From: Fistulifera solaris
Lineage: Eukaryota
Direction: 5' to 3'
NCBI GenBank assembly: GCA_030295235.1
Contig: AP026138.1
Location: 682,001-746,000 of the forward strand
Length of the DNA: 64,000 nt
Part shown: positions 1 to 64,000 of the stretch, piece after piece
How the letters are laid out: every line of letters begins with the position of its first letter
How positions within the stretch are numbered: position 1 is the first letter of the stretch
Translations under genes and position numbers: made by a program
Notes under the pieces: model-generated
What the model saw: the letters and a program-made list of their open reading frames with translations, nothing else
Told to the model about the DNA's origin: nothing
Databases searched by the model: none

Positions 1-3000
1 GCAGTCGGCAGACCAAGAGTTGAGAGAGGCCCTCGGTGAGAATGAGCTTCTAAGCGCTCAGGATGAGCGATCGCGTTTGGAAATATCTTCGCTAAATTCG
101 AAAATTCAGGTCCTCAAAGCAGAGCTTGCTTCCCAGGATGAAGCTTTGAAAAGGAAAGAAAGTTCGCTTCAAACTGTAAATGACAGCTGGCAAAAGAGAT
201 CTCGCTCCGAAATGCCGTAGAACAAGACGTAGAGAGACTCACTAGAGAAGCTCGTGACTTACAAGAGCAGCTTGACATCGTGAACAAACAGATTGAAGCG
301 GCAGCGACTGTGTTTGAGGAGAAACTATCACTGGCATCGCAACAAATGAAACATTTAGAAGAAGAGAAGACTGCAATTGAGGCTCAATTCGCTCAAAAGC
401 AAGAACGTCTTACGGAGTTGTCAAATAAATTGGTCGAATCAGATGAAATGCTCAGACAAACCCGTGTCCTTTTGTTTGATGCGGGCTTTGAACGAGACCA
501 GCTACTTTCGAGAAATCAGCAATGCTCCCTTCTAATTTCTGAGCTGCAACAGTCAGTTGCCGAGTATGAAACGAATCTTGCTCACATGGTGGTAGCCTTG
601 CGAACTGTCCGCGAAGAACTCTGCGAACAGGCCGATCGAAACCAAGCGCTGGAAGATGAAATAAACGCCCTTGAAGCTTCCGAAACCTCCTTGAAGAACG
701 AACTTGTCAAACTGAAGTCGGAGCTGGAACATATGTGCACCCAGAACGCTTCTCTCGAGGAAGAAGTTGCTTCGTCGAACGCTGGTCTGAAGTCCCTTCA
801 TGAAAAGGTGTTACATCAGGATTTACTTATCGAAGACTTGAATCAGAAAGCAGAGAAATACGACAAGGCTGTGTTGGAGTGTAAGGAGGCGTCTACAGCA
901 CTTGCGAAGGCCGAAGATTTTGTTTCGCTGGTCAAAAAGGAACTTGACGAACAAACATCGCAATCCAAGCAATTGACAATGGAGCTTGAGAACTCCAGAG
1001 CGATTATGGACGATCTTCGGAGTGCTATGTATGACAAAGATCAGATGGTAAATGAATTGAAACAAAGCCTTACATCGGTCCAGAATGATATGAAAGCAAT
1101 CGATGAGCAACTTATTGTCTTCCGAGAGGAGAATGCATATCTTAAGGATGCCGCGGCGCATAGCCAAGACACAATTTCGGGTTTGGAACAGAAACAAGCG
1201 GAAGCAGAGCTTCGAAGTGAATCGCTGGAGGTATCGTTGGCCCAGCTAAACATCATCGAACAGCGCCTTCGAGCTGAGCTTGATTTCAAAGCAACTGAAC
1301 ATCTAAAACTCGTTTCAGATTACGAATGTAAGGAAAAGGAAATGCGAGAAGCGATGCGAATCCTAGAGAATATGCGAACTGAGTACGCTTCCATCAAAGC
1401 GGAAAATGGAGAGAAACAAGAGCAGTTGGTTCGTCTTGAAAGAGAGAACATCGTGTTACAGAAGGAACTTAGCGAGCAGAGCAATGTTGTTACTGAACTG
1501 AAAAGTTCTAAATCTACTCTCGAAGAAGAGCTAAAGGCTCGTGCTGCTGAGATGGAAGAAAGGAATGGTCTAAATGAAGTCTTGAGAGCTCGTCTGCAGG
1601 AGTATTCGGACTTGGATGCTCAGCTACAACGCGAGCGTGAAGCTCAAGAGATCTCTGCCGCAAACCATGAAGGAACCATCTCCGCCCTTGAGACTCAGCT
1701 GTCAGATGCTATGGCCAAAGTGCGACGTCTTGAGCAAGAAATTGAAGAAGCACATGCGTCCGAAGCAAAGCTCCGCAGCGAGATAAGCGAGAATAGCAAT
1801 ATTATTGAGGAACTGCGTAACCAAGGACAGAGTTTTGAAAGCGTGCTGTCCGATAAGGAGTCGGAGCTAACGTTGATAGGGAAACACCTTGACGAATCCA
1901 GAAACGAGGTTGCCCAGCTTCATGAGATGATGGATACTTGCAACAAAAGATGCACTGAACTGGAAGCTTTGGTTGCCGATCAAGCAACAAAGATTGAAAT
2001 GCAAAGTGTTGTCCAAAAGGAACAGGCGTCTGTTCTCGAAGATAAATTGGATGAGATCAAAGAGCTCGAAGTCATGTTGGAAGTTCGCTCAGGAGCCTTG
2101 CGTGAGGCTGAGCAGGAAATGAGAATGCTGAATAATCAACAGAACATGCAAATTCAGCAAATCATGCAGCTTGAGACTGAACTAGACGACGCTCAGGAGA
2201 AAGAAAAAAGAACTGTTGCAGCAAATCGAATTACTTCAAAGTCAATCAGAAAAGCAAGACGACGAGAACTTGGAGCCTATTGCTGAAACGATTGCAATCG
2301 ACGCGTCTCCTATCATTAGCTTCACTCCTTTCCCCCCTGAACAAGCATCTTGTGAAGTCAGTTCAGTAGTATCTGGAGTAAAGTGCTGCGACGAGACGAC
2401 GACCTGGACTTGCAGATTGTGTAATAAGGAGGATGATGCGATTGATTTGGAGTTGTCGGAGAAAGGTTATGCTTTCAACTGGCTTTTGCCGAGATGCGTC
2501 GGCATCACACCTCAGAGCATTAGCAATTGATCACGCTGAGAAGGAAGGACACGAAGTTCTCTGGAATTTTGCAAAGAAAGATAGCATTGACGAAGAGGTT
2601 TGTGGCTTGAGTCGGGGGAGCCTCTGGTGCTCGTTGGTCGCTATTACAAGCAGCAGACATTTCTACGTATGAAGAGTTCCGAAATGACGTCTCGTGGCCA
2701 CCAAAATTACCATCCGGCCTTATCGCTTACAGTGTGAAGCGCTTCGCTCGAGCTGAAGGAGTTTTATTGCAAGCAAGCGCTCACATGTTCAAAAAGATAA
2801 ATGGGGAAAAGCCGTCACCAAAGGTGACAATGTCCGCGACGACTGTCGAACTGTTCTCCAAGTCCATTATCAGGCCATTGTTCGAGCCATTAAGCGCAAT
2901 TGGACCGCCATCCAAGCAATGTCTTCTCAAGAAGTATACGTTCGTATCCAAGATATTTTGATTGGAGGTCACTACCGCGAAACTGTCCTCTACGTCCCTA

Positions 3001-3035
3001 GCGATGACGACGCGGAGCAGATTTTCCGTTCCTAA
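1..3035 (+). CDS. Large coiled-coil protein (5'-partial) with a non-coiled C-terminal domain; split by indels
   Basis: ORFs 20-220 and 280-2286 are E/K/Q/L-rich heptad sequence. Coding-like sequence continues through overlapping ORFs 2216-2530, 2433-2672 and 2734-2961, with a last frame ...IQDILIGGHYRETVLYVPSDDDAEQIFRS* ending at TAA 3033-3035. Confidence 0.65.
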
Positions 3036-3100
3036 TCTGGACTGGAATCGAAATCTAATTGCATATTTAGTTTGTTATTCTTTTAAATAATTGTTTTGTG

Positions 3101-4286
3101 TTAGGAGTCGTACATTCGCAAGCCAGTGTTTTTATCCACCGTTGGAAACGGATTGTCCTGCGGCTGGTTGAATGTTTGCACTTTGGCCGCTACCAAGTCC
3201 AATGCTTTGACTTCTCCTTCGGACAGCGACCATTGCAAAGCACCGTAGTTGCTCTGCACTTGTTGCAAGGTCCGAGCCCCTGGAATAGGGATAGTTCCTT
3301 TGGCGCGGGCCCAGTTCAAAGCAACTTGTGCCGGTGTTGCCCCAACATGACCATCCGCAATCTCCTGCATGGTCCGCAGCAAATTGTCGTAATCGGGTGT
3401 ACTTTTTAACTTTTCGAAAATGAGTTTGCGCGGTCCCTGTGGTGGCCGTTCCGGTGTATACTTTCCCGTGAGCATCCCCAACGCAAGTGGCGAGTACGAC
3501 AAGATTTGCACTCCCAAATCTTGACACGCCTGTGCGAGACCATTCTCCAAGGGATGACGATACAGCAAACTCATTTGAATTTGATTCGTGGCCAGGGGGA
3601 ATGCCGCGTTGCGCCAGTGCCGCATGACACGCCCGCAAGGCGTCGACCCCATAATTGGAGACACCGACGGCTTTCACCAAGCCCTGTTCGTACGCCATGG
3701 CGAGTCCATCCCAGTATTCGGCATTCGACCATGCTCCGGGGAAATGAATTTGATATAGATCAATCGGTCGGTTGCCCAATCGCTTCACGGATGCTTGACA
3801 GGCTTGTACGACACTTTGTGGTTGGGTCCGCCAGGGCAAAGGGGCAAATTTGGTGGCAATTTGAATTTGTTCGGGAGGATACTGTTTGGCGAAGTCCCCA
3901 ATGAGCAATTCGGAACGACCAAGGCCGTACAATTCGGCCGTATCAAACAGTGTTGTCGTATATATGCCATTGTTGGATTGTGTCATGGCGTAATCAAAGA
4001 CTTGCTGCAATTCGGCGTCATTTTTGGGGTTGTATCCCCAAAAGAGAGAATCGCCCCATGCCCAAGCACCCAAACCGAGAGGCGGTAAACTTATGGACGT
4101 AAGAGGAGCCGTGTTGGTTGTTGATTGTGCAACGGCAGCCTGTTGCGGCAATCCGAGAGTCGCCGCCGTGATGGCCGTTGTTTGCACCTCTTGATAAAAT
4201 TGCCGACGCGAAAACGGATGTTGATTATTCCAGCCGTGAACGGCACTGGCAGCGAACAGCGAAAGTATAAACGAATAATTATGCAT
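3101..4286 (-). CDS. Aldo/keto reductase (pyridoxal reductase-like), predicted plastid-targeted; one frameshift near 3600
   Basis: AKR motifs LGLGAWAWGD, FDTAELYG, IATKF, IDLYQIHFP, AVGVSNYG, then in the second frame YSPLALGMLTGKY, AQVALNW, IPIPGA. Signal peptide from ATG 4286 (MHNYSFILSLFAASAVHG-W). Frame switch at the G-run near 3595-3599. Confidence 0.9.
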
Positions 4287-4570
4287 GGTCAACATTAGGC
4301 GCACAACTTTGGCCTTGAAGAAAAGCGGATCGAAAAAGTCAAAATGCAACACCACTACCACTTGGTCGATGAATTAAGGGCTCACAAGGTGTCACAAGGT
4401 GAATAGATGACGCCGTTGTTGTTTAGCAATGCAAAAGAAAGAGCTAGCCTGCTTTTAGTAAATTATGGATGATAGTATTTTAGAATTACTTCTTTTATAA
4501 GGGTTTTTGTTGTCTTTTTTACTGATGCGATTGGTGGAATGAATCATTGCCATGTCAGTTTTGTCGTAGA

Positions 4571-5812
4571 TACAGAAAATCTGGGATGGTCCAGAAATTC
4601 TGGACCAGGTTTAATTTCATTCAAACAGAAAATCTGGGATGGTCCAGAAATTCTGGACCAGGTCTAATTTCATTCAAACAGAAAGTCTGGGCAGATCCAG
4701 AAATTCTGGAGCAGGCGTATTTTCATTCAAACAGAAAATCTGGGCTGGTCCAGAAATTCTGGACCAGGCGTATTTTCATTCAACCAGAAAGTCTGGGTGG
4801 TCCAGAAATTCTGGACCAACTGAATTTCATCGATACAGAAAATCTGGGGTTGTCCAGAAATTCTGGACCAGACGTATTCTCATTCAAACAAAAATCTGGG
4901 CTGGTCCAGAAATTCTGACCACGCGTATTTTCATTCATACAGAAAATCTGGGAAGATCCAGAAATTCTGGAGCAGGCGTATTTTCATTGATACAGAAAAT
5001 CTGGGCTGGTCCAGAAATTCTGGACCAGGCGTATTTTCATTCAAACAGAAAGTCTGGGCTGGTCCAGATATTCTGGACCAACTGAATTTCATTCATACAG
5101 AAAGTCTGGGCTGGTCCAGAAATTCTGGACCAACTGAATTTCATCGATACAGAAAATCTGGGCTGGTCCAGAAATTCTGGACCAACTGAATTTCATTGAT
5201 ACAGAAAATCTGGGCTGGTCCAGAAATTCTGGACCAACTGAATTTCATCGATACAAAAATCTGGGCCGGTCCAGATATTCTGGACCACGCGTATTTTCAT
5301 TCAAACAGAAAATCTGGGAAGATCCAGAAATTCTGGAGCAGGCGTATTTTCATTCATACAGAAAATCTGGTCTGGTCCAGAAATTCTGGACCAACTGAAT
5401 TTCATCGATAAAGAAAATCTGGTCTGGTCAAGAAATGCTGGACCAGGTGTATTTCATTCAAACAGAAAGTCTGGGCTGTTCCAGAAATTCTGGACCAACT
5501 GAATTTCATTCATACAGAAAATCTGGGCTGGTCCAGAAATTCTGGACCAGGCGTATTTTCATTCAAACAGAAATTCTGGGCTGGTCCAGAAATTTTGGAC
5601 CAACTGAATTTCATTGATACAGAAAATCTGGTGTTGTCCAGATATTGACCAGTTGTAATTTCATTTATACAGAAAATCCGGGGTGGTCCAGAATTTCTGG
5701 ACTACCACAGAATTTCTGCATCGTTAGAGATAACTTGTCCAGAATTTCTGGAACTTGCACTTTCATTCGTTATGATCACAACTCACAACACAGTTTCCAG
5801 AATTTCTGGAAT
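4571..5812. repeat. Tandem satellite of ~22 units of 52-53 bp with an internal 21-bp palindrome, plus isolated cores trailing to ~5812
   Basis: Consensus ACAGAAAATCTGGGCTGGTCCAGAAATTCTGGACCAGGCGTATTTTCATTCAA (unit starts at 4731 and 4784). TGGTCCAGAA-A-TTCTGGACCA is a perfect inverted repeat. Confidence 0.97.
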
Positions 5813-5947
5813 TTGCCTCTTTTCTCGCGACCATGGACGCGATACGCAGCGCATGAACACTTTATTATTTTTGACAAAAACAAAAGTTAACTATACATCT
5901 TGCTAACTGCTGAATCAAGTTGATCCCCCCAACAAGAACAAGAAAGA

Positions 5948-7557
5948 ATGGTATTTTTAGGACCACTCCGCAAAGGCACCAATACAACACCCAAATCCGA
6001 TCTGTCCGAACTCGCTCAATGGGTGCCCTTGCGTCTCACTCCTTCCGAACGCGCTCTATTGACGGTTCTGGAACAGACACTACATGTCTCGGAATATACG
6101 GATAACGTCGATATCGCGAGTCGAAGAGGTGCTGGCATCAAAACGCAACGCATCTTGGAAGGCATTCTAGAGGCTTGTCACATTGCGACGGGGTTAGTTG
6201 CCGCGAGTGGTCAAGAACCGTCCTTGGGAACGTCACTACAAGACAACAACATCAAAATCAAAAAGAAGAAGAAACACATTAAACTCAAAGCAAATCATAA
6301 AAAGCAAAAGAAAACATTGTCGGGTTCACGCGGCGACCCTTCCGAAAACGCCCTTTGGTTGCAAACCATGTTCGAAATTGGACGTCGTCATAAAGTATTG
6401 AATCCAGCTTCGATGCGTTCGACGTACGGCAAACTCATGTATTTGATGCAAGATTCCCAAAATGCGACCGTTTCCAAGTCCCTCGGCTTTTCTCTGTACA
6501 AGCCCTTACAATTGGTCGGACCGTATTTGCAACAACACGGCTGTGAAGATTTGTTGCACGATCCGCGGTTGGAATGTGCCGTTCAGTTCATTGCCGATCG
6601 GGATCCCGAAACGGGAGAAAAGTACGAACGCGAATACATTCAGACACTGGTACAAGGCAAACAACACGTGCTGGAGCAATTGGTCGAAGCCTATCAAGAC
6701 AAGATGCCAGCCGACGACCTTCGACGCGCCATTGAATCCTTGGCGGATGCCATGGCTTATATTGAAAGTAATGTAGCTCCCGTGCAGCGCATGTTAAAGT
6801 ATCTGGAAGACAATTTCGATCCCACCAGTCCGCAGAAAGCCTTTTCGCTCGCCTTGACCGCCAACTCACGCTATTCTGCCATTAACAACAACTACTCACG
6901 CTACGGCTTTTCGGCCTACTCCGGTGGTTCCCGCGAAGGACCCACTTTGACGCATTCGCACAGTGAACAATACATGTTCGTGTGGCAATCACTGCGATTG
7001 TGGTGTAAAGTCATGCGGAATATGCATCGTTTGTGGGTTTGTGCCGATGACGATTTGTTGTCGACGCGGACGTCGTATCATTTGTACAATACGGGACAGG
7101 GATTGCAGCGCGTCCAAAGTTGCCCGACGGTCCGACAGGTCATGTCGCAATTGTTGGCACAAACCCAACACGAAGCGAATGCCCCGTGGGTGGGTCTTTC
7201 GGTCATTCATTTGGGCGATCGGGATGTCCCCAATGCGTTGGTGTTCATTGACAAGTATACGCAGATACCGCGGTTCTTGTCACCGATGGTGCACTTTTGC
7301 AGAGTTTGTCGGACGATCACGACGAACGGATCGAAGCGTATATTCAGGACCAATTTGGATCGAAGGACCAATTGAAAATGCTGGTTTTGACGGATTATTT
7401 CAAACATGGGTTTGACGGCAGTGGCGATGATGGAGGTAGTTGCATTGATGGTCGTTTGACGAGTTCGTGGAATTGGACCAGTCGATTGACGAAAAAGTCG
7501 TATTATCATGCGTTTATGCTGTCGGGCTTTCAGGGCTTTGATGGCGATTTTCGGTAA
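5948..7557 (+). CDS. UPF0652/DUF2009 family protein; frameshift near 7290
   Basis: Motifs [77 protein letters not shown]; the second frame gives [22 protein letters not shown]...GFDGDF. Confidence 0.85.
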
Positions 7558-7728
7558 TGCAAACGTAATAGTGAAGAAGAATAGTCACGGCAAGCCATGA
7601 CTGGTGGTTGCGTCTTTGAATTAGTGTGATCAATGATAACGCTTGGTTTTTGATCGTGATCATCTGTGAAATTCTTGAAAAGGAAAGTTGTCTTAGACTA
7701 CCTATCTTCGGAGTTTTTTTTTGTGAGC

Positions 7729-8207
7729 TCAACTTATCCACGACTGTGCATCCAGTCATGAATCAATATTCATTCGAGCGACAATGCTGCCTACAATTCC
7801 TTCGTTCAGCAAGATTTCTTTAGCTCCAATTGTTGTTATTGTAATGAAATAGTCCTTAGTAGCGTTTGCTTTACACGTCATTACACTATATTATTTGACG
7901 TCGACAAGCCTTGCGAAACGATGTCTTATGTATTTACTATAGACCAAAGTGTTGTCCGTATTTCGCCAAAACTGCGCTTAAGTCTTTTGAGCGGCAATGC
8001 TGCCCACAATTCGTTCGCTTAGCAGTTTTCCCAAGTTCAAATTGTCGCCGTTGCAATGAAATAGAAATAGTCCTTAGCAGCGTTTGTATTACACGCCATT
8101 ATATTTCACTCAGAAAAGCCTTGCGAAACGTTATCTTCCGTGTTTACTATTGACCCAAAGTGTTACTTCAAGGAGACCGCGAACCGCGACTGCGTTTCAG
8201 TCATGAG
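7729..8207 (+). repeat. Dispersed repeat family A: dimer of ~220-230 bp monomers bounded by GACTG-N5/6-CAGTC palindromes
   Basis: Palindromic sites at ~7739-7760, ~7969-7984 (degenerate) and 8185-8206. Shared internal blocks GAGCGRCAATGCTGCCYACAATTC, TTAGYAGCGTTTG, AAGCCTTGCGAAACG, TTTACTAT..ACC.AAAGTGTT. Colinear with 17514-18000. Confidence 0.9.
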
Positions 8208-8698
8208 TAGTCATGAATGAATAATGAATAATATCATCCATCATCCATCATCCTTCATCCATCATCACCTCACTAATAACAATGTCATCATTTTCTTCGG
8301 TTTGCTTAGACTAGACCTAGCATCCTCTATTTCGCAAACATTTGCAATGCACGTCTCGATTGTTGACGCCTGGTCGACGTTTAATGACGTCGAAAATCAG
8401 TGCAGAGTTGCTGTGTGACTTCCACTTTCGCCGTCACCACGAATAGCAGCTTGAATCTTAGACGCTGTCAAACTTCGAGTACACCGTCGCTGCTTCGTGA
8501 GGTAATAATGGCGCAAAATGCTGCGAGCTCCGCCGTTTTCCCATAAATTGTAAACAAACTGTTAAGATTTGTCGTTCGATTTACCAAAGGTACTGTTAGT
8601 GAACGGATGGTAAGTGCAACAGTTTTAGAATATATTATTATTTCTAATTCTTTCGTACACTTCCAGCATCCTTCACCTACTGATTCTCTCTGTTTACT

Positions 8699-9579
8699 TT
8701 ACTGCAAATCCAAAGTAGCATTGAGTTTCTCGGCAATGGCAATTTGCGTTTGTGTCAAATTGGAAAGATATGTGACCATTAACAAATCTTGCAAGGATTC
8801 GTGGAAGAGTTTGTCCATGGCATCGGGTCGCATCCGGGGTACGGTCGCCAGTGCATCGGCAATGTGTCGACCTTTTTCCGTATCGGGGGTGTTGTGCCGT
8901 CCACGACGGCATCGACGTAAGTGCAAGCCGTCTCCAGTAGTTCGTACAGTTGTTCCATGGAAATTTGCAACGGAGGCTTTTCGCGTTCGGTAGTTTCGTT
9001 GTTGTCATTCATACTTTTGATCATTTCACTGACACAAATTGCTTCCGGTTCATTACTTCGCAAAGATAACGGCAATTCATGAAACAAATTCCCCAGTGTT
9101 TCTCCTTGTACGAGAATCGGTGTCGAATGAAAGGCCCGCATCGTGACGGCATTTTCTTCCGTGAGACGACAATCCACCACCAAATGCACCGGATTCCCAT
9201 CTTCTGTTTCGGTCGAATAGAAATCATGAATCAACGAAGAAGTATCCGACAACAACGGCGACGACGAATACCATCCCACAATGACTTCTCGTTGTTGTTT
9301 ACTACTATTCTGTTGCAACAAGGCCCACAACGTCTTGTTGAAATCTTTGCCAATGGCGACTTCGTCGCCGCGTTCCGCGTGCGGCACCGCAAAGGCATTC
9401 GTGACTTCCACGAGAACACCGGAATCATCAAAACGACCCAAGAGCGTACCAATCACGCGAGCACTGCCGGCCGGTCGACGGCGGTGATGATCGAGAATGT
9501 GCAACAAGACCAACGGATGCACAAAGACCGTCGTCGTTGTAGTCGTGTCGAACAAGAGTGCGGGGGATTGTTGCGGCAT
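8699..9579 (-). CDS. EIF3F: Eukaryotic translation initiation factor 3 subunit F (MPN domain); frameshift near 8890
   Basis: VHPLVLLHILDHH, RVIGTLLG, VEVTNAFAVPH, EVIVGWYSS, HLVVD; the C-terminal frame gives LQDLLMVTYLSNLTQTQIAIAEKLN. Confidence 0.9.
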
Positions 9580-9922
9580 TTTGTTGTGTGAATGTGTGTT
9601 TGTGAATCAAAAAATTCTGTATTATTAGGCTTTGACTTGAGTGAGGAATGATATCGAGTGGAAAGACACGCAACGAAGCAAAATAATCCAGTGAGCACAA
9701 GAAGACCAAGGAGAACAATAACAACAACAAGGCGGGAGACGGACGAAAAAGGACGCCAAGCCGTTTGTGGTGCATTTACCGCCTTACTAAAATACAGACG
9801 AGCGGAAGGCCAGACCGATCACGATTCATTCACAAACGTGTGAGTCCCAATCTCGCTGACGAGCCCTAGAGAGTCACTTCGATCACATGCGTAATTTTTG
9901 ATTAAGATTATCTCTACTCTAT

Positions 9923-11572
9923 TCACCGAACCACAATCAAATCATCAATCTTCAAGATCATGGCCACCGTCTCGGTAGCCAATCGAATGGCGGACGTCGT
10001 CACCATCAAGGGTTGCACTACATTTTGGGCAAACATGTCTTCGACTTGTGCGGTCTTGACGTGAATACCCGCACCGACCACTCCCTTGGCCTGTTGCGCG
10101 CGAAGTTCGGTGACCGTCTGAATGGCATTTTGTCCGGCATTCTCGGCCAAGGTGTACGGAATCACCTCCAAAGCGTCAGCAAACGCCGTTAAACAATAGG
10201 CATCTTGGCCCGACAAGGTCCGGGCGTGTTCTCGCAAAGCCATGGCGGCTTGCGATTCCGCGGCACCTCCACCCGCCATGAGAGCCGGCTCTTGGACCAA
10301 ACATCGCACCACACACTGGGCATCGTGCAAAGACCGTGAGGCTTCGGCCAACACCAAATCGTTGCTTCCTCGTAGCAAGACCGTGACGGTACTGCCGGCA
10401 TTGGCAATTCCCGTAAATTGCACTACCGTATTGTTTCCTCCTTCCATGTACACATCTTCCACTAGTTCCGCGTGCCCCAATTTGTTGGCGTCCAATTGAT
10501 CGGGATGAGCGATGGGTTGACAATGGAGCGTGCGACAAATAAAATCCACATCACTCCGTTCAATGTCGGTCACGACCAAAATTCCCATCTTGGCCAAGAA
10601 ATGCAACGACAATTCGTTGTAGGCATCTCGTAAGATAGATTTTTGAATTAATAGCACATTGCATCCCGTCTTTTTGATTTGTTTGCACTGTTCCAACAGA
10701 TATTTTCGTTCTTCCCGTAGAATCCGATCCATGGCGGCGTAATCACTGACGACGACTTGATTGTCCATATCGGTTTTGGGTGCCGAAAGACAGTACTGAA
10801 TCAGTGCAATTTTCGCCTGTTCCATCCGTTTGGGTCCTCCCGATTTGGCCGATCCTTTGGTCAGTACAAGACCGCGAATGAGTTCCGTGTCATCGACGGT
10901 CCCGCCCACTTGTTCGACCAACCGAATGTCTCGTAAATCGACGGTGCGATTGTTGTTTGCAAGCAATGACAAAACGGAATCGACCGCAATGGGTGCCAAC
11001 AAATCGGTATTCTGCGAAACAACTTTACTACTGAGACACGTCTCGACCGCGTGCAAAAGTTGTTCCCGATTGTCCGCCACGACGAGACGTGCGACCTTTT
11101 TCAAAGAGTCACACGCCGTTTCGGCCGCTTGTAAAAAGTATTGGGCGACCGCCGATGGATGCAATCCCTTGCGCAACAAGACGGACGCACTGTCCAACAA
11201 GGCTCCGGCGAGTACCACGACGGTCGTCGTCCCATCTCCCGCTTGGACATCTTGGGCTTGCGACAATTCGACCAACATTTTGGCCGCCGGATGCAAGACA
11301 TTCATTTTGGACAAAATGGTCGCACCGTCGTTACTAATGAGGACGGATCCATCTTCGAGTTGCATCAATTTGTCCATGCCGCGGGGTCCCAAAGACGTGC
11401 GGATGGCATTGGCGAGGGCCTGTTTATAATATAGTTCAATGAAAAATGAGAAGAAATACCTGCATTCTTTATCCATCCTTCCATGTTTCGAACGCACCTT
11501 GGCCGCCACAATATTCGATGTCCGAACATCTTTGCCTTTCGAGCGTTCATTGTAAGTTTCTCCCGACACCAT
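9923..11572 (-). CDS. CCT4: T-complex protein 1 subunit delta; intron 11420-11497
   Basis: DVRTSNIVAAK|ALANAIRTSLGPRGMDK, ISNDGATIL, AGDGTTTVVV, SAPKTDMDNQVVVSDYAAMDRILREERKY, NVLLIQKSILRDA. The intron is a 78-nt GT..AG in-frame segment. Confidence 0.96.
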   Translation of the reverse strand: MVSGETYNERSKGKDVRTSNIVAAKVRSKHGRMDKECRYFFSFFIELYYKQALANAIRTSLGPRGMDKLMQLEDGSVLISNDGATILSKMNVLHPAAKMLVELSQAQDVQAGDGTTTVVVLAGALLDSASVLLRKGLHPSAVAQYFLQAAETACDSLKKVARLVVADNREQLLHAVETCLSSKVVSQNTDLLAPIAVDSVLSLLANNNRTVDLRDIRLVEQVGGTVDDTELIRGLVLTKGSAKSGGPKRMEQAKIALIQYCLSAPKTDMDNQVVVSDYAAMDRILREERKYLLEQCKQIKKTGCNVLLIQKSILRDAYNELSLHFLAKMGILVVTDIERSDVDFICRTLHCQPIAHPDQLDANKLGHAELVEDVYMEGGNNTVVQFTGIANAGSTVTVLLRGSNDLVLAEASRSLHDAQCVVRCLVQEPALMAGGGAAESQAAMALREHARTLSGQDAYCLTAFADALEVIPYTLAENAGQNAIQTVTELRAQQAKGVVGAGIHVKTAQVEDMFAQNVVQPLMVTTSAIRLATETVAMILKIDDLIVVR

Positions 11573-12105
11573 TTTGTTGTTGACTATTTATGTGTAAGCT
11601 ATTACTATGCTAACTTAGAAGGATCAAATGAAGGAGGAAGTAATAATGAGTGTCAATGACAAAGGCAATCTTTTTTTTTTTTTTTTTCCAACAGGATGCG
11701 CGGTGCAAAAAATAAGCCAAAAGCGAAAGGAGAGCGAGCGGTCGACGGAAGGTATTGTTATGTTGACGAAACGGTCGAGGTTACTGCGCACCTCCTTTCC
11801 CTTTTCCTACGTCATCCATCCAAGTTCGACGTCAGCATAGGCATGTCGGAAGTGACGCATGTACATTTTGATTCACAGTCATTCAGCCATTCTTGGCATG
11901 TTCGCCATTCTGCGACAAAGAGTAGAAAGCGTTCCCCGTTTGTTTCGCTTTGAGGATCGATTTTGCGCGCATCATCCTCCATCGCTTTTTTTTTTTTTTT
12001 CGCTCCTCTTTGCGTCATTTTACCCCGAGCTCGTCGTCCTCATTAAAGACTCTCGCAGTTCTTCTCTTTCTTCTTCTTTATTAACTATTATTATCTATCA
12101 AAACA

Positions 12106-13250
12106 ATGACAACTACGGGTGCCGTTCTACTCGCTCCTTCTCCGGCGGAAGGAGTCAAGTATGATCTCATGTATTATCTCAAGGGGGCGGCCGCCGGAGG
12201 TATCTGTTGTTCCATTACGCACGGTGCTTTGACGCCGGTCGATGTCGTCAAGACGCGTGTGCAACTCGATCCTGTGAAAGTACGTACTGTAGTGTGATGA
12301 CATGTATTTGTGAGGGATATGCTGGGCTTGTTTGTTGCGTCTTCGAGTTGCACCCCGACACACCTTCTCTTTCTCTTCCGATGAATCTCTCATCTCTTTT
12401 CAACTTCTTCTCTTCTCATTCATTCCGTTCCTTTACACTTCACACTCTACACTCTTTGCAGTACAACACCGGATTGGTCGGAGGATTCCGCACCGTCATT
12501 GCCGAAGAAGGTGTGGCCGCACTCGCGACGGGTCTCGGTGCTACCGCCGTCGGTTACTTTATTCAGGGATGGTTCAAATTCGGTGGAGTCGAGTACTTCA
12601 AGATCAAAGCCGCTACTTCCCTCGGAGAACAAAAGGCCTGGGAAAACAAGACCGCCATTTACATTGGAGCCGCGGCCGGAGCTGAAACCATTGCCGATAT
12701 CTTCCTCTGTCCGCTCGAAGCCGTCCGTATTCGATCCGTCTCGGACCCCGAATTCTGTACCGGACTATTGGATGGATTCCAAAAAATGGCCGCCACGGAA
12801 GGCATCGGCGGTTTCTACGCCGGTCTCGCTCCCATTTTGGCCAAGCAAGTCCCGTACACGTGCGCCAAGTTCGTCGTACAAGGCTCCGTCGCCGACAGCA
12901 TGTACGCGGGCATGGGCAAAACACCGGCCGAAGTCAGCAGCACCACCGCCTTGGGTGTTTCGCTACTGTCGGGTGTCATTGCCGGTGTCGCGTCCGCGGT
13001 CATTTCCCATCCGGCCGATACGTTGCTCAGTAAAGTCAACAAGAAGGGAGCCGGTGGCGATGGACCCATGATGACGCGATTGATGAACATTGCCCGCGAA
13101 ATTGGTTTTGTCAAGTTGTTGACGGTCGGGTTGGCGCCCCGTTGTGTCATGATTGGTACGCTCACGGCCGGACAGTTTGGTATCTTTGATACCGTCATGA
13201 ATGCGTTGGGGGCCAGCAAGTTCCATTTCCATAATCCCGAACAGCATTAA
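12106..13250 (+). CDS. Mitochondrial phosphate carrier (SLC25A3/MIR1 type); intron 12280-12461
   Basis: GGICCSITHGALTPVDVVKTRVQ, GYFIQGWFKFGGVEYFK, CPLEAVRIR, KQVPYT, SHPADTLLSKVN; three mitochondrial carrier repeats. Confidence 0.93.
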
Positions 13251-13340
13251 ATAATAGTAATAGTATAGTGCTGTCATCGATTGAAAGTCATCTTATCAGA
13301 ACAATGGATTGTAACTAAAGTTCTAAATTCTATTGTGTTT

Positions 13341-15551
13341 CTACCAATCGCTGGAACTGCCTCCGTTGCGGGCTCCGATTCTCGATAAACGCACTTCGTC
13401 ACCGGAAACCGGATCGTACTGTTTCCACGAAACCGTACGATGGCGTGTCATGTAATGGAGCGGCAAAGGCACCGGTTCGGTATTTTCTTGCGAGGAGGAT
13501 GCCAAGCTCTCGGAAGGCGGTGGCCACAGATACAGAATTTCGGCTTTTTTCAAACAACTGTTTTCCTGGAATGCCAATTCCGGAGAACTCGGTCGACCAA
13601 TGCGGTGTTCACGCATCATCTGAGCCTCCAGACGCTCCAAATCATCTGTCGGTAAGCGTCCCTTGAACACAGCAACTTCGGCAATCGCACCGTCACCACC
13701 ACGTTCCATGTGTTGTCCACAACACAACGAAATTCCAAAACAATGATCGGAGCCCAGCGTTAAACCATCCAACATCGGCCGGCCATTCCGGTGTTCCGCA
13801 AAGTGGTGATGCTCGACATCTTCTTGCATCCCATCGACGCGCAATTCGGTCCGATTATCATCCACAATGGCGGTATAACAGTGCCACGATCCGGGTGAAA
13901 ATCTCCCACGATGTATTCTGCGTCGGGTGTAATTCTGGTCGTCGTCATCGTACTCGTCAAGCTTATTTCCAACATTGCGATAAATACACCGGCATCGATT
14001 CATCCGGTTGGGACCCTTCGGATCGTTGTCACAACCTTCGTCCTCTTCGCTGCTGCCATCACCATAACTTCGTCCACTGTGCTCGATCGCCACCGAAGCG
14101 TCCTCGGATGCATCGTCTCTCACGGACAGCCGCGCCGACGCTTCGTCTTCGGCTTGAGAGCCATTGTCGTATATGGCGTGCTCATCGTCAAGCGATTCAC
14201 GATCCTCCTCCCGAATCCAGTCTTCCGTTGCAATACAAAGAGCACTTCGTTCGACAATTTCGGTCAGTTCATCTTCGGGATACATGTGTCCTAGCTCGAA
14301 ACGGTGCCGCAGTCCCGATAGAAAACAACCGTCTTCTGTAGCAATGGCGACGCAAATGATGGTGACCGGTTCGGAGATGGGGCCGCAAGCGAAGAGTGGT
14401 GTAATCATACACACCGCATGGTATTTGGGAGCGTTGAGAAACTGAACGCAACGTTTTCCGGATTTTCGGGCTACTTCATCCACCGATTCGTCTACTATTT
14501 GTGTCAATTGATTCGTGCTGGCGCTTGTTATAACACGCGGAAGAACTTCACGCTGCAATTCTCGACGATGAAGCTCCTTTCGGATCAGGTAATCTTGAAG
14601 CTCCTGCAACCGAATCTCAGTTGTTTCCTCGTCGTCGTCATCATTTTCACTTTCACTCATGTGAGAGTTGATGATCTTGTTCACATCAATCGGTTTTCTA
14701 CCATCAACAACGATATCTTCATCCATGCAGAGACAATAACTCTCGGGACGGGCAACTGTAGCCCCTCGAACGGCAAATGTTGTTTGATGCCGCTCCAAGT
14801 TCTCTACAGCGAAATGACCAGGTATTGACGCTTCCGTGAAATGTATCGATGTCGATGACGGACTTATTGACAGTTGAGCCGCCGCATTGAGCAAAGTGGA
14901 TACAAAACTGGATCGATAACCGAAATGACGCAAGACTTGCATGGGTTGCTGGTAGCCGGTCCACTCCACAATTGTGCTAACGCTATTCATATCGTCAGGA
15001 GTTATGGAGTGACTGCTAGGAGTCAGAGCACTAGTCTTTTTCAGTTTCCCTCTTCTTGAATCTTCATCATCGTCATCATCATCCGTTTCATCTATATTTT
15101 CTTCACCATTTGGTGCGAAACGTCCCTGAGACTGTATCATTTTTTGAATCGGTCGTGTATTGTTTGCCAGAAGCATAGCCTTATGAATTTGTTGCTGTAT
15201 AATTTCTAATTCCTCTTCTTTCGATAGAGTCATTGCCAAACGTGTCTCTTTGATTCCCTCGGAACGAAACCAAGCGGCACAAAAGGTCTCATTGCCTCTC
15301 GGAACGCGCGATTCCTTTCGTCCATTTTTTCTTATTCGCCCGTTGCAGATATCTCCCTCTAAGATACAGCGTAGCATGGACGGAAGGAGTAAAAGCTGAT
15401 TCGTTTGGTCGCTCACTGCTTGTTCTAACAGCACTTGATGCAGAGCATTTCTCCAGCCGACACTGACATTGGAAAAATTCGCCACATCGCTATTAGAGAC
15501 GTCTCCCTGTGAAACAGCCCATTGCAAGAACACGTGCTCCGCGGTGCTCAT
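13341..15551 (-). CDS. Hypothetical protein; possible F-box-like N-terminus and ConA/LamG-like C-terminal domain
   Basis: Uninterrupted 777-codon ORF with likely ATG at 15551. The C-terminal WHCYTAIVD..LRVDG..LTLGSDH..GAIAEVAVFKGRL resembles a LamG-type beta sandwich. Confidence 0.7.
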   Translation of the reverse strand: MSTAEHVFLQWAVSQGDVSNSDVANFSNVSVGWRNALHQVLLEQAVSDQTNQLLLLPSMLRCILEGDICNGRIRKNGRKESRVPRGNETFCAAWFRSEGIKETRLAMTLSKEEELEIIQQQIHKAMLLANNTRPIQKMIQSQGRFAPNGEENIDETDDDDDDEDSRRGKLKKTSALTPSSHSITPDDMNSVSTIVEWTGYQQPMQVLRHFGYRSSFVSTLLNAAAQLSISPSSTSIHFTEASIPGHFAVENLERHQTTFAVRGATVARPESYCLCMDEDIVVDGRKPIDVNKIINSHMSESENDDDDEETTEIRLQELQDYLIRKELHRRELQREVLPRVITSASTNQLTQIVDESVDEVARKSGKRCVQFLNAPKYHAVCMITPLFACGPISEPVTIICVAIATEDGCFLSGLRHRFELGHMYPEDELTEIVERSALCIATEDWIREEDRESLDDEHAIYDNGSQAEDEASARLSVRDDASEDASVAIEHSGRSYGDGSSEEDEGCDNDPKGPNRMNRCRCIYRNVGNKLDEYDDDDQNYTRRRIHRGRFSPGSWHCYTAIVDDNRTELRVDGMQEDVEHHHFAEHRNGRPMLDGLTLGSDHCFGISLCCGQHMERGGDGAIAEVAVFKGRLPTDDLERLEAQMMREHRIGRPSSPELAFQENSCLKKAEILYLWPPPSESLASSSQENTEPVPLPLHYMTRHRTVSWKQYDPVSGDEVRLSRIGARNGGSSSDW

Positions 15552-16056
15552 TGTGTTGCCTCTTTGTTCGATGGGATAGACGCAATGCATCCTTTTGATC
15601 TTGGGAATCGACAAGCCAACAATGAAGGAAAAGAAAGCAACAAGAAAAACAACGATTGTGACGAAAAACAACAAAAAATGGAACGTGCGGTGCTCCGGAG
15701 ACGATCGCAGGACGAACTCTTGAAGGGAAGCGCGTTTCGAGGATAGTAAGTTGTATACCGGTAAGTCTCGTTAAGTAGCCACTATCGTTGTTAGTGTTGG
15801 TTTATGGTGTTAACGACTTAATCAAATTGCAGTCCCGGAGCTTATGGCACGAGCAATAAGAATGGGCACTTTGGATGGGCCTACACATGTAGATTTTCAA
15901 CGTGGCGCGATTTCTATGATGAAACTAGTGGTGTTATTATTTCTGTGCGGGGAGAGACTTTAAGCACGATCACATGCACAAGAGAACAACGCTGTTTTAA
16001 AAAAACTTACTATGCTATAGCCGATGCCGATGCGCGATGCGTCTCGGCCAAACCTG

Positions 16057-17223
16057 TCAAAGACGATGATCCGCAACGAAGCGGAAAGGTTCTGATGGCA
16101 CCTCGAATCGAACCGTGCTGACATGGTGTTCGTTGAAGTCATCGTTGGAACTTGTTAAATGTTCTTCAAACGATAGATAACCGTTACGGCCGTGAATGTT
16201 GATTGGTTGTATAGTCAATACGATCTTTACGAATTGCCAAGGCTGCTTCGCGACGACTGTTACTTGTCGTCCACTGACTTGATATCTTCCCCACACGGCT
16301 GCCGCATCTTCCGTGTAACCCAAATTCACTCTCCGTAACCGCGGGAACATGTCATGCGGAGCCGTTGTAGTCAAAGCATAAATAACGCGCCCGTCTTCTT
16401 GAAAATACAAATAGCGATAGTAAATACTTTCGAGAATGGCTCCATGTGGGATCTAGAAATCACCATCAAGCTGCCTGTGAGATCATTTTCAATTCAGTCA
16501 ATCTGCTCATCCACTATGTCTTACCTCAGTCCACATGTCTCGTTGAATCTTTTTGATTTGTTTATACTTAATCACGTACACTCCACCTCCGGCACGGACT
16601 CGTGGTCGCTTTTCGAGCATCGTACGATACGAATTTCCAAAGCGCGAGACGTGCAGTGTGCGTTTCTTGCTTTGTTGAAGATACAAACGTTCGCACAATC
16701 TCCGATAGGCGGCTTCGGTCCGGGTAAACGATTTCCAATGCGGACTGACTAATGCCAGTGTAGCATAAGTATCCACTGGTAGGAAATCAAAGACCCGATG
16801 CAATAAATCATCCGGAAGTATCAGTATGCGTCCACCTACTTGGAGTAATTGATCCGTCGGTAACGAGTCTTGAGCCGCCAGTCGTTCCGATTCTATCTTC
16901 TCATCTAATTCCTCATGATCCGAATCTTCTTCTTCGTTTTTGGCTGCTTCAACTTTGCGTTGCTCTTCTTCTACCGTCAATGGATGAGAATCGTCTGGTT
17001 GAAGGGGGTATGCTAAGGTGTTGGAATACGGTTTGCTGTCGGAAGAATCTCCCACGGCGCGTTGCATCGTCATATATTCTTCAAATTCGCCGATTGTTTT
17101 GTAGCCATACTTGAACGCCAATTCCTTGCGCTCATTTCTTGACAGCATGTGCCAAATCGGCCACGTTAGCTCCCATTCATTGTCCCAAATTTCAACGGAA
17201 ATAGGGGCACTGTCGGAGCTCAT
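16057..17223 (-). CDS. F-box protein, FBXO9-like; intron 16453-16524
   Basis: F-box LPDDLLHRVFDFLPVDTYATLALVSPHWK; RPRVRAGGGVYV; spliced exon 2 IPHGAILESIYYRYLYFQEDGRVIY...EPFRFV. Confidence 0.8.
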
Positions 17224-17513
17224 CTTCTGCTCTCAATTCTTCGCAGTTTCGCTATCCACAGATTTCGCGCAACAAAACTCCTTTCAATCGAGAATTTAAA
17301 GGGTTATCGGCAGAGGTAACTGAGTTTCACAGCAGCAGAGGTAATGTAATTCGATAGAATAGAAAAAGAACCGCCGACGGAATTTTTTCGAATGAATGAA
17401 TCATCATCACACGACAACGCGCGACGTAACAGTCAGCATTTCCGTCTGCTTTACAATACGAACAACTGCGTCTACTATACCAGGTAAGGTTATCGTAAAA
17501 ATTGTCGAATGAA

Positions 17514-18000
17514 TCAACTTATCCACGGCTGCACTTCAGTCACGAATAAATATTCTTTCGAGCGACAATTCTGCCCACAATTCATTCGTTCAGCAACATC
17601 TCTTCGATTCCATTCCTTTGTAGTTGTTGCAATGGAATAGGCTACCGGTACCAGGTATAGCAGTGTTTGAATTACACGTCATTATTTTTATTACGTCAAT
17701 GGGCCTTGCGAAAATTTGTCTTTCGTATTTCCTATGGACCCAAGTGTTGTCCGTTTTTCGCCACGACTGCACTTCAGTCATGAATCAATTTTCTTCGAGC
17801 GACAATGCTGCCTACATTTCGTTCTTTAAGAAAAATGTCTGAGCTCCGTTTGTCGTTGTCGCATTGAAATACGATATAGCAGTGTTTTTATAAAGAGTCG
17901 TTATATTTCACGTCGAAGAGCCTTGCGAACATTAACTTCCGTATTTACTATGACCCAAAGTGTTGGTTCTATGAGACCGCGACTGCATTTCAGTCACGAG
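17514..18000 (+). repeat. Dispersed repeat family A: dimer (periods 238 and 216 bp) with three palindromic sites
   Basis: CACGGCTG-CACTT-CAGTCACG 17524-17544, CACGACTG-CACTT-CAGTCATG 17762-17782, CGCGACTG-CATTT-CAGTCACG 17978-17998. Confidence 0.92.
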
Positions 18001-18083
18001 ACCACTTCGGTTAGACTACCTTGAGTTAGGTTTTGAACAACTAAAAATGCATTTGTATTCAATAAATCAAAGACTTTCGTTTA

Positions 18084-21000
18084 TTATAGCTCCTCACGCA
18101 CCGCATCGGTCGCTGCTTGTATAGATTCGCACGCTGCGCCCGCACACGCTTCGAAGACATCCAAGCTATCCATCCCATTTCCCTCTGTGATGTTCAAGGT
18201 TGCATTCCGCTCCATTTCGAGCATTAAATCCCATTGATCGCTATTACCCATAAAGGCATGCATGATGAATCCGATGATCGCAAACGTCTTCAGTAGACTC
18301 CAAACGTCCTTCATGGATGTCTCGGCGAAACCAGCAACAAGAATGTGTCTGCAGAAAAAAAATTTCATGAGGCGGTCCAGAAGAAACGTTGCAACCAAAT
18401 CCATCGCCAGAATTGTAAGAATAAAATTACGAAAGCCCTCATCTGGGAACGGAACCAACTGGAAATAACGGTTCAAACCAGGAACCGATTCCGAGGCAAA
18501 CATGAACGTTAAAACAAAAGTGGCTGTGAGACTCCATAAAAGCGGTCGGTTCTCGGTGACACCTGTCATGAACGGGCGGCCTTGTAAATTCACGAAAAAT
18601 ACCGTGACTTGCTGAACGCTGCTTACGAGGAATACGACAGTGTTTAAGATGCCGGGTTTGAAAGTTCCATCAAGTTCGGCATCGTAATCAGGTGGCAGTG
18701 CGTCTTTGCGGTGGAGACCGCAGCATAGAGAGTGCCAAGGTGAACAGCGAATTGAGCGAGTAGACTACAGAACAGCGCTGGGTGGAAAATTGAAGTCAGA
18801 GGGCGAACGCTCGACAGTTTGTCAAGGGGCTTTGATCGTGACACCGACATAAAGGAAACAGATCCCAATAGACCCATCGCAGTCATCTGTGTGTCACCGT
18901 ATTTCACTCCATCGAGATACAATGCGGAAAGAGAATATGAGCTGATAAGGCATTGTAGTGCCATGATTTGGTACTGATATTTTCACGTCAGAGAAGTTAG
19001 ATATTTGAAGTAACCGTGAACAGTTTGACAGCAAAGTTCGACTTACCATCTGAATGCTAGAAACAAGGGTACAACGACCCTGTCGAACAATATCGACGCA
19101 ACTCTGTATACTTGGCATCTTACTTGTAAATGGTGCAGCCATAGAAGCGTCTCCCAGTTTGACAACAGGAGTTTCTCCGGCGTCAAGCTCTTCGAATTGT
19201 GCTGCCAACGAAGCAGCCGAACCCTCAACGCCGCCAAGCTGAGCAGCTTTCTTTTGGCCTCCTCCCTTTCAGCTGCCATAAACTCTTTCAATGCCTTGAA
19301 ACTCGCGAACGACTCCCCCTTGCGCTGCCAGTTCTTCTGCCCTTTCCTGCATTCGTCTCTGTTTCTCCATCATTACCCTTCGTTGCTCGGCTTTCTTTTC
19401 AGCCTGCGTCATATTCTTCTTATCCTTCTCATTCTTGGCGTCGTGTCTCTTCACAGCGATCTCACGAGCTTTGATTTGGTAAAGCTGTACGAGGTCCTCT
19501 TTCTCTTTGAGTTCGGGATACTTGTCGGGATCGACACCAATGGATCTAATTTTCATCTTCAAGACACGCGTTGGCAGGGATCTTATCTGTTCCAGATGCT
19601 CCTGGCTCATGATTGCGGTCACATTACTTGTCTCCTTTGTATTTTCTGTCTCCACGCCATTCTCTTTTTCAACATTCATATTCCCGAACCCCGACAGCAG
19701 CGCTACGCCGACATCAGCCTGTTTCAATGCACCGACATCGTTTGCACCATCACCGCACATCAAACATAACGCTCCTACTCCATGCAAACATTCAATGACT
19801 TGCTCCTTTTCATCGGGTGCCATTCGAGCAAACACCTTGATGAATTGAAGCACTTTCTTGGTCCCGCTATCTTGTTCAAATGCAGTTGCAAGACATTTTC
19901 CAGTTGTAGCCAAATCGTACTTCTTTGATAAATTTGGGATCTCATCCGAAACGAAATCGGCCACTTTGCTTCCGTCATTGTAGCTGCGCCAGAGAAGTTT
20001 CTCTTCGCCTGTTTTTTCGAGGAATGCAATTGGTTTGTACAATTTCTGTGCCTTTTTTCTTCTCTTTTCGTTTCTTGGAAGGAATAGAACCATTCCGCTT
20101 TGACTCCAGAAAAGCACGAAGTTCTTCATTTTCTTCTTCTATGTCTTCCTTCTCGGTGTTTCCAATCGGTTCGCAGATGTTAACTTCCTTGGCGACGTGG
20201 ATCGCCGTAAGAAGCGCGTCTCCGGTCACCATCGCGACGCTCATTCCACCTTCTTTCAAATGTTGCAGAACGCGCGCGGTATCTTTCCTCACTTTACAGG
20301 TAAATGCAATGAAACCCGCGAAAACAAGCTGAGATTCACAAACAGCTCTGCTGTCAATTGCCTTTTAACAGAAGCCTTAGAGCTAAGCTCCTTGAAGGCC
20401 AAGGCAATTAATCGGAACCCTTGTTTTGATAAATATTGAGCTTTTGCGTCGTAGCCGTCGGGCTTTGATGAAAGCAGTTGACCTATAGCTTCGGGTGAGC
20501 CTTTTGCAACGGCGTACGTCAGACCAGCATTTGTGTCAACTACGCAACTCATTCGCTGCAGTTTCGAGCTAAAGTGATGCCTTGATAGAATTTCCACTTC
20601 TGTAACTTTATTGTTGTCGCCCAGCACGAACGGCTTCCCCGCAGGCTTTTTCTTTGTTGCATCCTTTGGAACAGATTTGCCCGACATCGACGATACATGC
20701 CATCTCATGGATGCGATTGCAGCACTTTCAAGCGGATCGCCCTGTGTCTCATCGTCAACGACAACAAGCGTGTGGCAGCCTGCTAGAACAAACCCAGCCT
20801 CACTTGTAACTTGGGTCATCGGTTTCAATAAATCATCTTCTTCAGCTGAGTCAGGTAGCTTTAGCTTGTCGGGTTCGCACACTCCCACAGCGACAAGTTC
20901 ATCGGTGGTCAATGTGCCTGTTTTATCAAAAAGACATGCGTCCAGCTTACCAGCAACTGGCACCTTGTATGGTTCAGTACAAAAGATGTGCATCTTCATA

Positions 21001-22876
21001 AGCGTCATAAGACTGTTGTTGACGGCCATTGCCATTTGCATAGGTAGCTCCGGGCGGATAACGTTAGTCACGATCATGATGCAGTGGAGAAGTAACTCAT
21101 ACTTGCTTCGATTCTCATTCTTTGCCCCGTGGTAGAGAACGTATCCCGAACTAATAACCGCAAAGAAGCACAGAAAAAGTAAAAGAAGACCGGTCTCATA
21201 TTCATGACCTTTCACTTTTTCTTGTGATCCTTCAATCATCCGGACCAACTTTCCTTGAGCAGAAGCAAAACCAGTACGAAGGACGAAGCAGACACAACCA
21301 CCGTCTGGAGGTAGCGGAACACCAGAAAAGGACGTACTGCTGTCGTTGTGTTGAATGTAATCTACACCGCCCTTGCATTGAAGCATTTTGGTACCAGCAA
21401 AGGCGACGTTCATCTTATGATTGCCTTTCATACTGAGGGCTTCATTCGGCAACTCAGCGAGACCTTCTTTCATTTGCGGCACGGATTCGCCTGTCAAGCT
21501 GGCTTCATTGACAACAGTCGAACCTCGCAACAAGAGCAAGTCAGCTGGTACGACGTCCCCACCGTCGTCAGTGTCCCTTTGTTCACTTTGCGAGTCAAAC
21601 TCACAATATCACCGGGTAACAACTTGGTCGTATCTGTAATCGACCATGCACCAGCGCGATAGACGTAAATGTGTCGGCTTGGATTGCCCATTCCTCGCAA
21701 AGCCTGCATACTCTTGATACGCTGAAAGACAACGGTACCTTCGAACATGAGGACAATAAACAGAGAAAAGAATGAATAGATCAAGTAGTCATCGATCGCC
21801 CACAGCAACACACAAAAAATTTGGAAAACGGAGAATGGATTCAAAAGCTGCTTTTTGTACAGTTCAAGGAAGGAAGGCGATTTCACATTAAACAGATTGG
21901 GGCCGTAACGTATTTGATTGGCGGCCACACGTTCGGTCGAGTTCAAACCCTGGTAGGACTGTAGCTGCGACAGCAGCAAGTCCGTTCTGCAGCGAACTTT
22001 CGTCCACATATCGTTCTCGAAAACATATCTTCTACGATGGTACTCAAAAGTCATTCCCAGTGTCGGATAGTATTCCAGTTCCACCAGTACGTGATGGCCT
22101 TTGGCTGGACAAATTCGGGCGTGTGTCGGCAAATGAGAAGGGACCTGGTAAATTCGACGGTCCTGAATGACTTCTTTAGATGTCTCGCTGCTCTGAATTT
22201 CCTCCTCTTCGGGTAAAGCCATCATTTCGGCGGGAATTTCTACCACTGTTGCATCGACCTCCTGAAAATTGACCCAGACGTTAAAGCCGACACTCCAATG
22301 TTGCATCAAAAGCAAGAGTGCATGAAGCGTCGCTAAAATTCCAAGAAATAAGCTAGGCCAGAATGATGCTGCGTACTTGTTTGGCACCCGCATGCTTTTC
22401 GGCAAGGCATCTAAAACCGACTGTTCTTTGTCGCGTTTCTTTTCGGCCGCCAATTCTTCGATATCCATATCCATCCAATCCATCCACCCGATTTTCTTAA
22501 TACGTCTGTTGGGGTCATCCAAATCGTGAAAGGAATGCTCAAACTGTGCTCGCAATTTCGTGGCACCTTCCATGACTGATTTGGGTGCAAACGGCAATTG
22601 ATAAATAATGATGAGTTACACAGACATACTTCAAGACGCAGTTCTTGCAAACTCTCATTTTTCTTCCGTACCTTGAAAACCTTCTTGATCCGCCTTTTCC
22701 AAAAACTTGCGATAGGGTTCTCCTACAGTCGACAGAACGATCGTCGTTTGAATCACGTATAAAACAATAAAAATCACATTGTAGAGACGAATTTTGCTCT
22801 TGCCGCCGGCTGCAAGTTTCGCTTGATAGACTTGCACAAACCGGATCCCCTTGGAGTCCGTCGGGCATCCAACCAT
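18084..22876 (-). CDS. P5A-type ATPase (Spf1/ATP13A1-like); several introns and indel frameshifts
   Basis: [122 protein letters not shown]. Confidence 0.95.
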
Positions 22877-23242
22877 ATTCGCTGTCGTCTTTTCTTGTTG
22901 TAGAGCGTTTCGTTGTTACGAAAGCTAACTCAATGAGGAAGAACAAGATTATCAATCACTTAAGCGCATTTTTTTCTTCTTTTCTCCCACCTCCACATGG
23001 AGAAAACGTACGGCGGAATGACGACCTGTGACGACGGCGGCGGTTGTCGGACAAAGTACAGACGCGTCATATCGTTAACCTTAATGTATCTAATTGCGTC
23101 AAAACCCGAGTGCTTTTCTCAGATTTCTCGCATCAACGATGACAGAATCCCTCTTCTTTTGGTTATTTGATCCAAATATTAATACTTTGAATTGACGGCT
23201 ACAGGCTCTAGAGCTACATTATATAACAACACGACCCGATGC

Positions 23243-23334
23243 TTTACCTCGACAATCCTTGTGGATCCTTCTACAACTTGTACTGTGAGCCAATGTGTAT
23301 GCTACCTTTTCTCGTGACTGCGTTTAGTCATGAA
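23243..23334 (+). repeat. Degenerate 3' remnant of a family A monomer
   Basis: CCTCGACAATCCTTGTG resembles CGTCGACAAGCCTTGCG; TACTGTGAGCCAATGTGT resembles TACTATAGACCAAAGTGT; ends in TCGTGACTG-CGTT-TAGTCATGA. Confidence 0.6.
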
Positions 23335-23634
23335 TCGACTTCGGCTTGGTCCGCATGCGCATGGAGCATCGTCGTGCGTCATGAGCCACCTTTAATATGC
23401 TAGAAAGTAATCAAAACTCTGTAACAACTCCTAATAAATTAGTTTTTGATATCATGAGGGTGTTCTTGTTCTACGCAATTGTTATTATGATGTAATGCGA
23501 CAGGGGAATGATTGCAGATAAAGAAACTAACAGCGTTAGCACTACAAAAAACGCTCAGAAATGATCATCAACACTTGCAATAATATATACTGAGAATTAC
23601 ATCTACCACTGTTCCTCGTCGGAACTTATGAGAC

Positions 23635-24171
23635 TCATCGCCTTTCAACGACGGGTGTGTCGTATTCACTTTCCATCGTGTAACTATCCCCTTGACTTTC
23701 CACATCGGACTGGCGAAAAATCTCGTTAAACGCGTCGGGCTGTTTGACTCCAAGAAAGCGAATTCCGAAAATAAGGGATAAAGTCGCCACGGCACACAAA
23801 AATCCCCAAGCCGCCATGGCAAATAAATGCAGCGAGATCAACACATCAATCACATATCGACCTCGGAATGTAAACAACACTTCTCCCAACTTCGATCTCT
23901 CCAAACGTTCGGTGATAACTGTGGGCGTCTCTGTGGCTACACAAAGCATGGTCAAGCACGCCACTGCTGTCAGTGTTCCATCCAGAAAATGCAAGTAGGA
24001 GAAGGGGGCATGAGACGCAAAGTGCAGAGCGACTACCGTATTTGCCTGAAAGAAGAAAAAAAACATTAGATAACAGCAGACAGTGTGACACGAAGCTTTT
24101 GAGATTACGTGAATGCGTTGCCGAGACGGTACCTCGGACGACACTTCTTCGCCCTTGTCATTTCTTGACAT
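23635..24171 (-). CDS. Small multi-pass membrane protein (possibly COPI-associated/TVP15-like); intron 24046-24132
   Basis: Hydrophobic segments and LFTFRGR motif. An 87-nt GT..AG segment with a polypyrimidine tract is in frame. Confidence 0.6.
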   Translation of the reverse strand: MSRNDKGEEVSSEVPSRQRIHVISKASCHTVCCYLMFFFFFQANTVVALHFASHAPFSYLHFLDGTLTAVACLTMLCVATETPTVITERLERSKLGEVLFTFRGRYVIDVLISLHLFAMAAWGFLCAVATLSLIFGIRFLGVKQPDAFNEIFRQSDVESQGDSYTMESEYDTPVVERR

Positions 24172-24769
24172 TGACGACCTCTTACCAAGTAGACAATCAC
24201 CGAAAGGGTGCGGAACGATCTTGTTAAGCGGTGCTTGGACGACATTGTCCAGTTATAACTTGATTGCAAATACACTACAAACTCCAAGTTAATAATACCG
24301 CACGGTAATGTTTTGACAATGAATTATTTGATCATAGACGAAGCTGTGAACGCACAAGGAGGACGACAAAAAGCAAAAGCTTTTTCCTTTTTCGAACGAG
24401 ATGAGCGCGTGGAGCGTGGTCAAATAAGCTACACTCTAAGTTATTGTCAATATCGTGTTAGGGAAGAAGGCTTGTTTTAGTAGGCAAGTGCCATAGTCAT
24501 TTCGCCAACGGATCTGATTTGTATCGCCATACGGTATCCGTTGATTATTCGCAAAACATGCTGTAGGACAATCTATCCATGTTGTATAATGAGATGATTT
24601 ATCGTGACTTCAATTTAGTCACGGATCATTCATTCTTCCGATGAGCCAAACGGGTACCGTACCTTGACGGTGACGGCTACGAGTACCTACGCTCTAAGTT
24701 GCAGTTTTGCGCATTTGTTAGGCCATCTTGTTGTGTTTTAAATTAAGCACGAAGAACTAACAGCTAACT

Positions 24770-27558
24770 TTACTTTGGACTCTGACGTGAAGATCTTACA
24801 GAGGAAGACACAGAAGATGTATCTAGTGCTCCGCCTTTCACATCCGCTTCTGAATTGATGAGCCCTTGCTTACGCAAAAACTCTATTTGTTTAGCACGTT
24901 GTAGCTTTGACCTTTCTTGTAATGTCTACAGTACATGGAAAACGCAAAAGTGAGGTTGGAACATTTCATTGTGCAAGGCAAGACTTGCATCTTGACTTAC
25001 CAACGGCGAGCCTTCTGTCTTCTTTTCTTCTTCGCCAACACGATCGTCCTCGGTGTAGTCCGTTACTCGGGTTGAGTGACAGGAAGATGATTCGTCGCTC
25101 TCATAGTCAGACATTGGACCCAGAACTGCTTCTTCCATGCGACGCCATAGTCCTGAGGCCGAATTACCGGAAGAGGCAGGTTTCTTCTTTCCCCGTGGAG
25201 GTGAAGTCGATTGCTTGTCAACTTGAGCCTTCGTCTTCTCATCCAATCGGGCTTTCACTGGAGTTGTTTTACGATCTGCCTCTATTCGTGATTGTTGCGC
25301 AATAGATAGTTTTGTTTCAGGAGAATCCGACCTGTACTCCTTCAATGATCCGCCGCTTTTGGGGATACCGTTGTCCCTTTTTTGGCGAGGGAGGAGAAGA
25401 AAAAACAGGCGGCAGGCTCATGGCGCTCTTGTTTATTGTGTCTAAGTAAGGTTGATCTTGTTGTTGGTGAGTCTGAAACACCTCATCTTCGTCTCGCTCT
25501 CCTCCGGAGCCGTTTTGAGTATCGTCGAGGTTATTCACGCCGATAATGAACGATGGTGGTCCAGGACGATTTCTAGGCGACTGCTTTTGAACATGGTGAG
25601 GGCTAGGTCTTTGCTCATTTCTCATTCTGAACTCTCTTGTCATTGTCTCGAAATGGCGCTGTGTTCTATCTTCGGTCAACTCTGACATATGACTCTTGTT
25701 ATCGTAATCGTCAAGAAAGCCGCGACGGGATCGACTACGATTGCTGGTCCTGCCCTGAAAACTTGTTCTTCGTTCGCTAGGTGTAGTGTTATTCAAACTC
25801 TGTCTCCGGGCATGGCTTTCATTGAATTCCATCTCTCTCTCATCATCCTCTTCATCGTCTAGGTCGTCCTCGTCTTCTTCTTCGACGTTTGGTCCGTCAT
25901 TGTGAATAACCACAACGTTTCGTCCAGGACCCATAACCGACCCCCCCTCCATACACGGATCCTCCGGTTGACATTAGACCGGAATGGGAGATCATTTCCA
26001 TCATATTCTGCTGCACTTTCACTTGCGACTCCATCTTTTCTACGTATCTTTCAAGCAAAACATTCTTTTGTTCGTACTCCTTCGATACTAGAACCTGTTG
26101 TTGTTTCTCATGTTGCATGGCAGCCAGCTCTTTCTTTGTTGCCTCCAGTTGATTGCGCAAATCAATAACCTCCTTTTTCAAGATCTTCTTATGCTGAGTT
26201 AGTTCCTTCACTTGATTTCGTTGTTGGCTTCCGTTCATTGTCATCTCGAGCTGAGTTGAGCTCAATGCCTTTTGAATATCTTGTAGTTCTTTCTGAGATT
26301 CACTTAGCTGTGTTTGAAGTCTGACTGTCTGGACTTTCCACGATTCAGACTCTGCTTGATATTGTTCCTGCAATGCTTTTAGTTGTGATTCCAGTTCCAG
26401 AACTTTAGCTTGATCCGATTGTCCCGTACTCCTCAAATCGTTTTGCAGCTGAATTTTCGCACGATACTCTTTTGAGCACGCTTGCTCAAGCTGTTGACAG
26501 TGTTCAATCAAAACTTGAACCAACGCCGTCACACCCCAATCTTGCGCTCGGAGCTGTTCCATACGATGTCTCAATTCGGAGCGTGTGTTTACCGTTGGAT
26601 TATCGATGCCTTCATCCTCGTCCAGCGAAAGCGTTGAAAACAAAGCTTCTTCCGACAACCTCCAGCAAGATCTGCGTAAGTCTTCTTGCTGACTCCGGAG
26701 CCTGTAGAGCTCTTGCTGTGCTTCTTCTTTCAAAACACCACTTTCGTCTAATTCTTGATGTAACATTTGCAGCTGCTGCGCAAATCCGTCACACACTTGC
26801 TTATAGGCATCGCATTCGTCCAGCAATGCAGCATGACGATTGTGCAAGAAGGCTTGTGTCCATTCCTGGCTGGCCTCCTCCTCACACGCGCAAAAATAAA
26901 ACGTCCGGAGGTCCGGATTCAGTGTGTCGTCGCCGGCCAATTGCAAGACATTACTGTTAAACGAACTTCGATTGACCGTTGTGTAACACTCCAAGTCAAT
27001 GATTCCAGTTGGTTGCTGCAGAGTCGACGTAGGAGGATTTTGTGGATCATCCATGGATAAGCCTTCCATAGCGACGGCGTTTTCGTGATGGTGATCGGGC
27101 GGCGCATCACTGCCTGAAGGAAAGAACGAAGCAGGAAAATGGCTTCGGCGCTCATGCTTGGGTAGCTTTCCATTATAACCTTGCGACACTGCTCTATTCC
27201 ATTCTTCCTGTTGTTGTGCTGTTGGGGGAGGTAATATGGAACCAGGACCATTCTCTAGAGAGCCATTGTTGGCCGAGGGATGGGCATCGAAATAATAGAG
27301 AAACATGTGCGGCACAACACAACACCAACGAGCTTGCCAGACATGTTGCTCGTTCCTCTTGTACAACCATCCACTCTTTGTTGCGAGTAAATTTAGGACT
27401 TCGGGCGAACGAGGCGGGGCTGATTTAATTGTGCAAACTGTATTCAAGTTGCTCGAATCCCCGTGGGCGAACCATAAATTCGTTCGAGACAAAACGGCGC
27501 GTTTGGCGTCTTCTCCGGCTTGAGAGAGCTGGGCAGTCAACCCTTGCTTCGCCGCCAT
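24770..27558 (-). CDS. PH-domain plus coiled-coil protein with a disordered C-terminal tail; frameshifts near 25945, 25380 and 24900; intron ~24926-25000
   Basis: PH motif KSGWLYKRNEQHVWQARWCCVVPHMFLYYF...PTGIIDL...FYFCA..EWTQAF; long heptad region; final frame RAKQIEFLRKQGLI...SPK* (stop 24770-24772). Confidence 0.8.
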
Positions 27559-28102
27559 TGCTGTCTTTTATTTGAATGCGCTGATTATAAAGTAGCACAA
27601 CAAAGGATATTTGCAAAAGGTCAGAAGAAAGGAAGGCGTCTTTTGCTATTGAATGCAAATGGTGCGGAACGATTGTACTGTCTCTTCTAGTGTCATCCTA
27701 CTTACACTGTTTTCTGTCTTCTTTTCGGAGGTCAGCTCTAAATAAATAGTCGCCCCGGCGATCGGACAATAAGACTTCGGACTAGCAACGGAAATATGAG
27801 TGAATATACATAGCCCAATAGAACCTTACGGTTAGGTAACGTTAAATGTGCCTACTACTACTGTAACTTCATCTTCAACCTTAACCAACTAAATAGCTCT
27901 CTCTAGTAGGTAGAAAGATTGCGACACTTTGAACACGTTAGTCTCGAAATAGGTCTTCACATTTGATAGCCGATGCTGGAGGCAGTTCTCACTAGTAAAT
28001 ACACACAAACTTAACACGCTGAAATGTATTGTCAATCAATATCAAGAATATGCGATTCCGATCCGAGCCATGTGCTAGTTCGTCTCCATCGCCTGGCGCC
28101 TT

Positions 28103-29150
<1,048 letters not shown>

Positions 29151-29844
29151 ATTTTGTCCTTAATTGCTGGTTAAATAGGGTAGACTGGCGGAGTGAATGA
29201 ATTGCAAGCGAGGAATCACATTCAAAAGTCACAGAACAAACGCTTTTTTACACTCTTATTTTCTTGGAAGGGGGAAGTTTTGGCATGGATGGACGACGCA
29301 GAGACGCCAGACGCAGGGACCGGACGGACGCCGAGATTACAGGCGACCGACAGTCAACCGTTTATGTTTCCATAGAGCAAATTTCCAGGAGTGGTTTGAC
29401 GCATCTATAGTTGTTATTAACTACTGGTGCAGTATCAACAGCCATAACATCGATAAGAGCCGTAGTATGATTAAGTACCAACTTCACATGCATGGGTAGC
29501 AGTTCATTGCACTTTCAACTTAATCAGGTCAATACCTACCGGGACTGATAGTCATTCGAGTCGTAGACGACTCCCTTTCGCTCGATAGCGTAACGACAAT
29601 TCGGAGTAATAACTTACTTTGAGGTTATATTTTAAGTCCTATCCATGTTGTAGGTGCCTACACATTAAAGTAAACTGCTGATAATAGTAATATCAAAGAA
29701 AACAAACAAAGAAAAGCGAAGTTTTTCATTCGTAAGCCGGCCGCTTCGTGCCTTCGTTATCTGGAATGAATTACACCATGCATCCTCTTCAACTGAGTTC
29801 AAATCCAATGGTACATGAAGGCAATATGAGCATACATATTCCAT

Positions 29845-31431
29845 CTAGCTGTCGGTGAAGAACGAGTCATGCTTTCGTCGAGAGATCATCTTGCGTCTAC
29901 GATGTCGCCCAAGAAAAGAAGTATTCGAAGTCTTTTGAGTGTCACTCCGGAAACTAGCATTATCGGTTTCGATTTCGTGAAAATCATCCAAATCAATCTC
30001 GATTTTGGCTCCGTGTACATTGAGACAGGGTCGGAAGTAAGCATTCTTGTTCCATACAATATCGTCCTTCCCATAAGACTGCAGCGCTTGAAAGGTACCC
30101 GACATCACAGGATCGATTCCCTCCACGACGCACAAAATTTCGGCCATTTCGTCCTCGAAGAATTTCTGTAACGTTTCAATGTCGGTAATGGCCACAACAG
30201 GTTTCGCTTCCAGCTCGGACTCGGGGATGCTTAAATGAGAACCTTCTACCGGAAATTTTGACTCCCTATCCAAAAGTTTGTTATATCGCACGTGACTTAC
30301 TAGCCTTTCATGCGTGCCGTAACCCTCACCGCAAACAGGGCAAATATTTTCTTCTCTTGACCCTACAACGGAATCCACTTGTCTCAGCTATTCGCATAGC
30401 GTATTTATGAATGAAGTGAGGTAAGATCTTTGTCGTTAATGTATAGTACAAGACATGATGAGCCACTTACCACAAGTCCGGATGGAGCCACCGGGAACTC
30501 TACATTGCTTGTAGGATGCAACATGCTGTAAGTATCAATGTGATGCGTCACAACGGTAGGCATACTCATGTAAAGCAAGGCTCCCAATTCATCATTTGGT
30601 TGCAAGAGTCGTAGAGGACGAGGCACCGGTCGATGCTTGGTCCAGGCATAGAGTCGAACGTGGGCCTCAACGACTGGATGCGTCGGATCCAGATCGTAAA
30701 TACGAATCTGTAAACGCACTTGGTCACCTTCAGTACTGACGATGGCTTTGTTGCTAAATAGGACCTGGATGCCTCGAGCGCTCGACTTGGCCAAGCTAGT
30801 ATAAAAGAATGCGAAAAGGAACGCATTAAACATCATCGACCACACCATTTGAACATACATTGTAATCTGTAGACCTGGGCATTTCTCGAAAAAGGCGTTG
30901 CTACCATAGGGCAATGTATAGCCTTCACAGAATATCCGCAAAGCTTCCATGAGTTTTCTCAACTCGTTTGTATAACAGAGCGCCAGCCAAAGAGGACTTA
31001 CCGACAGTAGTGCAAGTTTGAAGGGAGAAAGCAAAGGCTGCGCGAAAGGTAATGGGATTCCCTCCATTTCCCATTCCACAGGTTTCATAAGGAGACATTT
31101 TGTCGAGGCGAATGTAAACGGCGCCAAAGACTACGATCATTAATGTCCAAATGACCAACATAATGAATACGACAAAGAAGGCCGGTCGATTCAAAAAGAC
31201 ATGAAACCAGTCGTGTCGCAATAGCCACCATTGTGCTCTTGTCAGCCTTTGTTTCACATGAAATCGATTGTTTGACTGGAAGGCGGGGAGATCGCGGCGG
31301 ACCAACCGAGGAATTTCAGGGATGGGTCGCAACTGCCGTGCGGGCAAGCTGGAGACCGTCTTGTGCAGGTGAACGGGCCTTTCCGGAACAACTCCCGTTT
31401 CCTCGTCGAACTCTTGAGTTTTTGCTGGCAT
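29845..31431 (-). CDS. Inward-rectifier-type potassium channel; introns 30923-31001 and 30388-30470
   Basis: DWFHVFL, TM1, AAFAFSLQTCTTVG|YT pore loop, TM2, VLFSNKAIV, VVEAHVRLY, PTVVTHHID, EILCVVEGID...QALQSY...DIVW, IDLDDFHEIE. Confidence 0.88.
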
Positions 31432-31848
31432 GTCAAAGAGATAATTGGTGGAAATAAAGGAAATGAAGGGAAGTAAGATAAGTTTTATTTGAAGGCGATT
31501 CCCTCCTCGAGTTAAGATTGTTGTCTTTCCAGGTGCTGTTCGAGATGATCAGAAAGAGGTTTTCGCTTCTTGTACTGAAAAAAGCAGTCAAATTTTACTA
31601 TTTTTCATAATGTAAGCATTGGTACGATCGTGCGTATATGTACTCTTGGTTTTGGAAAACGGAAAGCGAACAATGAATCTAGCATCGAGCATCATCTCAA
31701 TCATCAACAAGCATCGCTAAACAATCAGCCATCACCATAGCAGTTCGTCCTATATTCATGGTGTGACCTCTTCAACATAGCTAGACAGTCGCTATAGGCC
31801 AGGGTCTAGACACACAATTAACAACACAGTTCCAATAGAGCAAGCGAC

Positions 31849-34800
31849 TTAAGTAGAGCTCTTTCGAAACATACCGCCGAGAAAACCGCCAACGCCACGT
31901 TCCTTGACATCCGATGTCACCTCACGACCAATATCCCGACCCATACCCGCAATCTGTTTGCCGATGCCTAGACCACCTTGCATAGCACTTTTGAAACGCT
32001 GTGCTGGTTTTGCCAACACGTTTCCAACCGTCTGCGACAGGCCTCCCTGTCGGTGCCGTAGGCTCCATTCAGATATTCCCGGCAGAGCATGAAGGCGCAA
32101 CGCGCCATTGGAGCAAGCCGCCGCGGCCACTACCGGACGATTCGTGCTGGGTCCGAGATCAATATCCCAAGCAGCAGGAATCGAATCTCGTGAGTTCAGA
32201 TCGTCGAATTCTGTCACGTGCCACTCATCAATGACGTCCAAAGGGTTGCAAGCCGAAACACGGTGGAATGTAACACCGCGACCACTGCAAACCATAATAG
32301 CGGTACCATCCGGTGTGCATTCGATTTTGTGAGGTAATCCACGCCATGGTTCTAAAGGTTTTGATCCCAAATATAGACCCTCGACAGTAAACAGTGACAA
32401 TGACGCCACCGTTCGCTCACTTCCTCCAGCGGCAATCGTGCTTTGACAGACGCAGACAACAAACCCCAGTACGGAAATAGCAAGACCCCTTGAGTCAGCA
32501 AAAGTGGAGGTGATGCTCAAGTTTGGGTCGTGCAAGTCGAGGGCATTCGCTGGTGGGCCAAAAGATCGAATCAAAGACCCATTCGTCAATGAATGAAGAC
32601 AGCACTTGGACTGAGATATCGATGCTGATAGTTGTACGGAGGGAGATAATGTGACAGCGAACACTTTTGAACCTCCGTGACCGCGAAGGTGTAACCGTGG
32701 GCGAAGAGGAAGAAAATGGCTGGACATAAATCGCCATACCGTTGCATTTCCATCCTCACTCCCAACAACTGCGAGCTCTCCGCCCACTCCACCGTGACCG
32801 GCGGCAGTACCAATTGGTTCTGTTGCAATACATGTGATCCTAGCAGAATGTACTTGAGGTATCAGCACCTCGCCCTTGACACTTCCTTTTGCGGGGTCAA
32901 CTAATTGCAAACCAAGACCACCGATACCGTCGGCGTCAGATAACACAAGCATGATCGTACGGCCCGCAAAGAGAGTCTTAGTGATTGCAACTGCCACAAT
33001 TCTATCTGGGATTTGACAGGAGTTCATCAACCGGGGTACTTTCCGGAATCGCGGCAATTCTCGTTGCGCCACAAAGCAGCCTTGGTCAAAGAAATTCTCA
33101 TCCTCGTCCGGTAGCACATCCGGATCGGTCTCTACAGCACGCCACGTCCATCGGAAAATATGGAAAATACCTTTGTCATCTACAGCGAGGCATCGATCAT
33201 TTCCGGCAAAACGTACAGCCACGAGAGGAGCATGTGGGCCAGGAGGTGGCGCATCTAGGTGCACCCAGTGTGATAGCGGGGCAGAATCAAACGGAAGATA
33301 ACGAAGCTCTCCGCACGGCAAAATATTAAAAGTATCCAGTTGGTTTCCCTGATAGGTCCGCCAGTGCGAACTCAAAAGTTGGTAAAAGGAAGCTGCCCAG
33401 CTTTTCTTTTCAATCGTCTTACATGAGGACGGTTTCTGAAGAGCTGCATCGGACACTGTCCAAAATGGGCAATCTGTAACTCGGTCGCATGTCTTAGTGA
33501 TTCATCTTTTATACTGGCAACATCAACTGCTCCTGTATCATAGCAGAGATTTGTTAGCAAACCCATCACATAGAATTGATCCAAACTATCATTTAAACGT
33601 ACCGTAATATGTCAAATAAAAATACACGTTATTCGCCTTCACGGATTCCGGTCCTTGTTGTTTGTATCCGAAAATCAAATCGATCCAATCGGGTAACATC
33701 TCGGAACATATTTCGCTTTCCAGAGCAGCTCTCATAATCTCAACAAACTTCTCAGGACTACCTTTCGCCCATGGGGGCAACGATACATCTCCGAGCAGCT
33801 CTCCGTCTTGCGAGCTTCCGAGAACAAATTTGTTGCAGTTTCGCAAAAATGAAGGGGCACAATAGAACTCCGGGATCAGTTCCTTTACTTCGGCGGCCGA
33901 TGAGCCTGTGCACATGCTCCAAGTTCTTGGAACAGAGCTAAAGAGTCGGTCCGCGACATCAAAATAACCGCCTTGAAGTTGCCTGTGTAACCCAGCAAAT
34001 GGGTGCAATCTCACAAGGAAATGCAAAACCACACCGGCACTCGTCGAGTAATGACTGCCATACATAAACGGAGGTATCGAAGGATCAGCAAATGTATTGA
34101 AACGTTCGACAAAATCGTTTAGGCGATCCGGATTTAATGCACCGACCGGCTTCGACAAGTCTCTAAAACTGCTTCGATCATTCAAATTAGGCATTTGTTC
34201 CGAAGTGTAGTCTGAAAGAACCCATGGAAAAACAGGATATTGACATACGTCATTGTATGAGCGACCTGATAGCAAATTCAAGTGAAGAAGATAATCGAAG
34301 TTCGTTATACGTCCTTCTGCCCATGCCACTGTAAGACGCTGGAGCTGCTCATGTAGAAACTGATCTGCTCGATCGGGCCATTGCTTCATAGCTTGAGGGG
34401 GAGCTCTTCTCATGATGGCAAAAGCAGCATCGTCGCGCTTTATGTTTCCTTCATGGCCGGGACCGAAATCTAGAAAAAGCGACGAAGTAGAGGAGAATAT
34501 TCCAAACCCACCAAATGTAGCACCTCCTGATGGTATGAAGAATAGTTCGATAGATGAATCTCGTAATCGGTATCTACGAAGATAGATATGAGATATTTCA
34601 GAGAGATTGTATCGGATCGATTTCGGTCTTAATGAAGCAATTTCACGTTGCCGTCGAGATGCTCGCTTTTGATACTTTGCTTCGCTCCCATCGTCTCGAA
34701 GACCTCCTCCATCTTCAATAATCCGAATGCGTTCAGCTTCTTCTTCTGCCGCAAGAATTTCTCCCTCAAAGTATCCGTCTCCTTCGTATTCTAAAATCAG

Positions 34801-37800
34801 ATGCGACCCAGTAAGCAAGACTGTGCATGGGCGACTGCCTTCCGCTTTCACATGCAAGCAAGAGTCGAGGTGCTTCTCTATTAGCCCCGCGGCGGCTGAC
34901 TGCATTAAGCCTATACTCGAAGAAGAATTATCAGGTGGAGTCGAAAAGGAACTCGATGCTACGCTATGCTGTCCCTTCACAGCAAAACTTCCAAGAAATT
35001 CTGACTGGTTGTCATCGTCAAGACGAGCGTCGTCTGCATTATCCATGGCATCGTCTTGCCCATTCCCAGTCTCGCTACTTTGCGCATATTGTGGGTCGTT
35101 CTGGATGGACAAATCACCGGTAACTTCTTCGGTAAAGTGATCTTCCTCAAGAAGACCATCCTTGACCTTTGATAAAGAAATTTCTTCATGTTCCAAATCA
35201 TCTGCGACTTCTTTTTTCGTTATGTCAACAATAGCGAGAGCCCCGTTTTCAAGTAAGGTTTTGGTGAACGCATCTGTATCGAGTGGGACAATCGAACCAC
35301 GACGCTCTTGCTCGTCATCATCACACATCACCTTATCGGGTTTAGAAGTATCAAAATTGCTCCCATGGTCAAGATAGCCCGGTATGTAGGGCCGAAATTG
35401 AGGAAATGAAGGAATGGGGGCAAGGCGAGAGCGAATGTCACGATTGCCATCCGATATTCCATGCTCCCATTCAAAACCGATATCGTCTTGTAAACAAGAA
35501 GCAGCAAACTCAGCCCAGCAGAATCTTTCGGCGAACGATAGACGACTGTGCCGATATGAAGGCATAAACTTATTCGTGATTTCCTTAAGCCGTGCCTTCT
35601 CACTAGCAGCGAATTCAAAAAAAATACTCATTGTGTCAGCTGCTGATCCAGGCCCGGAATCCTTGCTTGAAGCTGACATCTTGTTTTGACTTTGGCCGGA
35701 TCCCTCAAGCCCAAATGTGCCGAACAAGCTGATAAGCTCGGACTCTTGCTGATCAATATGAAGTGCTGCGTCCCATTTATCCAAAAAAGGCGATAGGTGA
35801 GAAAGAGCAGCATCTTTCTCTTGTGCAACCGTGTCATTTTCAGAATCGTGTTTTATTTTCTCCAAGGCAAGCCCGAGTCCCTCATAATCCGGAAAGCCAA
35901 GCTTTGAGGTGCCTCGCCTATCCATCGAGACTGGCTCATGAAAAGAACGAAATCGTCGCTGACCTTTGATATCTGATTCGTCGCTTCTGGTTGACATTCC
36001 ATATTTGCCACCAAGCCTAGTCCGTCTCCTCCAAACATAATTCTTTCAAGTGCCTGAGATTCATTTGTGGTTTTCTCGGTCTGCTGATCACCCTCGTAAG
36101 CATCAAAAGAGCCGTCTCACGTAGTCTTCTTTCACTTTCATATCGAACTCTCAGTTCTTCAGCAACCTGGCTCATTAGACTCATACAAAGCTCGGATCCT
36201 GGGATGTCCCCTGCGGCCGCTCTTTCTTGAAAAGTGTGCCGAAGTACTGCCATCGTCCCCAAGGCTGTGTCTCGAGCGCTTGCAAACGTCAAACCAACTA
36301 TCGCTGCAGTTAGTGTTTTCTCTAATTCGCGAAGAACTTTTATGAGTAGCAACTCTTCATTATCTTCTGAAGCACCATCTTGGTTTGGCATCGTCACTTT
36401 TGTCTTGCTTGACAAGCCGGGCAACGCTGAAAGTAGAGCTCTATAACATGGTAGTAATACAGGAAGTAGTAGCTTCGAAGTCGCGGTGACATCACCTTTG
36501 TCGGAATATTTGTGGCTTACTGGCATAACAGGTAGCGAGAGTTGGCACCAACCTGTTGACTCTCGACCATAAGACAGTATTTCCAAAACCACGCAAAGAA
36601 GTAGTACCTGATCATTGCCATACTTCAATGCAGGGAAGCATCCCAACAAGCGCTTTTCTTCTATTAGTGAACAAGTTTTCGCAACAGCAGAACTCATTTC
36701 AAAACTCCATAAGTCCCAAGGATTTTCCCTTTTCAAAGCTTTTCGTAGAGTAAAAGCAACGAGTCGACAGAGTACCCCTTTGGCGGCAAACGCGTCCGGC
36801 AGAACATGATGATCAGGTTGTGTTTCCGGAGCAAGCTGTGGATCAGTATCATCTTCAACAAGTGTAGATAATTCAAGCGCACCTAAAACACTTTGCCATA
36901 AAACGAGAGCAGTTCCCGCACCCCCGAGCGCCATAGCATTCGACATAAGCCCGGCAGCGGTCTGCATGATACTTCTTTGGAAGCTCAAAAATAGATTTAA
37001 TAAAGCGGACGGATTGTCTTCGACGTTGGATGGTATTTCCGCGACCAAATCAATTCCAGATAAATCACTGACATGTGACACATCTACCCACGAGTCGGAA
37101 TCACTTCGTGTCCTGGACGTAAACGTACCGCTGTCGTTCAGAAATGAGACCGGGCGCAATATTTGAATCACATCGCACTCTCGCTGCATGTCACGTTTTT
37201 TTATTTGTTTCTCGAATAACATAGCGATCGTAAGTAGGTAAGGAATAAAAGACTTTGCAGTTCGAATCGACGACGAAGCTTGCTTCCGCAAATATGAACT
37301 TTGAGCGTGCCTGTTCACAGACATCGTCGAATGGACATCAGCGCCATAAACGCGATGAAACGCTCCGCCAACAGATGTCAAGAGATGCGCAAGGACTTCG
37401 AGAGCAGCTTTGGAGATTTCTACTTGTTCGCCTTCAGAAGAAAGTAATGAGGCTATCATGCTAGGAAGAAGCGGCATCATGATGTTTAATCTTTCTGACA
37501 AAAGATCGGTGTAGCTCCATTCGTTCTGAAAAGTGCTGCCGATCAGCATGGACATTCCTGGTGGGGGCATGAATAACGATGTCAGCACAACATGATTCGC
37601 TTCTTTTAATGCACCTTGCAGGGAACCGGCCAGGGATGACGCAAACATTAGCTGCCCGCAAGATGACGCTGCTGCTTGACCTTCTGGTCCAGCAACTGAC
37701 ACTACCCAAGAGAATAATAGCAATACCTGTCTCCAGTGATCTTCCCAGTTCAAGCGGGCTACATAGTCTCCATTTCGCGCTACTGATTGTTCGCTCTGTC

Positions 37801-40226
37801 CACCTGAAAACGCCGTTCTCGACAAAATCATCGGAGCAATGACTTCATGGAATTGGCAAATTAATAAGTTGCGACCAAGTCTTGATGCAACCTGCATTTT
37901 TCGCTCCTCATCTTTACACGGTTCAGATGAACTTAAAGACGCCTCAGGCGGAAATACCTCACACCAAACCAGAATGCCAACGATTGCGTTCAATATTGTG
38001 TGCGCAGCGCACCGCCCCAAAGTGGCATCGCTTAGGGAATTTATACAAGCCTCGACATCGTGTTCTCCTTGGGCAATGTTCCGCCTGTTGACGAGCGAAG
38101 ACAAAAGCATGGCTTGAAGGATTAGACTGAGAGCATCACAGGCGTCCTCTAGATCTCGCGATGGAGGTAAAAATTCAACCCGGAGCCTCACGGCATCCAA
38201 AAAATGCTGAACTGACATCTGACTTCGTAGAACATAACCGGATGTAATACAAAATCCTCCGAATCGAGCCGCAACACATTTGGCTGCGTTGCAAAATCAG
38301 ATTGCTCAGCAGGGTGAGAGAATACAAAATGCTAGTTCTTTATAGCGAAGAAAAACATACCGATTGCAGCGGTCGCAGCCGAACAGCCACCCCACAGATC
38401 CCAATCTAACGCGAAGCCAAACAAAGCAGAAAGTGAGATGTCGGAGGTACGTTGTATTTGATGACCGGGCAAGAGGTCATGTAATGTGACTGATTCTGGC
38501 CCACAGCAAGACGCAATCAGCTCGACAGATGCCTCAATTACAGCCCTGGGAATATTCGAAGGGGCCAAGTTCTCATGCTTGACTTGTAAACCGATGCCTT
38601 CTTCAAGGGGGATTTTCGGAAGGCACAGAACTTGCTGTAAACACCTTGTATCTGATAGCTCGTAGTAAACTGCATCTCAAAGTGCAAGCCAGTACATGAA
38701 GTGTACCTGCTTGTAAGATTTCTTCATGCACTCGTGCTCCTCCGTTTCGAATATAGATCGCTAACCATCGTATCCACTTCGCAGCATTAGCCCCGTCATT
38801 GCTGTACATATAGTAAAGCTTTTGCAAGCTGGCTTCGTACAAGGACGGCAACATATCGAAAGTACGGGTGGGCGGACACATGCACAAGAAAAAGGCCAAA
38901 ACTGCAGCTGAAGACCACTTTTGTTCCTGTAAAATGACATACAAGTTGGGAGAGCAGGTCGGGGCCAGCGTTTGTGATATAGAAGCCAAATAATTCTCCA
39001 AAGCGTTGTAGAGGCGAACATGACCCGTTACGTAAAACTGAAGCGACTCATCTGTATCGTCAAGTGGTTCACTCGGTTGTATCAATCCCACTCGAGGAGT
39101 TTCTACCGTCGACCCTTGTTGACGCTCGTAGGGCCAAATCACGCGATTTTGTTTTTCATCTATACCGAGACTTCGTGCCGACGTTGCTTTGAAAGAAACG
39201 ATGGCGGTCCCCGACAAATGCTGTAACTCCATTGCGGCAGCATGTACTGTCAGCGGGATCCCTACTTTTGGTCCTTCTAAGCTACTGCCTTTCGACCTAA
39301 GAAGAATCGGTGAGGAAACAATTCGAATCAACCACTTCCAGTCGTGACGCAACTTACCAGTTGCAAATCGGCGGTAAGGTTGGAATGACGCGACCATCAG
39401 CGGTTTGAAGCGGTAGCTGTGGACCCATGGCTGCGCAAAGCGCCTGTATCGTGGTACCGACTGCGATGTTGGGGTAAATGGAAAATGATGAAACGTCCAA
39501 GTCAAGTGGATCCTGAGCAACGATATTCGAGAAACAGTGACTATCATCCATTCCTCTCTCGACCACAGGATACGACAAGGGTCCACCTCCTATTACATGG
39601 CCTTGTACGCTTGCAGTCCAGGTTGGACGTTTCAGATAAGGAAACACGTGTGAAAACACCACCAACTGCCATGTATCCAATTTTAGCACCATTTGGGCTG
39701 CCACTTGCTCTCCCAGGTTATTACTGGCTGTTAAAGTCGTTTCGACGCTGTCATCATCTGTCAGAATCCATTTCGAGCATGTCACTTTCAGATTATTAGC
39801 GGTATCTTTGGTCATATCTTTCGGTTCTTCTGTGGATGCGAACGAATAAAACAGTCGTTCGAAGGATTCAGCATCAGAATTTTCTCCTGCTTCAATTACA
39901 CCACCGTTATCTCGACCATTTTTTCGAGGCCTCACCCAAAACATGACTGTGTTAGCTTTACGCAAGCTCCCATTCCACTGCAAGGGTGGTAGATATCCTT
40001 TGCTTGGGCCGGATAGTGACATGTACGCATCCGCAGTCTCCGAAAGCCATTTCTCAATTACGGCGTCGTCGTTATTGCGGTAAATGACATCATGGAAATG
40101 CTCACTGACGGAAAACATTTTTACTTGCGATGGAGACTTTTCGCAGTGTAACGGAATAAAATTCAGAGCAATAAACAGAATGGACACTTGATTCTTGACG
40201 ACGACGACTTTCGATGCAACGCGCAT
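31849..40226 (-). CDS. BEACH-domain protein with PH-BEACH and C-terminal WD40 repeats; introns and indels
   Basis: RRYRLRDSSIELF, SGRSYNDVCQYPVFPWVL, FMYGSHYS, VKELIPEFY, LPPWAKGSPEKFV, WIDLIFGYKQQG, QIAHFGQCP, followed by WD repeats (VVGSEDGNATVW, LRGHGG). The 5' end is uncertain. Confidence 0.92.
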
Positions 40227-41530
40227 TTTCGAAACAGATCCGCTCTATTATCTCCAGCGAACACGAGACTACTCTATACAATATAGTCTCCTATACACGG
40301 CACCCAACCTATTAAAAATGAAAAAACCTCCTTTCGTACCGGTGAACGACGCCAACAAAAATGGATCATTCGGGACTGGGCGTCGGGGGACCCGATAATA
40401 TAGACCCTCTTTATCTTTATTGCATCTAGCTAGCTTTCTCGCAGGATTCGGAAAGTATCATTGCGTAAAAAATATCTCTTGGTCCTCACCAATGTATTAA
40501 TTCATGCTTGATATTATGAGTCCAAGTTGACGTGTTGATGAAAACGCATGCCCCTGCGATTTGCCTCCATTTTTTAGACGCTTTGCACACTGCCTGCCTA
40601 TGTTGTTAAGCTGTTAAACGTTACCTGGTAAACAGAGGGCAGCGTTTTTACTTTCTGCTATAATGCAACAAACGGGACTCATGACTTGCTTGGTAACGTA
40701 TTGATAATTCTTTCCTTAGCTTGTGACCGCCTTTAGTCGGGGTGTCTCAGTTTTTGAAAGCCAATCATTAGATTAATCGCTACTGTTTTACCAAGCAAGT
40801 GGAGATTCGCGCTTGGCTTTTTCATTGAGGCTTGGACTTGGGACTGAGACGGCTCTTTTAGGATCTAGCGCTGCGGGAGCTTATCGGGAACCAAATAAAA
40901 TAAAAATTAAGAAGTCCAAAGAAGTAAAATATGGCTAGATCACGTATTACGTTAGGGGTAACGCGCTCTTTGCGCTCTTGACTCTTAAGCTAAGACCTTA
41001 TTGGCAGCCTGTGAAAACTCTAGACAATTAATTTTTCTCGCGGGTGATGGCGAAGAACGAAGGTAAATCAACTTGGAAATGGGAGTCATTATTGCCAAGA
41101 ACTATTTTACGACTCGGAATACTATTCCTACTTCTGAGACAATAGTAGCTGGCTGAAAATTTTCACTTAGTGTCCAGTCTTGTCTTTTCGCTGTGAGGTG
41201 ACTGTACATTTGGTAAACTCCTGCGACATTGACTGTCCTGGAAAGTCAAGAACACCAAGAACATCACGAATACGATGACATGAGCTCTCCATTCTAAAAA
41301 AATCTCCTCCTCTAATTGAAGTTATTCGTCGTTCCTTGCCGTTCCGATCTGTGGAAGGAGATCCGACATCCGACCAATGAAAACATCGCCGCCGATGAGA
41401 GGAAGAAAAAGAGAGGCTATCCCGCCACAACAACACAATGTGTGAAAGACAAGTCGCTTGATGAGCAGGTCAAAGTTCAAACGGTATTTTGTCAACATTG
41501 AAAGACTTTCACAACACATAAATCAAAACA

Positions 41531-42358
41531 ATGAGCTTGCTTCCACTCCACAGTATTCTGGAAACATCGTTGAGTGACTTGGAGATCGCTTGCGACAACG
41601 CGCGAAGCCACTCGAGACGAATTTCGGTAGTGCAATGTCAGCGTCGGCCGATGGCTTACGAGCGACGAGACGAAAGGCGTTGGTTGAGTATACCAGGCAA
41701 TGTCCCAAAAGCACGCCCGACCAACATCAGCAACGAAGCCGAAGAGAAAGCTGGAAGAATCAGTCCAAGTTTTGAAACGAAAGACTCGACATCATCACCT
41801 CGCCCCCGACTTTCACGCCCTAGCCTCGCTTCTCCATTGGTCAAACCTGTACGCCAACTCAGCATCAAACACCTACAAACAGAGAAACTTCCGAGTTTAC
41901 CGAAATCAGGACAAAGGCGAACACTTGAGAAATCGGGCAGCAACCGTCGATTGAGACTCAGTCGCCAAGGAAGCCGAGAGTTTGTTTGCAAAAACGGAAC
42001 CGATGATGTTTCCCACTTGAAGAAAATTTCGCTGAAAGTCTCTTGCCAAGACCTCAACACCATTCTCGCAGGCGGCACCGGAGGCAGTGGTCCGTTGCGT
42101 ATTCCGGTCCGTCAACGAAGTATACGAGGAATCAACTGCAATCCAGCAGAAATAGAATTAGATGTAGTGAAAGGAAAGGACGAGAACCAGCAGCTGGAGA
42201 GCAAAGTGCGCAAGCCGCACTTACTTGGCGTCTCCGACTCAACGAATTTGCGAGATCACTCCAAGTCGCCAATTTTCAAAAGAAAGTCTTTCAACTCCCC
42301 GCGATGCCTAGCACTCGAGAACGTGTCTCGCGAAGCTTCCATTGTACCGAAACAGTAG
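41531..42358 (+). CDS. Hypothetical basic, S/R/P-rich protein
   Basis: 275-codon ORF with ATG in an A-rich context; N-terminal LLPLH...DNA motif shared with the next gene. Confidence 0.65.
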   Translation: MSLLPLHSILETSLSDLEIACDNARSHSRRISVVQCQRRPMAYERRDERRWLSIPGNVPKARPTNISNEAEEKAGRISPSFETKDSTSSPRPRLSRPSLASPLVKPVRQLSIKHLQTEKLPSLPKSGQRRTLEKSGSNRRLRLSRQGSREFVCKNGTDDVSHLKKISLKVSCQDLNTILAGGTGGSGPLRIPVRQRSIRGINCNPAEIELDVVKGKDENQQLESKVRKPHLLGVSDSTNLRDHSKSPIFKRKSFNSPRCLALENVSREASIVPKQ

Positions 42359-42922
42359 AATTTTCAGACCCCCACTAGGTGATAACTCATAACAACTTAT
42401 TCATAATTTAATTACTTTAATACTCGATACGCCTTTTAGTCTAAGAACTAGGATCTTTGGTCTCCATGTCACCTGTCACCCTAGCATCGCTCTCTTTGTC
42501 ACTGCTTGAAGATAATCCAATTCTTAACGACTCATCTAAAACGTTGAACACGACTGAATAACTCTGAGCAAAGATACCGATACGATTTCAAAAGTCGTTT
42601 TCATCCTACAAAAGCGTTTTATACTCTCTAGTAATAAGAAACGCCCCGAAAACTCCACCCCCAAGCCCAAACCCCAACGCAACGGACGATAAAGTTACGC
42701 GGAACAATCAAGAACCGCAGGTGACGACGGAGAACGATCGAACGTTATTACTGGTTAAGCTCCCTGTTTGCTGCTTTGTTCTTGTTGTGTAGCAAAAAGG
42801 TTTCGCTTTCTTCCTGCTGCTTGGTTTCTGGTTGGGTTTTTAGTTCATTTCAAAGCGATATTGAAATAACATTCTCACTTCTTACGCAAAATTTCCTGCG
42901 GTGTGCTATTCGAAAGCATACG

Positions 42923-43545
42923 ATGCTGCTATTACCTTTGCACCAGTTGCTACAAGTCCCGATCGATACGCTGTCGGTAGTTACTGATAATGCAGTGAGC
43001 CCAGCGCATCCATTGTCGGCTTCCTTAAAATCAATCTCCGTCGTGGAATACCGGCACGATCGATTTCGTGGGATGGTAGTCACTCCGGTCAGAATCGTTG
43101 GTCTGGCGCTGTCAATAATGAAAGCATGATGCTCAAGAAGCCTGGTCAAGGAAGAGAGCCACGAGTTGAACAGGAAATGAAAAGAACTCAACCTCGCGCA
43201 GAAATGAATCGACACATTGGAGCTAGAGACGCCCCCGCTCGATCCCATTCGATGGACAGTACATTTGAATCGTTGTGTCGAGGCCAGCGACCCGCACGAA
43301 GGCCCCGACGAAAGCTTAGTCCCGAACCCAAGCCGCAAGAAGCGGTCAACGACCGAAGGAGTGTTGGAATCGATAAAAGCTACGTGATCAGTTCTATTTT
43401 GAAGAACAAAATCACACTCAGTTCACTCAATGCTATGACTCCACAACGCGCGGTCTCGCCTCCTCCGCTCTTCTTAAGTTCTCACGAGAAGATTTCGGCT
43501 GCCAAGATGTTAACGGATGTTTTGGAAGAGTTTGATCAAGAATGA
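42923..43545 (+). CDS. Hypothetical protein, probable paralog of 41531-42358; frameshift near 43070
   Basis: MLLLPLHQLLQVPIDTLSVVTDNAVS; after a frame switch DGSHSGQNRWSGAVNNESMMLKKP joins ORF 43126-43545. Confidence 0.6.
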
Positions 43546-43727
43546 AATAGTTTGTCTGTTGATTTGATGACACGGCACGTCAAGCAATCCACAATGCATA
43601 ATTTCCTCATAACTATACGAATCTAGCACTAGCAGAAATTTGGCTAAGTAAGTATCTGACAACACATGACTTCTATTTTATTTATTGCGTTTATTCGCTC
43701 TCTGTGCAATACAAAGAATACGGAGAA

Positions 43728-44157
43728 TTTCCAGTCATGATGAATATATAACGGCTTTTTGGAGGCAAAATATCTCTACACTTGCGTTCGCTCCATTAGC
43801 TCGGTAAGCTATGATTGTTGCCATAACAACGCATTCATGCTTAGAAGCATTTGCAATAGCACATAGGGTATGCTTTGAAAAACGCTGGCTTTCGTTTTCA
43901 TCACAGACACGAACGAATAATCTATGCATCTTTTCCCAAGACTGCATTTCAGTCATGAGTCATGGTCTTTTTTAGAAAGACATCTATAAATCTCCGTTCG
44001 TTCTGCTATCTTTAGGAGCTATTATTACTTTATGTTTAGCAGCACTTGCAATACGCACATCGATTGTTTACATCGGACATGCTAATAAACGTTGTCTTGC
44101 GTACCCAAGTTAGAAATAGAATGTACACCGTCTACCACGACTCTATTCCAATCACGC
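43728..44157 (+). repeat. Diverged family A dimer
   Basis: Sites CAGTCATGA (~43732), CAAGACTG-CATTT-CAGTCATGA (43937-43958) and CACGACTC-TATTC-CAATCACG (44136-44156); internal TTAGCAGCACTTGCAATAC and AAACGTTGTCTTGCGTA blocks. Confidence 0.7.
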
Positions 44158-44189
44158 GTTACGAACCCACAACCCATAACCTTGAAGGA

Positions 44190-44253
44190 CGTTAAAATTC
44201 TGCCTCCAGTACAAAATTGTACGGAAGGTCTACAAAGAGGCAGAATTTTAACG
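44190..44253. repeat. Perfect 17-bp inverted repeat with a nested palindrome in the loop
   Basis: CGTTAAAATTCTGCCTC (44190-44206) and GAGGCAGAATTTTAACG (44237-44253); the loop contains GTACAA-AA-TTGTAC. Confidence 0.9.
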
Positions 44254-44369
44254 CCGTTCCTGGGCTAGCTAGAGAGTTATAGAGAGGCCAGAGCCCAAGA
44301 CATGAGCCAGATGCCATTTCGCATATGGCGTGCTTTCTTCGGTCAGTCAGCAACAGTATCTCAGTTCTT

Positions 44370-45420
44370 AGTTTTCAATTTTCAACAAAGAGAATGAAAA
44401 ATTATATACGTAGTCTTTAGCTTCTATAATCTATACTCTTGACTAGGTCTATGTATTTAGTACTCCAACCCTGCAATCTGCAACCATTCCGGACTCTCAA
44501 TATTTACTAAATAGTTGAATGATTCACCTACGTCTCATGTCTCATGTCCTCGCACTCGCATCTCAGATCTTAGATAGCAAATACGGAATACGAAGTAATC
44601 ATCATCTCTTTTTTTGCCTTGTCGAATAACCAAGATGCCTGGTACAAATTACTCCGATGCTTCGTGCATGGTGCTTGCCACTTGCCACATGGTACAAGGG
44701 ATCTGAGACACCACAAGCAAGACCCCGAAAGCAAAAGGTCGCAGATGTATCCGTTTCACAGTGCCCAATATCCATCTCTCTTCTCTCTCCCTTTGATCCA
44801 ACAAAAGGGACCATTGAAGTTGTTGAACCTCTAGCACCAAACGAACAAAAGGAACAGCGATTCAACTGTCTCGAGTCTGATGAAGCAATCATTATCTCTT
44901 ATCTGATGTCAGAGGTCAGATGTCAGGTGCATAATGACGGATGACGAGCCGGATCCCAGCATCCAGCATCCAAGCCACCCGCAAAGTGTCAAGTGTCAAC
45001 TGTAAGGTTGTAGATTGTAGAGTTAAATTCTCAATTCTCAATGCTCAATTCTCCCTATTGTACTTTACTTTATCGATAAATGTTGGTGTTGCTGTGCTTG
45101 TTGTTGCACGGTTAAAGGTTAAACGTTGCATGTACCACGTAAAAGATGCACCACGCACCACGTATCTAACCTTATACCTCGTTACTTGTAGTCTTTCGAT
45201 TGGCGATTGGCGATTATTCGCAATCGGCATTTCGAGACTCTCTCTTTCTTACTAAAAAGACCTCTTTAGAGAGTTTTGCGACTTTTGACGAGCGACAAAT
45301 GATAGTGACAGGTGACAGGTGACAGATGACAGATGACGTTATCTTTTGTTTTTTGTTTGCTGTTTGCTTTCGGTTTTTGAGTTTCCAGCGAATCTTTTAT
45401 TACTTCGTATTTCGTATTTA
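44370..45420. repeat. Patch of unrelated 7-bp tandem micro-duplications
   Basis: (CTGCAAT)x~2, (GTCTCAT)x2, (GTCAGAK)x~3, (CCAGCAT)x2, (GTGTCAA)x2, (TTGTAGA)x2, (ATTCTCA)x~4, (GGCGATT)x2, (RTGACAG)x~5, (TTCGTAT)x2. Confidence 0.85.
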
Positions 45421-45930
45421 GGCATTGCGCCTGCACGATAAATATTCGTCGAAATAGTTCTTTAACCTACTTATCAGTGACTTTAAGATCCCAAGATCTC
45501 TAGAGCGTCCGAAAACAAGTGTCCAGCACGACTTATTTCTACATTTGTTAAATACGTTACCAACACGTCATCCGACAAATCCGAACACCCTAAATGCTTG
45601 GAATGGGATAGTCGAGAGTACGTCTGCGGACGTCGTGAATTGCAGCATCTTGCATTCAACGACAATGGGACACGAGGTCCGTGTTGCGGGGGGCGGCGAA
45701 GTGCCGCTACGGGACAAGCCGCAGGAAACGTATTCAACGCCATCCTTCGTAGTCCATTTTTCATAAGTAAAAGTACAGCGTTGATACCAACGACAACTTT
45801 ATGATGAGCAAGAATTCGGCATTGTGAGACAACAAATTACCAATTCACCATTTTATTTCAAAGCGTCTTGAGTGAAACACGAAAAGCAATCGACTGGACC
45901 GAATAAGCTTTCCTGCTGTCGCTGGAAACC

Positions 45931-46554
45931 ATGTCTGACTCTATCAACAACGCAACGGATAGCACTGCGAAAAATGACCGGCCTGAAGATCAAGCGGAGG
46001 AACCCATACAGCCTTCGAGTCGAAAGAAGCGATCTTACATTGATGAGAGTCGTCTATCGGCGTACGAAGCGCAGCAACTCGAAGCCCGTCGCGCTTACAA
46101 TCGCTCGTGCGCGGCAAAAGCCAGACAGCGCTGCAAAGACTTGACCACTCAACTACAGGAAGAAGTAGCGAAGCTCAAACAAGAGAAAGCCGATTTGGAG
46201 CGTCAAATACAAGTCGCTGGAGCCAACATTCAGTTTCTAGAGCGTCAGAATCGTCTGTTAATGGCCCATCAGCAACCGCGTCCCGTCGTCGCACCGATCT
46301 CACTCCTCAGCAATCATGGCTTGAACAACTCAACGTTAGGAAGTACGATGGGTATCGATCAGGCATTGCTATCTTTATCGAATCTTCCATACACGCAGTC
46401 GACACATGGCATTGCAGGAGTCACAGGAATATCCAATTTGAGCCTAGGCAATTACCCAAATACGGCCTTGAATCTCAACAGGACACCGACTAGAAACACC
46501 CGCCCAATGTTTTCCGACGACCTACTAGGACTGGACAAACTCCCACCGAGATAG
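45931..46554 (+). CDS. bZIP transcription factor
   Basis: Basic region EARRAYNRSCAAKARQR followed by the leucine zipper L..QEEVAKLKQEKADLERQIQVA..NIQFLERQNRLL. Confidence 0.88.
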   Translation: MSDSINNATDSTAKNDRPEDQAEEPIQPSSRKKRSYIDESRLSAYEAQQLEARRAYNRSCAAKARQRCKDLTTQLQEEVAKLKQEKADLERQIQVAGANIQFLERQNRLLMAHQQPRPVVAPISLLSNHGLNNSTLGSTMGIDQALLSLSNLPYTQSTHGIAGVTGISNLSLGNYPNTALNLNRTPTRNTRPMFSDDLLGLDKLPPR

Positions 46555-46872
46555 TGTTGAAATCGCCTGTTTAACCTTTCTAGTTGCCAGCGACGCGATT
46601 ACGTAACAAAAATCATTATTATTTGAAGATGGGAGTGTTGTCAAGCCTGAAATCGACCCAAACCGCAAATACGTGAGACAAGAGCATGGAACGTATAGTT
46701 GATCTAGTGAATTGTAAATGACTGTAACAAGAGTAAGAACATGGAAACCCGGGACGCTTAAAAAGTTTATGTTTGTCCTTGTCGACCAGTTTCAGCAACA
46801 TATGGCAATGGGATTAATTTCATCTTGTCGGTACGAATCTTCCCCATGTAATGGATTTTTCGCATAGAAGAT

Positions 46873-47859
46873 TTACAAAGATGGCAAGTTTGTTGGAACA
46901 GAATTGACTTGCTCGGCAAGCTTGGCCACATCCTGTTCGTTCATGTTATTCATCCATCCCGGTGGAAGATCCAAGCCATCGAAACGCGACGCATAATTAG
47001 CAATATCTTCTTTTGAGGGAATGAATCCGACCGCCGTATATAGTTGTCGTAGTAAATTGTCGGCACCGATAATCAAAAAGACACGAAAAGGCCACTACGG
47101 CGAACATGATCAGTACTTCTCGTCCCGCACTCCACACGGTAGGCCACTTGGCACCCGAAAGTTCGCTGATCGTTTGTTCAATCGGATTTTTCATCATAAC
47201 CGGATCCACCTCTTGACGTTCTTCCAGTGACATCTCTTCTTCCGGATCATAGAACATGGTGGGCGTGTTTTCGTCCCACTGTCCCCGATTCGCTACAGAG
47301 GATTCATCGGTACTTATCTTACTGAGATCGATCCCTCCAAACATGGTGCTCGCCGCCGCTTCACGCTCTTGCTGTGCACCCCCGACAAGGCCTGCATTTC
47401 TCTATTTTTGATATAGTCCGCCGACACTTTGGACCGTTCCATTCCCAAATCGGCCGTTCGGGCCCGGATGGCCTCTCTCATCTTTTCAATTTTTTCGTCT
47501 TTTGTACTATTGTGGGAAAAGAAAGAGCCGTGAGACGAAACGAAGCCCTAAAGCACCTTCAAATAAACATCGGTTTCTAGTGAACGTACCGCAGGATTCG
47601 CATCAAAGTCACCCATATCATCGAGTCGTTTGCGATCGGCTTCTTCTATCAGCGATGCTTCGGCTTGTCCGAACGAAGTCCGCGTTACATTCTCTTCCTT
47701 TTCGCTCTTTTCGTCGGTTGTTGACTTGAGTTGGAAAACATTATTAGATGTACGGCAAAACGTTCTCGATTGGATCACAAAGGAAAGCGTGAAAGGGCAC
47801 AACGAGCCTAGCATCAGGCTTATTGCGACGCAAGATGTGACGAATGAAATCTTTCCCAT
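46873..47859 (-). CDS. Plastid-targeted SecE-like translocase subunit; intron and indels
   Basis: Signal peptide (MGKISFV...TLS-F) plus transit-like region; SecE-like ELSGAKWPTVWSAGREVLIMFAVVAFS..IIGADNLL. Confidence 0.65.
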
Positions 47860-48432
47860 GATTTGTCGTGTTAATTTTCTTGACCGTTTACAAACTCTCA
47901 AAGCGCTTAATTACTGGCAAGCAAAGATCCTTGACAAGCTTCGAATGTAAACTGAAGATCCTTTAGCAACTCTTGTTGTCTTCAACTCATCATCAACATT
48001 CGCCGCCATCAACTTCAGAAGGTCCACCTTTCGATTTCTGCCTCGAAAAAGCAGCGTACATGTTTCTTCATACACGTTTCTCATACCAATCCCTTTGTAC
48101 AACAAATCACATAGAAGGTCATTCGCACTTCACTGAATAGTACAATACGGTACTCGTCAGACGCTTGACACCACCACACAAAAACAGAACGCCATACGTC
48201 AGTGTCTGACCTTCGAACTGTTGCGGATTTTACGCGGTCGGCTCGTTTCGTGGTCGGCGGGAAAGACTGACTCAAACAGTGAGGGAAAAGACGCTCTCGC
48301 TGCCATCACCCATCGATCGACGGCTTCCTCAACAACAACAGCCATCGAACGGTTCTAATTTCGTTTCGAAAGGACTTCCACATATACCTTTCCATTCTAT
48401 AATAAAGACTTGTCATCAATTCACAGTAGAAG

Positions 48433-49922
48433 ATGAAGATTTGTCAAGCGGCCGCCCTTGCCGCCTTTGTTACTTCCGCTAGTGCTTTTTCGTCGGTGGC
48501 CTTTGTGGCTTCGAGGTGAGTGGAAGCTATTGCGAGAGAAGAAGAGCTTTATCGTCGGTGTCTCTCGTCTTTTAGAAAGATGAATTGCTTGCTGTAGTTT
48601 TTTGTACTAGCTAGATCGATTTGTTGCGCCTTTGAAGGTGCAACAGATTTCGTAGCGCAGTTGCACACTTTGCTTTTGCTGAAGAAATGCATCATCATCA
48701 ACACGCCGTTTCTAATTCAGCGTCAATTCCTCTCTCTCTTATACTACGTAATCAACAGAACCTCGACTGCCCGTTTCCAGTCCGCTGTCGCCGAACAAAC
48801 GGAGACATCCACCAGCAGCGAAGAGAAATCAAAAGCCCGAGGACCGACTCGATTCGATCGATTGAAGCAATTGTACAAGGGTCCTCGATTTATCGCCACG
48901 GATCAGGAAGTCCCTTTCTCGTATGAAGATTTCGCTCAAGCGGTTTCGGTAACCGAATACGCCTTTGAACGAAACTCGGTAGTACAGGGTGTGGCTGTCG
49001 AATATTCGGGAGAAAAGGGATGCTTGGTAGACATCGGAGCCAAGGCTTCGGCGTTCTTGCCCGCTCAGGAATCCTCCCTTTACATGGCCGACAACGCCGG
49101 TCTTTCCGATGTCATTCCTCTCGACACACCCATGAACTTTCAAATTATCAGTGAAGAAGACGAGAATGGTCAGCTCATCGTCAGTGTCAAGCGAATTCAA
49201 TACAAGGAGGCTTGGGAGAAGGTCTTGACACTTTCGGAAGCAGACGAAGTTGTGGAGGCCCAAGTTGTGGCTGTGAACCGCGGTGGAGCTATCTGCTTGA
49301 TTGAAGGCCTTCGTGCTTTCCTTCCTGGATCGCATTTGGCTGGACAGCTCCCAGATGAATCCCTCATCGGCCAGGTTCTCAAACTCAAATTCCTTGAAGT
49401 TAACCAAGAGAACGGCAAATTGGTCGTATCTAACCGCAAGGCTATTGTGGAACAACAAATGGCTGATTTGAGCCGTGGTGATTTGGTCGAAGGTATCGTC
49501 AAGGCCCTCAAACCTTACGGTGCTTTCGTCGAAGTCGGTGGCATGTCGGGATTGTTGCACATTTCTCAGATCTCTTACGATCGCATCGACGATTTGGAGA
49601 AGGTCCTGCAACCCGGTATGGCCGTCAAGTGCATGATCATTGATCACGACAAGGTCAATGGACGTATTGCTCTCAGTACAAAGACATTGGAGCCGGAGCC
49701 GGGTGACATGTTGAAGAACTCTCAGATGGTGTACGACAACGCCCGAACAAAACGGCCATTTTGTATCACAAAAAGATGGAGGAACAGCGACTGGAGCTGA
49801 GAAAAAAGCTGCCAGCGATATTGTGATGGGACTGGGGCGATTCTTTGGATGACTTGGACGGTAGTTCCAGCAGCGACCCCTTGAAGGATGTCTCGGATAG
49901 CTTGGACTCGTTACTCTCTTAA
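48433..49922 (+). CDS. rps1: Nucleus-encoded plastid 30S ribosomal protein S1; intron 48516-48758; indels near the 3' end
   Basis: Exon 1 MKICQAAALAAFVTSASA-F; three S1 domains (LVDIGAKASAFLP, NRGG..IEGLRAFLPGSH, KPYGAFVEVGGMSGLLHISQIS), RIALSTKTLEPEPGDM; probable stop TAA 49920-49922. Confidence 0.93.
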
Positions 49923-49971
49923 AACTTAATCTTTGGTAAACCGAGCGTAAAATATTCTGCAAATTGAAAGT

Positions 49972-50542
49972 ATCTCCGTGTATGAATTTTGGAAAAGACG
50001 TCGTCTCACCATGTTTGATGTATCTATCGTTGACACTGAGGCTGATTCCTATGTTACCACTGACCCTAAAATTCTTTTTAGCAAGACGAGCGAAAAGAGA
50101 AATTCGACAAACATGGCCCCAAATGTGAAGCCCAACGTATTGATTTCACCCCGTTGGTCTTTTCCGGCAGATGGATTGATTGGAAAGCAGGCTAATCTTG
50201 CGATCAAAAAGCTTGCTGGGAAATTAGCACTAAAATGGGACAAACAGTATTCTGTTGTATGTGGCTATGTCCGGCTCTCGATTGAGCATTTCCTTAGTCC
50301 GTTCCGTTTCTATGCTGTTGCGCAGCCAGTAGTGGTTTGCCCCTTAGCTCTCATCCGCTTTGGTTAGATGGTGCTGGTCTGTCTATCTACTAACCTTATC
50401 CTCAATGGTGCTCCTTCGCGATCTACCGTTTCCCTTCTGAGCGTACCAGATACGTCGTACAACTGATCCTCGTGTTAGACAAGCATAGTAGAGAAAGTAA
50501 TACTATAAAGGACAAGTTTCAAAAAAAAAAAAAAAAAAAAAA
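49972..50542 (+). mobile_element. 5'-truncated non-LTR retrotransposon remnant (restriction-like endonuclease, CRE-like) with a poly(A) tail
   Basis: Stitched across frames: ISVYEFWKRRRLTMFDVSIVDTEADSY...ERKEKFDKHGPKCEAQRIDFTPLVFS-DGLIGKQA..AIKKLAGKLALKWDKQYSVVCGYVR-RLSISLVRSVSMLLR. A short 3' UTR follows, then A22 at 50521-50542. Confidence 0.85.
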
Positions 50543-50947
50543 TTCAGGTGCGGCACTTTCTTGAGAAGTGACTTGAGTATTTCCTTCCTAGTCTTTCCCT
50601 AATTTGCGTTTGCGTACCATGTACAAATGCTAGCTGCTGCAATTAGAAAACTATAGAGATTCTGGCGCTTTTCTGCTAACGAGTAAGCGACGAACGCATT
50701 TGACTAAATAATGCATTTGACAAATGCTTTAAAAATGAAGCGTCGGCAAACATGGCATAGTTCTAGAGAGTTTCCGGTGGTACACTGACTTATCGTATCT
50801 GTATCCCTAGCTAAAACATCGACATGGTGTTCGCAACTCTCCCCTATAAACATCCTAAAGCATGTTCGAAACGAAACTACCAATGCTTGTGATTGCGTTT
50901 AAAGGAATGGTAGGCTACGAAAGCAAGTAGTACCTAAGTATGTTTGT

Positions 50948-51445
50948 TTAAAAGACACGGAACGACTTCTTTCCAGCAATCACACGCTGAGGCTCATGCG
51001 CCAAGACGTTGAAACGCACCGTCTTGCTCAAGGGACGGCACTGTCCGACGGTAACAATATCACCTTCCTTGACAGGGAATGCCGGACTGCAGTGCACCGC
51101 AATGTTCTTGTGACGCTTTTCGAATCGACGGTACTTTCGAATGAAATGCAAGTAGTCTCGTCGGACCACAATCGTTCTCTTCATCTTGGTGGAAATGACC
51201 AATCCCTTGAGAATACGTCCACGAATGGAAACGTTCCCAGTGAAGGGGCACTTCTTGTCGACGTAGTTTCCTTCAATGGCGGCCGCGGGCGTCTTGATGC
51301 CGAGACCTACGGATTTGAACCAGCGCATGGGTTTGTTGTCGGCACCGCCAATGGCACGCTTGCGGGCCACAAAGACGGCATCCTGTTTCTGGTAAGCTTT
51401 TTCGTGTTGATCACACTCAACATATTCACGGGGGACGCGCGGCAT
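50948..51445 (-). CDS. RPS11: 40S ribosomal protein S11 (uS17)
   Basis: [71 protein letters not shown]. Confidence 0.97.
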
Positions 51446-51763
51446 GGTTGTTTTTTTGTTTTTAATCGACTAGAATGGAAAACAAACGTCGAAAGGAGCG
51501 CAAATGAGAACGATGCCGACAGAATTTGAGATGACATATTAAACACTACGGATATTTCTCTAATGAATAATCAATGAACAAAACAATGATTCGTACCTTC
51601 CAACGCAACAAAGAGGATTGTTTTCAAACTCGAGGGCCAGCTTGCAACACAATGAAAGGGCAAAAGCAAGGCGGATGCAAAAGTTAGTAGGGACGGTAAA
51701 CGGTAAAAGGGTGTGTTATCCTGAACCGTATTGTACTTCGTACACCCGCCTGACAAAAGAATC

Positions 51764-51963
51764 TATTATAGACCAAAGTGTTACTTACATTATCCACGAC
51801 TACAGTTCAGTCACGCGTAATGAATCAGATTTCTTCAGCATTTATTAAGCTCCATTTGTCGTTGCTGAAATGAAGTATCTTTTAGCAGCATTTCTATTAC
51901 ACTTCAATATAAATTCACGTCAAAGAGCCATGCAAAACGTTTCTGCTGCGTATTTTACTATAA
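51764..51963 (+). repeat. Family A copy: monomer tail, palindrome, and internally deleted monomer
   Basis: TATTATAGACCAAAGTGTT, TATCCACGACTA-CAGTT-CAGTCACG (51791-51815), AGCTCCATTTGTCGTTG, TTAGCAGCATTT, TTCACGTCAAAGAGCCATGCAAAACG, GTATTTTACTAT. Confidence 0.85.
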
Positions 51964-52092
51964 AGAAGTCGAGCCGCAGATTGTCGTGCCTCAGAACAAC
52001 AGTTTCATTTCACTGGTTTGGTTAGACAAACATTCTTCATTTCGGACACTGCGATGTCCTAAGCTGCATTTGCAACGCACGTCTCGCTTGTT

Positions 52093-52352
52093 GCGCCCAC
52101 ATTTCTTGGACATGTGAAAACACCACCCGCCCACGTTTTCTGGGTACGATGAAAAATGACGTCCCCACATTTTCTGGGGAAGTGAAGATGTTACACGCCC
52201 ACATTTTCTGGGTACGTCAAAAATGACTCGCCCACATTTTCTGGACACGTGAAAACATGACATGCCCACATTTTCCGGAGACGTCAAAACATCACGCGCC
52301 CTCCTTTTCCTGGGACGTGAAGTGAAAAGCGCCCAGATTTTTGGGACACGAC
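52093..52352. repeat. Tandem array of 8 units of 33-34 bp
   Basis: CCCAC-type cores at 52096, 52130, 52164, 52198, 52231, 52265, 52299 and 52332; consensus approximately CGCCCACATTTTCTGGNNACGTSAAAAMATGAC. Confidence 0.93.
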
Positions 52353-52438
52353 ACAACGCGATAACAACAACATGACAACAAAAAAATTACATTCTTGACA
52401 AGATTCTTCCTTTTTATTGTCTTTTCTCTTTCATATCA

Positions 52439-53968
52439 ATGGAAACACCACTTTTAGCATCACATCTCGACAACGAAGAGCCTTCCTTGTTATCGTTTTG
52501 GCCGGCAAATGATGATGATCCTTTGATATCGAATCCATTTTCTCGACTGCTCGAACAAAGGGCGCCGTCGCTGCTGCACTGGCGAACGACGAGGACTATC
52601 ACTCATTTCGTAGAAGAAAGCGGCACAGAGGAGTGGAATGCCGGTTATTGGTTGCTGGTGGGATCTGGAACCGCCTCATTGCTGCATTTGGGATTCATGT
52701 GGGGCGCGTTTGCCTCGACGAGTTGGTCGGTCACCTTTGTGACGATTCAAGCACCATTTGCCACAACATCTCTACCACTTCTGACGATTGATTTGGCAGG
52801 CATTCTCTCGCAATTTCAAAATGTGGCACTGTTAGGGATATCGGCTTTAGTCGTTCCTTGTGTTTTCATGGTTTCGGTACCCGCATTAATTCTGAGAGAT
52901 GCGCATCGGCCACGGAATTGGAACTGGAAACACTATTACGGCACCTCTCCTCGATCCGTTATGGAATGCTCTATACGATGGGCCCTATTTTTGTTTTATT
53001 TCTTGGCAGTATTGCAACTGGCAGTTGATTCCATGCAATTACATTGGACCGGATCATCGATTACGGTTCACTCTCAAGCCAAAGGAGGTCTCGTTGCCTA
53101 CGTGACGGGTGTTGCATCCGCACTTTTGGCATTGGTGTTTCTACGATGGCCTCCTTCGCAAATACACAACAATACTCGACCCGTTGCTACCGAAACCGCT
53201 CAGAATGAGCGGCCTCTCGTACGCACTGTTGTACCAAGTGAGGACGAAACACCATCTATGGTAGTCTTGGAAGATACGTCATTAATAGAAGGCCCCGTTG
53301 TCAGCTTTCATCCAGTACTGCACGATGAAAATGAGAACAATGGATCGTTATCGGTGGACGCACCTTGGTATGCAAACTTGCTAACTCCTACACACAAGTC
53401 ATTATTTTGCAGGACCGTTCTGATCTATCAACTTGGTCTATTCAGTGTTGTACTATGGATACCAGCTTATACGTTACCTCTGCTGCAATGGTCCTCACCG
53501 CAATTCAGTCCGGATCCTCAACCACTGACTTTATGGAGTCTTCCACAAATGCTGGGACAATCCGGAGCGGCCGCGGGGACATCGGACTGGATCATTGGAT
53601 TGCTTGGAATCGTACTGATGACCACCGTGTTTGTGGCACCGGTCATGGCACTCGCTTTGTCCATCGCCGTGTGGTGTGTGGCACCCAAACAGTCGCGAGT
53701 CTGTCAATCGTGGCTGTATGCCTGCCACCCTCTCATGGGATCGGCCGTGTGGTGCATGGCTCTATTGGTGCTGACCCCCGCGTTGGAGCCATGGAGTCGC
53801 CAATTGCTAGCGAACAACACAAACATTTGTCAAGCTATCCGTACGTGGGTGCCAGTCGACGATTGCATTCTTTTGCAAGCAGAATTTCAGCCTGGAGTTT
53901 TTCTATTGATTGTTCAAACAGTTTGTTTGGAGTTTTTTGTTGTGTTGACTTTACGATGGAGTGTTTGA
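52439..53968 (+). CDS. Multi-pass membrane protein (two hydrophobic halves; weak PqiA-like appearance)
   Basis: 509-codon intact ORF with about 8-9 hydrophobic segments separated by an acidic linker. Confidence 0.7.
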   Translation: METPLLASHLDNEEPSLLSFWPANDDDPLISNPFSRLLEQRAPSLLHWRTTRTITHFVEESGTEEWNAGYWLLVGSGTASLLHLGFMWGAFASTSWSVTFVTIQAPFATTSLPLLTIDLAGILSQFQNVALLGISALVVPCVFMVSVPALILRDAHRPRNWNWKHYYGTSPRSVMECSIRWALFLFYFLAVLQLAVDSMQLHWTGSSITVHSQAKGGLVAYVTGVASALLALVFLRWPPSQIHNNTRPVATETAQNERPLVRTVVPSEDETPSMVVLEDTSLIEGPVVSFHPVLHDENENNGSLSVDAPWYANLLTPTHKSLFCRTVLIYQLGLFSVVLWIPAYTLPLLQWSSPQFSPDPQPLTLWSLPQMLGQSGAAAGTSDWIIGLLGIVLMTTVFVAPVMALALSIAVWCVAPKQSRVCQSWLYACHPLMGSAVWCMALLVLTPALEPWSRQLLANNTNICQAIRTWVPVDDCILLQAEFQPGVFLLIVQTVCLEFFVVLTLRWSV

Positions 53969-54097
53969 CAACGAATAGAGGTGCCTCTTTTATAGGACCA
54001 GGTTTTGCCATTTGCTACAAAAATGTTTGAATTATTCTTTTGTTCATCTTATTGTTTAAAAATTGATAGCATGTTCGCGGCAGCCGTCTACTCGGCA

Positions 54098-54525
54098 TTA
54101 TTTTTGTAGAGACAACTCCATCTCCAGACGCTTTTGTAAGCGTCTATACGCATTGCATACGTGAACCGGATGGATCCATTGTCCTCTGACGAAAATAAAG
54201 TCTTGCTCTTCCTTCACCTCTCGCCAATCTCCATTCTCGTATGCAAATTCGATTTTGTTGCGTTTCTTATCACGAATCTGATCTTCTTCCGATGTCCACA
54301 AATTCTCCCGTTCCCAATTTGTATAATCCCTTCGATTCGGAATCGTTACTACGGAAACAACAGGGCAGAAGCGAATGGTGCGTTTGACAGAAGAAAGTCG
54401 TCGTAGTTCTCCTTTTCGACGAAGAAGGATGATTTACACGATAAAGGGCTTCGTCTTTTGAACGGCAACAGCTTGTTTTGATTCGTTCTTGCGTATGCTA
54501 GAGGAAATGAAAAGAGCGCCGTCAT
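54098..54525 (-). CDS. Small hypothetical protein of a diatom-style orphan family; probable indel near 54430
   Basis: The frame upstream of ORF 54098-54301 reads KRTIRFCPVVSVVTIPNRRDYTNWERENLWTSEED...RNKIEFAYENGDWREV...IHPVH; the likely start is MTALFSF at 54525. Confidence 0.6.
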
Positions 54526-55298
54526 TATATTATAGTGGAAAAGTATTATTGGATCGGCCATGAAAAATGAAAATCGAGTTAATTGTGAAATAATGTGTCG
54601 ATGAAAGGCAACGAGAAAAAAGGCGAAACGTTGTGATGGGGGACCGCGAATAAGATCGGGAGATCGGGAATCGGGATTGCAATGAACTTGAAAACCGCCG
54701 AACGCGGAACGCGGAACCGCGACCGGAGAAAGTGCGTACTGCGTACTGCGCACTACTTGTGGCTTACAGTCCCAAAATCCCAAAATATAAGCCCGTCCCG
54801 CGATAGTAAGAAGGAAAAACCGCCGAACTCAATCTTGTCAAGACTAAAAAAAAAAAAAAACCTTTTGAGCTATACATGAGGGATAGTCATCGGAAAACGA
54901 GAAACGAGAAACGAGAGTCGTAAAGTCATCGATCTTTCGTTCATGCGGTCATAAAGCCGCAGACTATTGTCCGTGGCCGAAATTACTACGAAGGTTACGA
55001 AACGCCGGTCTGAAGTGTCATGTACAATGTACTATAGAATGTAATGTTCTCTTTCATTCAGTCTAGTCTCACGTCATCACACTCACACCTCGTTGACGCT
55101 GTGTTTCTGCGACCGTCTGCACGACGCACACTCCTTTTGATGGGTCACGACATCTCGTGACTCATGATCGACCAACTGCAACCTGCAACCGGCGAAGCAT
55201 GGGCGTTGCACCGCAGAGCGATCATCAACTCAACACTAAACACCAGACGAGAGAAATGGTCACTTACTTCTTGCAGTCTTTATCATTGCAATATCAAA

Positions 55299-57449
55299 AT
55301 GATTTTATTTTCATTGTATAGAGGATTGTTGGTGTTAGTGCTGTTACTTGAAGCGGACGCTTTTTCTCTCGGCACAAGATATGCAACAATAAAAGCAGCT
55401 GCCCTCGCGAGAAATCTCGTCCGTTCGAGTCGAAACAGTCGAACAGCATCATCCTATGCGTCACTCTCCAGCGTATCCGAATCGACAACGGAAAATAATG
55501 ATGACTTAGACAACGAAGTCAGCAAATTTGAATCAAAGACGACAACCGAACCCGAATCCGCGAGTGCCAAATTGCGGCGACTCAAAGATCTCATGTGGGT
55601 CCGCGAGACGCTCGAGGATATGACAGCGGCCGAATTCGCCATTAGCGTCGAAACACTAGCCAGTGATCCCAAGCGCAAGCGAAAACGAGCGGTGGATTAT
55701 GAAAAACTGATTGGGCAACTCAACAAACGCATCCGCGATTTGGGCTGTGAAGGGCCCGAAGTTGGTGGCAAACCGGACGAAGAAACAGAATCATCGTCTT
55801 TGTTGAACTGTGCATTGCAACCTGGTGTGGGCATGGGTAGTGTCGTTTATACGGATAATGAGCGTACCGCGTTATTGGAGCGGATTGTGCGAACTCGGCA
55901 GTCGTTGCTGAATGTCGTACGAGACAACGAATTGGATGTTGAATCGAGTGAGATCGACCTGCCGTTTGCGATCTCGTTATTACCCGAAGTGGTGCGAGAA
56001 AAGTTACCATCAGGATCCAAAACAACCAAAGAAGGTTCGGATAAGTCTACGACGAGGACTAAGGAAACCAACGTACGTGAGAAAGATAGTAAAACCAATG
56101 ATCCCAATCTCTATGTCCGCGACGACGGTACTGTTGACTGGGACGGTGCGCTACAAGACCAGGCTGCTTTGCGTAAATTTGGGAAAGCCGTCTGGGCTCG
56201 CATTAATGGAAGAGATCCTGATCTGGCTATGGAAGACGAAACCGACGGAAATGGCAACGCGAATCATCACCAATCTCATGCACCAGCCAAAGTTGTCACA
56301 GCGCAGATTGAAGAGACACCGCAAATTAGAAAAGCCCGCAAGCGTTTGAATGAGCTAAAGAGCGAACTCAGCAAAGTAGAAGCCGAGCACATGGCTTTGT
56401 TGAATTCTGCCTTGAGCGCGGGGCAAGCCGTCGCCAACATTCGTCTTGCGTCTCTGGAACCGCAGCAACGAAACAAAATTCGGGCATCCGCCTTGTCTAT
56501 TGAGATTTTGAAAGAAAAGTTGGCATTTCAATCTCTCATCTATGATTTGGAGAGAATCTACACATATTTGCTGGGTGAACTGGGTAACACAGCTCTGAAA
56601 GGCTACATCCCACTTCAAGACCGTCTAAATGTCGCTGAATTTGGACTGCTTGCGGGGCAAATAGATAGTCTCAGTCGACAATTAGAAGCGGAAGAAAAGG
56701 TTGACGCTGATGTACTACTGGTTGTTACGGATCAAGTAACTGATTTTAAGCGGCGGCTGGGCATCGATTATCTTGTGACCGGTTTTTCCCTTGACGGAGA
56801 AAGTATAAAGCGTTGGTCCGTTGACCTTCTGGACAAAACAAAGAAAGGGTTGGCTTTCTACGTCAAAGGCGTGCGGCTTTTTTGGAATGATAATGTCTAT
56901 TGTTTACGGTTAATTAACCGCGCGGTGCAAGGTTACACATTGGAGCCACGAGAGGTTCGCACCCTTAGGTAAGACAAAGCTGGAAAGAACGTTGGATTTG
57001 AAAGTCGTAACTCAAATTTCGATTCCCGCCACAGACGAACTTTCAAGGATATCATTACTTTCATTCCATTCGTCATCATTTTAATCATCCCTTTGTCACC
57101 AATCGGACACGTTTTGGTATTTGGAGCAATCCAACGATTCTTCCCCGATTTCTTTCCAAGCTGTTTTACCGAGCAACGCCAAAATCTCTTACAGTTGTAC
57201 GAGACAGCCGAATACAGTGAAATGACAATAAATGAAAATTTCAGGGTAAGCGAACGCAGCCGCTGTCAATATGATTCGTCGTCGGCATCTCACTATTCGA
57301 TTTGTATCTGACAGGAAAAGCTATCTCGCCTTTTAGAAGCGTTTGTGTTTGCCATTGCGAACACGTCAAAAACCATTTATGTTTCAATGATTGGTCTAGC
57401 ACAGCGTGAACAGAACGCCGAATCGACAAATAAATCAGACGAAAAATAG
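55299..57449 (+). CDS. Plastid-targeted coiled-coil protein with a C-terminal LETM1-like domain; introns 56969-57034 and 57246-57314
   Basis: Signal peptide MILFSLYRGLLVLVLLLEADA-F; spliced [57 protein letters not shown]. Confidence 0.85.
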
Positions 57450-58062
57450 TTATTAAAGTAAACTCATATTGACTACTTCAGCGATTGCAAGTCTTAGCAA
57501 GTGGCTTGACATTGGAAGATGGCCAACTTCTATCTTGCTAGTCATTAGGTGAACTCTCTCTTGAGCGATGACGGCTAACGACAGAATGAATATCGTAGAT
57601 GCTAATTCAATCGGAATCTATCCTTTCTTCGTAAACGATTTAGTTCTTGTCCTTGGGTCCTTGTCCTCCAACTCCAAGCTTTGAGGAAAATTGACGAGAA
57701 AACAATTATTGACCTCTAGTCCACATGTTGGACTTATGGAGTATTTTAGCCTCATAGCTTATAGAAAGCGTTGGGCGTTGGGCGTTGGGCGATGATCGAT
57801 GAATCATTCGCATAGCCTAAGTAGACGAGAGGGCATAGCTAATAGACGGACACTGGACTTGAGAGTAGTAGTCACGTAAAACAGTGTCAATAATTAGGAA
57901 GAGGAGACGTACTGGTATCCAAAGACAGTACAAGTGCGTCAGATTTTGGTGCCGATCGTCACTGAAAAACGCAGTTGATTTTCCGGCGCATGAAGTTTGC
58001 TTCACATGGTCACATAAATCTCAAGCCACGAAGTTCACCATCATCGTCAAAAGTTCCGTGAT

Positions 58063-58922
58063 GTGGACGAAGATCTTCAAAAGAGACCGATGTTTCATCA
58101 TTATTTCACTCACAACTCTAGCCACCCTTACCGTTTCAATTGCAATCGAGGAACGATGCACTTGTGCTACCGATCGGCCGTTACGTTCAACAACATCGGC
58201 GTGCGAATGTTGGAGCGCGGGTTATATCAGCATGCGTACTTGACGTTCAGGGCTTCTGTCGTTTGCATGAAACGTTTCATAAATCTTAATCAAAGCAACA
58301 TTCTTGACCATGAGGACGAAGTTCGTTTTGCTACAAAAGTACATCACGATCTTCAACGAGCCAGAGAAAGGCTGTCCACAAATGATCAGTCATCAACACC
58401 AGAACTCGCCGTCGATTCAATTTCATACGATGGGCCATACCATCATACATCTATGATGACGGCTCTGTGGAGAACAAAACATACCCCAACGTGCATTCGT
58501 ATCAACTCTTTTCACACCTTTCCCGATTACCAGAACGATCATGAGCTCGAACCAGCTATCATACTGTACAACTTTGGAGTTTCTCATTTTTGTTTATCTT
58601 CACAAAAGAAAGACGAGAAGGCTTTACCTGAATGGCAATGCTCTTTTGATTTGTTCGAAATGTCATACGAGATGGTGGCAGGGGAAAACACGGGGTTTTG
58701 GGACTTTCGATCAATTTGTTCAGAAAGCCTTCCTTTGCTCTCACCCGAGCTTTGCTTGGAGCCCATTCATTAAGAAGTATGGCAAACGTGCTAGAGCTCA
58801 CGGGAAACCTCCATGGCGCCGCCAAGGCAAAGACAGCTCTTCAGAAGATTTTAATGGCTGTTGACGAGTTAGAAGAGACTTCCGAATCAAGTGTTGATTC
58901 GATAGCCGCCTCCGCAGCATAA
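58063..58922 (+). CDS. TPR-like helical protein of a diatom-style family; frameshift near 58740-58770
   Basis: AVTFNNIGVRMLERGLYQHA..F, AIILYNFGVSH, C-terminal IAASAA*. The start codon is uncertain. Confidence 0.65.
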
Positions 58923-58957
58923 CACTTATGCTAGAGTAAACTAACTATTATTATTGG

Positions 58958-59657
58958 TTACTTGAGCTCGCAAATCTCAATAACGGTGCTCAGACTATCT
59001 CTGGCGTCAATTACGTTTTTCTTTGCCCGTTCAATAAATAGCTCGACTCGGTCTTTGCCTCCACCAGGGTTCGCTTCACCCCAACTCGACACATAGGCCA
59101 TGTTGCTGGCTTCTTCAGCAGCCTCGCTGAATTTTTCTATAGCTTCGATGTAATCGGATTCTCGACTGGCCGGAACGAGCCTCTCCAGCCGTCTCATAGT
59201 CTTATCTGCTTTGAAAAGAGGATCCTTAATACTCTTAAAACCCATGTAGTCCATGACTTTCATGGGATTTCGTTCGCATCCTTTCGTACCCGTGTAAGGA
59301 TTGTCATTAGCTCCGCAGATTGTTGTTTCATCTACCCAGTTATCGAGAAGGTACGTGAGCCTTGACTGTCGAGTTCGCAGTAGCAAATTGTGAGCGGTGT
59401 GTCGAGGAACTAAGTTTGTCCACGGCGTCTACTACACTTACATAACCTTTTAAGATATTTTGTTTGTCAATTTCTTCTTGATCGGATTTCGCGACTGCCG
59501 CTTGCGATCGCGAAAGAGCACTCGAACTACCCAGAGCGCTGGCAACGGTTGCACCGAAACTTCGACGGCTCAACGTCGTCGAGGACTGACTTTCTATCGG
59601 CGAAACCGAATAGGCCGTCGCATACGTCACAAGCAAATACAACAAGGTTGCCCTCAT
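58958..59657 (-). CDS. Plastid, probably thylakoid-lumen, hypothetical protein; intron 59366-59441
   Basis: Signal peptide ATA-Y, twin-arginine SRRSF, A-rich helix ending AVA; mature part RLTYLLDNW...CERNP..VMDYMGFKS..PLF...SSWGEANPGGGKD. Confidence 0.75.
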
Positions 59658-59929
59658 GGTCAGCAGTACCTTTCAGTTATTCAACTCCTGATTTCAGAGT
59701 TGGCAAGATGCGAATGAAAAGATACTGACTCAACATTGTTGTGTTTTTATTGCGTCAAAATGCACGATGCACGTCTCTACGAATAGGCTTAACCTTGACC
59801 TTAACGCGATCATAGTAAACCCAAATAGCCTATATAACCTTTATCCTTACCGCATAACACACTATACATTAATAATCCAAAGAAACTCGGTGTTCTTGGT
59901 CGTCGACGCTAATTTTTGAGGAGGAGGGA

Positions 59930-60702
59930 AAGTTAGACTTTATGTAAGCAATGAGAAATGGACGACCATAAAGAATAAAAGGCGGAATGAAATCATTCAA
60001 AATGTTTTTCTCGAGATGGAAATCCAGTCGGACGACCCGTAAACCAACACTTTGATCGATAGTAAATTTTTAATGCACGAAGCTTCACGAGTAAAGAATG
60101 AGGTGTGTTTCGAAGAAGTGACTCACCTTTATTATAAAAAGTACGGAGTATCAAGTAGGTTTGTAAGCAATGAAACGACCATAAAGAAATGGGGGAGACG
60201 CGTAATAAAATCATACGGAGTATAAATAATTGTCTTTTCGTGACTGAAATCCAGTCGGACCACCCTTGAACTTACACTGTGATCGATAGTGGAATTTCAG
60301 TTTACGCTTGGGAAAGCTTCACGGGTGAATAATGAGATGTATTTCGGAGAAGCAGCTCACCATTATTATTAGACTCTATCAATTGAACGACCGTGGGCAG
60401 ATAAGGGAAACGGGATGAAAATCCACCGATTGTTTTTTTTGAGATAGAAATCCAGTCGGACCACCCGTAAACCAACACTATGATCTATAGTAGAATTGGA
60501 ATGCATATTCGGGAGCCTTAATGCTCTGGAAAAGCTCCTCTACCCAGTTTTAAGAAAAGAATAGTTTCGGTGAAAGATCTTGGGAAACGTCTCTTTTCAA
60601 ATCGATGTAGTCTACATTCAATCGATTTTTACGCTTACACCTTGTTAAAAGTTCCCACAATATTATTGCTCGGGTTACACCACGACTGACAGTCAGTCTT
60701 GA
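59930..60702 (-). repeat. Family A-related array of about 3.5 monomers in reverse orientation
   Basis: GAAATCCAGTCGGAC at 60019, 60246 and 60447, and CACGACTG-ACAGT-CAGTC at 60681 (periods 227, 201, ~240). The reverse complement ATTTACTATCGATCAAAGTGTTGGTT matches ATTTACTATGACCCAAAGTGTTGGTT at 17943. Confidence 0.8.
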
Positions 60703-61309
60703 GTCCTGAACAACACGGCCAAAAATGTCGCCATTTCGTCGAATGAAACGACAAAAATAAATTTCGCGGTCCTTGTTTGAAACAAGTTATTCCTGTTTAC
60801 GTTGTCGAAAAAGAGCCGTTTGTGTCATTTTCGGTTTTTACTGTTAGAGCCAAGGATCAACGACGATGGCCTCCTAAGAAGGCCCTCGTAACGGTAAAAA
60901 AAAGGAGAGGCATAAAACGCACATCGGAAAGTCTTTTTGTTTCAACTGACAGGACCGCCGAGATTTGGCCAGGTTAGTTTTGCTTTCGTAGAACGAGTAC
61001 ACTCGAAATCCTGTTTGTAACGAAAATAGTGAGACGCTCTCTATAAGTCTTGGCTTATCCGTTACACAGTTGTTCATAATTATGAGACGAAGATCAACGA
61101 AACCTACTCGTAATTTTCACATGGATGGAATCTTTGCAATACGACACGGAACTTTTATGCCGACGATACGGCACAATTTGAACATCGATTAAATCTAAAA
61201 CAGACAGGTAGAAGTGCGAAACATCTATTCCGAGTTGCAAGATCAGTATAAGATAGACTTTATCATTCATTCCAGCTCTTGAAACATACTTCTTTTGCCC
61301 ATAAACATC

Positions 61310-61957
61310 ATGATGTTCAGTGAGGAAGACAGTTTGTGGATGGACTTGTCGACCAACGATGAACCATCATCATCCTCGGAAGACAAAATTGTACCCGGTA
61401 CCGTCGATTTACCCCACGACTTTGCTCTCGATTCACAACAGATTGATTTGACTCCGATCACATCTACCATGCCCCATCTCGATGAGCCAGATCTTTTCCT
61501 AATTTCCGATGCCGATACTCTAGGCAGCAGTTCCGAATGCTGGACTCACGACGAGTCTGATTCAGAAGCACCGAGGAAGAGGTTTAAAGGGAGCGATGTT
61601 CACATTTCACCAGTGTCGGTTCGCACACTGGCTCAGTCCTATTCGAGTATCCCTCTTGCTTTTCCGCAAGTAGCTAGAATTTCATCCTCAGACCCCGAGA
61701 GCGCGACACGGCGCTACTACAATCAATTGGCTCTCCTTGCTCACCGAATGCGACAGAGTGAAGCATCGCGTCAAAAAGTTGCTGAACATCGACAAAATCT
61801 CGCTCATGTTTACGCATCCGTCAAAAGTCCGGAGGCGTCTCTGTTTACATTGTCTGAAAAAGCTTCGGCGTACCATCAGTCAAGGTCGGCTCTGCTAGCT
61901 TCGCTTTCGCAAGTTATGAACGAGTCCTCGGCATCATTTGTCCCGTCGCATTCATGA
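61310..61957 (+). CDS. Hypothetical S/D-rich protein of a diatom-style family
   Basis: Intact ORF with a C-terminal helix YYNQLALLAHRMRQSEASRQKV and QSRSALL. Confidence 0.65.
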   Translation: MMFSEEDSLWMDLSTNDEPSSSSEDKIVPGTVDLPHDFALDSQQIDLTPITSTMPHLDEPDLFLISDADTLGSSSECWTHDESDSEAPRKRFKGSDVHISPVSVRTLAQSYSSIPLAFPQVARISSSDPESATRRYYNQLALLAHRMRQSEASRQKVAEHRQNLAHVYASVKSPEASLFTLSEKASAYHQSRSALLASLSQVMNESSASFVPSHS

Positions 61958-62051
61958 TCTCATCACCACAAGATCCAAATTTTCTCCGGTTATCGCCTTT
62001 TGATAAACTAACCATACAAATATAGCTTTCCAATATTGTCGTTCCCTTTCA

Positions 62052-63337
62052 TCAATTGATTTTGTTCTTAGTGTTTGATCGCACGTTGCATGTGCTCAAA
62101 AGCGCACCCAGCAAATTGACATTGGCCCCGAAGAAGACAACGGACGCGCACCATACAAGCCGATGTACGGCCCATCCCTGCATTTCGAGCAAGTAAGCCG
62201 ACAACAACCAGAAGACCACGGAAGTAAGCAAAAGCGCGACTGCTTTGACAACGCGGCGGCTTTGAAAGTCAAAAGAGCACAGTGGCAGCAAGCAAAGATA
62301 CCAGGTAAAATACTGAGCGGTGATCACTTTGTTGTGCGCGACAAACAAGAATGTTTGCACAAACAGAGCGAGACTGAGATCCAGCGGTGCTATACCGAGA
62401 CTGGTGTAGACGAGCAGAATCAATTGCGGAAGAAGCAATAGGCGTCCCGCCCAAGCCATATTCAAGACTGGGTCACTTCGTGCGAGATAGATCCAGTACC
62501 AGTGCATGGAATAGTTATGACGATGATCGACCCGCGAAAAGTGATACAACAGACCTTCTTGCAGCGCACTAGGTCCGTACATCGCCACAGCCAGCATTGT
62601 CAGTCCGACAAAGGTAGCGAGAAAAGAAAAAGCGAATATGACTGGCAAGGGTTGCAAGAGTCGCTTTATCCATGTTTTCAACAAATCAAACAACCGCGTG
62701 ACTGATGACTGATTTGCTCGTTGGTCGTGAATTGATGTCTCTTCTGTCTTGGCAAACGCACAAATGAAGGATAACGAATATATAATGGGATAGAGCTTGG
62801 CATGAACCGCAATTCCGTGACAGATTCCTCCCAGTAAGGCCGCCCAAGTGGATTGGCTGTAGTTGGTCGCAATCCAAACGGTGGTCAATACGGGTAACAA
62901 AACAATGAGACTCTCCGCTGAACCTCTCGTGCAGATATTAATGGCCAAAGGATTGTAGAGCCACCAAAAGGCGTCGGTGAGTGACGAAGATTCATCCGCT
63001 TCTCTCCGTTGCTTGCGAAATTGAACAATGAGCCAGCCACAAAGTGTATCCGCGACACAAAACAGATATCGCCCGTAATTCAAATTTGGTAACCATGCGA
63101 GAAGAGCCGCTAAAAGGGCGTATATCGGTAAGTCGCGCGATTAAATGGATTTTGACCCTGTTGTATATAAGCAGCCGCATCCGTAAAGACGTAAAAATCA
63201 ATGTCGGTGTACGCGACACCGGGAATGAAGCGTTCATTGTCGAGAAGCCGCGGAAGAAACCACGCCAAGAACAATCGAAGAATCAGACCTAATAATACGG
63301 CATGTTTTGTAGCGAGAAAGCGTAATCTTGTTATCAT
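62052..63337 (-). CDS. PIGM: GPI mannosyltransferase 1; frameshift near 63110
   Basis: [84 protein letters not shown]. Confidence 0.93.
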
Positions 63338-63420
63338 TTTCCTACTTTTCAAAACATTTAATTTGGTTTTGAGCAAATGTGTCGCGAACGCTGCTCAATA
63401 ATAACAACGAAGGAACCTAA

Positions 63421-63895
63421 TCCGGGTTCCCCCTCTGTCGATAAATTTCCCTACCAGGGCTACGCGCAATTCGCGTAGACATTCGCAAGAATGCATCTGT
63501 TGTCTTATTCGTGTTTAACGTTCCAATCAATGTCGATTCTTGTACAGGGTCTCTAGGATGCATGTTGAGAAATGTTGCAATAAAGCTTGTCACTGTCGGA
63601 CTCGAATTTAATTGAAATCAAATTCAATCAGTTCTGGTGGCTACCTGCATCGATAAAATTCCTACGGGGCCAACATGAATATATCGTAGATATTTCGAAG
63701 CGTTGTATCTTAGTTCTTTACTATGTTTTGATTTCGAAGCAACTGTGTACATCGTTCCTTTGTGCGAATCATTGATGTTGGCGAAAGGCTTGATGGCATT
63801 GCAGTTTAATTACAGTATACCCAAAAGTGTAATTATCCAATATCCGGGTTGCCCCTCTGTCGCTAAATTTCCCTACGGAGTTCTACGTGCATCCT
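63421..63895. repeat. Diverged tandem repeat with ~211-bp period (three anchor copies; may continue past the window)
   Basis: TCCGGGTTCCCCCTCTGTCGATAAATTTCCCTAC at 63421, TCTGGTGGCTACCTGCATCGATAAAATTCCTAC at 63633, TCCGGGTTGCCCCTCTGTCGCTAAATTTCCCTAC at 63843. Confidence 0.75.
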
Positions 63896-64000
63896 ACGCG
63901 TGGATTTTACAGGCGTCGCATTAATGCTCACTTTGGATGCTTCGTACAAAAGAGCGCTCAATTGTAATTGAATAATGCACATTAGCATTGTTGGAGAGGT

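Follow-up and report, generated by a model that had tools for sequence, protein, structure and literature searches.

It is still an open question how short satellite-like arrays originate and how they jump from one gene to another. A repeat family in a 64,000-nucleotide stretch of the Fistulifera solaris genome (contig AP026138.1, positions 682,001 to 746,000; hereafter the window) raises it directly, since one short core marks where the arrays start, stop, break, and change body. The genome is allopolyploid, with homeolog pairs that are 10-20% diverged, and supplies before-and-after pairs that open the question to tests on a defined 65-bp substrate. Should a site-specific enzyme act on the core, it would provide a new diatom tool for recombination or nicking, with landing sites already in place; if there is no such enzyme, the family is a well-resolved case of satellite turnover.

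Arrays in the window

An initial annotation had described six loci in which monomers are joined by a recombination-site-like palindrome. All six exist, and the window contains 10 matches to GACTG-N5-CAGTC (at most one mismatch), whereas 1.87 are expected and 0 of 100 shuffles reach 10. The site-monomer-site-monomer-site layout, proposed for the complete loci, describes two of the six. The first of the two is the subfamily A array at 17514..18000 (plus strand), with sites at 17523, 17761, and 17977 and two bodies that measure 238 and 216 bp from site to site. The homeolog has this array as well, its second body there being split by a CCAGA-type satellite. Upstream of it lies a head motif of the CAGAATTTCCGTCTG type (17434..17452, plus strand), which opens many subfamily A arrays and is common to the homeolog; the bases preceding the head motif vary. 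The second is the subfamily A array at 7729..8220 (plus strand; first delimited as 7729-8207), with two bodies and sites at 7738 (6-bp spacer), 7966 (decayed), and 8184, the last followed by a duplicated right-arm word.

The remaining loci had to be redescribed. The one reported at 23243-23334 is a solo core with a 4-bp spacer (23276..23339, plus strand), common to the homeolog. The one at 43728-44157 is an old, diverged array (43728..44160, plus strand) that opens with a right arm only, at 43731, and continues with a site at 43936 bearing a 7-bp duplication and a decayed site near 44136. At 51764-51963 we found a core with one subfamily A body (51760..51963, plus strand), lacking a closing site and without a counterpart in the homeolog; downstream of it, at 52094-52351, comes a 34-bp array. 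The reversed array reported at 59930-60702 does contain three minus-strand cores (59983..60500), 227 and 201 bp apart; its body, however, is different, being unalignable to subfamilies A and B, and a plus-strand core (60666..60708, site 60680) stands back to back with the minus-strand array, 241 bp centre to centre. This last core is common to the homeolog, and homology starts 14 bp upstream of its site.

A directional core at the junctions

The palindrome had been taken as the repeated junction; the conserved unit is instead a directional core of about 65 bp, made up of an ACTAT box, an AAAGTGT box, and the palindrome. In the model core at 17730..17783 (plus strand), an ACTAT-type box about 30 bp upstream is followed by an AAGTGT box and the palindrome CCACGACTG-CACTT-CAGTCATGA. 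The distance from the ACTAT box to the site that follows is 29-31 bp in 176 of 194 box-bearing sites. Inside a single subfamily (91 monomers from 35 loci, picked by body alone) the box is the most conserved stretch, at 0.94-0.96, compared to 0.87-0.90 for the palindrome arms and 0.83-0.85 for the body. The earlier statement that palindromes are better conserved than bodies thus applies strongly across subfamilies and only modestly within one. That the asymmetric spacer tracks array orientation was confirmed in 30 loci; the spacers of neighbouring sites differ. The subfamily A palindrome has arms of 8-9 bp and a spacer of 5 bp, and that of subfamily B is disrupted, with a lengthened spacer and a split right arm. 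Hairpin folding of the palindrome did not exceed that of shuffled sequences (z -0.6 to -1.5). For structured RNA, 17300-18100 gave no Rfam match at E<=5, and folds did not rise above shuffles.

Genome-wide distribution

The family extends beyond the window: a genome scan recovered 905+915 exact sites, with 0 in the control, and the core is a non-coding module with thousands of copies in this genome. The description of the family as non-autonomous is supported. Since core orientation is unrelated to genes (13 versus 12), the reading of the core as a core promoter was dropped. Metagenomes yielded 0 matches to a long pattern and 16 single matches to a short one, and viral contigs yielded 3 single matches; we took these 19 as chance, as none is an array, though one (L179) reaches into the box region. 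At the level of search listings, the diatom literature on Cryptons, repeats, and nucleosome repeat length showed no description of the core family.

Subfamily B is the younger one. Its matches lie on 16 contigs and in one member only of 11 chromosome pairs, a spread to many chromosomes that followed the split of the parental genomes. Dispersed copies are never near-identical (best 82% for subfamily A, and 88% over long matches for subfamily B); any present-day activity of the family is therefore hypothetical.

Arrays are 96-98% uniform locally and dispersed copies 82-88% alike, a pattern that would suit the passive spread of a dispersed satellite through host repair, by way of circles, template switching, or unequal exchange, with the core acting as a hotspot for breaks or protein binding that seeds such events without a dedicated transposase. 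This reading also draws on the lack of any known element's terminus, on the association of 34/52-bp satellites with 25 of 136 loci compared to 57 of 2000 random samples, and on the precedent of MSAT-11, mobile without the hallmarks of transposable elements according to part of PMC9977147. We consider it unlikely nonetheless, as it leaves unexplained the sharp 5' starts at a fixed box, the conservation of the core across unalignable bodies, and the constant spacing, inverted neighbours included.

Array layout, spacing, and ends

The arrays follow the layout (core-body)n-core, bearing out the predicted n bodies with n+1 sites, and the expected solo sites make up 49 of 136 loci. Neighbouring cores are 195-260 bp apart in 37 of 40 cases, in agreement with the nucleosome-scale spacing already noted, and back-to-back cores are 241-257 bp apart. 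Despite this steady spacing, 20 bodies fall into 11 mutually unalignable groups. Instead of being captured DNA, the bodies may go back to a single monomer in the distant past.

The spacing, the fixed 30-bp distance from box to site, the lack of cores inside conserved ORFs (0 of 57), and the many old solo cores kept in both homeologs would also be compatible with a host cis-element, such as a chromatin barrier or replication origin, whose bound protein phases one nucleosome between cores, with duplication being secondary. However, 33 of 57 cores on C23 have no homeologous core, the subfamily B burst is one-sided, and the cores show no orientation to genes; we regard a host function of this kind as very improbable.

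The array boundaries are not random with respect to the palindrome; they cluster at the core. In subfamily A, 27 of 38 arrays have their 3' end 19-40 bp from where the last site starts (0-17 bp past the palindrome), and 5' ends (n=38) fall at the site edge in 16 and 29-40 bp upstream in 12. In subfamily B (n=26), the 5' end is at 29-42 bp in 12 of 26, and the 3' ends are ragged. As initially reported, there is neither target site duplication (TSD) nor poly(A): the 136 loci contained no TSD and no terminal inverted repeat (TIR), both being at permutation level, nor any subterminal inverted repeats above permutation. We found no common outer terminus beyond 34-bp units.

A 7-mer of the right arm is doubled after 16 of 32 last sites, compared to 2 of 46 when the site is internal and 1 of 35 when it is the first. 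Across the genome, duplications of 7 bp exceed chance 8-fold, and they are most numerous at the right arm (22 and 20 per bin versus 1-7). A DDE element that targets its own copies with a 7-bp stagger, as in Dada or KolobokP, would account for these numbers by inserting at AGTCATG of an existing core, the duplicated target rebuilding the site and excision leaving the doubled 7-mer. But most doubled words may descend from one founder, outer TSDs or TIRs are lacking, 17300-18100 gave no Rfam match to a small-RNA target, and a right arm without a left arm before the body is rare (5 of 95 in subfamily A). Such an element is the most improbable of the explanations we considered.

Comparison of homeologs

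Homology between homeologs breaks within 10 bp of the palindrome at 6 of 17 shared sites, compared to 5 of 258 controls, so the anticipated breaks at the site do occur. Solo and filled homeologs were also observed as anticipated, for example C23:772504 and C24:749942-750171, and different bodies lie between two shared cores at C23:638289-638734 and C24:627657-627835. At C23:772504 and 572330 the empty homeolog keeps the putative crossover word.

The main rival to the rolling-circle-like copying that we prefer (see below) builds on these pairs. A Crypton-type tyrosine recombinase would move cassettes, with the palindrome as the crossover, the upstream boxes as accessory sequences, and circles of about 220 bp entering resident cores. 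The (core-body)n-core layout with its frequent solo loci, the solo and filled pair, the breaks at the palindrome, the unlike bodies between shared cores, the back-to-back cores, and the reciprocal first/last site pattern of the C40 array all fit. The geometry does not: tyrosine-recombinase sites have arms of 11-13 bp around 6-8 bp, according to the portion of PMC3212892 on these sites, whereas the arms here are 8-9 bp around 5 bp, with unequal spacers at neighbouring sites. Nor do the data support the palindrome as the crossover point, as first suggested. The palindrome of subfamily B, the most recently spread, is disrupted. The point at which first-core gives way to internal-core sequence varies from about -40 to +9, with no fixed crossover base in the portion of the comparison examined. 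That model also expects empty alleles to keep the site, and their lacking it had been named at the outset as a refuting outcome. The array at 7729..8220 is absent from the homeologous spacer (a gap of 1012 bp versus 112 bp), which has no site, and the empty homeologs of C23:646.8k and C23:779.6k are likewise without one, at a homeolog divergence of 10-20%. Moreover, 3' flank is carried along, repair at the best-conserved 23 bp would yield the same breaks, and our searches located no recombinase (two of them lacking a positive control). We therefore treat the Crypton-type recombinase as possible but doubtful.

One copy, at C23:606.5-607.0k, matches locus L140 at 89% over 591 bp, a match that takes in about 250 bp located 3' of the array, made up of a host promoter and the first codons. 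It carries 250 bp of donor 3' flank and is the sole clear transduction. Nested 3' tails of differing length are common to five subfamily B loci. Four filled gaps have short direct repeats close to both of their breakpoints; we judged these too weak as evidence, since the matching gaps in the homeolog are no clean empty sites. We also compared contigs of four read runs with 5800-24500; the monomer joints stem from other family members and are therefore uninformative on circles. Run X3 (spliced joints) has no coverage on the arrays and carries no weight on expression. Run X1 contains 91% of the sequence words of 15500-19500.

A proposed rolling-circle-like mode of copying

The core module appears to be copied to new places by an enzyme that our searches did not find. 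We tentatively prefer to regard the family as a non-autonomous copy-out element with rolling-circle-like polarity. The repeats would form a selfish superfamily whose functional part is the directional core, bound by a protein encoded elsewhere. Copying would begin near the ACTAT box and mostly end at the palindrome, as in HUH-type elements with their 5' start and 3' hairpin stop; read-through of the hairpin would give multimers and carry downstream DNA along. Two cores 200-260 bp apart may turn the intervening DNA, possibly of host origin, into a movable unit. Landed arrays would expand and homogenise locally via unequal exchange, and loss of units at the palindrome would leave solo cores.

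Counting for this reading are the clustered ends, the conservation of the ACTAT box, the nested tails, the transduction, the lack of TSD and TIR, the one-sided spread of subfamily B, and the position of the cores outside conserved ORFs without orientation to genes. In addition, the ACTAT form of subfamily A, TACTATRGAC, resembles the pMV158 nick word TACTACG/AC, a likeness of 10 bases that is weaker in subfamily B. Against it count the lack of a Rep match, the lack of TC/CTRR termini, the hairpin not above shuffles, the single clear transduction, the lack of near-identical dispersed copies, the reported lack of Replitrons in diatoms, and the possible descent of the bodies from one old monomer. 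Rolling-circle amplification had been offered initially as a second option; it is the better fit to the polarity and the carried 3' flank, but a search with PF01719 found no Rep gene.

Alternatively, the core may be a minimal self-targeting module, which a site-specific enzyme sets about one nucleosome from existing copies in either orientation. We think this improbable, but if true, any host DNA of about 150 bp between two cores would be a cassette, open to excision, exchange, and multimerisation and able to travel to other chromosomes. This would amount to a cassette system in a eukaryote, from which new satellite families could arise directly.

Search for a helper enzyme

Profile searches of the genome with PF00589, PF12012, and PF16787 gave no match (the latter two matched no positive control), and PF01719 (Rep) gave none either, with its control matched in 1 of 14 and the search blind to introns and distant forms. 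The 1348 ORFs of the examined DNA contained no convincing HUH motif, and no recombinase motif was found in ORFs of that DNA; in these profile and motif searches no recombinase was linked to the core. An 8-kb insertion opening with an array (C23:661.7-669.8k), considered as a helper, actually consists of a subfamily B array with a decayed Copia element. The BTB arrays of C28/C29, examined because they might point to a recombinase, contain cores and no recombinase. A second BTB array is located on C32/C33.

Comparison with known mobile elements

Tandem TRIM arrays combine n internal units with n+1 direct repeats, and they also have solo repeats, TSDs at the outer ends, and a primer-binding site. 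The diatom arrays share the first two traits but have neither TSDs nor a primer-binding site (TGG follows the last site in 1 of 136 loci). With Helitrons and Helentrons they share a palindrome near the 3' end and the lack of a TSD excess, though the hairpin is not stronger than shuffles; they lack the 5' TC with 3' CTRR (CTRR follows the last site within 30 nt in 31 of 136 loci, fewer than chance predicts) and the subterminal inverted repeats.

The following comparisons draw on portions of the cited papers. Cryptons, including CryptonS of stramenopiles and CryptonF-1_cRei, are alike in lacking TIR and TSD, in rearrangement at a short site, and in gene-proximal intergenic positions; however, their direct repeats are 4-6 bp and present in the empty target, whereas the diatom core repeat is long, empty homeologs are often without it, and our searches linked no recombinase to it (PMC3212892, PMC9977147). 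Dada transposons also lack TIRs and insert in tandem at one site, with a 6-7-bp stagger that matches the doubled 7-mers; the diatom core showed no small-RNA gene target in 17300-18100 and has no transposase or matching subterminal repeats (PMC3706591). The (LTDR-INT)n-LTDR multimers of KolobokP resemble the diatom arrays in having one more direct repeat than internal parts (n+1 versus n), in their solo repeats, and in the proposed cut-induced unequal exchange, but the diatom repeat is 65 bp, not 450/660 bp, and has no TIR, TSD, or coding region (PMC9587614).

Replitrons share copy-and-paste movement, a terminal direct repeat, a right-end hairpin, and the carrying of parental 3' flank; the diatom direct repeat is about 65 bp instead of 6 bp, multimers are usual, and no Rep gene was found (PMC10288648). 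The portion of that paper on their distribution reports Replitrons as undetected in diatoms (PMC10288648). The right end with parental downstream DNA is represented here by the one clear case and the nested tails. Cg_HINE, non-autonomous Helentrons with satellite-like arrays in Crassostrea gigas, differ in that the diatom core has no subTIR, 5' microsatellite, or TT target, and in that the conserved part lies at every junction, while that of Cg_HINE only flanks the array (PMC7492417). Both occur as short dispersed arrays near genes without TSD, and both have nucleosome-scale monomers, unrelated monomers in related frames, and conserved segments in otherwise dissimilar monomers (PMC7492417).

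Core anatomy and abundance

All six array loci named in the initial annotation are present in the window, with corrections of detail. The palindrome described there as the joint between monomers is also present; however, it is not by itself the repeated unit, as an AAAGTGT-type box and an ACTAT box upstream belong to it too. This directional core spans about 65 bp. An exact ACTAT was found 20–47 bp upstream of the palindrome at 194 of 259 sites, with a spacing of 29–31 bp in 176 of those 194. Among 91 monomers from 35 loci, picked by the body (the DNA between cores) alone, identity to the consensus was 0.94–0.96 for the ACTAT box, 0.87–0.90 for the arms, and 0.83–0.85 for the body.

Within the window, 10 copies of the short palindrome were counted versus 1.87 expected. 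Across the assembly (51.7 Mb, 62 contigs), exact matches to CAYGACTG-N5-CAGTCRYG number 905 forward and 915 reverse, many places being counted on both strands; the reversed control pattern has none. Sequence comparison drew on about 1 Mb, made up of 294 kb of C23 (the contig holding the window, at C23:682001–746000) and 300 kb of C24, together with 70 kb of C28/C29 and 113 short loci that partly overlap. A profile search detected 57 cores (25 loci) in the C23 stretch and 31 (23 loci) in that of C24, and no cores at E<0.05 in the reversed C23 and C24 sequence. Just nine of these cores match the exact pattern; several thousand cores genome-wide is thus a fair extrapolation.

The two best arrays in the window (7729–8207 and 17514–18000) belong to subfamily A, with a 220-bp unit. 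Subfamily B (234 bp) has the same core joined to a body unalignable to that of A, and its palindrome has a lengthened spacer and a split right arm. Seven of 20 unselected C23 and C24 bodies group with A, four with B, and nine stand alone (z<5). Capture of host DNA may account for the bodies, or they may all descend, over a very long time, from one monomer. Neighboring cores are nevertheless 195–260 bp apart in 37 of 40 cases despite their differing bodies; three back-to-back pairs fall in this range (241, 247, and 257 bp), two being mutual homeologs. This spacing approximates one nucleosome plus linker, and a literature search returned no nucleosome repeat length for diatoms. We regard a host chromatin element as very unlikely. 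No core (0/57) lies inside an ORF conserved between homeologs, though such ORFs make up 56% of the stretch. Cores point toward a gene start in 13 loci and otherwise in 12; these counts are ORF-based and can be blurred by introns.

Array ends

In subfamily A, 27 of 38 3' ends lie 19–40 bp from the start of the last site, while the 5' ends (n = 38) fall at the site edge in 16 and 29–40 bp upstream in 12. In subfamily B, 12 of 26 5' ends lie at 29–42 bp; at the 3' side, 8 of 26 arrays end at the site and the others raggedly. Some long distances in these measurements reflect decayed sites that were missed. Because array ends cluster at the core, n bodies come with n+1 cores, as had been proposed. 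Solo cores make up 49 of the 136 loci with both ends covered. Neither target-site duplications nor poly(A) exceeded chance at these 136 loci, in agreement with the initial annotation, nor did TIRs, CTRR ends, or primer-binding starts.

Many A arrays carry an extra head about 69 bp upstream. Of its 23 exact copies, 21 precede same-strand cores, one precedes inverted cores, and one has no cores after it. Units of a 34-bp CCAGA-type satellite lie upstream of 5/28 heads and downstream of 6/19 tails; no outer terminus common to these heads or tails was found. CCAGA-W-TCTGG palindrome satellites, 52-bp and 34-bp, occur at window 4570–5702 and 52094–52351. This satellite family lies within 300 bp of 25/136 core loci and splits the homeolog of 17514–18000. 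A shared word of the TTGCAAYGCACGTCTC type adjoins three arrays (window 8328–8357, 52066–52095, and 59748–59777). A short inverted-repeat element with GGCAGAATTTTAACG arms is at window 44183–44260; the GGCAGAATTTTAACG word also follows a solo core at C23:772518 and precedes an array in the short locus L129.

The right-arm 7-mer is doubled after 16/32 last, 2/46 internal, 1/35 first, and 3/16 solo sites. Exact 7-bp tandem duplications number 0.41 per kb versus 0.053 expected, about eight times chance (C23:552001–846000 and C24:540001–840000), and peak at the right arm, part of the peak being inherited. A self-targeting DDE element is a highly improbable source of the family. In the same stretches, 5-bp tandem duplications are at chance level.

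Comparison with the homeolog

The ORFs of the window resemble diatom ORFs on inspection. The window has a collinear partner on C24 (80–92% identity), which allowed homeolog comparison for each locus. A same-strand core is present in the homeologous interval for 24 of 57 C23 cores and missing for 33. The array at 17514–18000 is older than the homeolog split. Opposite 7729–8207, the homeolog has a 112-bp gap without a site.

Homology is lost within 10 bp of the palindrome in 6 of 17 shared sites versus 5 of 258 control 23-mers taken from the same spacers. The 17 are those whose flanks are homologous on one side or both, seven pairs lacking this being left out, and the controls were drawn from aligned blocks, where breaks may be rarer. 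Examples are solo cores facing core-body-core at C23:772504 and C23:572330, and two shared cores enclosing different bodies in the homeologs. These breaks fit site-specific recombination but could likewise stem from repair at the best-conserved 23 bp. A Crypton-type recombinase acting on the core would account for the breaks, the solo cores, and the inversions; however, the site geometry, subfamily B, and the empty homeologs without a site speak against it, and we consider it rather unlikely.

Spread and classification

Subfamily A copies are 96–98% identical inside an array on C40 and at most 82% elsewhere, with no young dispersed copies among the 40 of 220 candidates scored. Subfamily B, with 40 of 100 candidates scored, occurs on 16 contigs, and its copies reach 88% similarity over long matches. 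For 11 of the 16 contigs a partner could be inferred from paired gene-family matches or shared flanks, and none of the 11 partners has a B match, with possible bias from the C23-derived query. C23 has four B arrays and C24 none. Subfamily B therefore moved among chromosomes after the parental genomes split. Passive satellite spread is an improbable account of the family.

One C23 B array matches a short locus on C13 (L140) at 89% over 591 bp. The match takes in some 250 bp on the 3' side of the array, DNA that on C13 reaches the first codons of a host gene, making it a 3' flank that was copied. Within uniform arrays, the core in first position is often unlike the internal cores, with a switch point that varies at least from about −40 to +9 (read by eye).

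We tentatively favor a rolling-circle-like element, a pattern suggested by the fixed 5' start, 3' hairpin, read-through multimers, carried flank, and absence of target-site duplications. Copying would begin at the fixed start, the hairpin would mark the 3' end as in rolling-circle elements, read-through would yield multimers, and downstream flank would be carried along. Published work describes a hairpin acting as terminator in Helraiser (PMC5876387) and fuzzy ends in Replitron (PMC10288648). A weak lead is the likeness of the A-type box to the pMV158 nick word. Genome searches, weak for distant or intron-bearing genes, found no helper gene.

The core repeats make up a mobile repeat superfamily that is real, abundant, and unclassified. 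In the way it works it comes closest to satellite arrays borne by HINEs and to copying of the Replitron type, and in build to KolobokP and TRIM multimers; the family was placed in none of the four, since for each of them a defining test went against it. A literature search, with Repbase and Dfam outside it, found no account of the family. That it is a new cassette-type system is improbable.

Other elements nearby

A decayed Copia LTR element (C23:662.7–669.5k; 650–7450 of the excerpt L049) is inserted about 30 bp past the last site of a B array and is missing from the homeolog. At C24:661608–663173 (1608–3173 of the excerpt L037), a clean 1565-bp insertion is flanked on both sides by a 7-bp direct repeat; its sole ORF encodes 147 aa, it has no match in the ~1 Mb compared, and it is a candidate element with a 7-bp stagger. 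The homeolog cleanly lacks a 608-bp segment (C23:804858–805466) that appears to contain a coding frame. Two facing ORFs at C28:140982–143550 (excerpts L103–L104), which by eye resemble a transposase of the Harbinger type with its partner protein, adjoin a BTB gene array. Large tandem BTB_2 gene arrays are found on both homeologs at C32:90–152k and C33:84–126k.
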